Source: a bacterium
GTDB lineage: Bacteria > CLD3 > SB21
DNA: 64,000 nucleotides
Direction of reading: 5' to 3'
Assembly (NCBI GenBank): GCA_013360215.1
Contig: JABWCP010000003.1
Coordinates: 124,001 to 188,000, forward strand
The position numbers were made by a program, and so were the translations under genes. The first letter of the stretch is position 1, and each line of letters opens with the position of its first letter. This document shows, piece after piece, positions 1 to 64,000 of this stretch. The notes below the pieces were generated by a model. It searched no databases. It was not told the origin of the DNA and saw nothing but the letters and a program-made list of their open reading frames with translations.

Positions 1-1
1 T

Positions 2-298
2 ATCTATTCCCTAAGGCCGGGCCGTTTCCGATACAAAGCCCCCGCGATCTTCAAGCCGGAGTCAAGCCGCATCAGTCATACCATTCGTCAAAATTTCGCC
101 GATCACATTCGCGCACAGATGCAGTCGTTACAGGCATGGCGTTCGTACGACATCAATCGCCTCAAAATGACGTCACCCGCCAATGCGATGGTGCGTATCA
201 GTCTCGGTGAAGCGCTGGATGTGATGATCACCCATACCGAACGCCACATGGCGCAGGTGGATCGCATCCTGCAGCATCCCCAGTTTCCGACATCATGA
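2..298 (+). CDS. DinB-family protein, 3' part (truncated by window start)
   Basis: Open frame from nt 2 ending ...DINRLKMTSPANAMVRISLGEALDVMITHTERHMAQVDRILQHPQFPTS*; the H-x2-RH-x2-Q pattern is typical of DinB/YfiT metal-binding helical bundles. Not in the ORF track because it has no start. Confidence 0.65.
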   Translation: MYSLRPGRFRYKAPAIFKPESSRISHTIRQNFADHIRAQMQSLQAWRSYDINRLKMTSPANAMVRISLGEALDVMITHTERHMAQVDRILQHPQFPTS

Positions 299-368
299 AA
301 TTTGGATTTACGTGCGGCTGCGCGATAGCGGGATTGATTGAGTGGGAGTGTGCGATTTGGATTTTTGT

Positions 369-1835
369 CTATGCTTTGGTGCTTTTCCCGTTTAGCCCAT
401 CCACAACTTCTTTGAAACTCTCCAGCGCGGCTTCGACGTTCTCCACTATTTCCATCGCGAGAATATCCGGGTCGGGAAGATTTTCCAGGTCGCCGAGGTT
501 GTCGTCCTTGAGCCAGAATATGTCGAGGCTGGTCTTGTCACGCGCAATGATCTCGTCGTAGGTAAATTTCTTGAAGCGTTCCGTCTCTTTACGTTTCTGG
601 CGATTGGGCGGATTATAACATTTGATGAAGTCCTGCAAGTGCTCGTACTTCATCGGATCGGTCTTGAGCGTGAAATGCTGATTCGTCCGCAGATCGTATA
701 TCCAGACTTCCTTCGTCCATGGCGTTTTCGAGGCCTGGCGATTATCAAAGAATATCACATTGGCCTTAACGCCTTGCGCGTAGAAAAGGCCCGTGGGCAG
801 TCTCAGGATCGTATGCAGATCGGTCATGTCCAAGAGGCGCTTGCGAACGGTCTCTCCCGCGCCGCCTTCAAAGAGAACATTATCCGGCACGACCACCGCC
901 GCTTCGCCGTCGATCTTGAGCATGGCGCGGATATGCTGAACGAAGTTCAGTTGTTTATTGCTCGTCGTGGCCCAGAAATCCTGGCGATTGTACGTCAGCA
1001 TTTCTTTTTCCTGCTCGCCTTCTTCGTTCGTGATCGTGATACTGCTTTTCTTGCCGAAGGGCGGATTGGCAAAGACATAGTGGTACGTATCCTTCGGCGG
1101 AGAGATCAGAGAATCATTCCTATCAATGGGCGGCTCGCTATTCAGGTCGCCGATATTGTGCAGAAACAAATTCATCAGGCACAGCCGCGCCGCATTCGGC
1201 ACGATCTCCCAGCCGCGAAACGCTTTGTATTTCAGGAACTCGCGCTGGCCTTTATTCAGATCCTGCTTGGTGAGATAGTCATAACAGGCGAGAAAAAATC
1301 CGCCGGTGCCGCAGGCGGGATCGGCAATGGTCTTATTCGGTTCGGGCTGAACGCATTCCACCATCGCGCGGATCAGCGCGCGCGGGGTAAAATACTGCCC
1401 CGCCCCGCTTTTCGTGTCTTCGGCGTTCTTCTCCAGCAGGCCTTCGTAAATGTCACCTTTCACATCCGCGCCGAGAATGACCCAATTCTCTTCGTCGATC
1501 ATCCTGATCAACTTGAAAAGCTTCGCCGGGTCCTGGATCTTATTCTGCGACTTAAAGAATATCTGCCCGATCATGCCTTTTTCTTTCGACAATTCGCGAA
1601 GCATCTTCACGTAGTGTTTTTCCAGCGCATCGCCGGACTTATCTCGCAGGGTCGGCCACGCAAAGTCTTTCGGAATGTCCGTTTTCCGGCTGTACGGCGG
1701 CTTGGAGTATTCGTCCGCCATTTTCAGGAATAGCAGATAGGTCAACTGCTCCAGATAGTCTCCGTAACCCACGCCGTCATCGCGGAGCGTATTACAGAAA
1801 GACCAGATTTTTGAAACGAGTGCGTTGGTGGTCAT
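369..1835 (-). CDS. hsdM: Type I R-M methyltransferase subunit
   Basis: GAGQYFTPR, motif I DPACGTGGF, motif IV NPPF, N-terminal YLEQLTYLLFLKM. Confidence 0.97.
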   Translation of the reverse strand: MTTNALVSKIWSFCNTLRDDGVGYGDYLEQLTYLLFLKMADEYSKPPYSRKTDIPKDFAWPTLRDKSGDALEKHYVKMLRELSKEKGMIGQIFFKSQNKIQDPAKLFKLIRMIDEENWVILGADVKGDIYEGLLEKNAEDTKSGAGQYFTPRALIRAMVECVQPEPNKTIADPACGTGGFFLACYDYLTKQDLNKGQREFLKYKAFRGWEIVPNAARLCLMNLFLHNIGDLNSEPPIDRNDSLISPPKDTYHYVFANPPFGKKSSITITNEEGEQEKEMLTYNRQDFWATTSNKQLNFVQHIRAMLKIDGEAAVVVPDNVLFEGGAGETVRKRLLDMTDLHTILRLPTGLFYAQGVKANVIFFDNRQASKTPWTKEVWIYDLRTNQHFTLKTDPMKYEHLQDFIKCYNPPNRQKRKETERFKKFTYDEIIARDKTSLDIFWLKDDNLGDLENLPDPDILAMEIVENVEAALESFKEVVDGLNGKSTKA

Positions 1836-1872
1836 TCAGCTCCAATCAATACGTTTTGTTTTTGAATTGCAG

Positions 1873-2769
1873 TCATCTCCATCGCCATTCCTGCGGAATC
1901 CATTCTGTGACAGTGTTCGCTATCAGTGCCGGCTCAATAAAAGCTTGAATGGATTTTACGACCTGTGAAAAATCGGCGGTTTCCTTAAGATGATTTGAAT
2001 GAATAAATGCTTTCCACATTTCTTGCTTTTCTTTACGTTCATAAAACTCTGAATTCCAAATAGCTTTACGTTGTTCGATGCTGGTTTCTCGCTTTTGAAA
2101 TGTTGATTGGATCGCATGGTTTAGAATCTCTTTTGAATAACTTTTCTGAAGAGCTAAAAAACGCACGTCAAAAAAGTCCTTAATGCGGCTGTTGATTTCC
2201 GCGAGACTTACCATAGCTTCAAATTTCTCGGCAATGGCTGATTCCAACGAATACACAAAAATCCTCGGACAATCGTGATCCAGTATGACCGGATAATCAA
2301 GTTCGTAAGGATGCGGAATAACGACATCGTCAAAACCGACGTCAATTTGCAATATATCCTTCACGGTGCCCATTCGCACCGGCAACTTTGCTCTGACGTC
2401 GGAATAGCGGTCGCCTTCCGTTATTTTTTCTATCTGGATCTGATCCGGTAAAAATGTCAAGCCGTCTGCGCTGTCGATCAGGGCAATGTCGTTAATAATC
2501 GGCCGGAGCTTTTCAGGTTCATGACTAATCCCGTCAGCAAGAAAGTCCACGTCTTTGGTTACCCGGGACATTGGCATCCGGTGAGCAACAAGCATCATGG
2601 CTCCCTTGAGGATAAGGCTATTCCTGTGTTTTGACTTGCTTAGACGATAGAGAAAACGTTCCTGCACGTAACGTCGTAACAGGGTCATCGGCTCGATTTG
2701 CTGCTGTTTTGCCATCGCAGCCAGTCTGGCCCATACGGAGGCCGGCATGTTTTTGATTTCTTTTTTCAT
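1873..2769 (-). CDS. AbiEii/AbiGii-family nucleotidyltransferase toxin (type IV TA)
   Basis: ERFLYRLS, LILKGA, R-x-T-x-D-x-D, AEKFEA and NSRIKDFFD motifs; 4-nt overlap with the upstream antitoxin. Confidence 0.92.
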   Translation of the reverse strand: MKKEIKNMPASVWARLAAMAKQQQIEPMTLLRRYVQERFLYRLSKSKHRNSLILKGAMMLVAHRMPMSRVTKDVDFLADGISHEPEKLRPIINDIALIDSADGLTFLPDQIQIEKITEGDRYSDVRAKLPVRMGTVKDILQIDVGFDDVVIPHPYELDYPVILDHDCPRIFVYSLESAIAEKFEAMVSLAEINSRIKDFFDVRFLALQKSYSKEILNHAIQSTFQKRETSIEQRKAIWNSEFYERKEKQEMWKAFIHSNHLKETADFSQVVKSIQAFIEPALIANTVTEWIPQEWRWR

Positions 2770-3359
2770 CCTATCAGCCCTTTGAGAATGGGGCTAATGA
2801 TCTTTTCAACTTTACACCGTCTTGCAAAAGTCATCAGTTTATTCAGATCGCGGGACCGCCGTGATGCATACGTGCGCAGGGCCTCAATGGCAATGGATTC
2901 GCCGAGTTTTCTGCGGTAACGAAAAAGATCGCAAATAGTTTTTTCAGGAGTATAAATGCGAAAACGGCCGCGCGGGGTTTTGACCGACACCATACCGGTC
3001 TTATAATAGGTCTCCGGAAAATAGAATATTCTGACGGGCGGATAGTCCAGTCTGATTTTCGATTTGTTCTGAGGTACGGCTATGAATATTTCCGAAGGAT
3101 TCGCTGTGGTCAGCTCATGATATACCGCCGCAGACGTGAGTGCAATGATCGCCGACGGAATGGCCCAGTGTATGACGTAGTAACTGGAATGGGCATCCGG
3201 TTTTTTTTCCGGCAGACGATACAGGCCTGGTTTTATTTTCTCGATGATCCCGTCCTGAACGGCGCGGGAAACGGTTCGGGGATGAATTCCCGCGTCCTTG
3301 AGCGATTTCATACGTATGAACCCGCCGTTTTTTTTCACTATAACTTCAATATTTGTCAT
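2766..3359 (-). CDS. AbiEi-family antitoxin (type IV TA)
   Basis: N-terminal wHTH (IEKIKPGLY), SAAVYHELT, YTPEKTICDLFR; ATG at 3359 preferred over TTG at 3371. Confidence 0.9.
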   Translation of the reverse strand: MTNIEVIVKKNGGFIRMKSLKDAGIHPRTVSRAVQDGIIEKIKPGLYRLPEKKPDAHSSYYVIHWAIPSAIIALTSAAVYHELTTANPSEIFIAVPQNKSKIRLDYPPVRIFYFPETYYKTGMVSVKTPRGRFRIYTPEKTICDLFRYRRKLGESIAIEALRTYASRRSRDLNKLMTFARRCKVEKIISPILKGLIG

Positions 3360-3454
3360 ATGTAAATCCAATTATATGGTTCTAATTCAATGTCAATATA
3401 ATAAAATAACATTGAAAAAGAACCAAATAAATTGTTTGACAAAATCCCGACCTT

Positions 3455-3579
3455 ACGCCGTCATCACGGAGCGTATTACAGAAAGACCCGGTGAGCCCCG
3501 CCCTCATCGTGAGCGAGGTCGAACGAGGAGGCGGGATAAACTCCGTCGAACCGTTTGAAACGAGTGCGTTGGTGGTCAT
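3455..3579 (-). repeat. Dead copy A of the hsdM 5' end with a 65-bp nested palindrome inserted
   Basis: Matches 1771-1835 (MTTNALVS...SFCNTLRDDGV) with 5 bp replaced by 65 bp (3489-3553); its ATG overlaps the rloB-like stop (TGATG). Confidence 0.95.
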
Positions 3580-4181
3580 CAGTTATATTTGTTAAGCTCA
3601 TCAACAAGCTTGTGAACCGTGCTGACAGATTCTGTGTGTTGTTTACCGTTTTCTTTTCCATTATAAATCTTCGTCGCACGGACAATTGCTTTGTCCTGAG
3701 TGGAAATCAATTCGCTATACATCTTTTGTAATGTTTTTTCGGTCTTGTCGTATGGAAATGGAAGGTTTCTATCCAAAATGCCCTTATATTGACTTCGATC
3801 CATGGGATTTCCATTGTGGTCGTGAAAATGCAGCAAAAACCAATAGTCAAACGCTTGATTTGAATATGCAACCTTACAACCCTCTTCTTCCGCTTTTCTA
3901 ATGGATTTTTGAAAATCTCCTTCATCGGTTTCATCTCTATCGAATACTAGCCACGTCTGATCAAACTTGATTTCTTTTTTCTTCTGAATTCTATTCTTTG
4001 TTTTAATCGCATTCGTTACAAAAGTCATAGAATTACCAACTTCTCCCTGCTCAACTGATGCGTGGGCTCGAAATGAAGAGAAATAGTAATATTCGGTTTC
4101 TCCTTCGCAAATAATCAGCATGGTTGGCCGATAGAACTTTTGGTTGAGAGGTCTCTTAAAATGATGCTTCTTCTTACTCAT
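3579..4181 (-). CDS. RloB-like (AbiLii-like) TOPRIM-type protein
   Basis: IICEGETEYYYF, WLVFDRD, AYSNQAFDYWFLLHF, STVHKLV. Confidence 0.88.
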   Translation of the reverse strand: MSKKKHHFKRPLNQKFYRPTMLIICEGETEYYYFSSFRAHASVEQGEVGNSMTFVTNAIKTKNRIQKKKEIKFDQTWLVFDRDETDEGDFQKSIRKAEEEGCKVAYSNQAFDYWFLLHFHDHNGNPMDRSQYKGILDRNLPFPYDKTEKTLQKMYSELISTQDKAIVRATKIYNGKENGKQHTESVSTVHKLVDELNKYN

Positions 4182-5470
4182 TCAGACTCCAGCATGGCAT
4201 CAAACTGATTCAGGTAAGGAATTCCTCCGAATTTTCCCATGAGGTAGTTTTTTTCCAGTGCCAAATCATTTCGCGGTTTTTTCCCTTTCTTGAAATCACT
4301 CAAGCTGTACAACTCTGTAGAGCCGTCTTTTTTCTTCTCAGTAAACCATATCTGGTCGCGACGAAAAACATGAGCGCTCAGTAAATTGGTGTCGTGAGTA
4401 GCGAATATCAATTGCGCATTACCGGTATTCGTCTTAGGGCTGTGAAACAGTTCAATTATTCTCTCCGTGAGTAAGGGATGCAATTTGGTGTCTAATTCAT
4501 CAATAATGAACACATTTCCGTTCTTAAGAGCATTTAGTATCGGGCCAGACAAGTGAAAAAATTTCTTTGTTCCTTCCGATTCTTGTTGTTCCAGATTAAA
4601 TACTGCCGGCTGGGTCGCTTCACCCTTTGCATTCATCACCTTTCTTAGTGACACGGCAAAAGGTAATTTACTCTTAGCCGGGTCTACATTGGCTTCCGAG
4701 CTTCCCGTTTTCAAATCAAACTTAATATTGAACCCTTGGCCTTCCTGTTCACGTATTTCAAAATCTTCAATTCCGAAGTCTGCAATTTTCAAAAGTTCGA
4801 GAATAGAATTTTTCTTTTCCTGTATTTGGCATTCCTCAAGAGTAAAACCGAGATAAAGAGAATCGTAAATTCCAGAAACGACATGGAACTGTTTTAACCA
4901 ACTGTGCACTTCATTAGCCATCGGATCATTCAGAATCGTTGCTTTAGCGAGAAACAGTGCATTCGAAGCGACAATATTTTGTTCCTGAACTAATTTCAAA
5001 ATTTTGTGTTTTGCCCCAATATCGTACTGATTGCCATCACGTACAAAAACTTTAGTTTCGCGATCTTTGGTCAGGTAGAGCCATTCCTTCTTAACTTCCT
5101 GAGGGGTCACTTCAAAACCGTAACGATAAAAATGATCTTGCCAATGAAATATCATTTCCATCATGGTCGGCTCATTTACTGTTTCAGTGTTAAGCGCGAA
5201 GGACGCAATTGGAATCGGTATTCCGGCCGGGGATTGAATAGACTGGGTGAATACATACCAAAAAGACGCGAGAGCTTTTATGAGATTGCTTTTACCTGAG
5301 GCGTTGGCTCCATAAATGACAGCGGACTTGAGGAATTTTTGATCCTCTTTGGCGATGACATTCCTGTCTGCGTCGAGCAATTTTTCTTTTAAGCCGGACT
5401 GAACGACCATGCTGAGAGTTTGCTCGTCTCGTAAAGACAGGAAATTCTTTACTTTAAATTGAACGATCAT
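4178..5470 (-). CDS. AAA_21/RloA-like (AbiLi-like) ABC-type ATPase
   Basis: Walker A GANASGKS, signature ESEGTK, Walker B IDELDTKLHP, QLIFATH, RRDQIWF, YLMGKFGGIP. Confidence 0.9.
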   Translation of the reverse strand: MIVQFKVKNFLSLRDEQTLSMVVQSGLKEKLLDADRNVIAKEDQKFLKSAVIYGANASGKSNLIKALASFWYVFTQSIQSPAGIPIPIASFALNTETVNEPTMMEMIFHWQDHFYRYGFEVTPQEVKKEWLYLTKDRETKVFVRDGNQYDIGAKHKILKLVQEQNIVASNALFLAKATILNDPMANEVHSWLKQFHVVSGIYDSLYLGFTLEECQIQEKKNSILELLKIADFGIEDFEIREQEGQGFNIKFDLKTGSSEANVDPAKSKLPFAVSLRKVMNAKGEATQPAVFNLEQQESEGTKKFFHLSGPILNALKNGNVFIIDELDTKLHPLLTERIIELFHSPKTNTGNAQLIFATHDTNLLSAHVFRRDQIWFTEKKKDGSTELYSLSDFKKGKKPRNDLALEKNYLMGKFGGIPYLNQFDAMLESE

Positions 5471-5490
5471 GAGGTTTTTGCGGGTTTTTA

Positions 5491-5575
5491 TTGTGTGGTA
5501 TTTTCACACAAAAATACTATAATAATACTGGATTGTCAATATTAAATAATGATATTTGTGATTTTTTCACAAATA
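5491..5575 (-). promoter_or_regulatory. Sigma70-type promoter and two palindromic operators upstream of the RloA-like gene
   Basis: Minus strand TTGACA (5534-5539)-17 bp-TATTTT; inverted repeats TTGTGTG/CACACAA (5491-5511) and TATTTGTGA/TCACAAATA (5553-5575). Confidence 0.5.
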
Positions 5576-5623
5576 CACACTTTATAAACACAAATCAGTC
5601 ACTCTAAGCTTTCTTCGAAAGAT

Positions 5624-5744
5624 CGTCATCACGGAGCGTATTACAGAAAGACCCGGTGAGCACCGCCCTCATCGTGAGCGAGGTCGAACGAGGAGGCGGG
5701 ATAAACTCCGTCGAACCGTTTGAAACAAGTGCGTTGGTGGTCAT
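5624..5744 (-). repeat. Dead copy B of the hsdM 5' end with the same nested palindrome
   Basis: 121 bp identical to 3459-3579 except 2 nt; reads as a 46-aa mini-ORF ending at TAG 5604-5606. Confidence 0.95.
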
Positions 5745-5844
5745 AGAATTTAGAGGTGCTTCACGGTCGCAAGTTTGTACTATGCAAACGAGGCATTGAT
5801 TGTTGTGGACTCACTTTTTCTGATTCCTGAGAGAGTATCGCGGG

Positions 5845-6306
5845 TCATTGTTGCTTGACCACTAACCGCTCCTCAATCTTCTGAAGTAACTCATCCGGGT
5901 TGACAATAGGCAGATACGCGTTTTGAAGCGGTGTACCACGAAATCTTTCGATCATAATCCCTCGAGTAGTGGAATATGTAAGATTAATAGCCAAGATGAA
6001 CAATTCCCTGGGAATTCCTCCAAGTTCTTTGAATTTCTGAAATGCCTCTGGTCCTATTTTGAAAACTCCTTGCGTGACAAGAGCTCCAAGATTTTGCGTA
6101 TTGGATGCCCGCAATATCTTTATGTCCAGATGAGTTTCTATTGCCTCATTTTCTGGCACAACACGAATTCCAATTGCATGATTGAAATTAATTTGCTCGT
6201 TAGGCTGGATGTCTTCAGGCATCTGCTCTTGAACAAATTGTTTGATAGTAAACTTTTCAAGTTTGATCTGAATTGGTATTTGGCTAACAGGGTTGTTCGG
6301 TTCCAT
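5845..6306 (-). CDS. SecB-like chaperone of a toxin-antitoxin-chaperone (TAC) module
   Basis: About 150 aa, beta-rich N-terminal half then AINLTYSTTRG...YLPIVNP, a SecB-like C-terminal pattern; third gene after toxin and antitoxin; ATG at 6306. Confidence 0.7.
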   Translation of the reverse strand: MEPNNPVSQIPIQIKLEKFTIKQFVQEQMPEDIQPNEQINFNHAIGIRVVPENEAIETHLDIKILRASNTQNLGALVTQGVFKIGPEAFQKFKELGGIPRELFILAINLTYSTTRGIMIERFRGTPLQNAYLPIVNPDELLQKIEERLVVKQQ

Positions 6307-6784
6307 GCGTTGTCGCCTTGTTTGTTGTGACAAAATCTATAGAGCCCTGAACTGGATTAGAGAAAGGAATCGGATAATTCAAATAACCGAGTTCATCCGT
6401 TCTAGCGTTGCCAATCAAATTTGTAAACGGGTAGCGAATAATATTACCTGTCACTATACGTTGTGTATAGAACTCTTGCGTTTTTTGTGCAGAATGATTT
6501 TCACTGTCCAAAATGATCTCCGGCTGTATCTCAAAAACACTCGCGATCTGAGCAATCTTCTTTATTGTCAGATTTTCTTCACCCCGCAATAGCTTAGTAA
6601 TATATGCAACCGAGCAACCAAGTTTTCGAGCAAGAACCGACCGCGACCATTTTTTCTTCACCAGTTGGTTAGACAATTCTTCTGTAAGTTTGATCATGAT
6701 TGATGTAGCGATATATTCAGGATCGCTTTCTCTCAATCTAGTCCATTGGTCAAGAGAGGTAATTTTTTCTGGTTTACCCTTCAT
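6284..6784 (-). CDS. HigA-like XRE HTH antitoxin with C-terminal extension (putative ChAD)
   Basis: SRSVLARKLGCSVAYITKLLRGEENLTIKKIAQIA HTH followed by a roughly 70-aa aromatic/Pro-containing tail. Confidence 0.85.
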   Translation of the reverse strand: MKGKPEKITSLDQWTRLRESDPEYIATSIMIKLTEELSNQLVKKKWSRSVLARKLGCSVAYITKLLRGEENLTIKKIAQIASVFEIQPEIILDSENHSAQKTQEFYTQRIVTGNIIRYPFTNLIGNARTDELGYLNYPIPFSNPVQGSIDFVTTNKATTHGTEQPC

Positions 6785-6786
6785 CT

Positions 6787-7161
6787 TTAACCCTCCGTAT
6801 TAATTGTGTTTCGGATTGACTTTGCTTTCTTTATCTCTTTTGGTGGTGTTTTTTGTGATTGCTTTCGAAAATAATGGGTTGTTGCAACGCACTTTTTCGG
6901 ATTTCCGTCAAGGAAGAAGCAAAGAACTCTGTAGTTCTTTGGTTTAAATTCCCAGATTCCGTCTTGAAGATGTTTGAATTGCTGATTGTTCGTAATTTGT
7001 CCCTGTTGCCCTAAAAGCCTAAATAATCGATCAAGTGTATCCTGCGCTGACGTTGGGATCTTCTTGTTGTTGAAATACTCAGTAAGGCAGCCATCTTTGC
7101 CGGCGACATAGTATTCATAAATATCGGCCTGTCCGCCATTATGGAATTTTCGAAGTGGCAC
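6787..7161 (-). CDS. RelE/HigB (Gp49-like) toxin
   Basis: FKHLQDGIWEFK, YRVLCFF, THYFRKQSQKTPPKEI; toxin-first gene order. Confidence 0.88.
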   Translation of the reverse strand: MPLRKFHNGGQADIYEYYVAGKDGCLTEYFNNKKIPTSAQDTLDRLFRLLGQQGQITNNQQFKHLQDGIWEFKPKNYRVLCFFLDGNPKKCVATTHYFRKQSQKTPPKEIKKAKSIRNTINTEG

Positions 7162-7162
7162 T

Positions 7163-7191
7163 AATTTAACCTATAAGTTAAACGTTGTCAA
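7163..7191 (-). promoter_or_regulatory. TA promoter with palindromic operator
   Basis: Minus strand TTGACA (7186-7191)-17 bp-TAAATT, with a TTTAAC-N6-GTTAAA palindrome at 7165-7182 between the boxes and overlapping the -10. Confidence 0.6.
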
Positions 7192-7343
7192 GAAGAATTT
7201 TGTTCCTGCGAACTAAATTTAACGATATCTAAATATAATTAATTTAATATCTTATATAAATATAATCTGTGTTGAAGAAGATCAAACTCGAATAAACCTC
7301 CACTAAAACACCATCTTCAGGGTACGTTGCGATCATAGCCATC

Positions 7344-7985
7344 TCACATATTTAACCCTGCTATTGCACGTGTTACCCGTTCTTTATACTCGCGCCAATT
7401 AATCAAGTGGTAGTTCTTCTTCAGGTTTGGGTTCTTACCACGATAGAGAGGTATTAAAGGTCTGTCTAATACATTTTTTGTGGGTGGAATAGGAATTTCA
7501 CGTCGGAGTTTATAATACTCAACCGCCTTGATCAACGAATCCGATCCATTGACCAATACCTCATGCAAATATTGTGACGTCAGTAGAACCGGAATATCCT
7601 TTGGAAACTGATCAAGCTCCCGCTTTAGCCTTTCCAGCCACCAGACTGCTGCCTTTCTCCAAAAAGTTAGATTTGCCGAAGTTTCCTTTGAAAAATAATT
7701 CCGACATATGTTTTGGGTATAGACCGAATCCCAATCCAACCCGACTTCATTCAGGTTGGTCTTATGAAATTTCTTAAATGAGTTAAACTTAGAGTGCTCA
7801 TGACCTATCATGAAAACATACTTCATATCATGAACATAATTATTACTCGGATCACAACCCAAATAAATTGCTCGAACTGTTTTCTTGTCTTTGCAATACG
7901 GTTTTGGAAACGGATAGTCGTAAATTCTGTCAGCGAATTTCGGAAATGTTCTTCGCAATTCTGCTACAATTTGACTGTCTATCAC
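7344..7985 (-). CDS. Hypothetical protein, possible uracil-DNA-glycosylase-like fold
   Basis: AIYLGCDPSN and VYTQNICR resemble UDG motif A (GxDP) and the following YxxN strand; overlaps the hsdS stop by 4 nt. Confidence 0.4.
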   Translation of the reverse strand: MIDSQIVAELRRTFPKFADRIYDYPFPKPYCKDKKTVRAIYLGCDPSNNYVHDMKYVFMIGHEHSKFNSFKKFHKTNLNEVGLDWDSVYTQNICRNYFSKETSANLTFWRKAAVWWLERLKRELDQFPKDIPVLLTSQYLHEVLVNGSDSLIKAVEYYKLRREIPIPPTKNVLDRPLIPLYRGKNPNLKKNYHLINWREYKERVTRAIAGLNM

Positions 7986-9226
7986 ACCAATCTCCCTTCA
8001 AACGCCTTCTTCAATATACTCTGCCGCGTCGCTTCAGCTTTTTCTATGCTTTGAATGATCGTCTTTTCCATATAGTCTGCTTCGGAAAGACGGGTTTCTA
8101 TTTCGGCTACAATCGACTTCTGCTCAGCTACTGTGGTCAACGGAAAAACAACCTCGTTCAATCTTTTGCCTGTTAAATGTTTGATCGTTGTCCCTGTGAA
8201 ATATTTTTTTAAAACACCGTTGTGAGCAGTTAGATACAAAAAATATAAAAAGTAGTCAGGAATTGCTCCTGATCCGAATCGAACTCTGTGCAGTGCTTTC
8301 TGAATTTTTATCGAAGATGATTTGTCCTTCCAAATAGCTGCACGTCCAGGTTCCCCTCCTTCACATACAACTAAATCGTTGTATTCAACTGAATATCTAA
8401 CATTTTCATCTTTCGTGAAGCGCATTTTTTCAAGATCAGTCAGATTGAATTCAAACCACCTGACACTGATATTCCGAAGATAGGGCTCAAATTCTCCTTT
8501 ATTTTTTTGTTTGTCTAACATCTTCCCAAGACATGTTTCTGCTACATCCCCCAGCTTCACCCACTTCCATCCCTCCGGCAATTGGCCGGGTTTGATATTC
8601 TTGTGTGTGAGGCGGCCTTCGAAGGCGTATTTGAGGACGGCTTGGCGGTAAGTCTTGAGCTGGGCCTGGGCTTTTTTCAGCGACTCCACCGCCTTATCCA
8701 GATCGCTGAATAATTCCTCGATCTTCGCGACGATGCGTTTTTGTTCGGGTAGAGGTGGAAGGGGAACAATTACTCGATTCACAAACCCAGTACTGATCCC
8801 ACCCTGAGCTGCACCTCTGAAATCTGAAAGGATTTGTCTCTTTCCTCTTTCACTCCACATATAAAGGAAGACAAATTTCGAATCAATTTCTTCAAAAACT
8901 TTACAACGAAAAACATGTTCATTGATGACGGCCTTTGAATGAGGAAAGTTTTCAGGAATATAACTGACTTTTCCGGTAGTCGCACCGTCCTTTACAACCA
9001 ATATATCATTCTTCTTAATCCAACCCTTGCTCATTGATCGAGCGAACTCTTTTGGCACAAACTTGATATTCTTAAAATTGAAACCGCCATCCGAAGCCAA
9101 ATGTTCCCCGCCAATGCTTGGTATTCCTGATTCAATTCCACCAACACCACCCTTTGGCCTCTTTCCACTTTCAAATTCCGCCAAAATGTCTTTCAGTGGA
9201 ACTTCTTTCCAATTGTTTTTATTCAC
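7982..9226 (-). CDS. hsdS: Type I R-M specificity subunit (two TRDs)
   Basis: PLPPLPEQKRIVAKIEELF...LKYAFEGRL central repeat, LPEGWKWVKLGDV, C-terminal EQKSIVAEIE...LKKAFEGRL. Confidence 0.96.
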   Translation of the reverse strand: MNKNNWKEVPLKDILAEFESGKRPKGGVGGIESGIPSIGGEHLASDGGFNFKNIKFVPKEFARSMSKGWIKKNDILVVKDGATTGKVSYIPENFPHSKAVINEHVFRCKVFEEIDSKFVFLYMWSERGKRQILSDFRGAAQGGISTGFVNRVIVPLPPLPEQKRIVAKIEELFSDLDKAVESLKKAQAQLKTYRQAVLKYAFEGRLTHKNIKPGQLPEGWKWVKLGDVAETCLGKMLDKQKNKGEFEPYLRNISVRWFEFNLTDLEKMRFTKDENVRYSVEYNDLVVCEGGEPGRAAIWKDKSSSIKIQKALHRVRFGSGAIPDYFLYFLYLTAHNGVLKKYFTGTTIKHLTGKRLNEVVFPLTTVAEQKSIVAEIETRLSEADYMEKTIIQSIEKAEATRQSILKKAFEGRLV

Positions 9227-9318
9227 TAAGCTGCCAATGCCTCATTAAGTTCCAGAATCAGTTCATCTATATTATCGCCGAATAATTGCCACGCTTTAGC
9301 AAGCCCGCCGCGGTCCAC
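9226..9318 (-). repeat. Second copy of the last 31 codons of hsdR
   Basis: 93 bp matching 9974-10066 with 15 mismatches; encodes VDRGGLAKAWQLFGDNIDELILELNEALAA*; its TAG overlaps the hsdS GTG. Confidence 0.95.
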
Positions 9319-9348
9319 TTCACGGTTCGACTTCGCTCACCGTGAAGT
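9317..9348 (+). repeat. REP-like palindrome
   Basis: ACTTCACGGT-TCGACTTCGCTC-ACCGTGAAGT: 10-bp stem around the conserved core. Confidence 0.9.
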
Positions 9349-9550
9349 TAAGTACACTAGTCGATGAATCCAACGCTCACCGTGAAGTTAAGTACACTAG
9401 TCGATGAATCCAACGCTCACCGTGAAGTTAAGTACACTAGTCGATGAATCCAACGCTCACCGTGAAATTAAGTACACTAGTCGATGAATCCAACGCTCAC
9501 CGTGAAGTTAAGTACACTAGTCGATGAATCCAACGCTCACCGTAAAGTTA
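9334..9550. repeat. 40-bp tandem repeat, 5 full copies plus a partial
   Basis: Unit CGCTCACCGTGAAGTTAAGTACACTAGTCGATGAATCCAA, head to tail, no spacers; one substitution in copy 4. Confidence 0.97.
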
Positions 9551-9859
9551 CAACTTTTTTGCATAATGTGTCTCATTCCTGCATTTCGCTAATTCATGCA
9601 ACAATTCAAAATCACCTTTGATGAGCGCTTCCTTCTTTGCCCGTGACCAGCGCTTGATCTGGCGTTCTACCGAAATTGCTTCTATATACGTAGGAAATCC
9701 CTGCGACCACACCAATTTCACCGGCCTGCGTGTTGATGTGTATCCCCTGTATACCCCGTTCTGATGTTCCCACAAACGAAGCTCCACTTTCTTGTCGGTC
9801 TTACCGGTGTAGTAACTGTTGTCGGAGCATTGTAATATATATACTGTAGAGACATCCAT
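9548..9859 (-). CDS. Small GIY-YIG nuclease (UPF0213/YhbQ-like)
   Basis: VYILQCSDNSYYTG, RLWEHQNG, YTSTRRPVKLVW, EAISVERQIKRWSRAKKEALI. Confidence 0.92.
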   Translation of the reverse strand: MDVSTVYILQCSDNSYYTGKTDKKVELRLWEHQNGVYRGYTSTRRPVKLVWSQGFPTYIEAISVERQIKRWSRAKKEALIKGDFELLHELAKCRNETHYAKKL

Positions 9860-9872
9860 TTTTTTATCTTCT

Positions 9873-9973
9873 CCCTTCGACTTCTTCCTCGACTTCGCTC
9901 GGAATGAAGTCGGGGTGAAGTTATTTTTTTATTCCAAAAAGCTTCATGGTGAGCGAAGTCGAACCATGAAGCT
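9873..9973. repeat. Two REP-like palindromes upstream of the GIY-YIG gene (one nested, one inverted)
   Basis: CCCTTCGACTTC[TTCCTCGACTTCGCTCGGAATGAAGTC]GGGGTGAAG and AGCTTCATGGT-GAGCGAAGTCGA-ACCATGAAGCT (9940-9973). Confidence 0.85.
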
Positions 9974-12763
9974 CTAGGCAGCTAATGCCTCATTAAGTTC
10001 CTGAATTAGATTATCAATATTATCCCCGAATAATTGCCACGCTTTGGCGAGGCCTCCGCGATCTACGAAGGGCGAGAGATCGAAGTCGTTCTTTTCGATA
10101 TGCACCGACGCGGCGACGTAGTCTTTGATCATACGAAGCCATTCCATCTGCTCCGCATTGAATTTGATCGTGCCTTCCTGTTTTTTGAAGGCCCATTTCT
10201 GGAAATTGCGATTCACCGTTTCGTCGAAGGCCGTGAGCTTTTCGTCGATCCCGATGGCGTGCCTTACGAGCGAAACGAGCGCGATGAGTTCGCTTTTGGG
10301 CTGATCGCCTTTGCTTTTCTCGAGCTGTTCATACGCCTGCCAGAGCCGCGCGGGGGCCAGCTGGGGTTTCCTCATTTTGAGTACCTCGACTAATTCTTTG
10401 ATCATGGCGAAAGTGAGTTCACGCCGCCGGTACGGCTGAGCGTAGAATATCTGCAAGGCTGTGATGGTGTCCCTATTCGTTTCGAGAAATGTTTTGAATT
10501 CCTGCACGAGTTCCGCCGCTTTGCCTTGGGCGTCTTTGTCCCATTCTGCGGCGAGCACGGTATCGAGATTGACATTGTCGATGATCTGGTTGTGCATTTT
10601 GCGGATATTTTCTACGCGTTCGCGGAAGTCCGGGTTTTGAAAAACGTGTGTGGCTTCGGTGACGAGTTCGGCTTTTGCTTTCTCTTCCATCTCCTTCATG
10701 CTGAGCGTAGTCGAAGCATGAAGGTCCTTCGCCTCCCCCTCGACTCCGATCGGGATGAGGCTCATGGCGAGGGCGCGCTCATGAATCACGTCGGGATCGT
10801 AAGACTGAAGAAGGGATTTGACGATGGAATTGAGTTTCTCTCCGCCGCTTGCGCCGGCGAGCTGATCCCGCTCCGCGGGCGTGATCTGTTTATCTAATCG
10901 CGTGAGCCGATTGGCCAGCGAGGTCACGGTATTCTCGTCGGTCGTACCCATGACGACGTGCATCATCAGGTCGCGCAGGGAAATTCCGGGATTGCGCTCC
11001 AGCGGGCGGCTGTCGGTCTTCATCGACTTGCATACGCCGACCGCATCGACGATGACGAAATGGGTCTTATTGGATCGGGCCGACGGCGTGACCTTTCGAA
11101 GATCGTCCTCGGACAGCGTGCGCGTGCCGCGCCCTTTCATCTGCTCGAAGTAACTGCGCGAGCGTACGTCACGCATGAAGAGCAGGCATTCGATAGGCTT
11201 GACGTCCGTTCCGGTGGCGATCATATCCACCGTCACCGCGATGCGCGGGTAAAAGGCCGTGCGGAATTGCTGAAGCACTTCCGAAGGTTTTTCGTCTTTG
11301 ACAGAATAGGTCACCTTTTTGCAGAAGGCATTGCCTTCGGCGAATTCTTCTCTCACGATCTGAATAATATCGTCCGCATGGCTGTCGGACTTGGCGAAGA
11401 TCAGCGTCTTGGGCGCTTCCTCGCGCCCGGGAAATATCTCCGTTCTGAGTTTTTCTTTGAAGGTGCGAATGATCGTACGGATCTGGTCTTTATTGACCAC
11501 ATCGCGATCGAGCTGGGTCGGTTCGTAGATCACCTCTTCGTCCATTTCCTCCCAGGTCTGCCTGCGCGTTTTGCGGTCGCGCGTTTCGATCCATTGTTTC
11601 GCGATCACACCGCCTTTGCGCGTCACTTCCGTATCGATGGTGTAGACATCGTATCCGACATTCACATTATCCGCGACGGCCTGCTCGTGCGTGTATTCGC
11701 TGACCACGTTCTTATTGAAGAACGCATACGTGCGCACGTCCGGCGTGGCGGTGAGGCCTACATAGAACGCGTCGAAATAATCCAGAACCTGTTTCCATAA
11801 ATTATAGATCGAGCGGTGGCATTCGTCCACGACGATCACGTCGAAAGTTTCTATCGGCACGTCGGTATTGTACGCCACGTCTTTGGGGCGTTCGGCCTGT
11901 TTGATCTCATTGAGCGAAGTCTCTTCCACCGATTCGTCCATCTCTTCCCCGCGCAGAATGGAATACATACGCTGGATCGTGCTGATGCAGACGTGGCTGG
12001 CGGAATCGATGTACGACGAGCGCAGGCGCTGGACGTTGTAGAGTTCGGTGAATTTTCTCTGATCGTCATTGGGTTTGAAAGCCTGGAATTCTTGTTCCGC
12101 CTGCTCGCCGAGATTGCGCGTATCCACGAGGAACAATATCCTCCGCGCCCCGGCAAATTTGAGCAGCCGGTAAACCGACGTGATGGCGGTGAAGGTTTTA
12201 CCGGAACCCGTCGCCATTTGCACCAGCGCTTTCGGGCGATTGTCCGCAAATGAGAGTTCCAGATTCTGAATGGCGCGTAACTGGCAATCGCGCAGTCCGT
12301 CGGGATTGAGCGGCGAAATATGCCGGAGTCTTTTTCTAAATGTGTCGGATTGTTTGAGTAATTCTCTGAGCGTTTCCGGTTTGTGAAAAGCGAAAACTTC
12401 GCGCGCGCGGGGTTTGGGATCGCGCAGGTCGGTGAAATGCGTGATCGCGCCGGTGCTTTCGTAGAGGAACGGCAGCACTTTGCCTTCTTTTTTCCATTTG
12501 AGTTGGCCAGTGGCGTAGCGGTAGGACTGTTCCTCCACGGCGCTTAGCAGTTCCCCTTTTTCTTCGGATTTCGCTTCGATCACGCCGACGGGTTCACGAT
12601 CCACAAACAAAATATAATCCGCCGGGCCGCTGTCCGTCGGATATTCACGAATGGCGATACCGGTTCCTGCCGACAAGTCAAGGCGCTTCCTATCTTGCAC
12701 AACCCAGCAGGATCGTACCAACATGCGATCTATGATGTCACGTGCGCGTTGCTCAGGCGTCAT
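9974..12763 (-). CDS. hsdR: Type I R-M restriction subunit (EcoEI-R-type C-terminus)
   Basis: Nuclease motif ADYILF...VIEAK, Walker A MATGSGKT, DECHRS, GLTATP, QMKGRGTR; ATG MTPEQ at 12763 preferred. Confidence 0.96.
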   Translation of the reverse strand: MTPEQRARDIIDRMLVRSCWVVQDRKRLDLSAGTGIAIREYPTDSGPADYILFVDREPVGVIEAKSEEKGELLSAVEEQSYRYATGQLKWKKEGKVLPFLYESTGAITHFTDLRDPKPRAREVFAFHKPETLRELLKQSDTFRKRLRHISPLNPDGLRDCQLRAIQNLELSFADNRPKALVQMATGSGKTFTAITSVYRLLKFAGARRILFLVDTRNLGEQAEQEFQAFKPNDDQRKFTELYNVQRLRSSYIDSASHVCISTIQRMYSILRGEEMDESVEETSLNEIKQAERPKDVAYNTDVPIETFDVIVVDECHRSIYNLWKQVLDYFDAFYVGLTATPDVRTYAFFNKNVVSEYTHEQAVADNVNVGYDVYTIDTEVTRKGGVIAKQWIETRDRKTRRQTWEEMDEEVIYEPTQLDRDVVNKDQIRTIIRTFKEKLRTEIFPGREEAPKTLIFAKSDSHADDIIQIVREEFAEGNAFCKKVTYSVKDEKPSEVLQQFRTAFYPRIAVTVDMIATGTDVKPIECLLFMRDVRSRSYFEQMKGRGTRTLSEDDLRKVTPSARSNKTHFVIVDAVGVCKSMKTDSRPLERNPGISLRDLMMHVVMGTTDENTVTSLANRLTRLDKQITPAERDQLAGASGGEKLNSIVKSLLQSYDPDVIHERALAMSLIPIGVEGEAKDLHASTTLSMKEMEEKAKAELVTEATHVFQNPDFRERVENIRKMHNQIIDNVNLDTVLAAEWDKDAQGKAAELVQEFKTFLETNRDTITALQIFYAQPYRRRELTFAMIKELVEVLKMRKPQLAPARLWQAYEQLEKSKGDQPKSELIALVSLVRHAIGIDEKLTAFDETVNRNFQKWAFKKQEGTIKFNAEQMEWLRMIKDYVAASVHIEKNDFDLSPFVDRGGLAKAWQLFGDNIDNLIQELNEALAA
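10693..10772. repeat. REP-like palindromic element inserted in frame in hsdR
   Basis: CCTTCATGCT-GAGCGTAGTCGA-AGCATGAAGG (10693-10724) plus adjacent TCGACTCCGATC core; translated as ...MSLIPIGVEGEAKDLHASTTLSMK. Confidence 0.8.
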
Positions 12764-12990
12764 ACATTTATTGATTCGTGAAAGGTACAATGAAGAGATT
12801 TCAGTGCATGAAAAACTAACGCATGCTTACATGGGATGCAAGAGGAAGATACTATTTCTTAACCTCATAATACCAACACCGCATTGTACAAATACACCTT
12901 GTATTAATTGACGCATTTACCGGGTTGGCTCACAAATGAAAGAAAACCTTTCCGTCTGAGCGAAGACGAAAACTGATTGTACTAAATCTG

Positions 12991-13018
12991 GTCATGGTTC
13001 GACTCCGCTCACCATGAC
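12991..13018 (+). repeat. REP-like palindrome upstream of hsdR
   Basis: GTCATGGT-TCGACTCCGCTC-ACCATGAC; a degenerate core CTGAGCGAAGACGAA lies nearby at about 12956-12970. Confidence 0.88.
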
Positions 13019-13216
13019 GAATGTGAGACATCTCAATAAAGATATTAATTTATCTACCCCGGAATTTATAAACTCTTATCATAATCGGAAGTTTGAGCAA
13101 ACCGTTAAAATTACTGATTGACATCCAATAGAATACCCAACTTACAACTGACGAAATTTACCTATCGACACATTTTCCTAAATCTTCATTACATCATATG
13201 AAAGGAGGTGTAGAGG

Positions 13217-13369
13217 GTGCCCGATGATTACGAATATACCCAGGATGATCTGGACAATCACGCTAACCAACTCAATCCGGAATGCGATGAGTATTGGTAG
13301 AGCCGAGGTTAAGATAAACGCTCGGATGATTGGGAGGAGCGACTTGAAAATGAACAGAATGACGATTAA
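13217..13369 (+). pseudogene. Small acidic protein gene with two in-frame stops
   Basis: RBS AAGGAGGT, then GTG: MPDDYEYTQDDLDNHANQLNPECDEYW*SRG*DKRSDDWEERLENEQNDD*; terminator follows the final stop. Confidence 0.6.
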
Positions 13370-13398
13370 AAAAAACCGACTAAACGCCGGTTTTTTTT
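13368..13398. terminator. Bidirectional intrinsic terminator
   Basis: A8-CCG...CGG-T8 hairpin between convergent genes. Confidence 0.6.
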
Positions 13399-13518
13399 AA
13401 ACACTATCTTCAAGATAAATATATATTTTTAGCGCTCTTAAATGCCATACTTTTGTTTTTTGTGCAGTACTATGATCATTATCATAAGAAAGATACCTTC
13501 AAAATATTTGCTTATGAA

Positions 13519-14628
13519 TCAACCGGTAATTCGTAGTCCAAAAGTTATCAACCAGAATTTTTTTTGGCTTTTAAACTGTCCATTGGGATTAGCTCCCCTA
13601 TATCCCCTAAAGTATATTTCACTGAGTGACTTTGGAATTTGAGATGTATTTTGATGTGAGGTAAATCTATACCCGACGATAAGGCTATGCGAAAAACGTT
13701 GCTCTGACTCTAAGTTATGATAATTGTAGATATTCACCCTTGTTGACGAGATGGCTAGGAAGTTTAAAAATTGCAGATTTTTTTTATAAAAATCAGCTAG
13801 AAAATATGTCTCAGGCTTGGCATCACTTACATATACCGTGGTGTCTTGCCCAAGAACCTTTTCATGATAATAACCAAGCTTTCTCCCGCCTAATCGTCGA
13901 GTTTGGCCAACTCCAAGTTGCACATGTCCATCGTCGCCTGCATCGTCGCCTGCATTGAAATAAAGAAATAAGAGTGCATCGTAAACTTCATAACTGACGT
14001 TTACGCGTCTAAATTGTTTTGAGCTGGAAGAATCTGTTAAGACGAATATAGTATATTCGTCTCCAAGATGACTGCTATTGTGTAGCCAAGGAACCAATCT
14101 AATACCTATACCAGGAAACCTTAACCATTGCCCATACGATCCGCGGTCCTTGTTCTCCCAAAGAATTTTGATCATCGTTCCAAACCGATAATCTGTATTT
14201 AAAACAGGGCTGGATTTACCTTCTATATCCCATAAAAGATGAAAACTGACTGGAATAAAAAACCCACACTTGAATGATGAGCTTGAGTACCCCATAATGG
14301 GTAATTCGCGCCCTAAAGAAATATCCATACCCAAAAAAGCTGTCTTTTTTTGAAATAAATGATGTTTAACCGCACTCGAATAAGGATAATGTTTGAAAAC
14401 GCCTAAATCAATTTTTGTATCCGCAGATCGAAGCTCAGAGATGAACGGAGGGAAAAACGCTTGATTCGTAAACTGCCAGAAACCTACCTCTTGTGCTGGT
14501 AAATTTCTAAAGTCAAACAAGATTAATACCACTATTAATAATCTAGTTCCGAATGACATTAAACGAGCAATACAGCCTTTGCATTGGTAGTGTTCACCGA
14601 GAAGTAAGTGTACATTATTCACTAACAT
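13519..14628 (-). CDS. DUF1207-like outer-membrane beta-barrel protein
   Basis: VLNTDYRFG, HNSSHLGDEY and RVNVSYE motifs; signal-peptide-like segment; terminal amphipathic strand. True start may be downstream. Confidence 0.65.
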   Translation of the reverse strand: MLVNNVHLLLGEHYQCKGCIARLMSFGTRLLIVVLILFDFRNLPAQEVGFWQFTNQAFFPPFISELRSADTKIDLGVFKHYPYSSAVKHHLFQKKTAFLGMDISLGRELPIMGYSSSSFKCGFFIPVSFHLLWDIEGKSSPVLNTDYRFGTMIKILWENKDRGSYGQWLRFPGIGIRLVPWLHNSSHLGDEYTIFVLTDSSSSKQFRRVNVSYEVYDALLFLYFNAGDDAGDDGHVQLGVGQTRRLGGRKLGYYHEKVLGQDTTVYVSDAKPETYFLADFYKKNLQFLNFLAISSTRVNIYNYHNLESEQRFSHSLIVGYRFTSHQNTSQIPKSLSEIYFRGYRGANPNGQFKSQKKFWLITFGLRITG

Positions 14629-14718
14629 GTGCCACCTAAGTGATTTATAAAAATATTTTGGCGAACTCTAAGTAGAAATAGGTCAATTGATCCTACGCAT
14701 TTTTATAGTTTTAAAAAC

Positions 14719-15507
14719 TTATTGTACGACTTTAACTAATTGTACGCTCACCGTTAACGGGTATTTTGCAAATGCTTGTGTTGGCCCCATAAATGGCTTA
14801 GATGCCGATACACGAATTAGCGAAACAAGATCGAGTCCGATCACCCACTTTCCAAAATAGAAACCTTTATTCTGTTCACTACGCCCCAGATTCTGATGAA
14901 ATTTACGATCACCATCAACATAACTCACTCGCGTTATGCTAAAAAACTTGAATTTCTCCGACACTGTGACAGCGGAAAGATGCAGTTCACCTCCAATGTC
15001 ATTGTTATACGTAAAATGCTCAGCCGATGAATTTAGTGCAGGAAAATCCCATGCAAATTTCGGGAGAAAGAACACATCTAACCGCCGTGATTCTGATTTT
15101 CCATAAGTAATCAAGGGCAAAGCAAGATACATGATCGCATTGCCTCCCGTACTGAAAAACCGTTGAGCTGAAGCTTTCGTCGTATCGTTACCGGCATCAA
15201 TCTGGGCGCCAAAACCAACTTTAGCATATCCTAGCTTCGGCATATATAAATAATCACTGATAAATTCGGCGTACAGGGAACTGCGATCATCTGTGAATGC
15301 AAATTGTATATTCTCACCGGTTGATAACGACAAGGAACCAAAATAATTTTTCGCTATCGTTGTGTCGCCCTGCGCCGGAAATATGTGTTTTTTATTTTGT
15401 GGCGGAGAGCCTGGTTCCGTTTTTTTGGTGGGGACTAAGGACATTACACTTTGCGACCAAAGCAGTGAGCTGAAAGAGAAAATCAACAAAAGTGCTTTAG
15501 TTAACAT
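14719..15507 (-). CDS. Exported hypothetical protein, beta-strand rich (possible outer-membrane protein)
   Basis: Signal peptide MLTKALLLIFSFSSLLWSQ; alternating hydrophobic strands. Confidence 0.6.
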   Translation of the reverse strand: MLTKALLLIFSFSSLLWSQSVMSLVPTKKTEPGSPPQNKKHIFPAQGDTTIAKNYFGSLSLSTGENIQFAFTDDRSSLYAEFISDYLYMPKLGYAKVGFGAQIDAGNDTTKASAQRFFSTGGNAIMYLALPLITYGKSESRRLDVFFLPKFAWDFPALNSSAEHFTYNNDIGGELHLSAVTVSEKFKFFSITRVSYVDGDRKFHQNLGRSEQNKGFYFGKWVIGLDLVSLIRVSASKPFMGPTQAFAKYPLTVSVQLVKVVQ

Positions 15508-16129
15508 AAAATTACCCTTTCACCGAATTATAGAATGCTAAATGGTTAAACGTGATTTAAAATATACTAGAATAACCAGTCTGTTGTTGTTTACTGATGA
15601 TATAAATTGCGTACAGATCAATGACATGATTTTAAAGATCATCTTTCAAAGATTGTTCGATAGACTTGCAAAAACAAATTGTTGTGTGTAAAAAGAGAAC
15701 GAAACAATATCCGAATTACAAAAATTCAATAGTTATGATTTGAAATCATACGATTTTGCTATTGTAATTGTCTACAAATAATAAGGTAAGCTTTACCAAC
15801 CGCGCCCGTTGATACAATCAATGTAAAATGTGATCAAAATTCATACTTGGAGTCCTTACAAATACATTTATAGAACGCGAGTCCTTACTATTGTGTTCTA
15901 AAAATTCGTGAACCTTTTCGGTTGTTATTGTTAAATAAGATAGCGCTTCCCGAAAGCAAACGTCAAGGGAGAGAAACGCAGGAAGAAATCGCCGATGACG
16001 ATGGTATTCCAGATAATCGGACTGGAATATCGATATGCGACATTGACACTGGTGGGTATTATCTATATATTCTTTTTTTTCTCAAATTGTGTTATCCCAA
16101 ATAATAACCTTTTTCAGGAGGTTGCCGGT

Positions 16130-16453
16130 ATGAAGACCCCACACGACATCACGCTTGATGAAGCCAAACAATTTATCGCCAATCAACGCTCCCGCACGCA
16201 AGGAAACGTCGCTGTCGGTTCCCACTTCGGTCAAATGATCGGCGGAATGTTTTCCAAAGAAGCGCTTCAGAATCTTTTGAATCAATCCGGATGTACGGGA
16301 ATGCGATTTTATTTTGGTGCTAATAACAGCGGCCAGCCCGTGCTGGTTTTGGTCGGTGTGGATGGCTCAGGGAATGATATGACCGGCGGTGTGATGCTTG
16401 AACGTTGCCAACCACTGATGGCTAATCAGGCTAAAGGAGACTTAGGTCAATAA
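16130..16453 (+). CDS. Conserved small protein of the Bacteroidota-type small-protein/TM/kinase module
   Basis: RBS CAGGAGG before ATG 16130; ITLDEAK...LLNQSGCTGMRFYFG...LVLVGVD...GND pattern. Confidence 0.75.
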   Translation: MKTPHDITLDEAKQFIANQRSRTQGNVAVGSHFGQMIGGMFSKEALQNLLNQSGCTGMRFYFGANNSGQPVLVLVGVDGSGNDMTGGVMLERCQPLMANQAKGDLGQ

Positions 16454-17067
16454 TGCCGATCAGCAATATTTGGGTTACATTGGCCGATCTGATTCCAGTC
16501 TTGGGCGGCCTTTGGGCGATCAAACATCTTGGCAAAGGAATGCGGATTTTCTTTTTTTATTGCTTGATGGCTTTGCCTTTTGATTTGCTCAATCTCACCT
16601 TGCGTATCTATGAAATCAACAACTTCTGGGTATTACATGTTTTTACTTTATGCGAATACGCGCTTATAGCAGCAACACTCTCGGTTTGGGCCACCTCCGG
16701 TTTACAAAAATTAATACGTTTTTCAATTACCGGTTTTATCGTCGTATGGATTATCAGTAAGTTTTTTATCGAATCGTTTAGTACGTATGATAATTTTATG
16801 TCCACCACCGAGAGTGTTTTACTTATTATTTTGACGACCACCATATTGACGCGCTTGAGCACCCTCACAGAAAATTTCGACGAAGATCCGAGGTTTTGGG
16901 TATTGATCGCGTTATTATTCTATTTCGCGGGTAATTTTACGGTATTCGCACTCCGCAACTACCTGTATTTCTGGTATATTCACAATATCATACTGACCAT
17001 CACCAATATTCTCATATTTAAAGCCTTTTTATGCAGTCGCAATCCCCTGAACTCTGGCTTATACTGA
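16453..17067 (+). CDS. Polytopic (6-7 TM) membrane protein
   Basis: Hydrophobic throughout; NNFWVLHVFTLCEY and DPRFWVLIALLFYFAG; TAATG coupling with the upstream gene. Confidence 0.8.
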   Translation: MPISNIWVTLADLIPVLGGLWAIKHLGKGMRIFFFYCLMALPFDLLNLTLRIYEINNFWVLHVFTLCEYALIAATLSVWATSGLQKLIRFSITGFIVVWIISKFFIESFSTYDNFMSTTESVLLIILTTTILTRLSTLTENFDEDPRFWVLIALLFYFAGNFTVFALRNYLYFWYIHNIILTITNILIFKAFLCSRNPLNSGLY

Positions 17068-18086
17068 TATTCGGCATCGTCGCCTCTCTATCATTAGTAA
17101 TCGGTATCATAGCCATTATCATGATTTCTCAAAAGCGAATGATCGGTGCACAAGAAGAAAGACTGGCGGAGATCGAAAAACGTGAAAAAGAAAATCTTCG
17201 CTTGGTGGATGAACTAACGCGACTAAAAGCCACATTGGAAGAACGGGTAAAAAGTCGAACTGAAGAACTGGAGAATTCACTAGAAAAACTGAAACAGGCT
17301 CAGGCCCAACTGGTATTATCTGAAAAAATGGCTTCATTGGGTAGCCTGGTAGCAGGCACCGCGCACGAATTCAACAACCCGCTTTCTATTATTTCCGGAA
17401 ATCTTCGTTTTCTAGAAGAATATTTTGATTTTTACAAACGTGTACTTACCGCGTCGTCAGCCCAGTCCGTTCTTCAAAAAAACGATGCGACGTTGCATGA
17501 TGTAATTGCAGATTCTGAAAAAACATTGACCTCATGTACGCATGCTGTACAGCGTTTGGTCAAACTCGTCAATAGTTTGCGCCAATTTGCACATATTGAC
17601 GATGCCTCCATCACGGAAGTAAATATCCACGACGAACTGGATAATATTCTGCAGTTATCCGTGGTGTCTCGTTTTCCGGTGGTCCGAATTGAACGAAAGT
17701 ATTCCGGCCACGCGCAAATCGTATGTTACGCCGGCGATATGGTACAGGTATTGATGAATCTTCTCATCAACGCTTGCGAGTCTATCGAACGGCGAATTCA
17801 ACAGAATGCATTACCGCCCGGAGTACTGAGTATCGTGACTGAAAAAGCAGCGGAAGGCACACTTCGCATATCCGTAATAGATAATGGCAGTGGAATCGAC
17901 CCCTCGATACAAAACAGAATTTTTGATCCGTTTTTTTCCACAAAACCTATCGGCCAAGGTGTTGGGCTAAGTCTGGCTACGTCTTATCGTATCGTACAGA
18001 AGCACAATGGTCGTATGTATTTCCACACAACCCCCTCCCTGACTACATTTACTTTGGAATTACCAGTTTACCAAAAATCATTTTAG
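17031..18086 (+). CDS. Sensor histidine kinase (single N-terminal TM, coiled coil, NtrB-like core)
   Basis: SEKMASLGSLVAGTAHEFNNPL H-box, QVLMNLLINA N-box, DNGSGI, FDPFFSTK, GVGLSL. Confidence 0.92.
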   Translation: MQSQSPELWLILIFGIVASLSLVIGIIAIIMISQKRMIGAQEERLAEIEKREKENLRLVDELTRLKATLEERVKSRTEELENSLEKLKQAQAQLVLSEKMASLGSLVAGTAHEFNNPLSIISGNLRFLEEYFDFYKRVLTASSAQSVLQKNDATLHDVIADSEKTLTSCTHAVQRLVKLVNSLRQFAHIDDASITEVNIHDELDNILQLSVVSRFPVVRIERKYSGHAQIVCYAGDMVQVLMNLLINACESIERRIQQNALPPGVLSIVTEKAAEGTLRISVIDNGSGIDPSIQNRIFDPFFSTKPIGQGVGLSLATSYRIVQKHNGRMYFHTTPSLTTFTLELPVYQKSF

Positions 18087-18091
18087 CAAAA

Positions 18092-18499
18092 CTAAGGAAT
18101 TTCCGGGCCGGATACAGGAGATTTTCCGGTCGACGTTATCACCACATTATCGCGTGGATGATGTAAATTTTGAATGGATTCTGAATCATTGCGTCCACGC
18201 AATTCAGAAGGAGGTTTACCTAAACGTTTACGCACGGCATCTCTGAATGTGCGCACATGAGCATATCCCGAGGCGTGGCAGATCGTATACAGATCAAGGT
18301 CCCTAAGCAACATCTGAGTCGCCTTTTCTAAACGGTAATTTTCGATGATCGTAAAGGGACTGAGGTGATATAGCCGATGCACTTCATCTCGAAGGTAAGA
18401 ACCGGAAATGCCAAGCATTTCAGCCAGTGAAGCTACCGAAAAACTAGGATTGCTGAAATGTAGATCAATGATCCTGTCAATTTGCTCTTTGCTCAGCAT
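18092..18499 (-). CDS. Stand-alone AraC-family HTH protein
   Basis: NPSFSVASLAEMLGISGSYL, YRLEKA, ICHASGY...FRDAVRKRLGKPPSE; no sensor domain. Confidence 0.85.
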   Translation of the reverse strand: MLSKEQIDRIIDLHFSNPSFSVASLAEMLGISGSYLRDEVHRLYHLSPFTIIENYRLEKATQMLLRDLDLYTICHASGYAHVRTFRDAVRKRLGKPPSELRGRNDSESIQNLHHPRDNVVITSTGKSPVSGPEIP

Positions 18500-18733
18500 A
18501 CGATCTTCCTCCTCGGCACGATTTTAGAAATATATTATTTCCGCAATCTGTCGTATTCTTCTGCGTGGCATGATTAATCACCCGTGACGTCTTTATGTTA
18601 ATAATTCTGCTCAACATGAAGATGTAGCGAGGATTGGTTGCGAGATGGAGCACATCACCGCTTAAATACCGATACTTTGAGCCCTTGATTTACGAATTGT
18701 ATTTTGGAACCCCGATTCATCCTATTCAAAATT

Positions 18734-19873
18734 TTAAGAGATTTCAGATCCATATTGATTTATGTATGCCGTAATGTTTTGGTAGTTATTCATGATCGTA
18801 TTCATAAGCGCGTTTGTTTGATTAATTATTGAATTCTGTAAATTGGAATCCGGATTGATATCAGGTTTAACTAAATACTCCAATAGACTACCGAGAATAT
18901 CCATAGTACCGTTAATTTGGATACTTGCTTCCAGTTGTTGTACCTCCGAAAGAAAATTTTTCCTCAGATAACTCGTGATCCATCTTGAAAGGCGATCGTA
19001 ATCCGATTTTCGATCTCCGATAGAACCTTTATCGGCATAGTTCGTAATATTCCCTGATACAAACTGACCATTGAGTATCAACATCGCAGAGGGATTCACA
19101 TACGCCGTAAGAAAAGTTACTTTGGCAAGATCAACAGCCCAACAATTGGTTGCTCTATAATTTGCCATGGCGTATCGGATCAATTCGGCCGTATAAATAG
19201 CGGCAAAATCACTGAAATAGCCATGATACTGTACAGAGCTTGTATTGGAAGACACCAAGAATTGAATGACATTACTCAGATAAGGCTGCAGCATGGACTG
19301 AGTCTGAAGTAGATTTAATTCTCTTAAGTAATACATATCGGACGGGTCGAGCGTCCCCAACTCACCGCCATGCAAAGAATAGCTTCTTCCTGATTTCACA
19401 TCAGGTGGTATATAGGCAACGTGGTAATTTCTCATGGTGCTGTTTAGTTCGACTTCGACATACGAAGGGCAAGCAAAAAGCAACGGATCGGTGAGTAAGG
19501 CTGCCGCCCAACCGATACCGTTTGGGTTTTTAAGTTGAGTGGACAATATGGCCTCTTCTACTTTTTTTCTCATTTCTTGCGATGTAGCCCTTATGCCGGC
19601 GATACGTGTAAGTGTCTCGGAAACCCCCTGTTGGCCTTGGACAAAAAGATTATAGATTTCACCGGCATCAGCAACAAGCTGAGTGTTTAATACACTCAAA
19701 ACCGTTTTTACGCTTGGCACAGTGGCCTTTGTTTCCGCATCTCGGCCGACAAAAAAGTAAATCCCCTGCGAGGCATTCATTACTCTTATAAAAGGTGTAT
19801 TTGGATAATTGGACAGTTTTAGTTTCAAAACCGGGTTATAAGGAACATCTGACATAGCTGCCTCACTGTGCAT
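18734..19873 (-). CDS. Hypothetical protein (379 aa)
   Basis: Long ORF co-oriented directly downstream of the deaminase; no motif recognised. Confidence 0.7.
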   Translation of the reverse strand: MHSEAAMSDVPYNPVLKLKLSNYPNTPFIRVMNASQGIYFFVGRDAETKATVPSVKTVLSVLNTQLVADAGEIYNLFVQGQQGVSETLTRIAGIRATSQEMRKKVEEAILSTQLKNPNGIGWAAALLTDPLLFACPSYVEVELNSTMRNYHVAYIPPDVKSGRSYSLHGGELGTLDPSDMYYLRELNLLQTQSMLQPYLSNVIQFLVSSNTSSVQYHGYFSDFAAIYTAELIRYAMANYRATNCWAVDLAKVTFLTAYVNPSAMLILNGQFVSGNITNYADKGSIGDRKSDYDRLSRWITSYLRKNFLSEVQQLEASIQINGTMDILGSLLEYLVKPDINPDSNLQNSIINQTNALMNTIMNNYQNITAYINQYGSEIS

Positions 19874-19963
19874 GATTGCACATTTTTTTTAACATTTAGA
19901 TTGTTTTCTGCTTTTAGAAATCGACCGTAAATAGAACCGAAAGCCTATAATGCATACACGGTG

Positions 19964-20914
19964 TTATTGATTTTTCTTTATGCGTTGAACCATGTAGGTA
20001 TTACCTATTTTCTTACCGGTTAGGCTGCCTTTACTCATAAAATAAACCGGCATGCACGAGGGATCTATAGGAAGCGGAACATTATCACATGAACCATTGG
20101 AAGGTTGTATTAACTCATAGAGTAGTAAGAATGCCTCTTGTAAGGTTTGGTTTTCAGCAAAGATCGGAGTGTATGCTAAAAATTTATTTGTTTCATTAGA
20201 GTACAACATTTGGGCTTGAGATGAAGCCAAAAAGGCGACAATATTACAATTACAAACATCTCCTGAGCCACAATATTGTGCATACGCATTATTAATGGCT
20301 TGGTAAAAATCGAGTTTTGATGCAACGGGCTTAGTAACGCGTGGATATGGTGGATAACCACCGGGAAGTGATTTTGAATTTAACAGCAACCTTTGGAGTG
20401 CGCCGCCAAAACAAGGGTCATGTTGAGCATAAATCGTAAGAGGAACTTTTTCTAAGCTCATCATTCCGGCGCACATGGCACATTCTTCCAGATTAGTATA
20501 AATGGTACAGTTTTCCAGATAATAATTACCCGTACAAAAAGAATATTGTTGCATTACGCGTACTTCGCCATGCTGGGTTCCATTGTTGAAACACCCCACG
20601 CAGTTAAGCGCGTAAGCTATACTCGTGTCATTCCAATCTATCATGACTGATCCGATGTTATAACCACGCATAAATTGACCATTTGATGGATCGGAATTCG
20701 TTTGCCAGTCTCTATAAATACACGCGATACCGGCTCTGGAAGCCATCATATCCGCTTCTTCCCTTGCATTTTGAGGTACATATTTATCAATATAAGATAC
20801 CTTTTTAGTGTCTTTGTTTTGCCCCCATACCATGGAATTCGATCCGCCCGTGAGTACAGTGACGAAAATCAGAATCATCGCTTTTTTTAGTTTTAGATTA
20901 TTCATTGTGCTCAA
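19964..20914 (-). CDS. Exported zinc-dependent nucleoside/nucleotide deaminase (CDA fold)
   Basis: HGE...TIYTNLEECAMCAGMM (HxE/CxxC); N-terminal signal peptide; Cys-rich. Confidence 0.75.
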   Translation of the reverse strand: MSTMNNLKLKKAMILIFVTVLTGGSNSMVWGQNKDTKKVSYIDKYVPQNAREEADMMASRAGIACIYRDWQTNSDPSNGQFMRGYNIGSVMIDWNDTSIAYALNCVGCFNNGTQHGEVRVMQQYSFCTGNYYLENCTIYTNLEECAMCAGMMSLEKVPLTIYAQHDPCFGGALQRLLLNSKSLPGGYPPYPRVTKPVASKLDFYQAINNAYAQYCGSGDVCNCNIVAFLASSQAQMLYSNETNKFLAYTPIFAENQTLQEAFLLLYELIQPSNGSCDNVPLPIDPSCMPVYFMSKGSLTGKKIGNTYMVQRIKKNQ

Positions 20915-21165
20915 AAGTTTCTCCTACTCATCTGGCTTTTCGGTTAACGCCCCGTTTTATGTGTGGTTTCTGGACTCCACGTTGTTTTATAACAAACCAA
21001 TTTTCGTCGAGGTTTTTATATTCGAATACCTTTTTCGATTTTAGATGCTAATTAAAACAGCATATAACGCAGCAACGCCACAAAATCGAAAAATCGCAGA
21101 AACGTAGAAAAATTGAATTTTATAATGAGATATGATTGTTTTAAAATTAAAGTCCGTCAGGCCAT

Positions 21166-21210
21166 TTGTCAACTTCGGGAATCGAAGGCGTTTTTCGCAG
21201 GTGTTTTTCG
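21166..21210. repeat. 45-bp direct repeat, copy 1
   Basis: TTGTCAACTTCGGGAATCGAAGGCGTTTTTCGCAGGTGTTTTTCG, identical to 23588-23632. Confidence 0.97.
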
Positions 21211-21633
21211 CATCTGAATGTTCGTTTTGTCAATACGATTTTGTCGTCTGACAGGCCCGAAAGCAATAGCCTCAAAAGAATGATTAAATCGAACAATTAT
21301 CATCAAAGGAATTCCGGTGTTTCGAATCAGCCAAAGATCACGCAAAGAAAGGTGCAAAAGCCCGGACGGGTGCGAGTGGTAAATTCCTAAAAACTTGAAC
21401 CCTTTCATTTTGAAATGAGAACTGGCCTCCATCAATGAATTAACGGATAGAGCAAAACCGTTTGATCGGTTCGATTGATTTTGGATTGGATATACGGACG
21501 CAACATATATCGTTCTGTTTTTTTTAATCCCCCCCAATGCTCCGCAAATCTCTCCGGTGGGGTTTTTCTGTAATTGTTTACGAAGCATTTGTGCCGGTAG
21601 TTTGTCAATCTCTATTTTTTGATACCCTATCAT
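21169..21633 (-). CDS. JAB/MPN (Mov34) metalloprotease
   Basis: EICG...YHSHPSGLLHLSLRD is an intact E...HxH-x7-S-x2-D motif; ATGA overlap with the upstream stop. Confidence 0.88.
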   Translation of the reverse strand: MIGYQKIEIDKLPAQMLRKQLQKNPTGEICGALGGIKKNRTIYVASVYPIQNQSNRSNGFALSVNSLMEASSHFKMKGFKFLGIYHSHPSGLLHLSLRDLWLIRNTGIPLMIIVRFNHSFEAIAFGPVRRQNRIDKTNIQMRKTPAKNAFDSRS

Positions 21634-22742
21634 CGCGTCGAACTCCCCAAGCAATAATGACAATTATCCAGACCGTGAGCTTGAGCTTCATTGACGCTGT
21701 AAAAAATCCGTTTATGTTCGTTCGTAATAAGGTGAAGATACGGGCAATTTGCGATGTGCAGTTCCATCGTTCCCCTGTTCGTATTGCCGATCAGGTAACC
21801 GTAAACCCCGAGCGCTTGTTCCGCTTTGAGAGCAGAAAGCGATGGAGTCGCCGGACGGGTCGCGACAGTTTGCCAATGTTGACTGATACGCGTCTCGTAT
21901 TTCGATGATTTATTGGAAGAGCCACCGGGGGATAATACGCCTCCGGGAAATCCCGTAATACCTTCGATGATCATACCCCCTCCTATCACGCCAAGGGTCC
22001 AACCTGCAACCGGATTTACAGGCGCTATCAGAACCCCTGCGGTAACCAAAAAAGCCCCGACTACCGTTTCAACAGGATTATCATCGGCGCCGATCACGAG
22101 CAAACCAGCATCAGTAAGATATCGTGGCGCGTCCGGAAAAGAAATGGAAGAAGCTTGCTTTTGAATCGAAACCAATTGTTTTATAAATTTTTCAGTACTA
22201 GTGGACTGAACGAGTTTTTTTCTAGGCAAACAATAGACTTCGTAAATGTATGACATCTCCTCTAACGAAATGCCCAAGGCCTTGATTGCGTAAGCCTCCT
22301 CTTTGCTAAAAAAGGAAGGGTTCGAAAAAACAGAAGCTTCGGAGGAATGTTTTCTTATTTCTTTCCAACGCCCATGAGCGTTTTTATTGGTAATCAGTCC
22401 CTCACTGGCTTTTCGGATCATATTTTGAAAGTGCACCTCTGCCGCATCGCCCGATCTTGCGATTTTTTTCTGTATCTCATCTTTAACGGGCTTCCCGGAT
22501 AAAGAACCACGAACAACCGCCCCGACTCGCCTGTGGTATTTGAGTACAAATCGCGCGTATTGGGCCGCCTCAATCGCAGCACTATCACGGGCAATATCCG
22601 TGATAGCTTTGGGGCAACCATCTCGAACCTTTTGCTTACGTCCAAACAGTTTCGTATTCTTTCTAAACCCCGGAGTCATTTTAAGGAAATCCTCGAATTG
22701 GTCTCGGGATGTAAATTTGATTTGCTTAGAAATACTTTTCAT
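21630..22742 (-). CDS. Hypothetical protein with Gly-rich hydrophobic hairpin and C-terminal Ada-like Zn-binding domain
   Basis: VVGAFLVTAGVLIAPVNPVAGWTLGVIGGGMII; C-terminal IGN...ELHIANC...FYSVNEAQAHGLDNCHYC; ATG at 22742. Confidence 0.7.
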   Translation of the reverse strand: MKSISKQIKFTSRDQFEDFLKMTPGFRKNTKLFGRKQKVRDGCPKAITDIARDSAAIEAAQYARFVLKYHRRVGAVVRGSLSGKPVKDEIQKKIARSGDAAEVHFQNMIRKASEGLITNKNAHGRWKEIRKHSSEASVFSNPSFFSKEEAYAIKALGISLEEMSYIYEVYCLPRKKLVQSTSTEKFIKQLVSIQKQASSISFPDAPRYLTDAGLLVIGADDNPVETVVGAFLVTAGVLIAPVNPVAGWTLGVIGGGMIIEGITGFPGGVLSPGGSSNKSSKYETRISQHWQTVATRPATPSLSALKAEQALGVYGYLIGNTNRGTMELHIANCPYLHLITNEHKRIFYSVNEAQAHGLDNCHYCLGSSTR

Positions 22743-22905
22743 GGGATTTCTTGCCTTAAAGTGAAAAATCTGCAACGCATTTTTTTTTACTATTAAACTA
22801 TTGCTGAATCACATCCCTTCATCGATTAACATTTTCATCACACGTGGCTATTGATTGTATTCATTGCACTCTCCGCTTAATTTATTTCTGATTGTTGCAA
22901 GCATA

Positions 22906-23379
22906 TTATTTACGTTCGGCAATGGATGAACCGTTGGCGTCAGCCGCAGTGCTTGTAAAATGACCTTTCAGCATTTTTTCGTTTTCATTAATTATCCAAG
23001 TTATAGTACCAGTACTAGCTCTTTGTTTACCATGTTCAGAAAATGTGATCCACACTTTACTCTTTTCAATTGTTCCTTCAAGCGTTATAGGGGTCCGCGC
23101 TTCAAAAGGATATTCGACATCGTTTTCCCAACATTTTTCACCGGTTGCTTTGATTTGGGCACCGTCTTGATGAATAAAAATACGGTATCCAAGTTTTAAT
23201 TTCAGAAAAGGCGCGTATGACGTATGCTCGATCGTATTGGTAACGCGCCATTCTCCGTTTAAGTCAATATTCGGATGACTTTGCAAGTATTCTATAATCC
23301 CCAAAACGGTTGAAATGAATCCCACAACAGCCACAACGGTAGCAATTAACTTTTTAGCAACCGAATTCAACATGAGCAT
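22906..23379 (-). CDS. N-terminal TM plus lipocalin-like beta-barrel (Cap15/S-2TM-beta-like pattern)
   Basis: TM, then PNIDLNGEW, IHQDG, GTITW, LKGHFTS, GSSIAER. Confidence 0.5.
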   Translation of the reverse strand: MLMLNSVAKKLIATVVAVVGFISTVLGIIEYLQSHPNIDLNGEWRVTNTIEHTSYAPFLKLKLGYRIFIHQDGAQIKATGEKCWENDVEYPFEARTPITLEGTIEKSKVWITFSEHGKQRASTGTITWIINENEKMLKGHFTSTAADANGSSIAERK

Positions 23380-23587
23380 GGTATGACCCTTTCAACTCAT
23401 AAAGCTATAACAACAGTGTTGTGTTTGAAGTCAATGTGGAACGCAACAAAACGTCAATGAGATAAATTTACTTATTCAGGCGGCCTTAGTAGTTCTCGCA
23501 ATTAAAGTCGCTCGTCCTAAGTTTAAGTGTCGATCCTCTGATGGGAGTGAATACTGCACGTTACAAGTTAATCTACCTTAAATCAGC

Positions 23588-23632
23588 TTGTCAACTTCGG
23601 GAATCGAAGGCGTTTTTCGCAGGTGTTTTTCG
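23588..23632. repeat. 45-bp direct repeat, copy 2
   Basis: Identical to 21166-21210. Confidence 0.97.
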
Positions 23633-24052
23633 TAATTTATTAGATCGCTTCATTCCGATGTTAAATGTTTTTTGAAGATTCGTTTTTAACTGTGATAAGT
23701 ATGATTGTAAAACCATCAATCTTCCTTCTTGATGCAATCTTGAGCGAATATCAGCCGGTGCTTCTCCTAATCGTTTTTTAAATGCGTCTCTAAGCGTATG
23801 AGGGTTGGCATAACCGCTCTGACGGCATATCTCATACATATTTAAGGATTCATCATGAAGCAATGATAAGGCCCTCTCCAGTCGTTTGTTTTCGATCATA
23901 TCGTACGGGCACATGCTGTATTGCCGCCATGCCAGATCACGCAGATAAGTTGTTGATATGCCCAGATGATCGGCCAATTGCTGAACCGAAAACTCAGGTT
24001 TTGTAAATTCTTTGTTTATAGTATCGTGAATGCCCGTTATTTTCTTTTTCAT
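23591..24052 (-). CDS. Stand-alone AraC-family HTH protein (paralogue of 18092-18499)
   Basis: PEFSVQQLADHLGISTTYLRD, IENKRLERA, ICRQSGY...LRDAFKKRLGEAP. Confidence 0.85.
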   Translation of the reverse strand: MKKKITGIHDTINKEFTKPEFSVQQLADHLGISTTYLRDLAWRQYSMCPYDMIENKRLERALSLLHDESLNMYEICRQSGYANPHTLRDAFKKRLGEAPADIRSRLHQEGRLMVLQSYLSQLKTNLQKTFNIGMKRSNKLRKTPAKNAFDSRS

Positions 24053-24078
24053 TTTTATGTCCCTCTTAATACGAAAAA

Positions 24079-25311
24079 TTAACTCCTGAATTTTTTGATA
24101 TAATCGTCAAAATTCCAATTCTTGAGTTTGCTTACCACCGCATCAACACCGTTCTTAAACAATTTTTTTTTATCTTCATCGGAGACATCGAAATCCGTCG
24201 TGCCTATTTTTAGCCCGTTGCCGACTTCGTTGCTAATGCGAATGATCCGTTCCTGAGCATGAGGATTCTCTTTGATATACGATTTATCACCGTATTCTGA
24301 AGCGGTTCCGAATACAGCGATACTAAACTTGAAGAGGTTACTAAACGAATTCGGCTTTCTGGGCGTACCCAATTTTTCATCGATCAATAGCCCGAAAGTC
24401 GGGCACTGGGGTTTTTTATAATCACCCGAATTAGAATTACGGCCCGAATCAAATATTGCCAACGGAAAATTGGATACGACGCCTCCATCCACGAAGACAA
24501 TATCCTCATTGTCTTTGAGATTGCTCTGTCCCGTAAACTGAGACAGTAGGAACGGTTCGAAAAAAAAAGGGATAGACATGGATGCACGAACGAGATCACC
24601 GACCAGAATTCGATCGTCATTAATTACATAAGCCGGCAAATCCTTTGGAAAAATACTTTTATCTTCATAGGAAACGTCGGATACGACTAACTGAAAATCG
24701 GTAACAAGGGGAGAATTGTTGATGAGAATTTTTTGATTTTGAAATTGGGTATGCTTCAGCTCGGCTACGGTAAATGGTTTGTCGTTGTTCAATTGCATGA
24801 GGGCATCATTAATGAACTTCCTGAATTCATCGCCGGGGTTTATACCATAACGGTTCCATATATCTAAGGCATTTCTAAGTCCGCTAATAATCCGTTTTAG
24901 TAATCCGGAATTTTTATTTCCAAAATCTTTTACAAGAGTCTGCGCGTCGTTACCCCCATCTACAAAATCGAAAAAATTTTTATTGGCTAGAATATTGAGT
25001 TGATGAAATGATTTTTCCGATCGCGGATCGTTTCCGACAGCAAGAAAGGACGCGTTGATGGCTCCGGCGGACGTTCCGGCAACTTTTCTGAATCTTAACC
25101 CGAGTTGCTCTAAAGCAAAAATCGCACCGACGGTGGCAATTCCTTTGACGCCGCCGCCCTCCATGACCAAATCAATAAATCCTATATCCCTATTATTGGT
25201 ATCTTTGGTAATGAGTTTGGTGATATTCCTGAGTTCAAAATTTTGTTTTAAATTAGATATGACAGAGATGATTTCTTCAGAAACAAATTCTTCAGGCCTT
25301 AAATTTCCCAC
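24079..25311 (-). CDS. Patatin-like phospholipase
   Basis: EGGGVKG, GTSAG nucleophile, RASMSIPFFFEP, DGG. Confidence 0.93.
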   Translation of the reverse strand: MGNLRPEEFVSEEIISVISNLKQNFELRNITKLITKDTNNRDIGFIDLVMEGGGVKGIATVGAIFALEQLGLRFRKVAGTSAGAINASFLAVGNDPRSEKSFHQLNILANKNFFDFVDGGNDAQTLVKDFGNKNSGLLKRIISGLRNALDIWNRYGINPGDEFRKFINDALMQLNNDKPFTVAELKHTQFQNQKILINNSPLVTDFQLVVSDVSYEDKSIFPKDLPAYVINDDRILVGDLVRASMSIPFFFEPFLLSQFTGQSNLKDNEDIVFVDGGVVSNFPLAIFDSGRNSNSGDYKKPQCPTFGLLIDEKLGTPRKPNSFSNLFKFSIAVFGTASEYGDKSYIKENPHAQERIIRISNEVGNGLKIGTTDFDVSDEDKKKLFKNGVDAVVSKLKNWNFDDYIKKFRS

Positions 25312-25372
25312 AATGCTTACCCCCCTTAAGTTTAATCATTGAATGAGAGAGAAGGAACTACTTATCAAAAAC

Positions 25373-25624
25373 TCATTTCTCCTTCTCCAGTTTCCACCAC
25401 GCCGACTTGCATACCGAGCGTATGGGAGGAAAAACCTGGCCATATTTAAGTACGGCATACATCTCATCATCAGCGGGTTTTGAGTCGGTAGCATGATCGG
25501 CATAGGATTCAAAAATATAAACCCCGGCGCGCGTACAAACCATGCCAGTGATAAACCGCGTGCGCTGCGTTTCACATGCCGCTTTGTTTGTCGGCTCCGA
25601 TGCGGGAGAAGGAAATTGTTTCAT
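25373..25624 (-). CDS. Small YjzC-like protein
   Basis: TG-x-x-C-x-x-AGVY...LKYGQVFPP...WKL pattern; co-oriented upstream of the patatin. Confidence 0.5.
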   Translation of the reverse strand: MKQFPSPASEPTNKAACETQRTRFITGMVCTRAGVYIFESYADHATDSKPADDEMYAVLKYGQVFPPIRSVCKSAWWKLEKEK

Positions 25625-25820
25625 TTTACCCTAACGCTATGATTGAAAGTTTTGTACACTTTTTGGAATCATGCTATGATGTCTCATAGACCCCAGCACG
25701 GAGGCCCGGTACGGCAATAAGAAGTGGGAGGGGTTTTCTTTCATTGAGTACCGGCCTCGGCTGATTTTGACATTAACCATGTCCTAAACTAAGAGACCCA
25801 ATTATCATATTTGTTTCAAT

Positions 25821-26396
25821 TTAATACCCGGAGCACCATTGGAAATGCATCGGGTTTCTATATTTTTTTTTCCAACTGCCACCCCATTCAAATCCATGCG
25901 ATTGAAATACACGAACGATGTCGGAATTCATATCGCCTCTTGTCCCCGGCGCATTTGTATGCGGATTGAGATCAATAGCTATACCCCAGCAGTGCGTGGA
26001 AAGATGCGTTTGATTGTTTTTATTACGGTACACATAACAGCCACCATACGACTGAATATGCCGATGCAAATTTTTTTCGTATATGACCTGGAATACCTTA
26101 GTAAAAGTTGAAATTAGTTTTTTGTGACAGTATATTTTGCCCACTTTTATATCCGAATAACTTGAGAACGGAATGGTAAATGGAATATCCGCAAATCCCA
26201 TCTGTCCCTCTTCCCAGCTACGTTTGATCGAACCGTCTTGATTGACATAATTAAAAATATCACCGAACGTCAGCATGATCTCATCCAATTCATAAGGCGG
26301 GTTTATCGGCGGCGGCACTGACGGGTAGATATCATCCAGACGAAGCGGAATCCTAAACAGCGTTTTTTCTTGTTTATCCGTTATCATTGAGTTCAT
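25821..26396 (-). CDS. M15-family (M15C-like) peptidoglycan metallopeptidase
   Basis: GGCYVYR, LSTHCWGIAIDLN, WGGSW, PMHFQ. Confidence 0.88.
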   Translation of the reverse strand: MNSMITDKQEKTLFRIPLRLDDIYPSVPPPINPPYELDEIMLTFGDIFNYVNQDGSIKRSWEEGQMGFADIPFTIPFSSYSDIKVGKIYCHKKLISTFTKVFQVIYEKNLHRHIQSYGGCYVYRNKNNQTHLSTHCWGIAIDLNPHTNAPGTRGDMNSDIVRVFQSHGFEWGGSWKKKYRNPMHFQWCSGY

Positions 26397-26560
26397 TGCC
26401 TTGGTTCCGTATGATCATATTGTAATAAGACAGCTTTTTTTAAAAAAAAACATAAACTGATTTTCAAATCTGCGATTTGTTCTCAAAACCATTAAAATCA
26501 AATCTTTAAAAGACATTCTATTCTAAAGACTCACGTTTTTTAATCATCGGAACGCCATTC

Positions 26561-27175
26561 ATGTTGTTTTCAGGCACAAGATTTAAAGATTTATCGGACT
26601 CCGAATTGATCGAAGCCTATCGAAAATCTATGAACGATCGGTATCTTAACGAACTATTTAGTCGTTATGCGTATCTCGTTTTATTTGTTTGTAATAAATA
26701 TTTCAGTAATGCCGAGGACTCCAGAGACGCTACGATGGAAGTTTTGGAGAAACTGGCGCAGGGGATCGTCAAGTCTGATGTGAAGAATTTTAAGTCGTGG
26801 TTGTATGTGGTTACAAAAAATTTCTGCCTCAATAAACTTCAAAAATCTAAAGGCTTAGACTTTCAGTTTGTCCCCATTGATGGTGATGAAACAAATTATT
26901 TTATGTATTTTTCTGAGATAGACAGTCTTATTGATGAAGACGATGATCATAGTTTGAAAATGAAGCAGGCTTTAAAAGAAGCCATAGAGGCCTTGGATCC
27001 TCATCAGAGGGAATGTTTGGTGCTCTTCTACTATGAGAAAAAAAGCTATAATGAAATCATGGAAATTAAAAATTGGGATAAAGACCAGGTCCGTAGTTAT
27101 TTGCAGAACGGACGAAGAAACATTAAGATCTATCTAAAGAAAAGCGGGCTGTATGTCGAAAATATCGAAAACTGA
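26561..27175 (+). CDS. ECF RNA polymerase sigma factor
   Basis: Region 2 FKSWLYVVTKNFCLN; region 4 QRECLVLFYYEKKSYNEI...VRSYLQNGRRNIK. Confidence 0.95.
   Translation: MLFSGTRFKDLSDSELIEAYRKSMNDRYLNELFSRYAYLVLFVCNKYFSNAEDSRDATMEVLEKLAQGIVKSDVKNFKSWLYVVTKNFCLNKLQKSKGLDFQFVPIDGDETNYFMYFSEIDSLIDEDDDHSLKMKQALKEAIEALDPHQRECLVLFYYEKKSYNEIMEIKNWDKDQVRSYLQNGRRNIKIYLKKSGLYVENIEN
26900..26933 (+). promoter_or_regulatory. Putative ECF promoter inside the sigma gene (would drive anti-sigma and CHAT-C)
   Basis: TTTATGTATTTT-N13-GTCTTATTG; same bipartite motif and spacing as 28981-29014 on the minus strand. Confidence 0.55.
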
Positions 27176-27944
27176 ATCAGAATCCGGGGGCTTAAAATTG
27201 ACACGTAGTCACCAGAATTGCCTGACGGAAGAAATGATCGTCAACTATCTGTTTCGCTCCATATCGGACGAAGAACGGCATCGCATCGAAGAACATATTA
27301 CCGACTGCGATCTGTGCTATGACGCCGTAAGCGGTGCGCGCCGATTGGGCTCCGAAATGGAATTGACGAAGCAGACCATGATACTGCGATCGGATATAGA
27401 AGCACGTTATGGCCGGACCCATAGATCCAATAAACCCGCTAAGTTCAAATATTATGCCGCGGCGGCTTTACTATTGATTTCATCCAGCAGCATCGGTTAT
27501 TGGCTCACACGCCATTCCCACGAAACGATTGCCGACGCGTTTATCACACCATACTCCAATACCATACCTTTGACCCGTGGCGCCGACGCGCAAAGTTTAC
27601 TGGAAGAGGCCATGGCCGCTTATGAAGCAGAAACGTACGACGCCAGCGCTCAGAAACTTGAGGATTTCCTCAAAACCAATCCGGATCACAGCGTGGCCCA
27701 CTTTTATTGCGGCATAAGCCTGCTCTTGGAAGGTCAATTTGAAGAATCCGACTTGCACTTTCAAAAATCGGAGAAATCGGAAGACCGGCGCATCGCAGAA
27801 GCAGCGCGTTGGTACCGGGCTTTGGCCTATGTGAAAATGGAAAAAACAGATGAGGCAATGAACCTGCTAAAAGAAGTCGCCCAACGTAACGGATTTTACG
27901 CTCCGTCGGCGGCTTCCCTCATGGAACGCCTCCAAAAAGAATGA
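27153..27944 (+). CDS. Anti-sigma factor: zf-HC2, TM, periplasmic TPR
   Basis: IEEHITDCDLC, TM YYAAAALLLISSSSIGYWL, PLTRG, TPR AHFYCGISLL and ARWYRALAYVK. Confidence 0.9.
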   Translation: MSKISKTESESGGLKLTRSHQNCLTEEMIVNYLFRSISDEERHRIEEHITDCDLCYDAVSGARRLGSEMELTKQTMILRSDIEARYGRTHRSNKPAKFKYYAAAALLLISSSSIGYWLTRHSHETIADAFITPYSNTIPLTRGADAQSLLEEAMAAYEAETYDASAQKLEDFLKTNPDHSVAHFYCGISLLLEGQFEESDLHFQKSEKSEDRRIAEAARWYRALAYVKMEKTDEAMNLLKEVAQRNGFYAPSAASLMERLQKE

Positions 27945-28726
27945 GAATTTTAAGAGTATATATTCTCGCATCCGCCGTTTTATTGGGAACCCTCTTTGCT
28001 CAGGAGGAAGCTGAAGAAAACCTCCGGGATACACTGAGGTTACGCGATCTGCCATGGGCGGAAAAAGAATTACAAAGCATTGCTTCCGTCGTAAAAAGTG
28101 AACTCTACCTGCGCGGCGATGCGACCGAGGCCGCTTTCAAAAAAAATGCCGGACGCTTTGGCATTATCCATCTCGCCCAACACGTAATCCTTGATGATAA
28201 AGAACCTCTCTATTCCAAATTTATCTTTTCTGATTCCCCCGGATCGGGGGAAGACGGGTATCTCCACCTTTACGAATTATACAATCTTCGGCTACGCGCC
28301 AATATGGTCGTACTGAGTGCATGCCAAACAGGCATCGGAAAAAATATCAAAGGCGAAGGTATGATGAGCCTCGCGCGAGGTTTTACCTACAGCGGCTGCC
28401 CCAGTGTCGTGATGAGCTTATGGTCTATTGATGATAAAGCGACTTCCGTAATCATCACTGATTTTTATCGTAAGCTCGCGCAAGGCAAACCCAAAGATGT
28501 CGCCCTGCGCGATGCTAAACTAAATATGATCCAAAGCGGTGACCCCGTTTTATCCAATCCTTATTATTGGTCCGGGCTGGTCGTCATAGGAAGTACGGAA
28601 TCACTAGAAATTCCTCCTCCCGAAAATTTTATATCGTACCGGATTTACGCCACCGCGGTGATCGTTTCGATCCTTGTGCTTTTGATTCTCATCGGTATAA
28701 AAAGAATGAAATCCGTTTCGCATTAA
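27941..28726 (+). CDS. C-terminal (catalytic) half of a CHAT caspase-like protease, with its own signal peptide and C-terminal TM
   Basis: LPWAEKEL, ATEAAFK, IIHLAQH (His), EDGYL, VVLSACQTG (Cys), GEGMMSLARGF, SLWSIDD, PYYWSG. Confidence 0.92.
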   Translation: MRILRVYILASAVLLGTLFAQEEAEENLRDTLRLRDLPWAEKELQSIASVVKSELYLRGDATEAAFKKNAGRFGIIHLAQHVILDDKEPLYSKFIFSDSPGSGEDGYLHLYELYNLRLRANMVVLSACQTGIGKNIKGEGMMSLARGFTYSGCPSVVMSLWSIDDKATSVIITDFYRKLAQGKPKDVALRDAKLNMIQSGDPVLSNPYYWSGLVVIGSTESLEIPPPENFISYRIYATAVIVSILVLLILIGIKRMKSVSH

Positions 28727-28938
28727 TTTCCGCCACCGCCGCCGGGAAGCGGATCGATCGGCGTATCTTGCGGTAAAATTTCATCGGTATCACCATCGTA
28801 TGTTTTTTTGTCGCCGGTCGTTGATTCCGAATTCTTTCCTGTACTGCTGCTGACCACTCCTTCAGGCCCACCGCAAGCCGATACAGCCAACGTTAATAAA
28901 ATAACGTACAGCACGATTGCCAATTTAGTTTTTTTCAT
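28723..28938 (-). CDS. Small lipoprotein (71 aa) with low-complexity mature part
   Basis: RBS TAAGGAG; lipobox AVSA-C; ends DTPIDPLPGGGGGN; shares TTAA stops with the convergent CHAT-C gene. Confidence 0.8.
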   Translation of the reverse strand: MKKTKLAIVLYVILLTLAVSACGGPEGVVSSSTGKNSESTTGDKKTYDGDTDEILPQDTPIDPLPGGGGGN

Positions 28939-28980
28939 GACTCTCTCCTTAGGGGTTATTAGTTATGTACCAAATATAAC

Positions 28981-29014
28981 CAATAAGACAATCATTCCTG
29001 AGAAAGTGCATAAA
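28981..29014 (-). promoter_or_regulatory. Putative ECF promoter of the small lipoprotein gene
   Basis: TTTATGCACTTT-N13-GTCTTATTG, 42 nt upstream of the ATG. Confidence 0.6.
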
Positions 29015-29056
29015 CTTTTACGGGCGGGGCAATCTCGGGCAAGCAAAAAAAACGTG

Positions 29057-31516
29057 TCACTTGAACGTGGTGGACGTGAAGCCGGCTAAATCATTGAGTC
29101 CATCTCTTGAGACCGAAGACGGCTGGAATAATAATGAAGCGGAATACGCATAACTAATGTGGTATTTTTTGATGAGATAGTTGAGTGTAGCATAGTCTTC
29201 TTGATTATCGGGTAACCGAGGCAGTAACGCTTCAAACGGAATACCCGAGAGAATACCGTCCGGCACGACAATCAGTTTTACGGCGCTTGTTTTTTCGAAT
29301 GGTTTAAATACAACATTATACAAATAATGCGCTGAAGTCGAATACAATGCCATGTTCATCGTTTGAATCCCCGTAGTCAACGCATGCACGACTCCAATCA
29401 GCGATGAATCAACCGGCGCCGCGGCCCATGCGCATCCCGATCGGGTTACGCAAAACGCATACAGATGCCGATTCCCTATAAAGTACTCCAATAAGACCGT
29501 CGAGTCCGGTATCAATTTTTGAACGGCTTCAAGTGGCATGATAAGCGGTTTATATTTGAGAGAATATAATTGCGGAAAAGTTTGCTCCACATGCTTGAGA
29601 TAGGCTTCATATTCCGAGGTCAATTGGAATAACTGGTCCTGAATATATCTGAATTTGGGGCTGCCATAACCGCCCGAGTTTTGTTCAGAAAAAAGTTTTT
29701 TATTATACACACCGATCCGGTTGCGTAATTGTTCTTCGTATTCCAGCAATGAATCGGGAATGCCGACAAATCGTTTGGCGTGCTGACGACTCACAACTTC
29801 GGACAAGACAGCCGCTTTGCTTGTTTCAGAATAAATAAAGGCCTCGTTGAGGTATTTTTTTTCAGAAGTTATCTTATAAAGATCCGTTGCTGTTTGAATG
29901 GCTTTTTCGAAAAGCCCTATAGAACGCTGACCTATTAAGATTTTAGAATCCTCGGATACATATTCCCGCCGCGTTCGATCTAGCCACTCTACGGCCATGG
30001 CATACGACGCAAACGACGCCTTGAGGTGTTGAAGGTTCTGCGTTTTATACTCATAATACTCCTGCAAAATATCGCCTTTCAATTCTAACGCTAACATGAG
30101 TTTGACCGCATCGCGCGTTCGGTACATAAATCCCGATGCCGAATCGGCGATCAAAAGCGCGTCGATCGCTTTTTGAATGTTTCTCAAAGCCGCAGGATAG
30201 TCTTTTACAATCCGGTGCGCACCGGCCATATTGGAATAACAAAGGGAAACTTCTAAATGTTTGCTCCCATAATATTCTAAATTAATAGACAATGCCTGTT
30301 CGTAATAGGTCAGACTTTTTTTGACATCACCCATTTTCAAATACGTCATACCGATATGACTATATTCATGCGCTCTGCGAAAACCTTTGGCACCGGGTCT
30401 GTTATTCCAAATAGTAAGCGCGTTATTAAAGTAAAAAAGCGCGCTATCATACATGTTTTTTTCCAGAAATAATTCGCCGATTTCGTCGGACACTCTCGCG
30501 ATCACCGGATGCTTCAGCCCGTAATTTTTTTTCCAATTATTTAAAGCATAACGATAGTAGGACAATGCCGTATCCATTTGACCGACTTCTTTGAAGGCAA
30601 AACCTAAATTATAGTAATTGTTCCCAACCGTCGGGTGCCCCAGGCCATATTTCCTTTCGTTGACCGATAACGCCTGATTGTACAATTTGAACGCCTGGTT
30701 CATCTCACCTTTTCGCAAATAGGCGGTTCCCATCAACGTATAATTTTCCGATAACGTGACATGGTCGCTTCCAAAAAGCGTTTTTCTTATTTGCAATGAT
30801 CGGTTTATATGCTCCAACGCTTTTTCGTGATTTCCCTGCGCTTGGTAAACGCTGGCCATATTATTATTTAATACGGCGACGGGGCTGCTGTTTTCCCCGA
30901 TGGTTCTCATAAAAACGCCGAGCGCCTGATCATAATATTGCAACGCCAACGTAAAATAACCGCTGTTATAGTTGACAAGCCCCAGGTTATTGTAACTCCA
31001 TCCGATATCAATATGATCGCCGGGAAGTGTTTTTTTTCGTATCCATAAGGCTTTGTTGAAATTGTTTTTGGCTTTTTCGTCATCGCCTTGATCCATGTAC
31101 CACAGACCCATTTTATTGATTGCCATCGCCGTTGATACATCGGTTTCCCCCAAATACCGAATACTCCGATCTATGTTGGCCGTGAGAATGGAGAAAGCCG
31201 TATCGTATCGGCCAAGGCGGCGAAAGTTATCGCCGATGTAATTCATACCATCAATATAAAATCGCCACACGCTGTCGCGTTGATAGATACCGGTCGCACG
31301 CTCAAAAAAAATCAGGGAACTATCGTACCTGCTTTTTTCTGTCAAAGAAACGCCCTCTTCGAACCACAATCTTGCTTGTGTGGTATCCGATAATAAGGGT
31401 TCCTTTGATCGTAAAAAATTTTGCTCTCGCCGCATATCAACATAAAAATAACCCGCCAAAACGGCTACGCCTGCTGCCAATACCAAAAGAAGTTTACGCG
31501 AAATGGTAATTTTCAT
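29057..31516 (-). CDS. Membrane-anchored TPR protein ending in the N-terminal half of a CHAT domain
   Basis: N-terminal anchor; many kinesin-light-chain-type TPRs (HIDIGWSYNNLG); then EAFIYSETSKA, LLEYFIG, LIVVPDGILSGIPFEAL, YLIKKYHISYAYSASLL; stops before the catalytic His/Cys. Confidence 0.92.
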   Translation of the reverse strand: MKITISRKLLLVLAAGVAVLAGYFYVDMRREQNFLRSKEPLLSDTTQARLWFEEGVSLTEKSRYDSSLIFFERATGIYQRDSVWRFYIDGMNYIGDNFRRLGRYDTAFSILTANIDRSIRYLGETDVSTAMAINKMGLWYMDQGDDEKAKNNFNKALWIRKKTLPGDHIDIGWSYNNLGLVNYNSGYFTLALQYYDQALGVFMRTIGENSSPVAVLNNNMASVYQAQGNHEKALEHINRSLQIRKTLFGSDHVTLSENYTLMGTAYLRKGEMNQAFKLYNQALSVNERKYGLGHPTVGNNYYNLGFAFKEVGQMDTALSYYRYALNNWKKNYGLKHPVIARVSDEIGELFLEKNMYDSALFYFNNALTIWNNRPGAKGFRRAHEYSHIGMTYLKMGDVKKSLTYYEQALSINLEYYGSKHLEVSLCYSNMAGAHRIVKDYPAALRNIQKAIDALLIADSASGFMYRTRDAVKLMLALELKGDILQEYYEYKTQNLQHLKASFASYAMAVEWLDRTRREYVSEDSKILIGQRSIGLFEKAIQTATDLYKITSEKKYLNEAFIYSETSKAAVLSEVVSRQHAKRFVGIPDSLLEYEEQLRNRIGVYNKKLFSEQNSGGYGSPKFRYIQDQLFQLTSEYEAYLKHVEQTFPQLYSLKYKPLIMPLEAVQKLIPDSTVLLEYFIGNRHLYAFCVTRSGCAWAAAPVDSSLIGVVHALTTGIQTMNMALYSTSAHYLYNVVFKPFEKTSAVKLIVVPDGILSGIPFEALLPRLPDNQEDYATLNYLIKKYHISYAYSASLLFQPSSVSRDGLNDLAGFTSTTFK

Positions 31517-31678
31517 ATATCCGATGGATTGGATAAAATAGCGGTTAAACCTGTGGAAAAAATATAGGTGTGATTCTATATATAGAAAACGGGTTAAGCA
31601 ATATTTCTTTTCGTATGAAAAGAACCGTTTGAATGCTTTTAGGGCCTCCGCAGCGATTATACAGATAGTATTTACAGT

Positions 31679-34600
31679 TTACACTGTCGTTTCTCTTTTA
31701 AACCAGCGACCGACGGTTTTGGTAATGCCCTCTACCCAAGAATACGTCGTCGGAACGATCACGAGCGTAAGAAAAGTAGAAACCGTCAGACCGAAAATGA
31801 CCGCCACACCGAGCGGACGCCAGAAATCGCTGCTCTCCGCGCCGATGATGAAATGCCATTCGCGCCAATCAAAATCAATACCTGTTGCCAAAGGTAAAAT
31901 ACCGAGTATCGTTGTGGCCGCCGTGAGCAAAACAGGTCGGAGCCGTGTTCGACCGGCTTCGGCAAGTGCCTCGTCCAGCGTCATACCGCTGCCGCGTAAA
32001 TGTTTGGTAAAATCCAGCAGCACAATGGCGTTTTTTACCACGATACCGGCAAGCGAAATCACACCGATCCCCGTCATGATCACGCCGAACGGCGTCCCGG
32101 TCAGTAACAAACCAAGAAACACACCGATCAATGAAAGCGGCACCGATACCATGATCACCATCGGAACCTTCACGCTGTTAAACTCGGACACAAGCACCAA
32201 AAAAATCAGAAGAATCGTTATCACCAGCGTTTTTGCTAAAAACGCCATCGCTTTATCCATTTCTTTATTTTCACCGGTGTATTCGATCCGATACCCGTTG
32301 GGCAATTTAAATGTTTTCAATTTTTCACGCACGTCATGAAGCACATCATTAGCTAAGCGATTTTGTACATCGCCGGAAATCGTGATCACCCGTCGCAGAT
32401 CTTTGCGGCGTACGTTGGATAAACCGTTGCTGTGCACGACTGTAGCGATCGAAGCCAGCGGCACGGACATGAGCACGCCGCGGTTATTCATAAACGTGAT
32501 ATTGAGATTTTCAATTTCCGAGGGCGACTGGCGCTGATCTTCACGCAAACGAACGGTGATTTTGTATTCGTCCTCGCCGACACGAAATTTGGAGGCCTCC
32601 GTACCGTTGATCGCTGTACGCACGGCCATCGCGATTTGCCCGGTGCTCATCTCCAGCAACGCCGCCTTTTCACGATCAACGATCACCTGGATCTCCGGTT
32701 TACCGGCGTCATAATCATCTTTCAAATCCACCAGCCCGGGAATGGAACGAATTTCAGACTGTATTTTTTCAGATAACTGCGCCAGCATACGAAAATCATC
32801 ACCGGATAAATCAATGCTCACCGGCGCACCCACCGGCGGTCCGTTTTCCTGACCTTTCACTTTGATCTCCGCGCCGGCGATTCCTTTGGCATGCTCACGC
32901 ATGGACTCCATCGTCTCAAACGTGTTTTTTTCACGTTTCATTTTTTCATAAAAATTAATGGAAATCTGCGATTTATTGGGCGTGCCCTGTCCTCCAAAAT
33001 CAAACGGATCTTCTGACGTACCGACATTGGCAACCACAAACTCCATATCCTTCACACCTTCGACATGCTTCAATCGCTCTTCGACCATCGCTGTCACCGC
33101 ATTGGTCATTTCCAAGGGCGTGCCCGACGGCATAGCAATATTGACTGAGACCTGATTGGGTTGCGTTTCGGGAAAAAATTCGACGCCTTTGTTAAACATC
33201 ACAAATAGAAACGTCATTGCAAACAGCAATACCCCGGACAGCACTACGGTCATGGTTTTATGGCGCAGTGTCAGTTTCAGTGTCTTAACATATTTTTCCT
33301 GCGCTCTCGGAAAAAAATGCGTATCCACATAGTGGTAGAGACGACTAAAAGGATTGTAGTGCGTCCACCAATGCTTTTGCTGCATCGAAGACTTGAGCGC
33401 GGTCATTTCTTTATGATAATCTATGAACTGCGCACCCTGCGTCGGGCTGATGACATACGCGGTGAAAATGGAAGCCCCCATCATGATGATGAGCGTCAAA
33501 GGCAGATAATACATAAAGTCACCGATTACACCCGGCCAAAAAAGCATCGGAAGAAAACCGGAGATCGTCGTAAACGTCGAAGTAGCCAGGGGAATCGACA
33601 CTTCCCGGGTCGCATCCTTGGCGGCCTGAATCGGATTTTTACCGTATTCATGCTGATGACGATATATATTTTCGATGACGACGATGGCATCATCCACCAG
33701 AATACCCAAGACCAACACCAGTGCAAACAAAACAACAAAATTGAGCGTCACGCCCATAAAGCTGAGAATAACAAATCCGATGAGCATCGAAATCGGTATT
33801 GACGTGCTGATCAGAAATGAATTTTTCATCCCAAAAAACATGAAGAGCACCAGCACGACCAGCACCATCCCCGTCACTACGGAGTTTTCTAATTCCTTCA
33901 CGGAACGTTTGATATCTATCGAAGCATCATTGGTGATACGTACATGCAGGCCGGGCGGGAAATTGGCTTTTTCATCGGACAATATCGTTTTCACTTCATC
34001 GGCTATCTGGATAAGATTTTCACCTGCGCGTTTTTTGACGCTTAACGTAAGCACAGGTGATCCGTTCAGACGACTATAGGTTGATCGGTCTTCAAACAAA
34101 TATTCGACAGTAGCCACATCGCGCACATAGATCGGGGAACCGTGCCTCATTTTTATAATCAGATCTTCGATCGGTTTGGGCGCAGCAAATTCGCCCGGAA
34201 TGCGCACGCTGTACTCCGTCGTTCCGTTATTGATCGCCCCGCCGGGCGTCGTAAGATTTTCACTGCGAATGGCATTGATCACATCGTCAAAACTAACACT
34301 GTACCCCCTGAGGCGATTGATATCGCAGTTGACTTGCACCTCCGGTTCCAGACTGCCCGTAATGTCCGAACTCAGCACTCCCGGCACCGCTTCGATTTTG
34401 TCTTGCAAATCCTCGGCGATTCGCTTCATACGCGCCAATCCGAGATCGCCGCCGAGCGTGACAAACATGATCGGAAATTCGCTGAAATTGATTTCGCTGA
34501 TGATCGGTTCCAGAATATCCGACGGCAGCTTGGGTTTGGTCTGATTGACTTTGTCGCGCACACGACGCAAGGCTTCGTCTATGTCTATCCCGGTTTCAAA

Positions 34601-34882
34601 TTCGACACGTATCGTTGACAGCCCTTCTTTGGAAGACGACGTGATTTCTTTGACGTCCTTCAGCGATTTGAGTTCTTTCTCCATCGGCTGGGTGACGAGT
34701 CCTTCCATATCCGCCGGGCTTACGCCGACGTAAGGAACGGAAACGATCACAAGAGGAATGGATATATCCGGTGCGGCTTCCCGCGGAAGACTGCTGTATG
34801 ACATCGTACCCAGAATCACGATGATCATCATAAGGATATACACCGTGACTTTATTATCGACTGCAAAATCCCAAATTCTCAT
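31679..34882 (-). CDS. RND efflux permease (AcrB/AcrD/AcrF family)
   Basis: 1067 aa; GILVDDAIVVIEN, GIVVKNAIVL, RLRPVLLTA. Confidence 0.96.
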   Translation of the reverse strand: MRIWDFAVDNKVTVYILMMIIVILGTMSYSSLPREAAPDISIPLVIVSVPYVGVSPADMEGLVTQPMEKELKSLKDVKEITSSSKEGLSTIRVEFETGIDIDEALRRVRDKVNQTKPKLPSDILEPIISEINFSEFPIMFVTLGGDLGLARMKRIAEDLQDKIEAVPGVLSSDITGSLEPEVQVNCDINRLRGYSVSFDDVINAIRSENLTTPGGAINNGTTEYSVRIPGEFAAPKPIEDLIIKMRHGSPIYVRDVATVEYLFEDRSTYSRLNGSPVLTLSVKKRAGENLIQIADEVKTILSDEKANFPPGLHVRITNDASIDIKRSVKELENSVVTGMVLVVLVLFMFFGMKNSFLISTSIPISMLIGFVILSFMGVTLNFVVLFALVLVLGILVDDAIVVIENIYRHQHEYGKNPIQAAKDATREVSIPLATSTFTTISGFLPMLFWPGVIGDFMYYLPLTLIIMMGASIFTAYVISPTQGAQFIDYHKEMTALKSSMQQKHWWTHYNPFSRLYHYVDTHFFPRAQEKYVKTLKLTLRHKTMTVVLSGVLLFAMTFLFVMFNKGVEFFPETQPNQVSVNIAMPSGTPLEMTNAVTAMVEERLKHVEGVKDMEFVVANVGTSEDPFDFGGQGTPNKSQISINFYEKMKREKNTFETMESMREHAKGIAGAEIKVKGQENGPPVGAPVSIDLSGDDFRMLAQLSEKIQSEIRSIPGLVDLKDDYDAGKPEIQVIVDREKAALLEMSTGQIAMAVRTAINGTEASKFRVGEDEYKITVRLREDQRQSPSEIENLNITFMNNRGVLMSVPLASIATVVHSNGLSNVRRKDLRRVITISGDVQNRLANDVLHDVREKLKTFKLPNGYRIEYTGENKEMDKAMAFLAKTLVITILLIFLVLVSEFNSVKVPMVIMVSVPLSLIGVFLGLLLTGTPFGVIMTGIGVISLAGIVVKNAIVLLDFTKHLRGSGMTLDEALAEAGRTRLRPVLLTAATTILGILPLATGIDFDWREWHFIIGAESSDFWRPLGVAVIFGLTVSTFLTLVIVPTTYSWVEGITKTVGRWFKRETTV

Positions 34883-34909
34883 GGGAAAATTCCTTGAAGC
34901 TAAGTTTCG

Positions 34910-35959
34910 TTATGGCTGAATGCGCACGGCCTGTTGCGGTGTCAGATTTTGATAGCCGACCGTAATCACTTCATCACCTTCCTGCAAACCGGAGAGGATA
35001 TGAACAAAATCGCGGCTCATACCGCCGATTCGCACCGCACGCTCTTCGGCAATACCGTCTTTGTGGACATACACGACGAGCCGGCCGGCATCCACCTGTT
35101 GTACGAAGTCACGCTGAATGAGAATGGCCTTTTCGATCGCGGCCAATTTCATCGCTATGGAAGCGATCATCTGCGGTTTGAGTTTTCCGCCGGGATTCGT
35201 GAGAAAAAGTTCGACCGGAATCGTCCGGTTATCCGGATTGACGGCCGCGCCGACAAATCCGATTTTGCCGCGAAACGTTTCCCCCAGAAACGCATCCACC
35301 GTAAATTCCACGACGAGATTGGGTTGTACGTCACGCGCATACCGCTCAGGTACACCGACCATGACTTTGAGATTGGTCATGTCAATGATCTGGGCAATCG
35401 GCATGCCCGGCGCCGCCATTTCTCCCGCATCGGCAAATTGTTCATTGAGCACACCATTAACCGGGCTGGTAACGGTAGTTTTGTCGAGACGTTGTTTTGC
35501 CAGATCAGCTTGTGCTTTGGCCGCGTCGCGCTGAAATTCGAGGTTCTTAAGTTGCAGTTCAGATATCGCTTGCTCTGCAAACGCGCTTTTCTGTTTTTGA
35601 TAATTGACCTCGGCCATCTGGTAAGCCGCTTGCGCTGCATCGTAGGCGGAACGGTAAGCGGCATCGTCAATCTGTGCGATCGCCTGCCCGCGCTGAACCG
35701 TAGCGCCCTTGGTGGCAAGCCACCGCAGGATACGTCCGCCTTCTTCCGCCGGTACGATAATATTATCTACGGATTCTACAGTTCCCGTAAGGCGAATCGT
35801 CTCGGCAAAGGGTTTGGCGATAATTTTTTCTGTCTTTATATAGACGATCGCTTCCGGTTCTTTTTTTGTGTCGCCCGGACCGGCATTGGATGAACCGCAG
35901 CCCGTCACCCATAGGTAACCCGGTAAAAGCAGAAGGTTTAATCTTTGATGTATCTTCAT
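34910..35959 (-). CDS. RND periplasmic adaptor (MFP) lipoprotein
   Basis: Lipobox VTGC; VTSPVNG; SGLQEGDEVITVG. Confidence 0.93.
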   Translation of the reverse strand: MKIHQRLNLLLLPGYLWVTGCGSSNAGPGDTKKEPEAIVYIKTEKIIAKPFAETIRLTGTVESVDNIIVPAEEGGRILRWLATKGATVQRGQAIAQIDDAAYRSAYDAAQAAYQMAEVNYQKQKSAFAEQAISELQLKNLEFQRDAAKAQADLAKQRLDKTTVTSPVNGVLNEQFADAGEMAAPGMPIAQIIDMTNLKVMVGVPERYARDVQPNLVVEFTVDAFLGETFRGKIGFVGAAVNPDNRTIPVELFLTNPGGKLKPQMIASIAMKLAAIEKAILIQRDFVQQVDAGRLVVYVHKDGIAEERAVRIGGMSRDFVHILSGLQEGDEVITVGYQNLTPQQAVRIQP

Positions 35960-35981
35960 AACAGCTCCGTCGCTGGTAAAA

Positions 35982-37304
35982 TTAATTTTGCGGTTGATGA
36001 TAACTGATCATTTCCTCAAGATCCACGCAGGTCACAAGATAGTCGTAAATGGCGTGAATACGGTTTAGGCGTGCCTGCAATAAAGCCACATCAGCATCGT
36101 TGACTTCGAGTTGTGTACCCGATCCGGTGGCATAACGCGTAGTAGCGATCTTGTAGCTTTTTTCAGCCAGCTCCACCGTACGGTTTTGGCTGGCCATACG
36201 TTTACGCGCTTCATCCAAACGCAGACGGATGCTTTGCATTTGACTGCGAATGTTTTCGCGCGTGTAGCGCAGTTGCTGTTCGGCTTTGCGTTCATCCGCG
36301 CGGGATTGGGCTAATCGCGCCGTTGTCTGAAAACCATTGAACAGATTGAGGCTCAGCGTGAGGCCGACTTGCGATGTACTGATAAAATCTTTTCCTCCAA
36401 AGTCCATCGTATTTTTCTGCGCCTGCCATTGATATGTACCAAACGCCGCAAGGGTGGGCATGTATTCGGCCAGCCTTATAGATGAAACAGCGGAATTAAG
36501 ATCTTGTTGCAATCGCAGTGCTTCCAATCCGGCATTTTGTGTCACCGCACGTTGTTCGTCCAGCCAACTGCTATCAAGCGGTACAGCCGTCAGTTCACCA
36601 CGGATGTGCAGGGGATCCGCGGCATCCATCCCGAGCTGAACTTTCAGAGCGTTGGTGACAACCAGCGCTTGTTGTTCCGCTGAAATCACCGACGGGCGCA
36701 GGTTTTCTACTTGCACTTCGGCACGGATCATATCGTAGTCGGATACAATACCTTGTTTATTGAGAATGCGGACGTTGTTAAAATTATTTTCGGCATTGGT
36801 CAGGCTGGCTTTGGTGGTTTCATACACCTGCCTCGCCAACAGTACCTGATAAAAAACTTTTTTAACCGAGGCCACCATACGATTGTATTCCGAACGATAT
36901 AATGCCCGCGACGTCCGCTGATATACTTTGGCCGTGCCGACGCCCGTAAATACGGCAAAATTAAACAACGCCTGCGTTGCGGTAAATCCGGTTTCGATAG
37001 AGTGGTTGGAACCAATCTCGATCGGTGTCACTTTGCCACTGGCCGGATTTTCAAAATCCGGCAGAAAAAAAACCGGTTTTTTGAGAGCACGGGTATAGCG
37101 TGTGTCCAGAGTTATGCTGGGCATGGCATACCCGTATGCTTCGCGCACCTGCTGATCCGCTTTGCGCATATCCCAGCGCGCAACGGCAAGTAATGCGTTG
37201 TTTTTTTCGGCGATACGAATCGCTTCGTCCAGCGTCAACAGCGAATCCTGCGCCGCCAGCCATCCTCCGGTACATATACATAATAACAACCAACATCGTC
37301 GCAT
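35982..37304 (-). CDS. TolC-family outer-membrane efflux protein
   Basis: LTLDEAIRIA, LNLFNGF, RYATGSGTQLEVNDA. Confidence 0.93.
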   Translation of the reverse strand: MRRCWLLLCICTGGWLAAQDSLLTLDEAIRIAEKNNALLAVARWDMRKADQQVREAYGYAMPSITLDTRYTRALKKPVFFLPDFENPASGKVTPIEIGSNHSIETGFTATQALFNFAVFTGVGTAKVYQRTSRALYRSEYNRMVASVKKVFYQVLLARQVYETTKASLTNAENNFNNVRILNKQGIVSDYDMIRAEVQVENLRPSVISAEQQALVVTNALKVQLGMDAADPLHIRGELTAVPLDSSWLDEQRAVTQNAGLEALRLQQDLNSAVSSIRLAEYMPTLAAFGTYQWQAQKNTMDFGGKDFISTSQVGLTLSLNLFNGFQTTARLAQSRADERKAEQQLRYTRENIRSQMQSIRLRLDEARKRMASQNRTVELAEKSYKIATTRYATGSGTQLEVNDADVALLQARLNRIHAIYDYLVTCVDLEEMISYHQPQN

Positions 37305-37325
37305 AACATGCTCCCTTGTCTTACG

Positions 37326-37931
37326 TCATGACGTGCGTCGAATGCCCGCCATAAGCATATCTATAGATTCTTTCCATTGTTTTTCGATATCCAGCGCAGG
37401 ATTAAAATGCCATTGCACCATCAGCCCGTCAAAAAGCGCATCCATCATACGCGCAAACGATTCCGGCGTAATATCAGTTTTGAAAAAACCACGTTCAATC
37501 GCTGTTTGAATAAATACGATGGCTTTTTTTCTACCTTCCTGCATAGCTTTACGCAGTTCTTGATATACAGCGTCGTTTTCCATAGAGCGAGACCAAAGAT
37601 AAAAGATCAAACGATAGTGATGTTGTAGCTGCAGTTCTCGAATAACATACGTCGGATATTTGTAGATCAACTCTTCGAGCGGACATTCTAGCGAAAGTTT
37701 GTACAACACATTTTCGCCGAGTTTGATCCAGTTTTTGATCAGTTCCAATATTAATTCGTCTTTACTCTTAAAATACCAGTATACCGCACCCTTGCTCAAG
37801 CCTGCTTCGCGGGCGATCTCATCCATCGTTACCGTATCAAATCCGCGCTTGGAAAAACAAGCGTGTGCCGCCGATAGAATTTTATTTTTTTTAATGTCTT
37901 CCGACTGATTGGTTTCTAAAACACTATACAT
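37326..37931 (-). CDS. TetR/AcrR-family regulator
   Basis: FSKRGFDTVTMDEIAREAGLSKGAVYWYFKSKDEL. Confidence 0.95.
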   Translation of the reverse strand: MYSVLETNQSEDIKKNKILSAAHACFSKRGFDTVTMDEIAREAGLSKGAVYWYFKSKDELILELIKNWIKLGENVLYKLSLECPLEELIYKYPTYVIRELQLQHHYRLIFYLWSRSMENDAVYQELRKAMQEGRKKAIVFIQTAIERGFFKTDITPESFARMMDALFDGLMVQWHFNPALDIEKQWKESIDMLMAGIRRTS

Positions 37932-37964
37932 TTTTTAAAATCTTATATTTAATAAATCAAACAT

Positions 37965-37978
37965 ACCGTCCGGTCGGT
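37965..37978. promoter_or_regulatory. Putative TetR operator
   Basis: Near-perfect palindrome ACCGTCCGGTCGGT in AT-rich DNA just upstream of tetR. Confidence 0.6.
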
Positions 37979-38190
37979 TTTTTAATTTAATTAAATAAAT
38001 TTCTGTTTCAAGCATCATTTTAAAATGCTTTTCACGGTATCTAATTCATTGATCTGAAGCAAATAAAAGACTGTTTAACCTTGAAGAGGGTATTGCAAAG
38101 ACACGAGTTACTCATAATAATTTTCTAAAGGTGTTAGGAGTGCCGCCCATATGAATCAAGTGCATATCGAAGCGAAGAAACTTCTAAAAC

Positions 38191-38219
38191 AAAAAACCTC
38201 CGTTTTTTGCGGAGGTTTT
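38191..38219 (-). terminator. Intrinsic terminator after the DM9 gene
   Basis: AAAAAACCTCCG...CGGAGGTTTT hairpin. Confidence 0.7.
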
Positions 38220-38242
38220 ATAACATCACATTGTACAAAAGA

Positions 38243-39127
38243 CTACTGTCCGCCGCCTTGCATGATGATGGTCGCCCTGGCTTTGGCGGCTGTATCAAAT
38301 GCGCCAAAATAGGCACGCAGTTCGTATTCGCCTTCACCCAAGGTTACACTGTTTATTTCCACAACACCGTCTTTTTCTATCGCATACACATATTCACCGC
38401 GTTCGGTATCTTTTTTCCCTTTAGGTACGACCGTAATCCAAACGGACGGACTGCCGGGAAAATTACCATACTCCACCGGAATGATCTGCCCAATGAGATA
38501 GTGTGAATTTTCAGTACGTACGTACGGGCCGGTCGGTTTTTTCACTTCGGCTTTTGCCGCCAAAACAAAAATACTGTTATTTAGTACGACTTCCGCTCCG
38601 CCCCAACCGATATTGCAGGCATTCGCCCAAAGTTTGCCACAGTGTTCGCCGTCCTTATACGCATGTTTGGCGATATACAATGGCTCTTTTTTTGCCGCAT
38701 CATTATAGCCGCCCAAAATAGCATTGGCAGGTAACGTACCTTTGTACGCGACCCAGGTGACCGCATTGGCCGGTGCGGTTAGGATTTCAAAATCTTTATC
38801 ATAGGAATATTCTTTACCGCCCCATCCTATATTACAATACCCGCCGGCAATCACTTTCCCGGGATGCATGCCGCCTTCAAATGCTACACGCCCGACATAC
38901 ATCGGTTGACCGTTTTCGTAACCGCCGACGACCGCATTTTCCGGAATCACACCGGTAAAAGGAATCCATTTCGTCAAAGATTCGGCCGATGGTGTCGTAC
39001 CGGTTACGGTCTTTTTAACAGCATTCGAACCTCCTTTGGCTCCCTGCGCATAGCCATTCACAGCAACGTGCAGCCACATGAATAACGCGGCGCAAACAAG
39101 CAAAGATGAAAATCTGATGAATCGCAT
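38243..39127 (-). CDS. Exported DM9-repeat (DUF3421) protein with C-terminal Ig-like domain
   Basis: Two repeats IPENAVVGG...MYVGR...HPGKV and LPANAILGG...LYIAK...HCGKL; signal peptide from ATG 39127. Confidence 0.8.
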   Translation of the reverse strand: MRFIRFSSLLVCAALFMWLHVAVNGYAQGAKGGSNAVKKTVTGTTPSAESLTKWIPFTGVIPENAVVGGYENGQPMYVGRVAFEGGMHPGKVIAGGYCNIGWGGKEYSYDKDFEILTAPANAVTWVAYKGTLPANAILGGYNDAAKKEPLYIAKHAYKDGEHCGKLWANACNIGWGGAEVVLNNSIFVLAAKAEVKKPTGPYVRTENSHYLIGQIIPVEYGNFPGSPSVWITVVPKGKKDTERGEYVYAIEKDGVVEINSVTLGEGEYELRAYFGAFDTAAKARATIIMQGGGQ

Positions 39128-39624
39128 GTACGAATACTCCTTAGTAAGTAAAAAAATGGTAGAACAGTAAAACGGATGATCTCGTTTATGGTCGAAAGCG
39201 GAATGAATGGTAGAACCGATTACACGCATGTAAGATAGCGATGCCGTTAGTCAAAGTAAACAATCAATATGAGATATACATTCCGGTGTCATATCACGTC
39301 AGGGCAATGCTTATCTTTTTTTTCAATCACTAGCACACTCTCTCAATCTGGTATGATCTACCTCCTCTCCGTTGCGCACGCAACGTGCTGACTTTTGTGC
39401 AACAAATCAAAAGTATCGCCGTAAACCTCTATTCGACTAACCGCCTTTCAAAGCCCATAAGGCACTTATACGGCATCATGATCTAGCGATGAAAAAAACA
39501 CTGTTTTTTCTCGACGGAGATTTTTTATCACGCCGCGTGACAAGACGTATTGTTACGTTTATCGAATTTCTCTCGTAAACACATAGGTTCGTTTGTTTAT
39601 TACCACCAATGAAAGGATGATGAG

Positions 39625-40743
39625 ATGAAGTCCAGCAAGCTACTACCGTTAGTTATGGCGTTTATAATGATTACTTTTTCTGTTTCGTACGGTCAAACCT
39701 GGCAACCCGCCGGAGGCGGAAGTAAAAAAGCCAGCGTATCGGAATTGATCGGACTTACTAATGTCACGGTCGAATACTACCGTCCGGCAGTCAACGGACG
39801 AGAGGGTAAAATTTGGGGAAACATAGTCCATTATGGTTTTGCGGATCTGGGATTTGGCACGACGAAAGCTGCACCGTGGAGAGCCGGGGCCAACGACAAT
39901 ACCACTATCGAATTTACGACACCCGTTTTTATTGAGGGCAAACCATTGCCGGCCGGAAAGTACGGTTTTTTTATTGCCATGGGTGAAACAAAAGCTACAT
40001 TAATTTTCTCGAAATATAATACCGCATGGGGAAGTTTTTATTATGACCCGAAAGACGATGCGCTACGCGTGGATGTGCCCGTCATAAAAACCGCCGAAAG
40101 CGTAGAGCGTTTGAAATACGAATTCAGCGATCAAACGGATGACAGCGCGGTTCTTTCACTATTGTGGGAAAAAGTAAAAATCCCTTTTAAAGTATCCATT
40201 GATGCCAAAAAAGAACAAATCGAAGTTTTTCGTAAAGCGTTCAATTCGGCAAAATTTTATGTGTACTGGCAAAATATGCATGCCGCGGCCAATTATTGCC
40301 TTGTCAATAACATCAATCTTGAGGAAGGTATGGGATGGTCTGAGCGATCTATTAATGATTTTTTCGGCGAGGCCAACTTTTCAACCTTATCCACGTACGC
40401 GGGATTTCTTGAAAAATTTAATCGTAAGAAGGAAGCGGATTCGGTAATGCAAAAAGCATTTCCCTTGGGCACCGCACTTCAAATATATTCCTACGCACGC
40501 AGTCTCACGAAAATGAAAGAAAATCAAAAAGCTTATGAGGTTTTCAAAATCGGTTACGATAAGTATCCGAATGATCCGAATATTATCTTAGGAATGGCCA
40601 GAGGCAATGCAGCGATCGGCAATATCAAGGAAGCGCTTAATTTTTGTGAAAAAGCACTGACCTTTTTTACCGACCCCTCTTCCACCGGTATTATCAAAAA
40701 AATGATGGAAGACCTCAAGGCCGGCAAAGATATCAATAAATAG
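39625..40743 (+). CDS. DUF2911-domain protein with TPR tail
   Basis: VEYYRPAVNGR, PWRAGANDNT, LPAGKYG, WGSFYYDPKDDALRV; signal peptide. Confidence 0.88.
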   Translation: MKSSKLLPLVMAFIMITFSVSYGQTWQPAGGGSKKASVSELIGLTNVTVEYYRPAVNGREGKIWGNIVHYGFADLGFGTTKAAPWRAGANDNTTIEFTTPVFIEGKPLPAGKYGFFIAMGETKATLIFSKYNTAWGSFYYDPKDDALRVDVPVIKTAESVERLKYEFSDQTDDSAVLSLLWEKVKIPFKVSIDAKKEQIEVFRKAFNSAKFYVYWQNMHAAANYCLVNNINLEEGMGWSERSINDFFGEANFSTLSTYAGFLEKFNRKKEADSVMQKAFPLGTALQIYSYARSLTKMKENQKAYEVFKIGYDKYPNDPNIILGMARGNAAIGNIKEALNFCEKALTFFTDPSSTGIIKKMMEDLKAGKDINK

Positions 40744-40851
40744 TCATCATTGAAGTGCAATACAAAGAAACCGAGCACAGAGAATAGCGAGATTCAAAAA
40801 AACGGGTATGTGAAAACTGAATTTTAATGAGGCGTTTATTTTTTACAATAA

Positions 40852-41463
40852 TCACTCAAATTCAATAACCATTTTTTCTACGATCACATAACGATCGGAT
40901 TCTAATTTGATCATACCCGGTTTTTTTACCGTTACGTTGCGCGTAGAGCGTTGCGGATTGTAGGTGTATTCGCACAACGGCTGAAGGTAGCGATCATGAA
41001 ACGTGATCGCCTGCGTCATGTTTTCACTGCCGGTCCAGATAGTTACCGTGCCGGTTTGTTTGTCGGCATTCAGCTCCACTTTGAATAACGAATCAAAACC
41101 CGGCGACACTTTGAGGTCTTTTTTGCGAATAAATCCATCGGTGGTTGATGCCGTCACATAAAAAACTTCCTTGTCTGAAACGACCGGTTCGACCGGCGTC
41201 GGTGCGACAACCATAGAACGCAAAAATTCGAGTTCGGTTTTGAGCGCTTTAATCTGCGTTTCAAAAGATTTTATTTTTGTCGTGTCATCTGAACCCGCGC
41301 CTTTTTTAGCGGCTCGCTCTTCCTGAATATGCTCCAATGCACGCACACGCTCTTTGAGTTTACGAAGCGAACGGGACATCCCGGCTATCAATAATCCGCC
41401 TCCTAAGGCCATCAGCACGAGCACAAAAGCCGTTGCGTACAACATGATTTCAACGATCGTCAT
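40852..41463 (-). CDS. Single-TM coiled-coil protein, last gene of the tubulin-like cluster
   Basis: N-terminal TM, coiled coil, C-terminal YLQPLCEY...KPG...VIEFE domain. Confidence 0.75.
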   Translation of the reverse strand: MTIVEIMLYATAFVLVLMALGGGLLIAGMSRSLRKLKERVRALEHIQEERAAKKGAGSDDTTKIKSFETQIKALKTELEFLRSMVVAPTPVEPVVSDKEVFYVTASTTDGFIRKKDLKVSPGFDSLFKVELNADKQTGTVTIWTGSENMTQAITFHDRYLQPLCEYTYNPQRSTRNVTVKKPGMIKLESDRYVIVEKMVIEFE

Positions 41464-41591
41464 GATTTATTCCTTTATAGTTCGCACATCGGTCGTGCAT
41501 TCTATGATTTTACAATGGATAATCCGGAACTGATGGAAACCTTAAAACAAGCTTAGCCTACTTATTCTTTTACGAACGTCGCGCGCATTTT

Positions 41592-44500
41592 TTAAAGCAC
41601 TTTGGACAAATTGTAAAACGCATGCACGAGCGGATAAAAAAACAAAGTTTCTTTTACAGGGTGATTCTCCATGGTACCGTCTAATAATACCTGATGACTT
41701 ATTCCGTCGCTGATAAGGTGTATAATATCTTTTTGCAGTTCGGTGCGGCACATGGCCAAATCGGCTTCTATGCCGAAATATTCGTGAAAAGATATTTGCT
41801 CGTTCAAATCAAAAAATAGATTTATGAAATCTTTGATATTATCCTGGACATCTTTTTTGACTCCGTCGGATACGGCGTCGTACGTGAGACCTTTGGCATC
41901 ATTTTTCTTTTTTCCGCCAAGGTGGATCATAGCGTCGATCGGCTGCTCGTTTTCTTTTTGACGCACGATACCGCCGATGCAGGTGGCTTGTTTAGGCTCT
42001 TTGGAAACGACAAGGCGCATCTCTTTGGCTCCGTTGCCATAGACGGCCTCCGCTAAAATACGGGTAAACGCCGTAAGATTTTTTAACGCCGGATCGCGAT
42101 CAATAAAGCCCAAAACGCGACTGCCGTTACCGCTGAAACAGATATAATGCGGCGCTTGCAGTTTTTTGGTGCGCATACACTGCAACGCGTGATATACCGT
42201 GGCGGCATAGTAAGCGAGAAAAATAATCTTAAATTTCTGATCCTTGCCCAAACGTTCGCTGATCTGCGTAAGATGCTCATGTTTAAAAAACACCTGCATC
42301 ACGTCCTCCGAACGCTTCCGTTCGTTGGCGAGATACTGTTCACAAATATCCCGCAGCTGATTCCATTCTTTATTGTTAGGCGGAGCGTTGCGAAAAACCG
42401 CTTGATACGCTTCACGGAAAATACCATTGTCTTTATTATTGACCCGCGAGGCCAGCACATTGCCTTCGCTCCATAACACGTTACAGCCAAAATTAAACGA
42501 CGAACCGAATTTGGGTTGACGTTTTTCGAATACCACGATATCCGTCGAACCGCCGCCGATATCCACGCACAGTACATTGCTGTCCCCGACGACCGCGGTC
42601 GTCGCTTTGTGATAATAATACGGTGCTTGCGACTCCGTCATTTCTATTACGGCTTGTTCGGAAATGCCCAGCACTTTTTGAGCTAATTGCGTCCAATCGC
42701 TTTTGAGCAATCCGATCGCATGCGCGCTCATACTCAGCGGGTGAAACCAGATGAGTTTGGTTTTGGCCGGATCGCCCTGATTGAGAACGACTTTGTGGCG
42801 AATCAGAAGTAAAATTTCTTCAAAAAACGCACGGATCCGTTCCGTGGTTTTTTCGTCGAGATTGATTTTCCATTTGATATTGGTGTGTACGATTTCGTCG
42901 TCAAACTCCACATGCCGCTCGTGGTTAAACGCCATATTGATATTACCGAGCGTAAACGTCTCTTCGCGTACAAATCCGGGCGATTCGCTCGTCGCCGTAC
43001 GAATCGGAAACTGGATCGGAGAACCGGCAGCACCGATAAACGTCGGCACAAAATCGTTTTCCTGATATACCGAGGATTGCGGCAATACGGTGCGATCGTT
43101 GTAGCGGCGATATAAATCGGTCACCGCATCACGATTGGAAATTTTTTCAGGTCCGTACAAATTGACCACCGGCATATCTTCTTTGGTAAAATCAAAAGGT
43201 TTCGGAGCGCCCGTGGCATCTGCATACGCGATGTGCGTAGACGTTGTACCAAAATCCACGGCAAACGTATATGCCCGCGTTCCCGGCTCGACGTAACGCC
43301 ACATCGGCACGATCCATCCTACGGCTTTTTGCGGACCTTTGAGTTCGCAGCGGATATAATCAAATTGAGCGCCCGTAATCTGATAATAGACGCCGCCGTC
43401 AAACACTTTTTTATCATGGCGTACAATCTTCTTCACGGGCGATTGTTTGCTTTTACTTTCCGACAGCGGCTCCATGCGGCTGTCAAAAAAAGTCAAATCC
43501 GGAAAATCTTTTCGGTTTCGCTGCCCGTCCACCATCATAACATTGTACCGCTCGACGGATTCCGCTTCCTGTTTCACACGATAAAAAGGAAAAACCGCTA
43601 CGTCAAATTTCCACTCCACGATACGTCCTGTGTCCGTGCCTTCGATCGGATCGGGCACATACCGGCGTTTCAGTTCCACGCGTTTGCCCGAACGGGTCGG
43701 TATCTGCAACCGCACGGTCACGGCATCTCCGTCAACCGTAAACGAAATTTGTTTCCTAAGGTCTTCCGGCGAAAAATAGTTATAATAAAATAATTTTACC
43801 GGAAGCATATACGATTCGTCTTCATCGCTGTGCGTGAGCGTCAAAAACGAAGGATGCGCTTTGTACGGTAACTTGATCAGCGAATTTTCCAATAAATCCG
43901 AAGCCAACAAATACGGATATGGTATCTGCGTACCGGGCAACGTTCGACTTTCCAAAGGATTCGGATCCGTCACCGGTACTTGGCGTCGCACCTCTTCATT
44001 CCAGTCCGCATCGACGTAGGTCACACCCGGATCGGTAAATTGTTTGGACAATACTATCGGTATCAAACCGTCTGCGGGTTTGGTCACATCCATCAGAAAG
44101 CCGCTGCGCTCGGATATCCGGTTAGTCAAATCCCGCGCACATCGCCATCCGATCTGATGCAAGTAAAGTTTCAGATTTTTGGGCTCGGTGTATTCGGAAC
44201 GAAAATCATGTTCGGAAAAACCGTTGGCATAAATCGCATCCACGGCGATGCGCAGTTCGCGATCTTTGATCCATGGTCGGTTTTTATCCACATAGTCGTG
44301 AACCGAACGGTAGATACCTGAAAATTCACGATGCCCCGCTATCAGACGGTGTACGAACATCTGAAAATCACGATCCCTTTCGTGCAGCGCCAACGTTGTT
44401 TCAAAATAGCGTGTGCCGTTGGTGCGGCGAATATCAATCGTTTTGAGCGTAGCATGATGCGGCACGGTAAAAAACATAGTCAACGGCGATGTCGCCGCAA

Positions 44501-44981
44501 AAACACGATGGTTGTAAGCGATCAGATAAAACCGGTCGAAGCTGCCAAAATTAGCGGAATCGCGATCCTGTTCGATAAACAGTTTGAGTGTTTCACCCAA
44601 AATGCGATGACCATCGGAACGCGATGTGATGAGTCCGTCAATCTGATGATTAAAAACCCATTCTTTGACTTCCAGTTTACCGCCCACCCCGCCGATATTA
44701 TTCGCATGAAAGAGCAGCTCCATAACATCAAACGTATAGGAGATGAGCCGATGATAGAGTGAATTCCCGCTCATTTCGCCACGCCCGTTGACGGAGCGAA
44801 ATGCGTAATCGAATAAATGCATCTGCGCAAACGGAGAAGGAATAGATGCAATGGGACGCTCGACTTTGTCGCTCTGATTGTCTTCGATAGAATTAATCAT
44901 ATTGGGATGAAACACGGTCGTATCCGTCCAGTGATCCTGCGCCACACTGCGTGCCGGTTTCAGATTGAGAAGATATCCCAT
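41592..44981 (-). CDS. Large actin/Hsp70-fold ATPase (SrfB-like)
   Basis: Phosphate 1 FAVDFGTTSTH, connect TESQAP, phosphate 2 VDIGGGSTD, adenosine FSGNGS; N-terminal SIPSPFA. Confidence 0.8.
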   Translation of the reverse strand: MGYLLNLKPARSVAQDHWTDTTVFHPNMINSIEDNQSDKVERPIASIPSPFAQMHLFDYAFRSVNGRGEMSGNSLYHRLISYTFDVMELLFHANNIGGVGGKLEVKEWVFNHQIDGLITSRSDGHRILGETLKLFIEQDRDSANFGSFDRFYLIAYNHRVFAATSPLTMFFTVPHHATLKTIDIRRTNGTRYFETTLALHERDRDFQMFVHRLIAGHREFSGIYRSVHDYVDKNRPWIKDRELRIAVDAIYANGFSEHDFRSEYTEPKNLKLYLHQIGWRCARDLTNRISERSGFLMDVTKPADGLIPIVLSKQFTDPGVTYVDADWNEEVRRQVPVTDPNPLESRTLPGTQIPYPYLLASDLLENSLIKLPYKAHPSFLTLTHSDEDESYMLPVKLFYYNYFSPEDLRKQISFTVDGDAVTVRLQIPTRSGKRVELKRRYVPDPIEGTDTGRIVEWKFDVAVFPFYRVKQEAESVERYNVMMVDGQRNRKDFPDLTFFDSRMEPLSESKSKQSPVKKIVRHDKKVFDGGVYYQITGAQFDYIRCELKGPQKAVGWIVPMWRYVEPGTRAYTFAVDFGTTSTHIAYADATGAPKPFDFTKEDMPVVNLYGPEKISNRDAVTDLYRRYNDRTVLPQSSVYQENDFVPTFIGAAGSPIQFPIRTATSESPGFVREETFTLGNINMAFNHERHVEFDDEIVHTNIKWKINLDEKTTERIRAFFEEILLLIRHKVVLNQGDPAKTKLIWFHPLSMSAHAIGLLKSDWTQLAQKVLGISEQAVIEMTESQAPYYYHKATTAVVGDSNVLCVDIGGGSTDIVVFEKRQPKFGSSFNFGCNVLWSEGNVLASRVNNKDNGIFREAYQAVFRNAPPNNKEWNQLRDICEQYLANERKRSEDVMQVFFKHEHLTQISERLGKDQKFKIIFLAYYAATVYHALQCMRTKKLQAPHYICFSGNGSRVLGFIDRDPALKNLTAFTRILAEAVYGNGAKEMRLVVSKEPKQATCIGGIVRQKENEQPIDAMIHLGGKKKNDAKGLTYDAVSDGVKKDVQDNIKDFINLFFDLNEQISFHEYFGIEADLAMCRTELQKDIIHLISDGISHQVLLDGTMENHPVKETLFFYPLVHAFYNLSKVL

Positions 44982-45005
44982 GCGAGCTCCAAAACGTTAT
45001 TGAAT

Positions 45006-46418
45006 TTATTTATAAAAACGTTGTATCACCGCGTCCGTCGCGGCATAACCGGCTTTGATCAATTTGCCCATCGTCGTCAGCGTGGCCGGCAACTGACGGC
45101 TATTGGATCCCAGCGCCGAGATGATATAATTATCGTCCAGTCCTGTTCGGAAAAGTCCGCCCGGCTCCAGTTGATAACCTTTTACCAAGGCGTGAGCAAA
45201 TGACTCGGCAAACTGCTGCATATAAAACGGCTCAAAAGCGCGTTTGTTTTCGGCCAACTCTGTTATCCAGTCGGCATACATGTACAAAAACTTTTGCAGC
45301 AATTTGGCATCTTCGTCATTGAGCGCCGATGCCGAACCAAAAATATTTTTTATCCAGGCATCTTTTCGCTCGGAGCGCAGCAAAAATTGCATGATATAAT
45401 AAAGATACAAAAACCGGATCAACGGCGCTTTGATCAACGCTTGCGCCGGATCGGGAAGATTGGTAAAGGTCAGTACTTCGCCGTCTTCTTTGAGGGCAAA
45501 TTCATGGCATAAGGTTTTTGCGCCGGATGTTTCAAACGTCTGCCGCGCAAAATCAATAATAGCCAGTGCGCCTAAAACCTCAATCACGTGGGCTTTGTTA
45601 CGCTGCCCGGTGGATCCTTCAAAATTGGGATACAATTCTTTGATCGTATCGGCTAAATAATACAAATGATGCAAACCGGAGAGATTTTTTTCGTAATACG
45701 CAAGCGCGGCTTTGGTTTTAGCATGAAACGTATTCGAATCAATTTGGCTTTCGTTGTCCGCTTGTACGCCAAAGTACGGCATGACCGTCAGCGCACCTTT
45801 CAGCGCTTTCTGCAGTTTGGGATCGGATTTTTGCGAACAAAAATTTTTGAGCAAAATCGGAAAACCCGCCGCACCGGTACCGCCGAAAATCGAACTGACG
45901 ACAAAAATACGGTCCCCCGGCTGAAAGGAATTGACAAATTGATCGTATTCATCCATTGAGGTCAGCGTATTGAGCGCCACCGAACCCATATTGGGCTTGC
46001 CTTTGAAGCCTTCCGTCAGTTCGTCATCCAAATACTCTTCCGAATACAAAAGATTGACCATAAACTGGTCTTCCGCCGAGAGTTTGCTGTAATCTATGAA
46101 GTCGCGAAATTTTTTCTGATGCGTACTGTCAAAACTAAAACGAAACATCGCCGTCGGGTCGGCGCCCGTGATCTGGCCGATCGTGCGCATCGGTGTCGTA
46201 AAAAACTCCGATTCGGGTTGTACGCGTGATCGTATCTTTTGATACCATTTCAACGTTTCTTCCGATTGTACCGTATTTCCATTGGTCAGATCCACATCCA
46301 CGATGATCGGTACGACTTCGTCGGCTTCGATGCGCACACCCGACGCGAGCAGCATCGTCAACGAACGAATAACCCGTGCGCCGGTTCCGCCGATACCAAA
46401 TATATACAGTTTACTCAT
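45006..46418 (-). CDS. Tubulin/FtsZ-like GTPase (Tubulin_2-type)
   Basis: IFGIGGTG (T1), GFKGKPNMG, SSIFGGTGAAG (tubulin signature variant). Confidence 0.85.
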   Translation of the reverse strand: MSKLYIFGIGGTGARVIRSLTMLLASGVRIEADEVVPIIVDVDLTNGNTVQSEETLKWYQKIRSRVQPESEFFTTPMRTIGQITGADPTAMFRFSFDSTHQKKFRDFIDYSKLSAEDQFMVNLLYSEEYLDDELTEGFKGKPNMGSVALNTLTSMDEYDQFVNSFQPGDRIFVVSSIFGGTGAAGFPILLKNFCSQKSDPKLQKALKGALTVMPYFGVQADNESQIDSNTFHAKTKAALAYYEKNLSGLHHLYYLADTIKELYPNFEGSTGQRNKAHVIEVLGALAIIDFARQTFETSGAKTLCHEFALKEDGEVLTFTNLPDPAQALIKAPLIRFLYLYYIMQFLLRSERKDAWIKNIFGSASALNDEDAKLLQKFLYMYADWITELAENKRAFEPFYMQQFAESFAHALVKGYQLEPGGLFRTGLDDNYIISALGSNSRQLPATLTTMGKLIKAGYAATDAVIQRFYK

Positions 46419-46430
46419 GCGATAACTCCG

Positions 46431-46817
46431 TCAGAATGGAATCGTGGAAGCATTGGTAGAATAACGTTTCATCGCCAAACCGGCTACGAGGCTGAGGATA
46501 AAAGCATAGGCCATATTGGCCAGCATAAACAGCATCGCACTGCCGGGTAATCCGTTGATTGTTGTATTCCATTTAAATACACCCAACGCGATCAGACCGA
46601 ATAAAAAAGCCATCAATCCGTTATACGACCAAAAAAACCGCGTATCGACGGCTGTTTTGGGAATACGAAGACTGAGAAAAAAATAGTACAACCAGGCTGA
46701 AAACACACCGTACAGCAACATCAAAAACCCCGCAAGCGGATAGATTTCCCTCCGCCATACGGCTTCCAGTTGGCGACCGTGCCACACTTCGTATAAGGCC
46801 GTAAACATATCCGACAT
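46431..46817 (-). CDS. Small 3-TM membrane protein
   Basis: Three hydrophobic segments; ends KRYSTNASTIPF; operonic spacing. Confidence 0.75.
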   Translation of the reverse strand: MSDMFTALYEVWHGRQLEAVWRREIYPLAGFLMLLYGVFSAWLYYFFLSLRIPKTAVDTRFFWSYNGLMAFLFGLIALGVFKWNTTINGLPGSAMLFMLANMAYAFILSLVAGLAMKRYSTNASTIPF

Positions 46818-46820
46818 GAC

Positions 46821-48089
46821 TTATTGTTCCTTTACGATATTAAGCTTCACTGAAAAATACGGCCCCGTATCGCCGCGGTAGGCTTCTCTAAAACCGTGAA
46901 CCAAAGCCTGCATACTCGGATCGCTGCCATAAAACCGTTCAAAATCCTGTACCTTAGCCAATTCAAAAAAATACCTATTCGTATTTTCAAAAAGGCGATA
47001 AAGCTTGACCACGACAACGTGCGAATATGTACTGAGCTGCTCGGCTTCTTTTTCGTCAGCAAGGTTTTTAAACTGATACGCCGTGTACCAACGCATCGCA
47101 ACGTGCTGCGGATCGACATCTTTGATCAACGTGTTTTTAGTTAAATAAACCGAATCCAGTTGCAAACCTTCGTATTTTTTTAAATCCAAGCCCATCGCAA
47201 ACTGGATATACCCTTTGCCGGCCAGCGAAGCGTCTTCGATCGTTCGGCAAAAATCCTGACTGATAAACCACGTCGTTTCATCGCGTTGCGAATAATTCAA
47301 AAAAGCTATCTCCGGCACCGGATATTTCACACCCAAAAAAATTTTATGCCGGTAATCGCGCAACCCGCCCTCCCGATCAAAGAGCAGTACGGACGCCGAC
47401 GTGCCGATCACCATCACGTAATACGGGCGATCAACGGACTTTTCACGAAAAGCATACAATCCCACCGCATTATGTTTGGCTATTTGGGCAAGTACGTCGG
47501 TTTTTAAAGCAAGATCGAGATTGTCCGCATCTTTTTCAGACAATTCAAAATCCGAAACCAAAACGGATATGTCCTGCGCTTCATGCCGGTGTTGCACCTG
47601 TTCGATCATGGATAAAATCGGCGTGGACTTGGCTTTCATAATGTCGCCGGTACGGATAGCCTTATACAAAATATTATAATCGGTATGCAGTAAACTGCTT
47701 GCGATGAGATGATAACGTACCGTGTCGGCGATGTTGTCGGTTTTCATTTTCTGAATCCGGCTTATACATTCCGATATGGTTGAACGAAACAGCGATGTGG
47801 GATTGGTAAAATCACGCATGGAACCGGAGTTGTCCACGTACATTCGTACCGCCGCGATAGGAAGCGGTTCCGGTAACGCCGCCGAATCTGCGCACGGACA
47901 GCCATTGGCATCTACGGCCACACCGCGTGCATTATCGCATTCGTCCTTGGCGTCTTCAACCCGATCACCATCTTTGTCAGATTTGCATCCGAACAAAACG
48001 ACGGAAACCACGATCAAAGAGGTCAAACCTATGACGCGCAACCGATGAAAAGTCTTTGTAAACGGTACCATGAAGTAGCAATCAGGCAT
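46821..48089 (-). CDS. Lipoprotein with TSP3-like Ca-binding motif and vWA-like domain
   Basis: Lipobox LFGC; DKDGDRVEDAKDEC...VDANGCP; MIDAS-like YVDNSGSM...LVSD. Confidence 0.75.
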   Translation of the reverse strand: MPDCYFMVPFTKTFHRLRVIGLTSLIVVSVVLFGCKSDKDGDRVEDAKDECDNARGVAVDANGCPCADSAALPEPLPIAAVRMYVDNSGSMRDFTNPTSLFRSTISECISRIQKMKTDNIADTVRYHLIASSLLHTDYNILYKAIRTGDIMKAKSTPILSMIEQVQHRHEAQDISVLVSDFELSEKDADNLDLALKTDVLAQIAKHNAVGLYAFREKSVDRPYYVMVIGTSASVLLFDREGGLRDYRHKIFLGVKYPVPEIAFLNYSQRDETTWFISQDFCRTIEDASLAGKGYIQFAMGLDLKKYEGLQLDSVYLTKNTLIKDVDPQHVAMRWYTAYQFKNLADEKEAEQLSTYSHVVVVKLYRLFENTNRYFFELAKVQDFERFYGSDPSMQALVHGFREAYRGDTGPYFSVKLNIVKEQ

Positions 48090-48459
48090 TTGATAAACCG
48101 ATGTCCGTTAAGATTAAGAATCATACACCGAAAAAACAATACAAAACACGACGCAACGGGATTTGTTGATGGATCGTGCAACCTTTTGCAAAACCTTTCC
48201 GTATGCATTTTATCCGTCGCGCTTTTGTTGTTATTGACTTTTGCGCGTACGGTTTTTATTATGTCGCACCTTTCGATTGGAAAATGCAGCCAATCTTGTT
48301 TAAAAAAATTGTCCCAGTCTTATGAATTGAACGCCGGATTACATATCCCCGCGTTGATTCGCGCGATGCCGGTATGCTGTACATAGGCTAATGTACACAA
48401 AAACGCAATGAATTCCGTTATAGTACAATTCAATTTTTTCACTTAACGAACAGAGGTTT

Positions 48460-50040
48460 ATGAGTACAAACAAAGAAGCATGGGGTTCGCGTGTAGGCTT
48501 GATCCTTGCGATGGCAGGCAATGCCGTCGGACTGGGAAACTTCCTAAGGTTTCCGGTACAGGCGATACAAAATGGCGGCGGGGCCTTTATCATCCCGTAT
48601 TTGGTGTGTTTTCTTTTGATGGGATTGCCGCTGCTTTTCGTGGAATGGGCCATGGGACGTTACGGCGGTAAAAACGGCCACCACAGCACGCCTTTCATTT
48701 TAGATTCAATGGACAAACGCTCATTTTGGAAATACATCGGCGTGTTCGGGATTTTCACCAACCTTGCCGTAGCGGCGTACTATTGTTATCTTGAATCATG
48801 GACCATCGCGTATGTTTATCACATGCTCGTCGGCAGTTTCAATGGTCAGAACCAAGATCAGGTTGCAGGATTTTTTAATGAGTATCTCGGCTTTTCCGGT
48901 TTTGAAAATGTGATCATTTGGCTCTTGTGTCTATTTCTCAACACCTGGATTCTTTCCAAAGGGTTGAGCGGCGGTGTCGAAAAAGTTGCCAAAATCGGCA
49001 TGCCGTTGTTAATTCTTTTCGGCATTCTTTTGGCCATTCGCGGATTTACACTTAGTGCCGGGGAAAATGGCGCTATATATGACGGTACCGTCGGTTTAAA
49101 TTTCTTATGGACGCCTCAGTTTGACACGATTTGGGATGGCAAGGTATGGCTGGCCGCCGCCGGGCAGATATTTTTTACATTGTCCGTCGGTATGGGATCG
49201 ATCCATTGTTATGCATCCTACGTCAAATCCAAAGATGATATTGCTCTCAATTCTATGTCTGCGGGCTGGATGAATGAATTTGTGGAGGTGGTGCTCGGTA
49301 GTGCAATATTGATCCCTATCGCCGTCGGATATCTCGGCATCGACAAAGTCATCGAAATGACCGCCAGCGGCGGGCTTGGGTTGGGTTTCAAAACATTGCC
49401 TTACCTTTTTACGCAGTGGGGTCCGATCCTTGCCGCATTGGCCGGTGTGTTTTGGTTTGGTCTTTTATTTTTTGCGGGAATTACATCCTCCCTCGCGATG
49501 GGTACACCCTGTATGGGTTTCATGATGGACGAGTTCGGATGGAAGCGCGAAAAAGCCGCATGGGCATTCGGCTTTACCATACTCATATTGGGATTACCCA
49601 CCGTATTATTTTTTCACCACGGGGTTTTCGATGAATATGATTATTGGGCCGGCACCGTTTCATTGGTGATTTTTGCTTTATTCGAAATTATCCTCTTTGC
49701 ATGGGTTTTTGGTATGGATAAAGGCTGGAAAGAAATCACCGACGGCGCCGATATTAAAGTACCTAACGTATTCAAATTTATCATCAAATTTATCACACCG
49801 ATTCTTCTCGGATGGGTATTTGTGAAGAGTCTTCCGGATATTTGGAATACGATAAGCAATAAAAAGCTATATGATAAAATAGCTGCCACTACGGATCCTG
49901 TGCAAATCGCTGCAATACAAGAATCCATCATGTATGTCAATGCCTCGCGATTTGTATTGCTGGGCATTTTTGTCGGAGTATCTATTTTAGTATTTATCGC
50001 ATATAAAAAACGTATCCGCGAAGGGAGATTTACATCATGA
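48460..50040 (+). CDS. Sodium-dependent transporter, NSS/SNF (LeuT-like) family
   Basis: AGNAVGLGNFLRFP, GGGAFIIPY, AAGQIFFTLS, FFAGITSS. Confidence 0.96.
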   Translation: MSTNKEAWGSRVGLILAMAGNAVGLGNFLRFPVQAIQNGGGAFIIPYLVCFLLMGLPLLFVEWAMGRYGGKNGHHSTPFILDSMDKRSFWKYIGVFGIFTNLAVAAYYCYLESWTIAYVYHMLVGSFNGQNQDQVAGFFNEYLGFSGFENVIIWLLCLFLNTWILSKGLSGGVEKVAKIGMPLLILFGILLAIRGFTLSAGENGAIYDGTVGLNFLWTPQFDTIWDGKVWLAAAGQIFFTLSVGMGSIHCYASYVKSKDDIALNSMSAGWMNEFVEVVLGSAILIPIAVGYLGIDKVIEMTASGGLGLGFKTLPYLFTQWGPILAALAGVFWFGLLFFAGITSSLAMGTPCMGFMMDEFGWKREKAAWAFGFTILILGLPTVLFFHHGVFDEYDYWAGTVSLVIFALFEIILFAWVFGMDKGWKEITDGADIKVPNVFKFIIKFITPILLGWVFVKSLPDIWNTISNKKLYDKIAATTDPVQIAAIQESIMYVNASRFVLLGIFVGVSILVFIAYKKRIREGRFTS

Positions 50041-50180
50041 ATTCATCCGCATTAGCGTTTATGCTGATCACCTACATCGTAGTTATCGGAGCGACAGGAT
50101 ACTTCTTTTATCTCGCACTGACGACCAAACCGCATGACGAACCGGATTCTTTTACGGAAAACGACAACGTCCCGCGGTAA
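50037..50180 (+). CDS. Small single-TM protein, likely MetS-like NSS transporter subunit
   Basis: MNSSALAFMLITYIVVIGATGYFFYLALTTKPHDEPDSFTENDNVPR*; ATGA overlap; below the ORF-track size cutoff. Confidence 0.75.
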   Translation: MNSSALAFMLITYIVVIGATGYFFYLALTTKPHDEPDSFTENDNVPR

Positions 50181-50202
50181 TCAAGTAAATACTTTCATCT
50201 AT

Positions 50203-50238
50203 AAAAGCGTATGCTCATCTCGAGCGTACGCTTTTTTT
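50203..50238 (+). terminator. Intrinsic terminator
   Basis: AAAAGCGTATGCTC...GAGCGTACGCTTTTTTT. Confidence 0.75.
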
Positions 50239-50332
50239 ATTGGGCGAAAACAAATCGCATTTCTCCTGTTGTACGGCATGATGCGGTTCGCTATATTGCG
50301 CCGAAGTTATACTCAATAAACGGATCATCAAC

Positions 50333-51205
50333 TTGCATCTAGGATACCTGTTCAAAGAAAGCTTTAGCGGTTTGCATCGCGCGACATTATCTACATTTGT
50401 CGCCGTGACGATCATCGCTATCGCGTTGTCACTCTTTAGTTTTTTTCTGATCATCACGCTCAACATCAATCAACTCGTCGAAGACATACGTAGTCGCGTG
50501 GAACTGGAAGCGTTCCTTGACCGCGCTTTGGACACGCCGCAATCTAAAAAAATAGAAGCCGCCATTCGCGACATCGAAGGCGTCGAATCGGTGACGTTTA
50601 TTTCAAAATCCGATGCGGCGCGGATCCTCAAAAAAGCTATGGGTGCAGATGATATTTTTGATCTCGTAGAAAGTAATCCGCTCCCCGCCTCGTTCAAAAT
50701 TCGTCTGCAATCGGAGTACCGCAATTGGCAGAATGTGCTCGCCGTTGCCCAGACTCTAGAAACGATTGACGGCGTCGACGAAGTCAGCTACCAAAAAGAA
50801 CTCCTGCTCGCTTTGGATGAAAAAGTAGATTTGTATAATATGATCAGCATCGGATTGGGCTGTATCGCCGCACTGGCCGCCGTACTGCTGGTATCCAACA
50901 CCATCAAACTGAGCATCTATGCCAAACGCGATGTGATCAAAACGATGAAACTCGTTGGCGCCAAAAACAGTTTTATCGCTGCGCCGTTCATTCTTGAGGG
51001 CATCCTGCAAGGTGTTTTGGGAAGCCTGATCGCCACCGGTATAGCTTATGCCTTGATCCGCATCGTCCAACGTTATCTTTTACCGACGTTGCAGTTTTCG
51101 TGGGAAATACCGGCCATCGTGGTCGGCTTTGGTATTCTGCTCGGCTTATTCGGAAGTTTTGTCTCAATTCGTTTTTTTCTGAAGGAAAAAATCAGCGACA
51201 TGTGA
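50333..51205 (+). CDS. ftsX: Cell division permease FtsX
   Basis: 4-TM layout; VTFISKSDA, NPLPASF, NTIKLSIYAKR, MKLVGA, PFILEG. Confidence 0.92.
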   Translation: MHLGYLFKESFSGLHRATLSTFVAVTIIAIALSLFSFFLIITLNINQLVEDIRSRVELEAFLDRALDTPQSKKIEAAIRDIEGVESVTFISKSDAARILKKAMGADDIFDLVESNPLPASFKIRLQSEYRNWQNVLAVAQTLETIDGVDEVSYQKELLLALDEKVDLYNMISIGLGCIAALAAVLLVSNTIKLSIYAKRDVIKTMKLVGAKNSFIAAPFILEGILQGVLGSLIATGIAYALIRIVQRYLLPTLQFSWEIPAIVVGFGILLGLFGSFVSIRFFLKEKISDM

Positions 51206-51212
51206 TTGATTT

Positions 51213-54164
51213 ATGAACGAAAAAAGCATGCCTCGTTGCATCACGTCCTCTCTTTTTATTGCGCTTATACTGACGACGGCTTCGCTCCGCGCTCAGGAAG
51301 AAACTGGCTATCCGTATATCAAAAACTACACCATGCGTGATATCCCTGCCGGCTTACAAAATTGGGCTGTCGCTCAGGATCAACGCGGCATCATGTACTT
51401 CGGCAATTCCAATGGGTTGCTTATTTTTGACGGCGTACATTGGCGCGTCACGGAAACGCCGGGCCGCGCATTCATACGTTCGATCGCTATCAATACGTCC
51501 GATGAAGTTTTTGCGGGTGCAGTAGACGACTTGGGCTACTTATGGCCGGACTCCAACGGACAGCGCCAATTTGTATCTCTACTGTCTGCCATCCCGGAAC
51601 CGGATCGCCATTTTGGCGATGTGTGGAAATCGTTTTGCATAGGAAACCGCATCGTATTTCAAACCTTTAGCCGCATTTTTATTTTCGAATCCGCACCGCC
51701 GGAATCGCCTGAACGATTTCGGTTCGTACGCACCATCCAACCGCCCAATTCGCTTCATTTCTCGTTTCAAGTTCGAAATGCGATCTATATGATCGTACGA
51801 GGCCACGGATTACACCTGTTGCAAAACGATACGCTGGTACTAGCGCCGGGCGGAGCGTTTTTTGCATCGGATCGGATTTACGCGATGCTACCGTGGGAAA
51901 ACGATGCAACGATGATTTTTACTCGTGAACGCGGTATTTTTCTTTGGAAGGACGAAAAAATCATGCCGTTTGCGGGCGATGTTCATACCGATCTGCCGCG
52001 GCATCAGATATACCACGCGACATTATTAAGCGATTCGACGGTTGCCATCGCTACGCTGGATAACGGGATATGGATTATGAACCGTTTCGGTCGGCGCATT
52101 GCCGCATTCGATCGATCATCCGGTCTTATGGATCAATCCATTTTATATCTTTTTACCGATCGTGAAAATAATTTATGGGCAGGCCTCAATCAAGGAATTG
52201 CACGTGTCGAGTATCCTTCCCGCTATACTTTTTTTTCCGAACGTAACGGTCTGACCGGCTCGGTTTTCAAAATCGCCCGTCATCAGGGAAATCTCTATGT
52301 CGCAACGTTTGACGGCCTTTACCGCCTATCTAAAAACAACACGCATCAACTGGAGCGTGTAACCGGAATTTCCTCCTCCGTATGGCACTTGTACTCTGCC
52401 GGAACATCCCTTGTTATTGCCGCTACGGACGGTGTGTACGCTTTGCGGGATCATGTCATTCAGCGAATCAGCGATCGCCCTTATAATTATGTGATCGCCA
52501 CCACGCTGTCAGATGCCAAACAAATTCTAGTCGGTCATGCCAAAGGAGTGGATATATATCGTCAACAGAACGGGAGATGGGTTTCGACGGCGGCGTGGCA
52601 GGGCATTGATGATGAGATACGTACGATCACAGAGTATGCGCCGGGAAAATTTTGGTTAGGTACGATGTTTCGCGGGGTGATGCATTATACTACGCCGGGA
52701 CAGGTCACGCGTTACGGTGCGTCGCATGGTTTGCCGCCCGGTGAAATTCGGCCTTTCATGATCAACGAACACTTACTTTTTGCAACCTCATCCGGCATTA
52801 TGACGTTTGACAAGGATCGTTTCCTACGCCCTCCCGCATTGCAAGCACCCGACGATGTCTTTGTTGGTTATGGTATATGGATGCATGCCGTTGATCGTCA
52901 TAATTTCTGGGTTAGCGTAGAAACTAAGCGCGGCGCGAATACCTACCGCGCCACGATGGATGATAACGGATCCATCCACTATGGGAAACCCATTTTGGTC
53001 CGCGCCGATCGCCACGTGATTTGGAATGGTATGCAAGACGACGACGGCATAGCCTGGTTCGGCGGACCGGACGGTATCATTCGTTATGACGCCCATACGG
53101 CCGACAACACGACGGCTCCTTTTCATGCCTTGATTAGCCGAATTACTTTGCAAAGTGACACCAGCCGAGCCGAATACAATATCCGGTTCCGTAATCCTAC
53201 ACAGATACCGGAATATCCGGCCATGGGCATTCGGTTTGAATGTGCCGCAACGAGTTTTACCCGTCAGGAATTCAACGAATTTCAATATTGGCTCGAAGGT
53301 TTCAATCATATGTGGTCGGATTGGACAACCGAGACGCGCCGGGATTATACCAATCTGCCGGAAGGTGTCTTTACGTTTCGCGTGCGTGCCCGCAATTTTG
53401 CAGGTCAGATCGGAAAAGAAGATGCCTTTACTTTTAGAGTGACGGCACCCTGGCACAAAAGCAATTGGTTTATGAGTCTGACCGCAATGGTGCTCGTTGG
53501 TTTATTGATCGGAGCCGTACGTTTTGCCACAGTGCGACGATGGAAACGCCGTGTGATGGATCTCGAACTGCGTGAACGCATTTCACGCGATCTGCATGAC
53601 GAGATCGGCGCCAATCTGAGTAATATTGCGTTGCTGTCAGAAATGCTGAGCGCTAAAGAAAATTTTGAAAACAAAGAAAAAGAGCAACTGGCCCGCATCA
53701 GCAATGTCGCACGCCGAACCGTAGATACGATGCGCGATATCATTTGGGCTATTCAACCGCATCAGGATCAACTTGACGAGATGATGTTACGCATGAAGGA
53801 TTTGACCTCCGAGTTGTTGGGAGATACGTTGCCTTACACGCTCGATTTTCCGTCCGAAAACCTAACCCGTACCGTTACCATGCCCTATCGGCAAAACATC
53901 ATCCTTATCTACAAAGAGCTTCTTCACAACATCATCAAACATGCGCAAGCCTCGTTCGTACACATCCGTTTGGTTATTACCGGCGATGAACTTGTTTTGG
54001 TTGTCACGGATAACGGCATCGGTTTTGACGCCCAGCATTCCCATGACGGCGGATACGGCGTAAAAAATCTGAAGCGGCGGACCCGGGGAATCCGCGGCGA
54101 CATCCGTTGGGAAACAGCCGAAAACGGCGGAACACGAACCACATTACGATGCACTTTGGCGTAA
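51213..54164 (+). CDS. Sensor histidine kinase: periplasmic beta-propellers, Y_Y_Y domain, HisKA_3
   Basis: Reg_prop repeats, DYTNLPEGVFTFRVRA, RISRDLHDEIGANL, DNGIGF. Confidence 0.93.
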   Translation: MNEKSMPRCITSSLFIALILTTASLRAQEETGYPYIKNYTMRDIPAGLQNWAVAQDQRGIMYFGNSNGLLIFDGVHWRVTETPGRAFIRSIAINTSDEVFAGAVDDLGYLWPDSNGQRQFVSLLSAIPEPDRHFGDVWKSFCIGNRIVFQTFSRIFIFESAPPESPERFRFVRTIQPPNSLHFSFQVRNAIYMIVRGHGLHLLQNDTLVLAPGGAFFASDRIYAMLPWENDATMIFTRERGIFLWKDEKIMPFAGDVHTDLPRHQIYHATLLSDSTVAIATLDNGIWIMNRFGRRIAAFDRSSGLMDQSILYLFTDRENNLWAGLNQGIARVEYPSRYTFFSERNGLTGSVFKIARHQGNLYVATFDGLYRLSKNNTHQLERVTGISSSVWHLYSAGTSLVIAATDGVYALRDHVIQRISDRPYNYVIATTLSDAKQILVGHAKGVDIYRQQNGRWVSTAAWQGIDDEIRTITEYAPGKFWLGTMFRGVMHYTTPGQVTRYGASHGLPPGEIRPFMINEHLLFATSSGIMTFDKDRFLRPPALQAPDDVFVGYGIWMHAVDRHNFWVSVETKRGANTYRATMDDNGSIHYGKPILVRADRHVIWNGMQDDDGIAWFGGPDGIIRYDAHTADNTTAPFHALISRITLQSDTSRAEYNIRFRNPTQIPEYPAMGIRFECAATSFTRQEFNEFQYWLEGFNHMWSDWTTETRRDYTNLPEGVFTFRVRARNFAGQIGKEDAFTFRVTAPWHKSNWFMSLTAMVLVGLLIGAVRFATVRRWKRRVMDLELRERISRDLHDEIGANLSNIALLSEMLSAKENFENKEKEQLARISNVARRTVDTMRDIIWAIQPHQDQLDEMMLRMKDLTSELLGDTLPYTLDFPSENLTRTVTMPYRQNIILIYKELLHNIIKHAQASFVHIRLVITGDELVLVVTDNGIGFDAQHSHDGGYGVKNLKRRTRGIRGDIRWETAENGGTRTTLRCTLA

Positions 54165-54238
54165 TTGGGACGGGAATTTTTGCTTGATATTCCACGGCTC
54201 GGTCTCTATATTGCGGCACATTCATTATCAAACTAAGC

Positions 54239-54802
54239 ATGATTATCCACCGATACCTCCGTCAAAAACCAGCTATTCCGAAATCGGTTTTTTTAGCGAC
54301 CGGTGCCATTATTGTGGGTGACGTCGTTATGGGTGAAGACTGTTCAGTTTGGTTTAATGCCGTGATTCGCGGCGATGTGAATACAATACGGATAGGTTCA
54401 CGAACTAATATACAGGACGGTGCAATTATTCATTGCACGCTGGATAAATATGCCACGGTGATCGGTGATGATGTGTCCATCGGTCATGGTGCCATCGTGC
54501 ACGGATGTACCGTTCACGATCATGTTCTGATCGGTATGGGCGCTAAAATACTGGATCGCGCTGTGATTCACCCGTATGCCATGATCGCGGCGGGTGCTGT
54601 CGTCCGAGAAGGGTTCGAAGTACCGGAACGCACATTGATGGCTGGTGTTCCTGCCAAACCCGTACGATCTCTGACGGACGACGAAATCGCGATGATTGAT
54701 CGTATACCGCAAAATTATATACGTTATGCCGCGGATTACAGAACATTAAACGTTTTGGATTCAGCGGTTGTTTTTTCTTCATCACAAACCTCAAATGTAT
54801 GA
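54239..54802 (+). CDS. Gamma-carbonic anhydrase family (YrdA/PaaY-like)
   Basis: SVWFNAVIRGD, TNIQDGAIIH, IGHGAIVHGC. Confidence 0.93.
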   Translation: MIIHRYLRQKPAIPKSVFLATGAIIVGDVVMGEDCSVWFNAVIRGDVNTIRIGSRTNIQDGAIIHCTLDKYATVIGDDVSIGHGAIVHGCTVHDHVLIGMGAKILDRAVIHPYAMIAAGAVVREGFEVPERTLMAGVPAKPVRSLTDDEIAMIDRIPQNYIRYAADYRTLNVLDSAVVFSSSQTSNV

Positions 54803-55170
54803 AAAAAATCGTTATCATTGACGACGATCAGGACTTTGTTTCGGTCGCCGGTAAAGTTCTTTCCCACATCGGTAAATTTGACGTTGTGGCGCATACCGAC
54901 AGTTCGGACGCGATGGATTTGATTCGCCGTGAGAAACCCGACCTCATTATCGTGGATATCATGATGCCCAAAGTGGACGGTTTTACAATCCTTCGCAATG
55001 TTCGTACCTCAGCCGACTTACAACATATCAAAGTCATTGTGTGTTCAGCTAAAATCTTTGATGTGGATAAGAAAAATGCGCTCAAGCTCGGTGCCAATGA
55101 ATATATTTCAAAAATCACCGCTGCTTCAGAACTGGTGGACAAAGTCAATGCCGTACTCGGTACGGTCTGA
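54799..55170 (+). CDS. Single-domain response regulator
   Basis: IIDDD, PDLIIVDIMMPKVDG. Confidence 0.92.
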   Translation: MKKIVIIDDDQDFVSVAGKVLSHIGKFDVVAHTDSSDAMDLIRREKPDLIIVDIMMPKVDGFTILRNVRTSADLQHIKVIVCSAKIFDVDKKNALKLGANEYISKITAASELVDKVNAVLGTV

Positions 55171-55194
55171 TCTTTTTTTTACAAGGGATATCGT

Positions 55195-56073
55195 ATGAAA
55201 TACAAATTTTGGGGCGTTCGCGGTTCGATCCCAACGCCCGGCCCGGAAACCGTTGGTTACGGCGGCAACACCTCCTGTGGCGAGCTGACACTTGATGACG
55301 GCAGCATGATCATTTTCGATATGGGCTCCGGTATCCGCGTACTTGGTAACGATTTGATGAAGCGCGGTAAAAAACCGGTCGAGGCCATTATTCTCTTAAG
55401 CCATACGCACTGGGATCACATTCAGGGTTTCCCTTTTTTTGTACCGGCATTTATTCCTGGTAATAAAATTTTGATCTGTGGCTGTGAAGAAGTGGACATC
55501 AAATTGGAAACCATCATCAAAGATCAGATGAAAAGCGCGTATTTCCCTGTCGAATTGTCCGACATGCCCGCCGCTATAGGATTTAAGCGACTTTATGAAG
55601 GGCGCTTCAAAATCAGCGGAGCGCGTGTTGATACCATGTATCTTAATCACCCGGGATTCACCTTGGCTTACCGCGTGGAATACAACGGCAAATCGGTCGT
55701 CTATGCCAGCGACAACGAACCCTATCCCATTCAGGCTAGCGATGCTACAGAAATGGCCGGCATGAAATATCAGGGTAAAGACAACCATCGCATTATTGAG
55801 TTTTCCAAAAATTGCGACCTCCTGATTCACGATTGCCAATACACACCCGAACAGTATAAAACCAAAGTCGGTTGGGGCCATTCACCTTACGATTATGTCG
55901 CTGAAATCGCATGGAAAGCCAACGTAAAACGACTGGCCGTTCATCATCACGATCCGAGCCATGATGATGCATTTGTGGACGGTATCGTCAATAACGTAAA
56001 AAATCTGCTCCGCGAAAAAGGTGCACGCGCCGAAGCGTTCGGGGCGCGGGAAGGATTGGAAATCGAACTCTGA
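55195..56073 (+). CDS. MBL-fold metallo-hydrolase
   Basis: WGVRGSIP, GGNTSC, SHTHWDHIQG, GWGHS, HHDP. Confidence 0.92.
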   Translation: MKYKFWGVRGSIPTPGPETVGYGGNTSCGELTLDDGSMIIFDMGSGIRVLGNDLMKRGKKPVEAIILLSHTHWDHIQGFPFFVPAFIPGNKILICGCEEVDIKLETIIKDQMKSAYFPVELSDMPAAIGFKRLYEGRFKISGARVDTMYLNHPGFTLAYRVEYNGKSVVYASDNEPYPIQASDATEMAGMKYQGKDNHRIIEFSKNCDLLIHDCQYTPEQYKTKVGWGHSPYDYVAEIAWKANVKRLAVHHHDPSHDDAFVDGIVNNVKNLLREKGARAEAFGAREGLEIEL

Positions 56074-56189
56074 TGCGCGAAGAACTGTGCCGGTTCCTAG
56101 CGCTCAAAATATAGTGTAATCGGTAGTTTGCGTCACCTGAAGATAGGGCGGGTGGCCGCATCATCATTTTTAAAACGACAGGAGTCCGT

Positions 56190-57533
56190 ATGAACATTGT
56201 CGAACTCGACAATATTGTACTTTACTTAGACAAACAAGTGCTCGGTAAAGAACCTAATATTTCCCTAAAAGACCTCAAATCTAAAGACATCCCCAGTTTT
56301 TATAAAAACTATTTCGATCGTGAAGCCGAAAAATGGATTCGTGAAGAATCCTCCATGTTTTTATCGTCGGGCCGTTTTAATTACGATGATCCCGAGGTGC
56401 GCGCTAAGTTTGAAGAACTTTATATGATCCTGAAAAACAAAGCGATCTTCAATCGCTCCAAATTACACCGTAATATGGAGCAGGCTGTCAAACTGCAATC
56501 CAATTTCCTTATCGCACCCCAGCGCACGATGGTGCAGTTTATTTATCGCGACGATGAAACGCTCACGCCGGCGGAAGTCAAAGATTCGATGAAGTATTTT
56601 CTCGATTACGATTATTATTACAAAGCGTTGGAAACCTATTTTGCCACTAACGCCATGGAGACCATTTCGCGAGCCAAGTTTAAAAACTTCATCGCTCAAT
56701 TGGACGAAAAAGCGCTGTCGCAGGACAAAACGGTTGCCGCCGTCAACGTTGCCAAAGTCATTGTCGGATTTCTCAATATGGGACGCACCCAGCAAAGCGA
56801 CGTTTTGGAATCTGATATTTTGGTAAATGCTTATCAGGATCGCAGTTTACCGGAATACGTCGAAGCGATCAAACAAGCCATCAGCAAAGGAAAAACTACG
56901 CTCGCTGTCAGTGTGCTTGACACCATGTTCAAATCCTACCTGTCCACCGGTGATATAGAACCCAAAGTGGAAGTCAAACCGACTAAAGTGGAAGTCACCA
57001 AATACGACGACAAAACCGATATCATTAATACCAAAAATCTCAATAATCTGGTTTCACAGATCGAAGATATCGCAGAAGAACCGGTGATGGCTGATGTGGA
57101 TGCGCTCTTCGAAGAGGACGATGACGATATCGTACTTACACCGCAGCCGGAAGTAAAGCCGATCAAAGCCGAAGCCCCCAAACCTGTTGAAACGCCCAAA
57201 GCGGAGGTCCATACACCGTCATCCGGCGGCCACGCCAGTGTGTCGGATCAGTTTGCCGATCAGCTTGCCAAAAACATGGGACAGGCCGATGTGCTCGAAG
57301 ACCTCAACAAAATCATCGAAGACAAAGACAAAAAGACCTATATCAAAAAGCTCTTTAAGAAAAAAGACAAAGAGTTTTTTGATCTCATTGCGACACTCAA
57401 TGCCGCCAAAAATTGGAAAGATGCCAATAACATCATTGATGACGAATTCTATCGGCTCGAAATCAATCCGTACCAAAGTGAAGCCATTGCTTTCACTGAT
57501 GCCGTGTATTCGCGGTATTTTCCTAAGAGCTGA
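56190..57533 (+). CDS. Hypothetical protein with acidic low-complexity linker
   Basis: 447-aa ORF with RBS ACAGGAG and a downstream terminator. Confidence 0.8.
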   Translation: MNIVELDNIVLYLDKQVLGKEPNISLKDLKSKDIPSFYKNYFDREAEKWIREESSMFLSSGRFNYDDPEVRAKFEELYMILKNKAIFNRSKLHRNMEQAVKLQSNFLIAPQRTMVQFIYRDDETLTPAEVKDSMKYFLDYDYYYKALETYFATNAMETISRAKFKNFIAQLDEKALSQDKTVAAVNVAKVIVGFLNMGRTQQSDVLESDILVNAYQDRSLPEYVEAIKQAISKGKTTLAVSVLDTMFKSYLSTGDIEPKVEVKPTKVEVTKYDDKTDIINTKNLNNLVSQIEDIAEEPVMADVDALFEEDDDDIVLTPQPEVKPIKAEAPKPVETPKAEVHTPSSGGHASVSDQFADQLAKNMGQADVLEDLNKIIEDKDKKTYIKKLFKKKDKEFFDLIATLNAAKNWKDANNIIDDEFYRLEINPYQSEAIAFTDAVYSRYFPKS

Positions 57534-57552
57534 AATCAAAAAAGTATCAATT

Positions 57553-57579
57553 AAAAAACCCGGTAAGGCCGGGTTTTTT
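57553..57579. terminator. Bidirectional intrinsic terminator
   Basis: AAAAAACCCGG-TAAGG-CCGGGTTTTTT between convergent genes. Confidence 0.85.
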
Positions 57580-57608
57580 AATTTAAGCTCAGTATTTGTT
57601 AAATCATT

Positions 57609-57968
57609 TTACATCGTTTGTATCAACTCGACTAATTTGCCCATGCCTCCCATACCCGTTTTCGCAAACGTTGCGTCGGCGCCTGCCGCCTCCGCTTTGG
57701 CTTTGTATTCTTCAAGCGACCCGGTATGAAAAATAATCTTAGGCCGCGCAGGGTTGACGGCTTTCACTTCGCTGCAAACTTCGATCCCGCTTTTATGGGG
57801 CATATTGGTATCCAGGATAATCACGTCCGGGTCAAACGATTTGACTTTTTCTATCGCTTGCAAACCGTCTTCTGCAAAATCCATTTCAAAACCGGCTTTG
57901 CCTAATACGATCTTCAAAAGGCTGCGTACGGTATTTTCGTCATCCACGATCAAAACTTTTTTGGGCAC
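57609..57968 (-). CDS. Single-domain response regulator
   Basis: VLIVDDE, AEDGLQA, PDVIILDTNMPHKSG. Confidence 0.9.
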   Translation of the reverse strand: MPKKVLIVDDENTVRSLLKIVLGKAGFEMDFAEDGLQAIEKVKSFDPDVIILDTNMPHKSGIEVCSEVKAVNPARPKIIFHTGSLEEYKAKAEAAGADATFAKTGMGGMGKLVELIQTM

Positions 57969-57988
57969 GGTATATTCCTTCTTAAGAT

Positions 57989-59131
57989 TTAAGATTTCAC
58001 AAAATGTTTACCGCTTAGCTGACGCACGGCACCGCGGATTTCTAACTGTAAAAGATGGGACAGCGCTTCATGTGCATTCATACGGGCAGCCTCTGCGATA
58101 GCATCAATGTGAAGCGGTTCCGGTGATAATTTTTCATACACCGATTGTTCTTCCAAGCTGAGTTGGATCGCCGGTGTAGGTATACGTTTTGTTTGTGTTA
58201 AACGACCTTCTAATTCCTGCAAAATATCATCTACCGTTTCGACGAGTTTAGCACCGCTACGGATCAATCGATTACTGCCTTTGGCTTGCGGATTGGTAGC
58301 CAGGCCGGGCACGGCAAACACCTCGCGGTTCTGATCCAGTGCATAATCCGCCGTAATCAGAGCACCGCTTTTTTCGCCGGCTTCAATGACAACTGTACCG
58401 AGCGAAAGTCCGCTGATGATTCGGTTTCGTCCGGGAAAATGCGTTGCATCCGGGCCTGTCCCCATCGGATAGTCCGCCAGGATCGCACCGCGGTGCGCTA
58501 TTTCCATAGCCAATCTGTAATTTTCACTGGGATAGATATGATCCACGCCGGAACCCAGCACGGCGATCGTACGTCCTCCGCTGCGTAATGCCGCGGCATG
58601 CGCTACCGTATCAATACCCCGCGCCAACCCACTGACGACGGTAATACCGCGTTGAGCTAACTCTTGCGCAAGCTTTTCTGCCATCGCACGCCCGTACGCC
58701 GTCGGCTGACGTGTTCCGACGATCGCTATCGCATGGGCATCCTCCGGCATTATTGCCCCGCGCACAAACAAAAACGTGGGTGCGGTTTCAGTTTGTGTGA
58801 GTAATTCCGGAAATCCAGATTCGGAAAAAACCAATAATTCCGTCGCGCTTTCCTGCATGGATCGCATCTGCGCATGAGCAAAAGCAATGCTTGCTTCATG
58901 GTCCTGCTTGATGCGCTCGGCGGTCGGCGCATCCATACCTTGCACGGCAGCTAATGCTTTGGCCGAAGCGCTGAGAACGGACGCGGGCGACCCAAAGTGA
59001 CGAATAAGATTGCGCAATCGGGCATGCCCCATACCGCGCACACCGATCAGGCGTAATAAATCAAAATTTTGGTCCTTATGCGAACGATGCGTCACACTCA
59101 TAGATAGATCAATCCGTTTGAATTTCCCCAA
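57989..59131 (-). CDS. dprA: DNA-protecting protein DprA
   Basis: AIVGTR, VSGLARGID, FPGRNRIISGLS, SGALITA, GSNRLI; true start probably slightly downstream. Confidence 0.95.
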   Translation of the reverse strand: MGKFKRIDLSMSVTHRSHKDQNFDLLRLIGVRGMGHARLRNLIRHFGSPASVLSASAKALAAVQGMDAPTAERIKQDHEASIAFAHAQMRSMQESATELLVFSESGFPELLTQTETAPTFLFVRGAIMPEDAHAIAIVGTRQPTAYGRAMAEKLAQELAQRGITVVSGLARGIDTVAHAAALRSGGRTIAVLGSGVDHIYPSENYRLAMEIAHRGAILADYPMGTGPDATHFPGRNRIISGLSLGTVVIEAGEKSGALITADYALDQNREVFAVPGLATNPQAKGSNRLIRSGAKLVETVDDILQELEGRLTQTKRIPTPAIQLSLEEQSVYEKLSPEPLHIDAIAEAARMNAHEALSHLLQLEIRGAVRQLSGKHFVKS

Positions 59132-59396
59132 TCGAAAAGCCGCGTAATGTAATATGCACTCCGCATAAATGCAAGAAGCGCTGGTTTGTTTTTCGTAAAA
59201 ATGAATCCCAAGCTACTTAAAAAAGCACCATACTTTATAACTATTCAAAACAGCTACTTAACCATTTCCGCTTGACTTTATAATCCATTTACATAAATTA
59301 TTTTACCTTTCAAGTACCAGTTCTTATAAAGTACATGCCGTATATGGGGCGGCTGAAATCGTTCGCATCTTTTTGTTAAATTATTATGAGGATTTT

Positions 59397-59819
59397 ATGA
59401 TCGTAAAATCTACGCTTTTGTTGCTTTGGACTCTGATTGCGGCATGCAGTGCATCGCGTACACAGGTTGAGGCCCAGCAAGGTGCGGAAAAATATCAATT
59501 GATTGCTATCGAAAAATTTTCAAAAGATATTAAATACGTATTCAATAGTAAGCGATCTTACGTATTATGCATCAAAGAAACGCGCCCGGAACGCCCTCCG
59601 CAGATCAATGTATTGAGTTTTTTGTTGATCGAAGCCGCCTCCGGCCAGATCGTGCTTGAAGAAACCATAGCCAATGCCCAAGCCGAATGGGTATCCGAAT
59701 CTGAAGTACGCGTGACGTTTATACCCGGAATAATCAAAGAAGGCGAACATTCTCCTAACGGTTACATATATAACATTCAGACCCATAAAAAAACCGACTT
59801 ACAAGCTAAAGCACATTAA
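59397..59819 (+). CDS. Hypothetical lipoprotein
   Basis: RBS GAGGA, ATG at 59397, lipobox IAAC. Confidence 0.75.
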   Translation: MIVKSTLLLLWTLIAACSASRTQVEAQQGAEKYQLIAIEKFSKDIKYVFNSKRSYVLCIKETRPERPPQINVLSFLLIEAASGQIVLEETIANAQAEWVSESEVRVTFIPGIIKEGEHSPNGYIYNIQTHKKTDLQAKAH

Positions 59820-59877
59820 TAAATAATATCTATATCCAATAACATTACTCTTCATCTAATCCGCAAAGGAGTCTATC

Positions 59878-62800
59878 ATGAGAGGGTTTTTACGATCCCG
59901 CAGTTGGTTGATCATGACGGCAACCATCACTGCACTGGCTGTAATCACGACGTCCGATTGGAAACCGAGCCAACCGGAGCAATACCGAAAAAAGAAAGAA
60001 GAAGTCAAACGTTTTGACAAACCCGATGAATTTATCAAAGCATTTCGCGATATGCGGATCCGCGACGGTAAAACCAAATCGGATTATCCGCAAAACTATA
60101 AGTTAACTGAAATGCGCCGTTTCGGAATTATCCCGAAAGACGGAGAAATAGGAACCTCAGTTCAGCGTATAGGCAAAACCGGTGCAACACTGGACTGGGT
60201 TGAACGCGGGCCCAACAATGTGCCCGGACGTACACGCGGTATGATCGTAGATCCCGACGATGCCACAGGTGCGACGTGGTTTGCCGGATCCGTCGGCGGC
60301 GGTGTTTGGAAAACCACCAATAGCGGTTTTTCATGGACTCCGTTGACCGAAGGCATCCCCAATCTTGCTACGACCTCACTCGCAATGGCTCCCTCCAATC
60401 ATAATATTATTTATGTCGGCACAGGAGAAGGCTTCGGTAATTTAGACGGTGTCGGCGGTGATGGTATTTTTAAAACGACCAACAAAGGCGCGAGCTGGAC
60501 ACAACTTGCAAGTACGATCGCCGTTAATTCTTCCAGTTCAAATCGTAATTTTGAATTTGTTAATCGAATCTCCGTTCATCCGACCGATCCCAGCACTTTG
60601 GTCGTCGCTACAAATACCGGTATTATGCGTTCTACCGATGGCGGTGATACTTGGACCAAAGTACATACTTCAGCATCGGCGGTTCAAGATCTTGTGGCAA
60701 ATCCTCAAAATTGGAATACGCAGTATGCATCCAAAAATGCAAGCGGGATTATTAAATCTTTAGACGGTGGGATTACATGGACGAGCTATTCCACCGGAAT
60801 TACACAAGCGCAACGTATAGAGGTTGCCATATCACCGGTGGATACCAATCGTCTATATTTAGCGGTTGAGAATGCATCCGATTTATCGGATTTGTATGTA
60901 ACCTATAACGGCGGTACACAATGGTACCTAGTAAACGTTCAAACCGGTACCAATCCTGATTGGCTTAACGGCCAAGGATGGTATGATAATACCATCGTCG
61001 CCCACCCAACTAATCCTAATGTATGCTATACAGCCGGTGTATCCGTTTTCAAACATAGTATTGTCGGTGACGGGCCCACTGTCCGTGTAACTCTAGTAGA
61101 CACCGTCGGAACGGCCGGTTGGCTTGCGTTCCAAAATTTTGGACTTTCATATTTAGGCGGCGGTGTAAGTACAGGAGAAAATGGATTTGGAAGCACCAAC
61201 CCCGTTGGACTCACAAGCCAAGATTCCAATATGAGTATCGAAGTTCGTTTTGGACCCGGCCGCTCTCAAAAAGCCCATCGTTTCAAAACCGACGCTCAAG
61301 GAGCAGGACAAACATCGCCAAACTATAAATATCAAAATTATGTAAATGTGCCTTTTGAAGCGTGGGATGTAACCAATAACCGTCAAATCAACATTAGTTT
61401 TCGTGATGAAAACAATGACGGCGAATTTGACATAGAGCTGAGCTCCGGAGACGGCGTATATCGAGAATATTTTTTCGTCGAAGGATCCACGTACAACAGT
61501 GGCACTCCGGATCCTAATATTACCGTTGACGGGGGTTTTAAATACAGAGTAGTACTTGAAGTAGGACCGGCACTTCCGACTGATGTGGATTGGAATCCTG
61601 CAACCATTCCGGATTCAAAAATTTCCCTGACACGTATTACCAATCAAACAAAACTTCGCACATCGGAAGTACGTTCTGATCCCTATGGACAATTTAGCGG
61701 ACCTAACTCCAATGTGCATCCGGATCACCACAATCTGATGATTATTCCGGTCGCCGGTGCACCGTTTAAAATACTCAATGCGAACGATGGTGGTGTGTGG
61801 ATATCTTTGGATTCGGCCGGATCATTTGCCTTAGCAAGCGGCGGATACAATACGACCCAATTTTACGGAGTTGACAAAGCTAAAGGATCGAATACATATA
61901 TCGCCGGCGCACAGGATAATGGTACATGGTTGAGTTCTGCAAATCCCACATCAACATCCGGATGGGCTTCGAAAATCGGAGGCGACGGGTTTGAAGCGCT
62001 GTGGAACTACGGAAACTCAAACTTGTTACTTGGCGCGTCGCAATTCAACGGCGTCCAACGTTCTTCCAATGCAGGTGCATCGTTTTCAAATTCAATTTCA
62101 GGATTGGCAACCGGTTCCGGTAATGCACCTTTTGTGTCTAACTTGTCTAATTCCCCACTTGATCCTGATCTTGTATTTGCGGTAGGCGCTCAAGGGGTTT
62201 ATCGCTCTACTAATTTTGGATCGTCATGGACTCTTGTTTCAATTCCTTCGCAATGGGGTATGTGGAGCATGTCAGGTACAGAGATATCATTAGCCAATTC
62301 AAATATCGTTTGGGCACATGGAGGGATGTCTAATACTGGTACGCGCCGAAAAGTTCATGTATCAAAAGATCGAGGTGCCACTTTCGCTCCTGTTAATAAC
62401 TACCTTACTAACAGCAATGACACGACTTCGACGATCGGATTGATTAGTGGATTTGCTACGCACCCCCGTGAAGACAGCACAGCCTATGCTTTGTTTTCAG
62501 TTGCCGATGCTCCGAAAATTTTGCGAACGACTAATTTAGGATCCACTTGGGAGGATATTTCCGGATTCGGCGATGATAACAACAGCAGTAACGGCTTTCC
62601 CGATGTTGCGGTTTATACATTGATCGTAATGCCGCATAACACCAATGAAATTTGGGCCGGTACGGAGATTGGTTTATTTATTTCTACCAATAACGGTGCA
62701 ACATGGTCCTATGCCAATAACGGTCTTCCTGCGGTAGCCATCTGGCAAATGTCTATCAAAGACAAACAGGTGATCGTCGCAACCCACGGGCGTGGGGTGT

Positions 62801-63996
62801 GGACCGTAGATATATCCGGTATCCCTGCTATACCTACATCATCCGGAACGATAGCCACAATGCGACTAGGAAAGAATTTTTCCAAAGTGTTTGCCGCAAA
62901 ACTTTCTTCCTATTTTACTAATCCGGATGGAACGGGCTTTACCTATTCTGTCAAAACTTCCAACGGTGGCGTCGTGCCGGTGATTTCTTCCGACTCGCTA
63001 TATCTTACGAGCACGACCGATTATGTGGGAAGTGTGACCGTTAGCGCATACGCCTACAATGGTTATAAGCTCAACAAATCGTTTACTGTTAATGTCGAAA
63101 ACGATGTTGTTGCCCCAGTATTGTCGGTTGGCGCCCTGACTACACCGGCTATTGATGCAGTCAAGTTTGGGGTCACGGCGGACGAACCCATTAAAAATGT
63201 ATTATTAGCGGTCAATAGCCAGTCGGTGAGTTTGTCCAAACAAGGTAATATTTATTTTGGAACGTACACGATCGCTTCATCGCGCACACTCACGGTGGCC
63301 GTCAGCGCTAAAGATACTTCTGATAACCTTTCATCCAAAAACGTGACCTATAATGTTGCTGCACTGTCGAAACCACTAGTAATTGATAAATATACCATTA
63401 CGGGTAAGGGTAACGAGGGGTATATTTTGGCCACGACCACAGCGGCTGAAAATATTCCTACCGGATGGACGGAAATCGCGCCTGCGATTCGCATGATGGC
63501 GACGGCTCCCGGCGCTGATCTTAAAGTCGAAGCCAATGTACAAGGGTTACAAGACGTTGTTGCTGACCCACAATTCGACGAATCCCGCATAGGTATTTAC
63601 GAATTTGCAGAAGGCCAATGGCGCCACATAGCGGAAGCTAATAATGGACGCGTCATGGCCAAGCATACAGGCAATCCGGTAGCTATTTACTATAATCCGG
63701 ATTATAACGTTGTCCCAAATAAATATGAGCTCGAGCAGAATTATCCCAATCCGTTTAACCCCAGTACAATGATTCGTTATTCTGTTAAGAATGAAGGCCG
63801 TGTAGTGATCAAAGTGTACAATATGCTTGGACAAGAAGTGCGTACATTGGTTAATGAACACAAACCGGCAGGGCGCTTTAACGTTTCTTGGGACGGTCGA
63901 AATAATGCGGGACAAACGGTTTCAACCGGCGTTTACATTTATCGTATGCAGGCTGGTTCTGTCATTCAAAACCGCAAAATGCTTTTTGTAAAATAA
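59878..63996 (+). CDS. Large secreted BNR/VPS10-type beta-propeller protein with FlgD-Ig/T9SS-type C-terminal domain
   Basis: WVERGPNNVPGRTR, repeated S/T-x-D/N-x-G-x-T/S-W Asp-boxes, VHPDHH, ATHGRG, QNYPNPFNPST...WDGRN...GVYIY. Confidence 0.9.
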   Translation: MRGFLRSRSWLIMTATITALAVITTSDWKPSQPEQYRKKKEEVKRFDKPDEFIKAFRDMRIRDGKTKSDYPQNYKLTEMRRFGIIPKDGEIGTSVQRIGKTGATLDWVERGPNNVPGRTRGMIVDPDDATGATWFAGSVGGGVWKTTNSGFSWTPLTEGIPNLATTSLAMAPSNHNIIYVGTGEGFGNLDGVGGDGIFKTTNKGASWTQLASTIAVNSSSSNRNFEFVNRISVHPTDPSTLVVATNTGIMRSTDGGDTWTKVHTSASAVQDLVANPQNWNTQYASKNASGIIKSLDGGITWTSYSTGITQAQRIEVAISPVDTNRLYLAVENASDLSDLYVTYNGGTQWYLVNVQTGTNPDWLNGQGWYDNTIVAHPTNPNVCYTAGVSVFKHSIVGDGPTVRVTLVDTVGTAGWLAFQNFGLSYLGGGVSTGENGFGSTNPVGLTSQDSNMSIEVRFGPGRSQKAHRFKTDAQGAGQTSPNYKYQNYVNVPFEAWDVTNNRQINISFRDENNDGEFDIELSSGDGVYREYFFVEGSTYNSGTPDPNITVDGGFKYRVVLEVGPALPTDVDWNPATIPDSKISLTRITNQTKLRTSEVRSDPYGQFSGPNSNVHPDHHNLMIIPVAGAPFKILNANDGGVWISLDSAGSFALASGGYNTTQFYGVDKAKGSNTYIAGAQDNGTWLSSANPTSTSGWASKIGGDGFEALWNYGNSNLLLGASQFNGVQRSSNAGASFSNSISGLATGSGNAPFVSNLSNSPLDPDLVFAVGAQGVYRSTNFGSSWTLVSIPSQWGMWSMSGTEISLANSNIVWAHGGMSNTGTRRKVHVSKDRGATFAPVNNYLTNSNDTTSTIGLISGFATHPREDSTAYALFSVADAPKILRTTNLGSTWEDISGFGDDNNSSNGFPDVAVYTLIVMPHNTNEIWAGTEIGLFISTNNGATWSYANNGLPAVAIWQMSIKDKQVIVATHGRGVWTVDISGIPAIPTSSGTIATMRLGKNFSKVFAAKLSSYFTNPDGTGFTYSVKTSNGGVVPVISSDSLYLTSTTDYVGSVTVSAYAYNGYKLNKSFTVNVENDVVAPVLSVGALTTPAIDAVKFGVTADEPIKNVLLAVNSQSVSLSKQGNIYFGTYTIASSRTLTVAVSAKDTSDNLSSKNVTYNVAALSKPLVIDKYTITGKGNEGYILATTTAAENIPTGWTEIAPAIRMMATAPGADLKVEANVQGLQDVVADPQFDESRIGIYEFAEGQWRHIAEANNGRVMAKHTGNPVAIYYNPDYNVVPNKYELEQNYPNPFNPSTMIRYSVKNEGRVVIKVYNMLGQEVRTLVNEHKPAGRFNVSWDGRNNAGQTVSTGVYIYRMQAGSVIQNRKMLFVK

Positions 63997-64000
63997 GTTT

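What the first reader, a model, noticed from the sequence alone, without database searches (positions are those of the whole stretch)
26561..31516. Naturally split, doubly membrane-anchored TPR-CHAT protease wired to an ECF sigma, an anti-sigma and a small lipoprotein
Seen: the minus-strand TPR gene carries only the first part of a CHAT domain (LLEYF, IVVPDG.L..IPFEAL, YLI..Y.ISY..SASLL) and stops at LAGFTSTTFK*. The convergent plus-strand gene resumes where that leaves off (LRDLPWAEKEL) and holds the His (HLAQH) and Cys (SACQTG). It has its own signal peptide and C-terminal TM, and is translationally coupled (ATGA) to the anti-sigma. The halves are complementary and non-overlapping, and neither has frameshifts or internal stops. 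Known: TPR-CHAT proteins are normally one polypeptide, and in type III-E CRISPR the CHAT protease Csx29 cleaves Csx30 to release a sigma factor. Inference: this is a two-subunit periplasmic protease switch in which the TPR sensor half and catalytic half must assemble to cut the anti-sigma, with the catalytic half under separate transcriptional control.
Basis: partly seen in the sequence, partly recalled or inferred. Interest (0 to 1): 0.88.

Follow-up and report, generated by a model that had tools for sequence, protein, structure and literature searches.

The report
Two-gene split periplasmic CHAT protease switch
A caspase-like (CHAT) protease that sits on the outer face of the cell membrane is encoded here as two separate genes whose products probably join to form one enzyme, beside a sigma factor and its membrane inhibitor; other bacteria carry the same two pieces in the same swapped order as a single protein, so this looks like a natural split-protease form of a poorly understood gene switch.

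Summary
The 819-aa minus-strand TPR protein carries only positions 3-72 of the 289-position Pfam CHAT model. The 261-aa plus-strand protein carries positions 93-289, including the His and Cys.

It is not an artefact or a recent break. The same layout (sigma, anti-sigma, CHAT-C, then lipoprotein and TPR-CHAT-N converging) recurs in 10-11 of 14 related genomes. dN/dS is 0.10-0.25, and independent DNA contigs span both junctions.

New here: other bacteria encode one chain in the same swapped order (signal peptide, CHAT-C, two membrane helices, TPR, CHAT-N), ending at the same residues. One such gene follows a sigma/anti-sigma pair. The window is therefore the two-gene form of a circularly permuted CHAT protease.

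A co-fold supports strand-by-strand reassembly (0.78; best control 0.50).

A conserved ECF-like promoter motif sits upstream of three units: an M15 peptidase gene, the lipoprotein gene, and (inside the sigma gene) anti-sigma plus CHAT-C.

That the protease cuts the anti-sigma is inferred only, from Myxococcus DdvA/DdvS, where it is itself unproven.

The scan has met unsplit sigma/anti-sigma/TPR-CHAT modules before. The split and the permutation are new, so this is a new variant of a known kind.

The parts
25373..25624 (-). small conserved ORF (83 aa) downstream of the M15 peptidase gene
   Evidence: tblastn 53-59% identity in L025, L026, L028 and L036. The only Pfam hit is a weak YjzC match, E 0.007, below the cut-off.
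25821..26396 (-). Peptidase_M15_4 (VanY-like) gene, divergent from sigma; likely regulon member
   Evidence: Pfam PF13539, E 4.9e-15. It is a conserved neighbour in L025-L028 and L036. The promoter motif ends 30 nt upstream of its start.
26426..26454 (-). ECF-like promoter motif 1 (TATGTT..N..CTGTCTTA), facing the M15 gene
   Evidence: The same position holds the motif in L025-L028.
26561..27175 (+). ECF sigma factor (204 aa)
   Evidence: Sigma70_r2 and Sigma70_r4_2 above their cut-offs; TIGR02937 E 2.5e-20.
26902..26930 (+). ECF-like promoter motif 2, inside the sigma ORF and 223 nt upstream of the anti-sigma start
   Evidence: The same codon position holds it in L025-L029. This is the least certain of the three sites because it overlaps conserved codons.
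27153..27944 (+). anti-sigma (263 aa): zinc-binding anti-sigma domain (C23, H48, C52, C55), one membrane helix (about 100-119), conserved juxtamembrane motif PYSNTIPLTR (133-142), periplasmic TPR domain
   Evidence: zf-HC2 E 7e-4 (20.1 bits, below the 22.2 cut-off) plus TPR hits. The invariant columns come from 12 homologues.
27941..28726 (+). CHAT-C catalytic half (261 aa): signal peptide (about 1-20, ..LFA|QEE), His81, Cys128, C-terminal membrane helix 235-253
   Evidence: Pfam CHAT model positions 93-289. H77, H81 and C128 are invariant in 16 of 16 sequences.
28723..28938 (-). small acidic lipoprotein (71 aa): lipobox ..SAC22GG, acidic D-x-P motif, Gly-rich tail; likely regulon member
   Evidence: Homologues lie in 6 loci, with M1, K2, L17, C22, G23, E26, S31, D58 and P60 invariant. 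The promoter motif ends 46 nt upstream.
28984..29012 (-). ECF-like promoter motif 3 (TATGCA..N..TTGTCTTA), facing the lipoprotein gene
   Evidence: The same position holds the motif in L025-L029.
29057..31516 (-). TPR-CHAT-N sensor/scaffold half (819 aa): N-terminal membrane helix 9-27, TPR array, first third of the CHAT domain, ending ..LAGFTSTTFK
   Evidence: TPR_12 E 1e-62; CHAT model positions 3-72. Seven of the nine other orthologues end at the same ..GF.P..F(K/R) point, L031 ends ..GIAPFSK and L032 does not keep it.

Best explanation
The locus encodes a functional two-subunit periplasmic CHAT (caspase-fold) protease. The sensor/scaffold subunit has an N-terminal membrane anchor, TPR repeats and the first third of the CHAT domain. 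The catalytic subunit has a cleaved signal peptide, the remaining two thirds with His81 and Cys128, and a C-terminal membrane anchor. The two are exported separately and come together on the outer face of the inner membrane. The last two strands of the sensor half (HISYAY and LAGF) slot into the beta-sheet of the catalytic half. The cut lies in a loop that is variable in ordinary one-piece TPR-CHAT proteins. The gene order (C-part first) is that of a circularly permuted single-chain form found in other bacteria. The enzyme works with the adjacent ECF sigma and its zinc-finger transmembrane anti-sigma as an envelope signalling switch. The most likely mechanism is that the assembled protease clips the periplasmic or juxtamembrane part of the anti-sigma (candidate site: the invariant PYSNTIPLxR motif). 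A site-2 protease then frees sigma, as proposed for DdvA/DdvS. Freed sigma then reads three local promoters (TATGCA-N16-CGTCTTA) that drive an M15 cell-wall peptidase gene, a small acidic lipoprotein gene, and anti-sigma plus the catalytic half (feedback). Shown: the anatomy, conservation, selection, the permuted homologues and the motif. Predicted: assembly of the halves. Inferred: cleavage of the anti-sigma, the signal, and the role of the motif as this sigma's promoter.
For: 1. The two proteins cover complementary parts of the CHAT model.
2. The break falls in a variable stretch of about 20-35 alignment columns of 17 one-piece relatives, between the strand l.GFAPxF and the L..LPw.E.E helix.
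3. A short-frame CHAT-C orthologue (237-336 aa) is present in 10 of 14 other genomes of the family, plus one cut by a contig end. In 9 of 11 fetched loci the TPR-CHAT-N gene converges on it; the other 2 are cut by contig ends. Seven of the nine other N-halves stop at the same ..GF.P..F(K/R) point; L031 ends ..GIAPFSK and L032 does not keep it. All 11 C-halves that cover the sites keep the His and 10 of 11 keep the Cys; L032 has GSCRSG there.
4. dN/dS for the unsaturated pair L027/L028 is sigma 0.095, anti-sigma 0.167, CHAT-C 0.118, lipoprotein 0.245 and N-half 0.148.
5. Independent DNA contigs span the junctions without any joint: X3 record 9 covers 26300-29683 and X6 record 18 covers 27807-29037. 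The same 261-aa and 819-aa proteins occur on at least 10 contigs from several sources.
6. Single-chain permuted homologues exist. P0007, P0008, P0016, P0027 and P0071 (1031-1165 aa) read signal peptide, CHAT-C, two adjacent hydrophobic helices, TPR, CHAT-N, and end GFAPxxF. One of them (L038) lies directly after a sigma and a zinc-finger anti-sigma on the same strand.
7. Co-fold of N-half 440-819 with C-half 22-232: score 0.78 (runs 0.80, 0.78, 0.77) against 0.50 for the best of 3 controls. This mark was reached by 58 of 80 solved complexes and 2 of 110 mismatched pairs; the counts hold only roughly because my own alignments were used. The runs agree in at least 75% of contacts, and the partner's pLDDT is at least 74. 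N-half 810-813 touches C-half 75-78 (the His strand), and N-half 786-791 touches C-half 214-217.
8. One-piece TPR-CHAT genes in Bacteroidota loci are commonly flanked by an anti-sigma-like TPR membrane protein: 40 such ORFs of 150-330 aa across the 80 loci. A sigma sits beside it in the three loci inspected (L039, L047, L049).
9. DdvA, the anti-sigma with a fused periplasmic TPR-CHAT, is the only solved chain matched by the C-half profile (8rot_B, E 0.0034) (PMC11506125, passages read).
10. The motif gives 3 hits in the window against 0.04 expected, and 0 of 100 shuffles reach 3. Genome-wide there are 5 hits, 3 of them in this locus, against 10 for the reversed control pattern. The same three positions hold it in L025-L028, and two of them in L029.
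11. Contigs from two RNA libraries (X16, X17, one sample) cover 27185-28962, that is anti-sigma, CHAT-C and lipoprotein. One contig bridges the anti-sigma/CHAT-C junction.
12. A Peptidase_M50 (RseP-type) gene is present in the genome.
Against: No experiment bears on any step.

Cleavage of the anti-sigma by a CHAT domain has not been demonstrated even for DdvA. There, catalytic-dyad mutants behaved like wild type under the conditions tested (PMC11506125, passages read).

The co-fold may partly reflect the model's knowledge of single-chain caspase-fold structures, and one unrelated control reached 0.50.

An AlphaFold2 model of the permuted single chain gave no confident placement of the CHAT-N end.

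In one orthologous locus (L031) no sigma or anti-sigma was found in the 2.9 kb upstream of CHAT-C.

Three genomes of the family gave no short-frame orthologue: G003 and G004 are 100% complete, and G014 is 94% complete with 9% contamination.

The G006 copy has a TAG inside the match and no C-terminal helix in the frame read.

The motif's orientation was chosen by geometry, not measured. The copy inside sigma overlaps conserved codons (F-M ... R/S-L-I/M), although Leu is CTT in 6 of 6 sequences and Arg is CGT in 5 of 5. The motif was not found in the more distant loci L031-L035.

If sigma drives the catalytic half, the protease could be an output of the switch rather than its input.
Confidence: 0.55

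Rival explanations
1. The two halves do form a protease, but it is an output or effector of the sigma/anti-sigma pair rather than its trigger. Sigma switches on the catalytic half. The enzyme then processes other envelope proteins, such as the co-induced small acidic lipoprotein, or cell-wall enzymes.
For: A sigma-type motif lies upstream of anti-sigma plus CHAT-C and of the lipoprotein gene. The lipoprotein gene is conserved between the two halves in 6 loci. Earlier notes of this scan describe small exported acidic peptides beside such modules (unchecked notes).
Against: The sensor half has no such motif upstream. Fused and unfused anti-sigma/TPR-CHAT pairs recur widely (PMC11506125). That pattern fits regulated proteolysis of the anti-sigma better than a chance output. 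The two readings are not exclusive.
Confidence: 0.25
2. The halves no longer work together. The C-half acts alone, or is inactive, and the N-half is a TPR scaffold that carries a vestigial CHAT stub.
For: The N-half diverges much faster than the C-half: window against L025 is 42% and 69% identity. The CHAT match of the N-half is weak (32.7 bits).
Against: The CHAT-N stub is kept to the same last residues in most orthologues and in the single-chain permuted forms. P752, D753, G754, P760, F761, E762, Y789 and S792 are invariant in 9 of 9. The predicted contacts place its last strand in the middle of the C-half's sheet, next to the His strand. dN/dS of the N-half is 0.148.
Confidence: 0.1
3. A recent inversion or breakage of a one-piece gene, a misassembly, or an invertible (phase-variable) segment.
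For: An inversion of the 3' part of a convergent one-piece gene would give exactly this geometry. Convergent sigma, anti-sigma and one-piece CHAT arrangements do exist (L047, L049, L039).
Against: The layout is conserved across at least 7 genera, with CHAT-C identity down to 37-39%. Selection is purifying. Signal peptide and anchors are conserved. Independent contigs span both junctions with no joints. No flanking inverted repeat is better than 23 nt at 74%. An old inversion remains a possible origin, but not a recent break.
Confidence: 0.02

Closest known systems
DdvA/DdvS of Myxococcus xanthus (PMC11506125; PDB 8rot, 8rw5)
   Same: Both have an ECF sigma plus a single-pass zinc-binding anti-sigma linked to a periplasmic TPR-CHAT with a His-Cys dyad. 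In DdvA the CHAT is proposed to act as the site-1 protease ahead of RseP. DdvA is the only solved chain matched by the C-half profile.
   Different: In DdvA everything is one 991-aa chain. Here the anti-sigma, the TPR-CHAT-N part and the CHAT-C part are three membrane proteins. DdvS controls a CBASS-CRISPR island, whereas here the motif marks an M15 peptidase gene, a small lipoprotein gene and the anti-sigma/CHAT-C unit. The sequence relation is remote (E 0.0034).
One-piece, membrane-anchored TPR-CHAT genes beside sigma and anti-sigma-like TPR proteins in Bacteroidota
   Same: They have the same TPR, CHAT and C-terminal anchor build. Their CHAT-C parts are 43-52% identical to the window's. They have the same kind of neighbours.
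   Different: The CHAT domain is continuous. Their anti-sigma-like neighbours lack the HxxxCxxC motif: 38 of the 40 ORFs of 150-330 aa lack it, and the two that carry it belong to the split and permuted loci L036 and L038.
Single-chain circularly permuted TPR-CHAT proteins (P0007, P0008 = NCBI MBN1781762.1, P0016, P0027, P0071; annotated only as 'CHAT domain-containing protein')
   Same: The order of parts, the termini, the signal peptide and the sigma/zinc-finger anti-sigma operon context (L038) are the same.
   Different: They are one chain, joined through a hairpin of two membrane helices. In the window the two parts are separate, convergent genes with a lipoprotein gene between them.
Craspase: Csx29 TPR-CHAT with Csx30/Csx31/CASP-sigma of type III-E CRISPR (PMC10028731, search listing and abstract start only)
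   Same: A TPR-CHAT protease is linked to release of a sigma factor.
   Different: Craspase is cytoplasmic, RNA-guided and a single chain. Here the proteins are exported and no RAMP-family gene was found in the genome.
Type III metacaspases with the p10 part before p20, and engineered circularly permuted caspases (PMC3734836 and PMC7760212, search listing only)
   Same: These are natural or engineered swaps of segment order within the caspase fold.
   Different: As I recall, those swap at the p20/p10 boundary, after the catalytic Cys. Here the new termini lie before the His, next to the first core strand, and the parts are also found as two genes.

Membership tests
CHAT domain (Pfam PF12770), caspase-fold cysteine protease | Significant match to the family model | tested here: met
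   The C-half scores 168.8 bits and the N-half 32.7 bits (cut-off 24). Together they cover model positions 3-72 and 93-289 of 289.
CHAT domain (Pfam PF12770), caspase-fold cysteine protease | Conserved His-Cys catalytic dyad | tested here: met
   H77, H81 and C128 are invariant in 16 of 16 aligned sequences. H81 aligns with the ATHG histidine of DdvA.
CHAT domain (Pfam PF12770), caspase-fold cysteine protease | Whole domain on one polypeptide in the usual N-to-C order | tested here: not met
   The domain is split over two convergent genes. Relatives carry the parts in swapped order on one chain.
CHAT domain (Pfam PF12770), caspase-fold cysteine protease | Proteolytic activity | not testable with these tools
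   This needs an enzyme assay.
DdvA/DdvS-type switch (anti-sigma with periplasmic TPR-CHAT) | ECF sigma with an adjacent single-pass zinc-binding anti-sigma | tested here: met
   C23, H48, C52 and C55 are invariant in 12 of 12. The membrane helix is weakly hydrophobic (1.24).
DdvA/DdvS-type switch (anti-sigma with periplasmic TPR-CHAT) | TPR-CHAT fused to the periplasmic end of the anti-sigma | tested here: not met
   The anti-sigma ends after a 120-aa TPR domain. The TPR-CHAT parts are separate genes.
DdvA/DdvS-type switch (anti-sigma with periplasmic TPR-CHAT) | CHAT-dependent site-1 cleavage followed by RseP | not testable with these tools
   Only the presence of a Peptidase_M50 gene in the genome could be checked.
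Type III-E Craspase (Csx29) | Association with gRAMP/Cas7-11 and a cytoplasmic location | tested here: not met
   No RAMPs (PF03787) match in the genome, which is 100% complete by markers. Both halves carry export or anchor signals.
Circular permutation (as a relation between homologues) | The same two segments occur in both orders in homologous proteins, with termini at one point | tested here: met
   One-piece forms read TPR, CHAT-N, CHAT-C, anchor. Permuted forms read CHAT-C, two helices, TPR, CHAT-N. The termini fall in the same loop.

The most novel reading that the evidence does not exclude
Assembly of the two halves is itself the regulated step, making this a natural split-protease logic gate in the periplasm. 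The sensor half is made on its own and diverges fast. The catalytic half is made only with the anti-sigma, and further induced by sigma from a promoter inside the sigma gene. The sigma-induced small acidic lipoprotein encoded between the two halves is the ligand, substrate or inhibitor that closes the loop. The membrane-hairpin single-chain forms and this two-gene form would then be successive stages of a circular permutation by fission and fusion, with both stages preserved in living lineages.
Probability: 0.2. Interest if true: 0.8.

Novelty: new variant of a known kind. Interest (0 to 1): 0.62.

Why it matters
How periplasmic TPR-CHAT domains control ECF sigma factors is open even for the one studied case, DdvA, where the trigger is unknown and the protease step is unproven. 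A system in which sensor, catalytic part and anti-sigma are three separate proteins allows each to be supplied, withheld or mutated on its own. The cleavage hypothesis then becomes directly testable by reconstitution.

It is also a clear natural example of a caspase-fold domain cut next to its first core strand, exported in two pieces and, by prediction, rebuilt outside the cytoplasm. One-piece, two-gene and permuted single-chain forms all exist in living lineages. That is useful for understanding circular permutation and for designing split proteases.

Public annotation calls the two genes only 'CHAT domain-containing protein' and 'tetratricopeptide repeat protein'.

Tried and rejected
**Invertible-switch idea.** No convincing inverted repeats flank 27.9-29.1 kb; the best is 23 nt at 74%. 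No strand-changing joints appear in contigs of 4 runs.

**RNA contigs.** They give no cover over 26300-27184 or 29132-31600 in X16 and X17. These are contigs from a single sample, so this says nothing about expression of sigma or of the N-half. Their ends cannot confirm the predicted starts.

**AlphaFold2 model of the permuted chain.** P0008 was folded with a 9-row alignment. Mean pLDDT was 71 and pTM 0.50. Residues 962-981 and 983-1031 (the CHAT-N end) were below 50. It was therefore not used and not sent to a fold search.

**Tree of the CHAT-C part.** 84 rows were used out of 162 classified. Every second one of the 110 one-piece rows was kept (55). All 21 'other/fragment' rows, the partial L035 and P0059 were dropped. 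Deep branches are unresolved: 43 of 80 inner branches are open. The window's family groups together (SH-aLRT 88-94, not starred). The permuted rows fall in two groups, one of them mixed with the stand-alone forms P0002, P0005 and P0006. The order of events cannot be read from it.

**AU test.** All split rows, all permuted rows and 4 short rows (25 against 59) as one clade is not rejected, p 0.607. The group was named after seeing the tree, so this only leaves a single origin open.

**Window dN/dS.** Pairs that include the window are saturated (dS above 2 or undefined).

**Neighbours.** The patatin, AraC-type and RND efflux genes are not conserved beside the locus in relatives.

**Lipoprotein.** It has no Pfam family. 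No small lipoprotein was detected after the permuted gene in L038.

**ECF classification paper (PMC7826278).** The main text has no 'caspase' or 'TPR' hit (CHAT itself scored 0 occurrences in the listing). Its supplementary tables, which I could not see, may list such a context.

**Own paralogues.** The four CHAT paralogues in this genome are one-piece. No sigma or anti-sigma lies within the 1.5 kb flanks held.

**Scope of the census.** The 'phylum' scope held only 20 genomes, so no wide census of split forms was possible that way.

Full report
**Anatomy.** Between 25.4 and 31.5 kb the window holds, on the plus strand, an ECF sigma factor (26561-27175), an anti-sigma (27153-27944) and a 261-aa CHAT protein (27941-28726, ATGA overlap with the anti-sigma). 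On the minus strand, converging on these, lie an 819-aa TPR protein (31516 down to 29057) and then a 71-aa lipoprotein gene (28938 down to 28723). A Peptidase_M15_4 gene (25821-26396) and a small conserved ORF (25373-25624) are transcribed divergently from sigma.

The Pfam CHAT model has 289 positions. Positions 3-72 map to residues 728-802 of the TPR protein (32.7 bits, cut-off 24). Positions 93-289 map to residues 27-218 of the short protein (168.8 bits). The short protein has a signal-like N-terminus (3-21, ending LFA|QEE) and a C-terminal hydrophobic helix (235-253) followed by KRMK. The long protein has one N-terminal helix (9-27).

The anti-sigma has the zinc-binding pattern C23, H48-x3-C52-x2-C55, invariant in 12 of 12 homologues, then an Ala-rich hydrophobic stretch, then a TPR domain. 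That stretch scores only 1.24 on a Kyte-Doolittle window. All bulky parts are therefore predicted to face the periplasm. Gln directly after the signal-like stretch (AQE, GQD and similar) occurs in 8 of the 12 orthologues read. It recalls the signal-peptidase 'Q-rule' described for Bacteroidetes; that rule is recalled, not checked here.

**Not an artefact and not a recent break.** The held collection has 14 other genomes of the same family. Ten have a CHAT-C orthologue in an open frame of 237-336 aa, at 39-76% identity. An eleventh is cut by a contig end. G003, G004 and G014 gave only long-frame paralogues. None of 3 genomes of the sister family and none of 2 of a third family have a short-frame orthologue.

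I fetched 11 loci. In 9 the TPR-CHAT-N gene converges on CHAT-C; the other 2 are cut by contig ends. An anti-sigma lies directly upstream in 10 of the 11 and a sigma in 9. L031 shows neither within 2.9 kb. The lipoprotein gene was detected between the halves in 6.

Seven of the nine other N-halves stop at the same ..GF.P..F(K/R) point; L031 ends ..GIAPFSK and L032 does not keep it. Of the 11 C-halves that cover the sites, all keep the His and 10 keep the Cys (L032 has GSCRSG). Those with complete ends keep the signal-like start and the C-terminal helix, except the G006 copy, which also has a TAG inside the match.

For the one pair that is not saturated (L027/L028), dN/dS is 0.095 for sigma, 0.167 for anti-sigma, 0.118 for CHAT-C, 0.245 for the lipoprotein and 0.148 for the N-half.

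The stretch is held by activated-sludge runs of several studies. A 3463-nt DNA contig of X3 covers 26300-29683 and a 1231-nt contig of X6 covers 27807-29037. No joints were reported in the four runs laid. The same 261-aa and 819-aa proteins occur on at least 10 contigs from NCBI, JGI, ENA and Logan.

**Where the cut lies, and the permuted single-chain forms.** I aligned the window's pieces to 17 one-piece relatives. The N-half ends right after the strand l.GFAPxF. The mature C-half begins inside a variable stretch of about 20-35 alignment columns that precedes the L..LPw.E.E helix.

A search of 1.84 billion representative proteins with the C-half gave 102441 hits at E up to 0.001. Among the best 150, most are one-piece proteins of about 930-1190 aa with the match at the C-terminus and a terminal helix with a basic tail (110 rows so classified). 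Eight carry the match at the N-terminus of a long protein (P0007, P0008, P0011, P0016, P0027, P0071, P0089 and, separately, P0053). Several are complete stand-alone proteins of 264-304 aa (P0002, P0005, P0006).

The long ones read signal peptide, CHAT-C with His and Cys, hydrophobic helix, short basic loop, second hydrophobic helix, TPR array, CHAT-N. They end GFAPxxF(K/E/Y/N/Q), the same point as the window's N-half. They are circular permutations of the one-piece protein, and the window is the same order in two genes. P0008 is the gene in L038, where it directly follows a sigma and a zf-HC2 anti-sigma on the same strand. This works as a gene-fusion ('Rosetta stone') argument that the two window proteins act as one unit in the same kind of operon.

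**Do the halves fit?** I co-folded N-half 440-819 with C-half 22-232, each with a 9-row alignment of orthologues. The score was 0.78 (runs 0.80, 0.78, 0.77) against 0.50 for the best of three controls. This mark was reached by 58 of 80 solved complexes and 2 of 110 mismatched pairs; the counts hold only roughly because my own alignments were used. The runs agree in at least 75% of contacts, and the partner's pLDDT is at least 74.

The most certain contacts pair N-half 810-813 (LAGF, its last strand) with C-half 75-78 (IIHL, the strand leading to the catalytic His). They also pair N-half 786-791 (HISYAY) with C-half 214-217 (VVIG, its last strand). In this model the sheet of the catalytic half is completed from both sides by the sensor half. 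The pass may owe something to the model's knowledge of single-chain caspase-fold structures. By sequence, however, only DdvA (8rot_B, E 0.0034) is detectable among solved chains. An AlphaFold2 model of the permuted chain was too uncertain at its CHAT-N end to add anything.

**Context and the closest known system.** The 80 best loci from one genome per species all bear Bacteroidota-type titles or plain 'bacterium'. One is the split form (L036, the same record as G008), one is the permuted form (L038), and the rest are one-piece or cut by contig ends. Forty ORFs of 150-330 aa similar to the window's anti-sigma lie beside them, each with a hydrophobic stretch at about residue 70-130 and a TPR tail. 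Thirty-eight lack HxxxCxxC. In the three loci I looked at closely (L039, L047, L049) a sigma-like gene sits next to it, converging on the CHAT gene.

The only studied relative is Myxococcus DdvA/DdvS. DdvA is an anti-sigma whose periplasmic part is a TPR-CHAT, proposed but not shown to clip its own linker so that RseP can finish the job (PMC11506125, passages read). The window's genome has a Peptidase_M50 gene and no RAMP-family gene, so a CRISPR Craspase link is excluded.

Earlier notes of this scan describe many unfused sigma/anti-sigma/TPR-CHAT modules in several phyla. None mentions a split CHAT domain or a permutation.

**A promoter-like motif marks the local regulon.** A two-part motif, TATG(C/T)A-N15-17-(C)GTCTTA, occurs three times in the window. 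That compares with 0.04 expected, and 0 of 100 shuffles reach 3. Genome-wide a looser form hits 5 times, 3 of them here, while the reversed control pattern hits 10 times.

Read in the orientation that puts CGTCTTA downstream (an ECF-like -10 element), the sites end 30 nt before the M15 peptidase gene, 46 nt before the lipoprotein gene, and 223 nt before the anti-sigma gene, inside the sigma ORF. The same three positions carry the motif in L025-L028, and two of them in L029. None lies upstream of the N-half gene. The motif was not found in the more distant L031-L035.

The site inside sigma overlaps conserved codons, but its synonymous positions are fixed: Leu is CTT in 6 of 6 and Arg is CGT in 5 of 5. 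That this is the promoter of this particular sigma is an inference.

Contigs from two RNA libraries of one sample cover 27185-28962 (anti-sigma, CHAT-C, lipoprotein). One bridges the anti-sigma/CHAT-C junction.

**Most likely mechanism.**
- Shown: three membrane proteins with periplasmic parts, conserved together.
- Predicted: the two CHAT parts assemble into one caspase-fold domain.
- Inferred: a signal read by the fast-evolving TPR half activates the enzyme. The enzyme cuts the anti-sigma near the membrane; the invariant P133, Y134, P139 and R142 just outside the helix are the obvious candidate. A site-2 protease then releases sigma. Sigma induces a cell-wall peptidase, a small acidic lipoprotein, and more anti-sigma plus catalytic half.
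- Main rival: the protease is an output that processes the lipoprotein or other envelope proteins.

**Origin.** Two routes fit the data. In the first, the 3' part of a convergent one-piece gene was inverted, giving the two-gene form, which later fused into the permuted chain. In the second, one-piece genes duplicated in tandem (tandem pairs exist in L039, L078, L108 and L111), fused through the two anchors and were trimmed to the permuted chain, which later split and was inverted. P0053 carries CHAT-C at the N-terminus plus a complete CHAT at the C-terminus. It looks like an intermediate of the second route, but it sits on a very long branch. The tree does not resolve the order, and a single origin of the new termini is not rejected (p-AU 0.607).

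**Novelty.** No paper in the held library combines 'circular permutation' with 'CHAT domain' (0 hits). The 3 papers with 'CHAT domain' and 'permut..' are unrelated by title. Four papers combine 'CHAT domain', 'anti-sigma' and 'ECF': two on DdvA/DdvS, one on Craspase and one on a type III-B protease cascade. Natural p10-before-p20 metacaspases and engineered permuted caspases are known (listing only). As I recall, these are cut at a different place. I rate this a new variant of a known kind.

**Limits.** Everything functional is inferred. The census of forms is partial. Supplementary tables of the ECF classification could not be read.

Noticed in passing
window 29057-31516 against 27941-28726, compared with L025-L028: The two halves give different nearest relatives. 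The C-half, sigma and anti-sigma of the window are closest to L025 (69, 65 and 57% identity). The N-half is closer to L027/L028 (51/49%) than to L025/L026 (42/41%), mainly over residues 215-520 and 610-783. This could be exchange of the sensor half between lineages, or uneven rates.
   Followed up: partly
P0053 (1163 aa): This protein has a CHAT-C part at the N-terminus (78-281) and also a complete CHAT domain at the C-terminus (823-1123) with a terminal anchor. It looks like a partial tandem duplication, the kind of intermediate expected in permutation by duplication. It sits on a very long branch.
   Followed up: partly
L039 1749-7699; L078 and L108 about 4360-11100; L111 5195-11109: Tandem same-strand pairs of one-piece TPR-CHAT genes lie beside a single anti-sigma-like gene in several Bacteroidota loci.
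   Followed up: no
L027 3306-4074 and L028 5573-5869: In two close relatives, 770 and 300 nt without a convincing ORF separate the anti-sigma and CHAT-C genes, which overlap by 4 nt in the window.
   Followed up: partly
window 23591-25311: A patatin-like phospholipase gene (24079-25311, minus strand) and a small AraC-type HTH gene (23591-24052, minus strand) lie next to the locus. They are not conserved there in relatives.
   Followed up: partly
window 31679-37304: A three-gene RND efflux operon (outer-membrane factor, adaptor, pump) lies on the minus strand directly upstream of the TPR-CHAT-N gene. It was not found beside the orthologous loci.
   Followed up: partly
G000:C45:36496-36524 (+): This is the only other site in the genome with the full TATGCA..ACGTCTTA form of the motif. 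It lies about 2 kb from a Peptidase_M50 match (C45:38626-39225). I did not look at which gene it precedes.
   Followed up: no
(scope 'phylum'): The window's GTDB phylum holds only 20 species genomes in the collection, although the nearest relative's public record is titled 'uncultured Bacteroidota bacterium'. The closest one-piece CHAT relatives are all from Bacteroidota-titled records.
   Followed up: no
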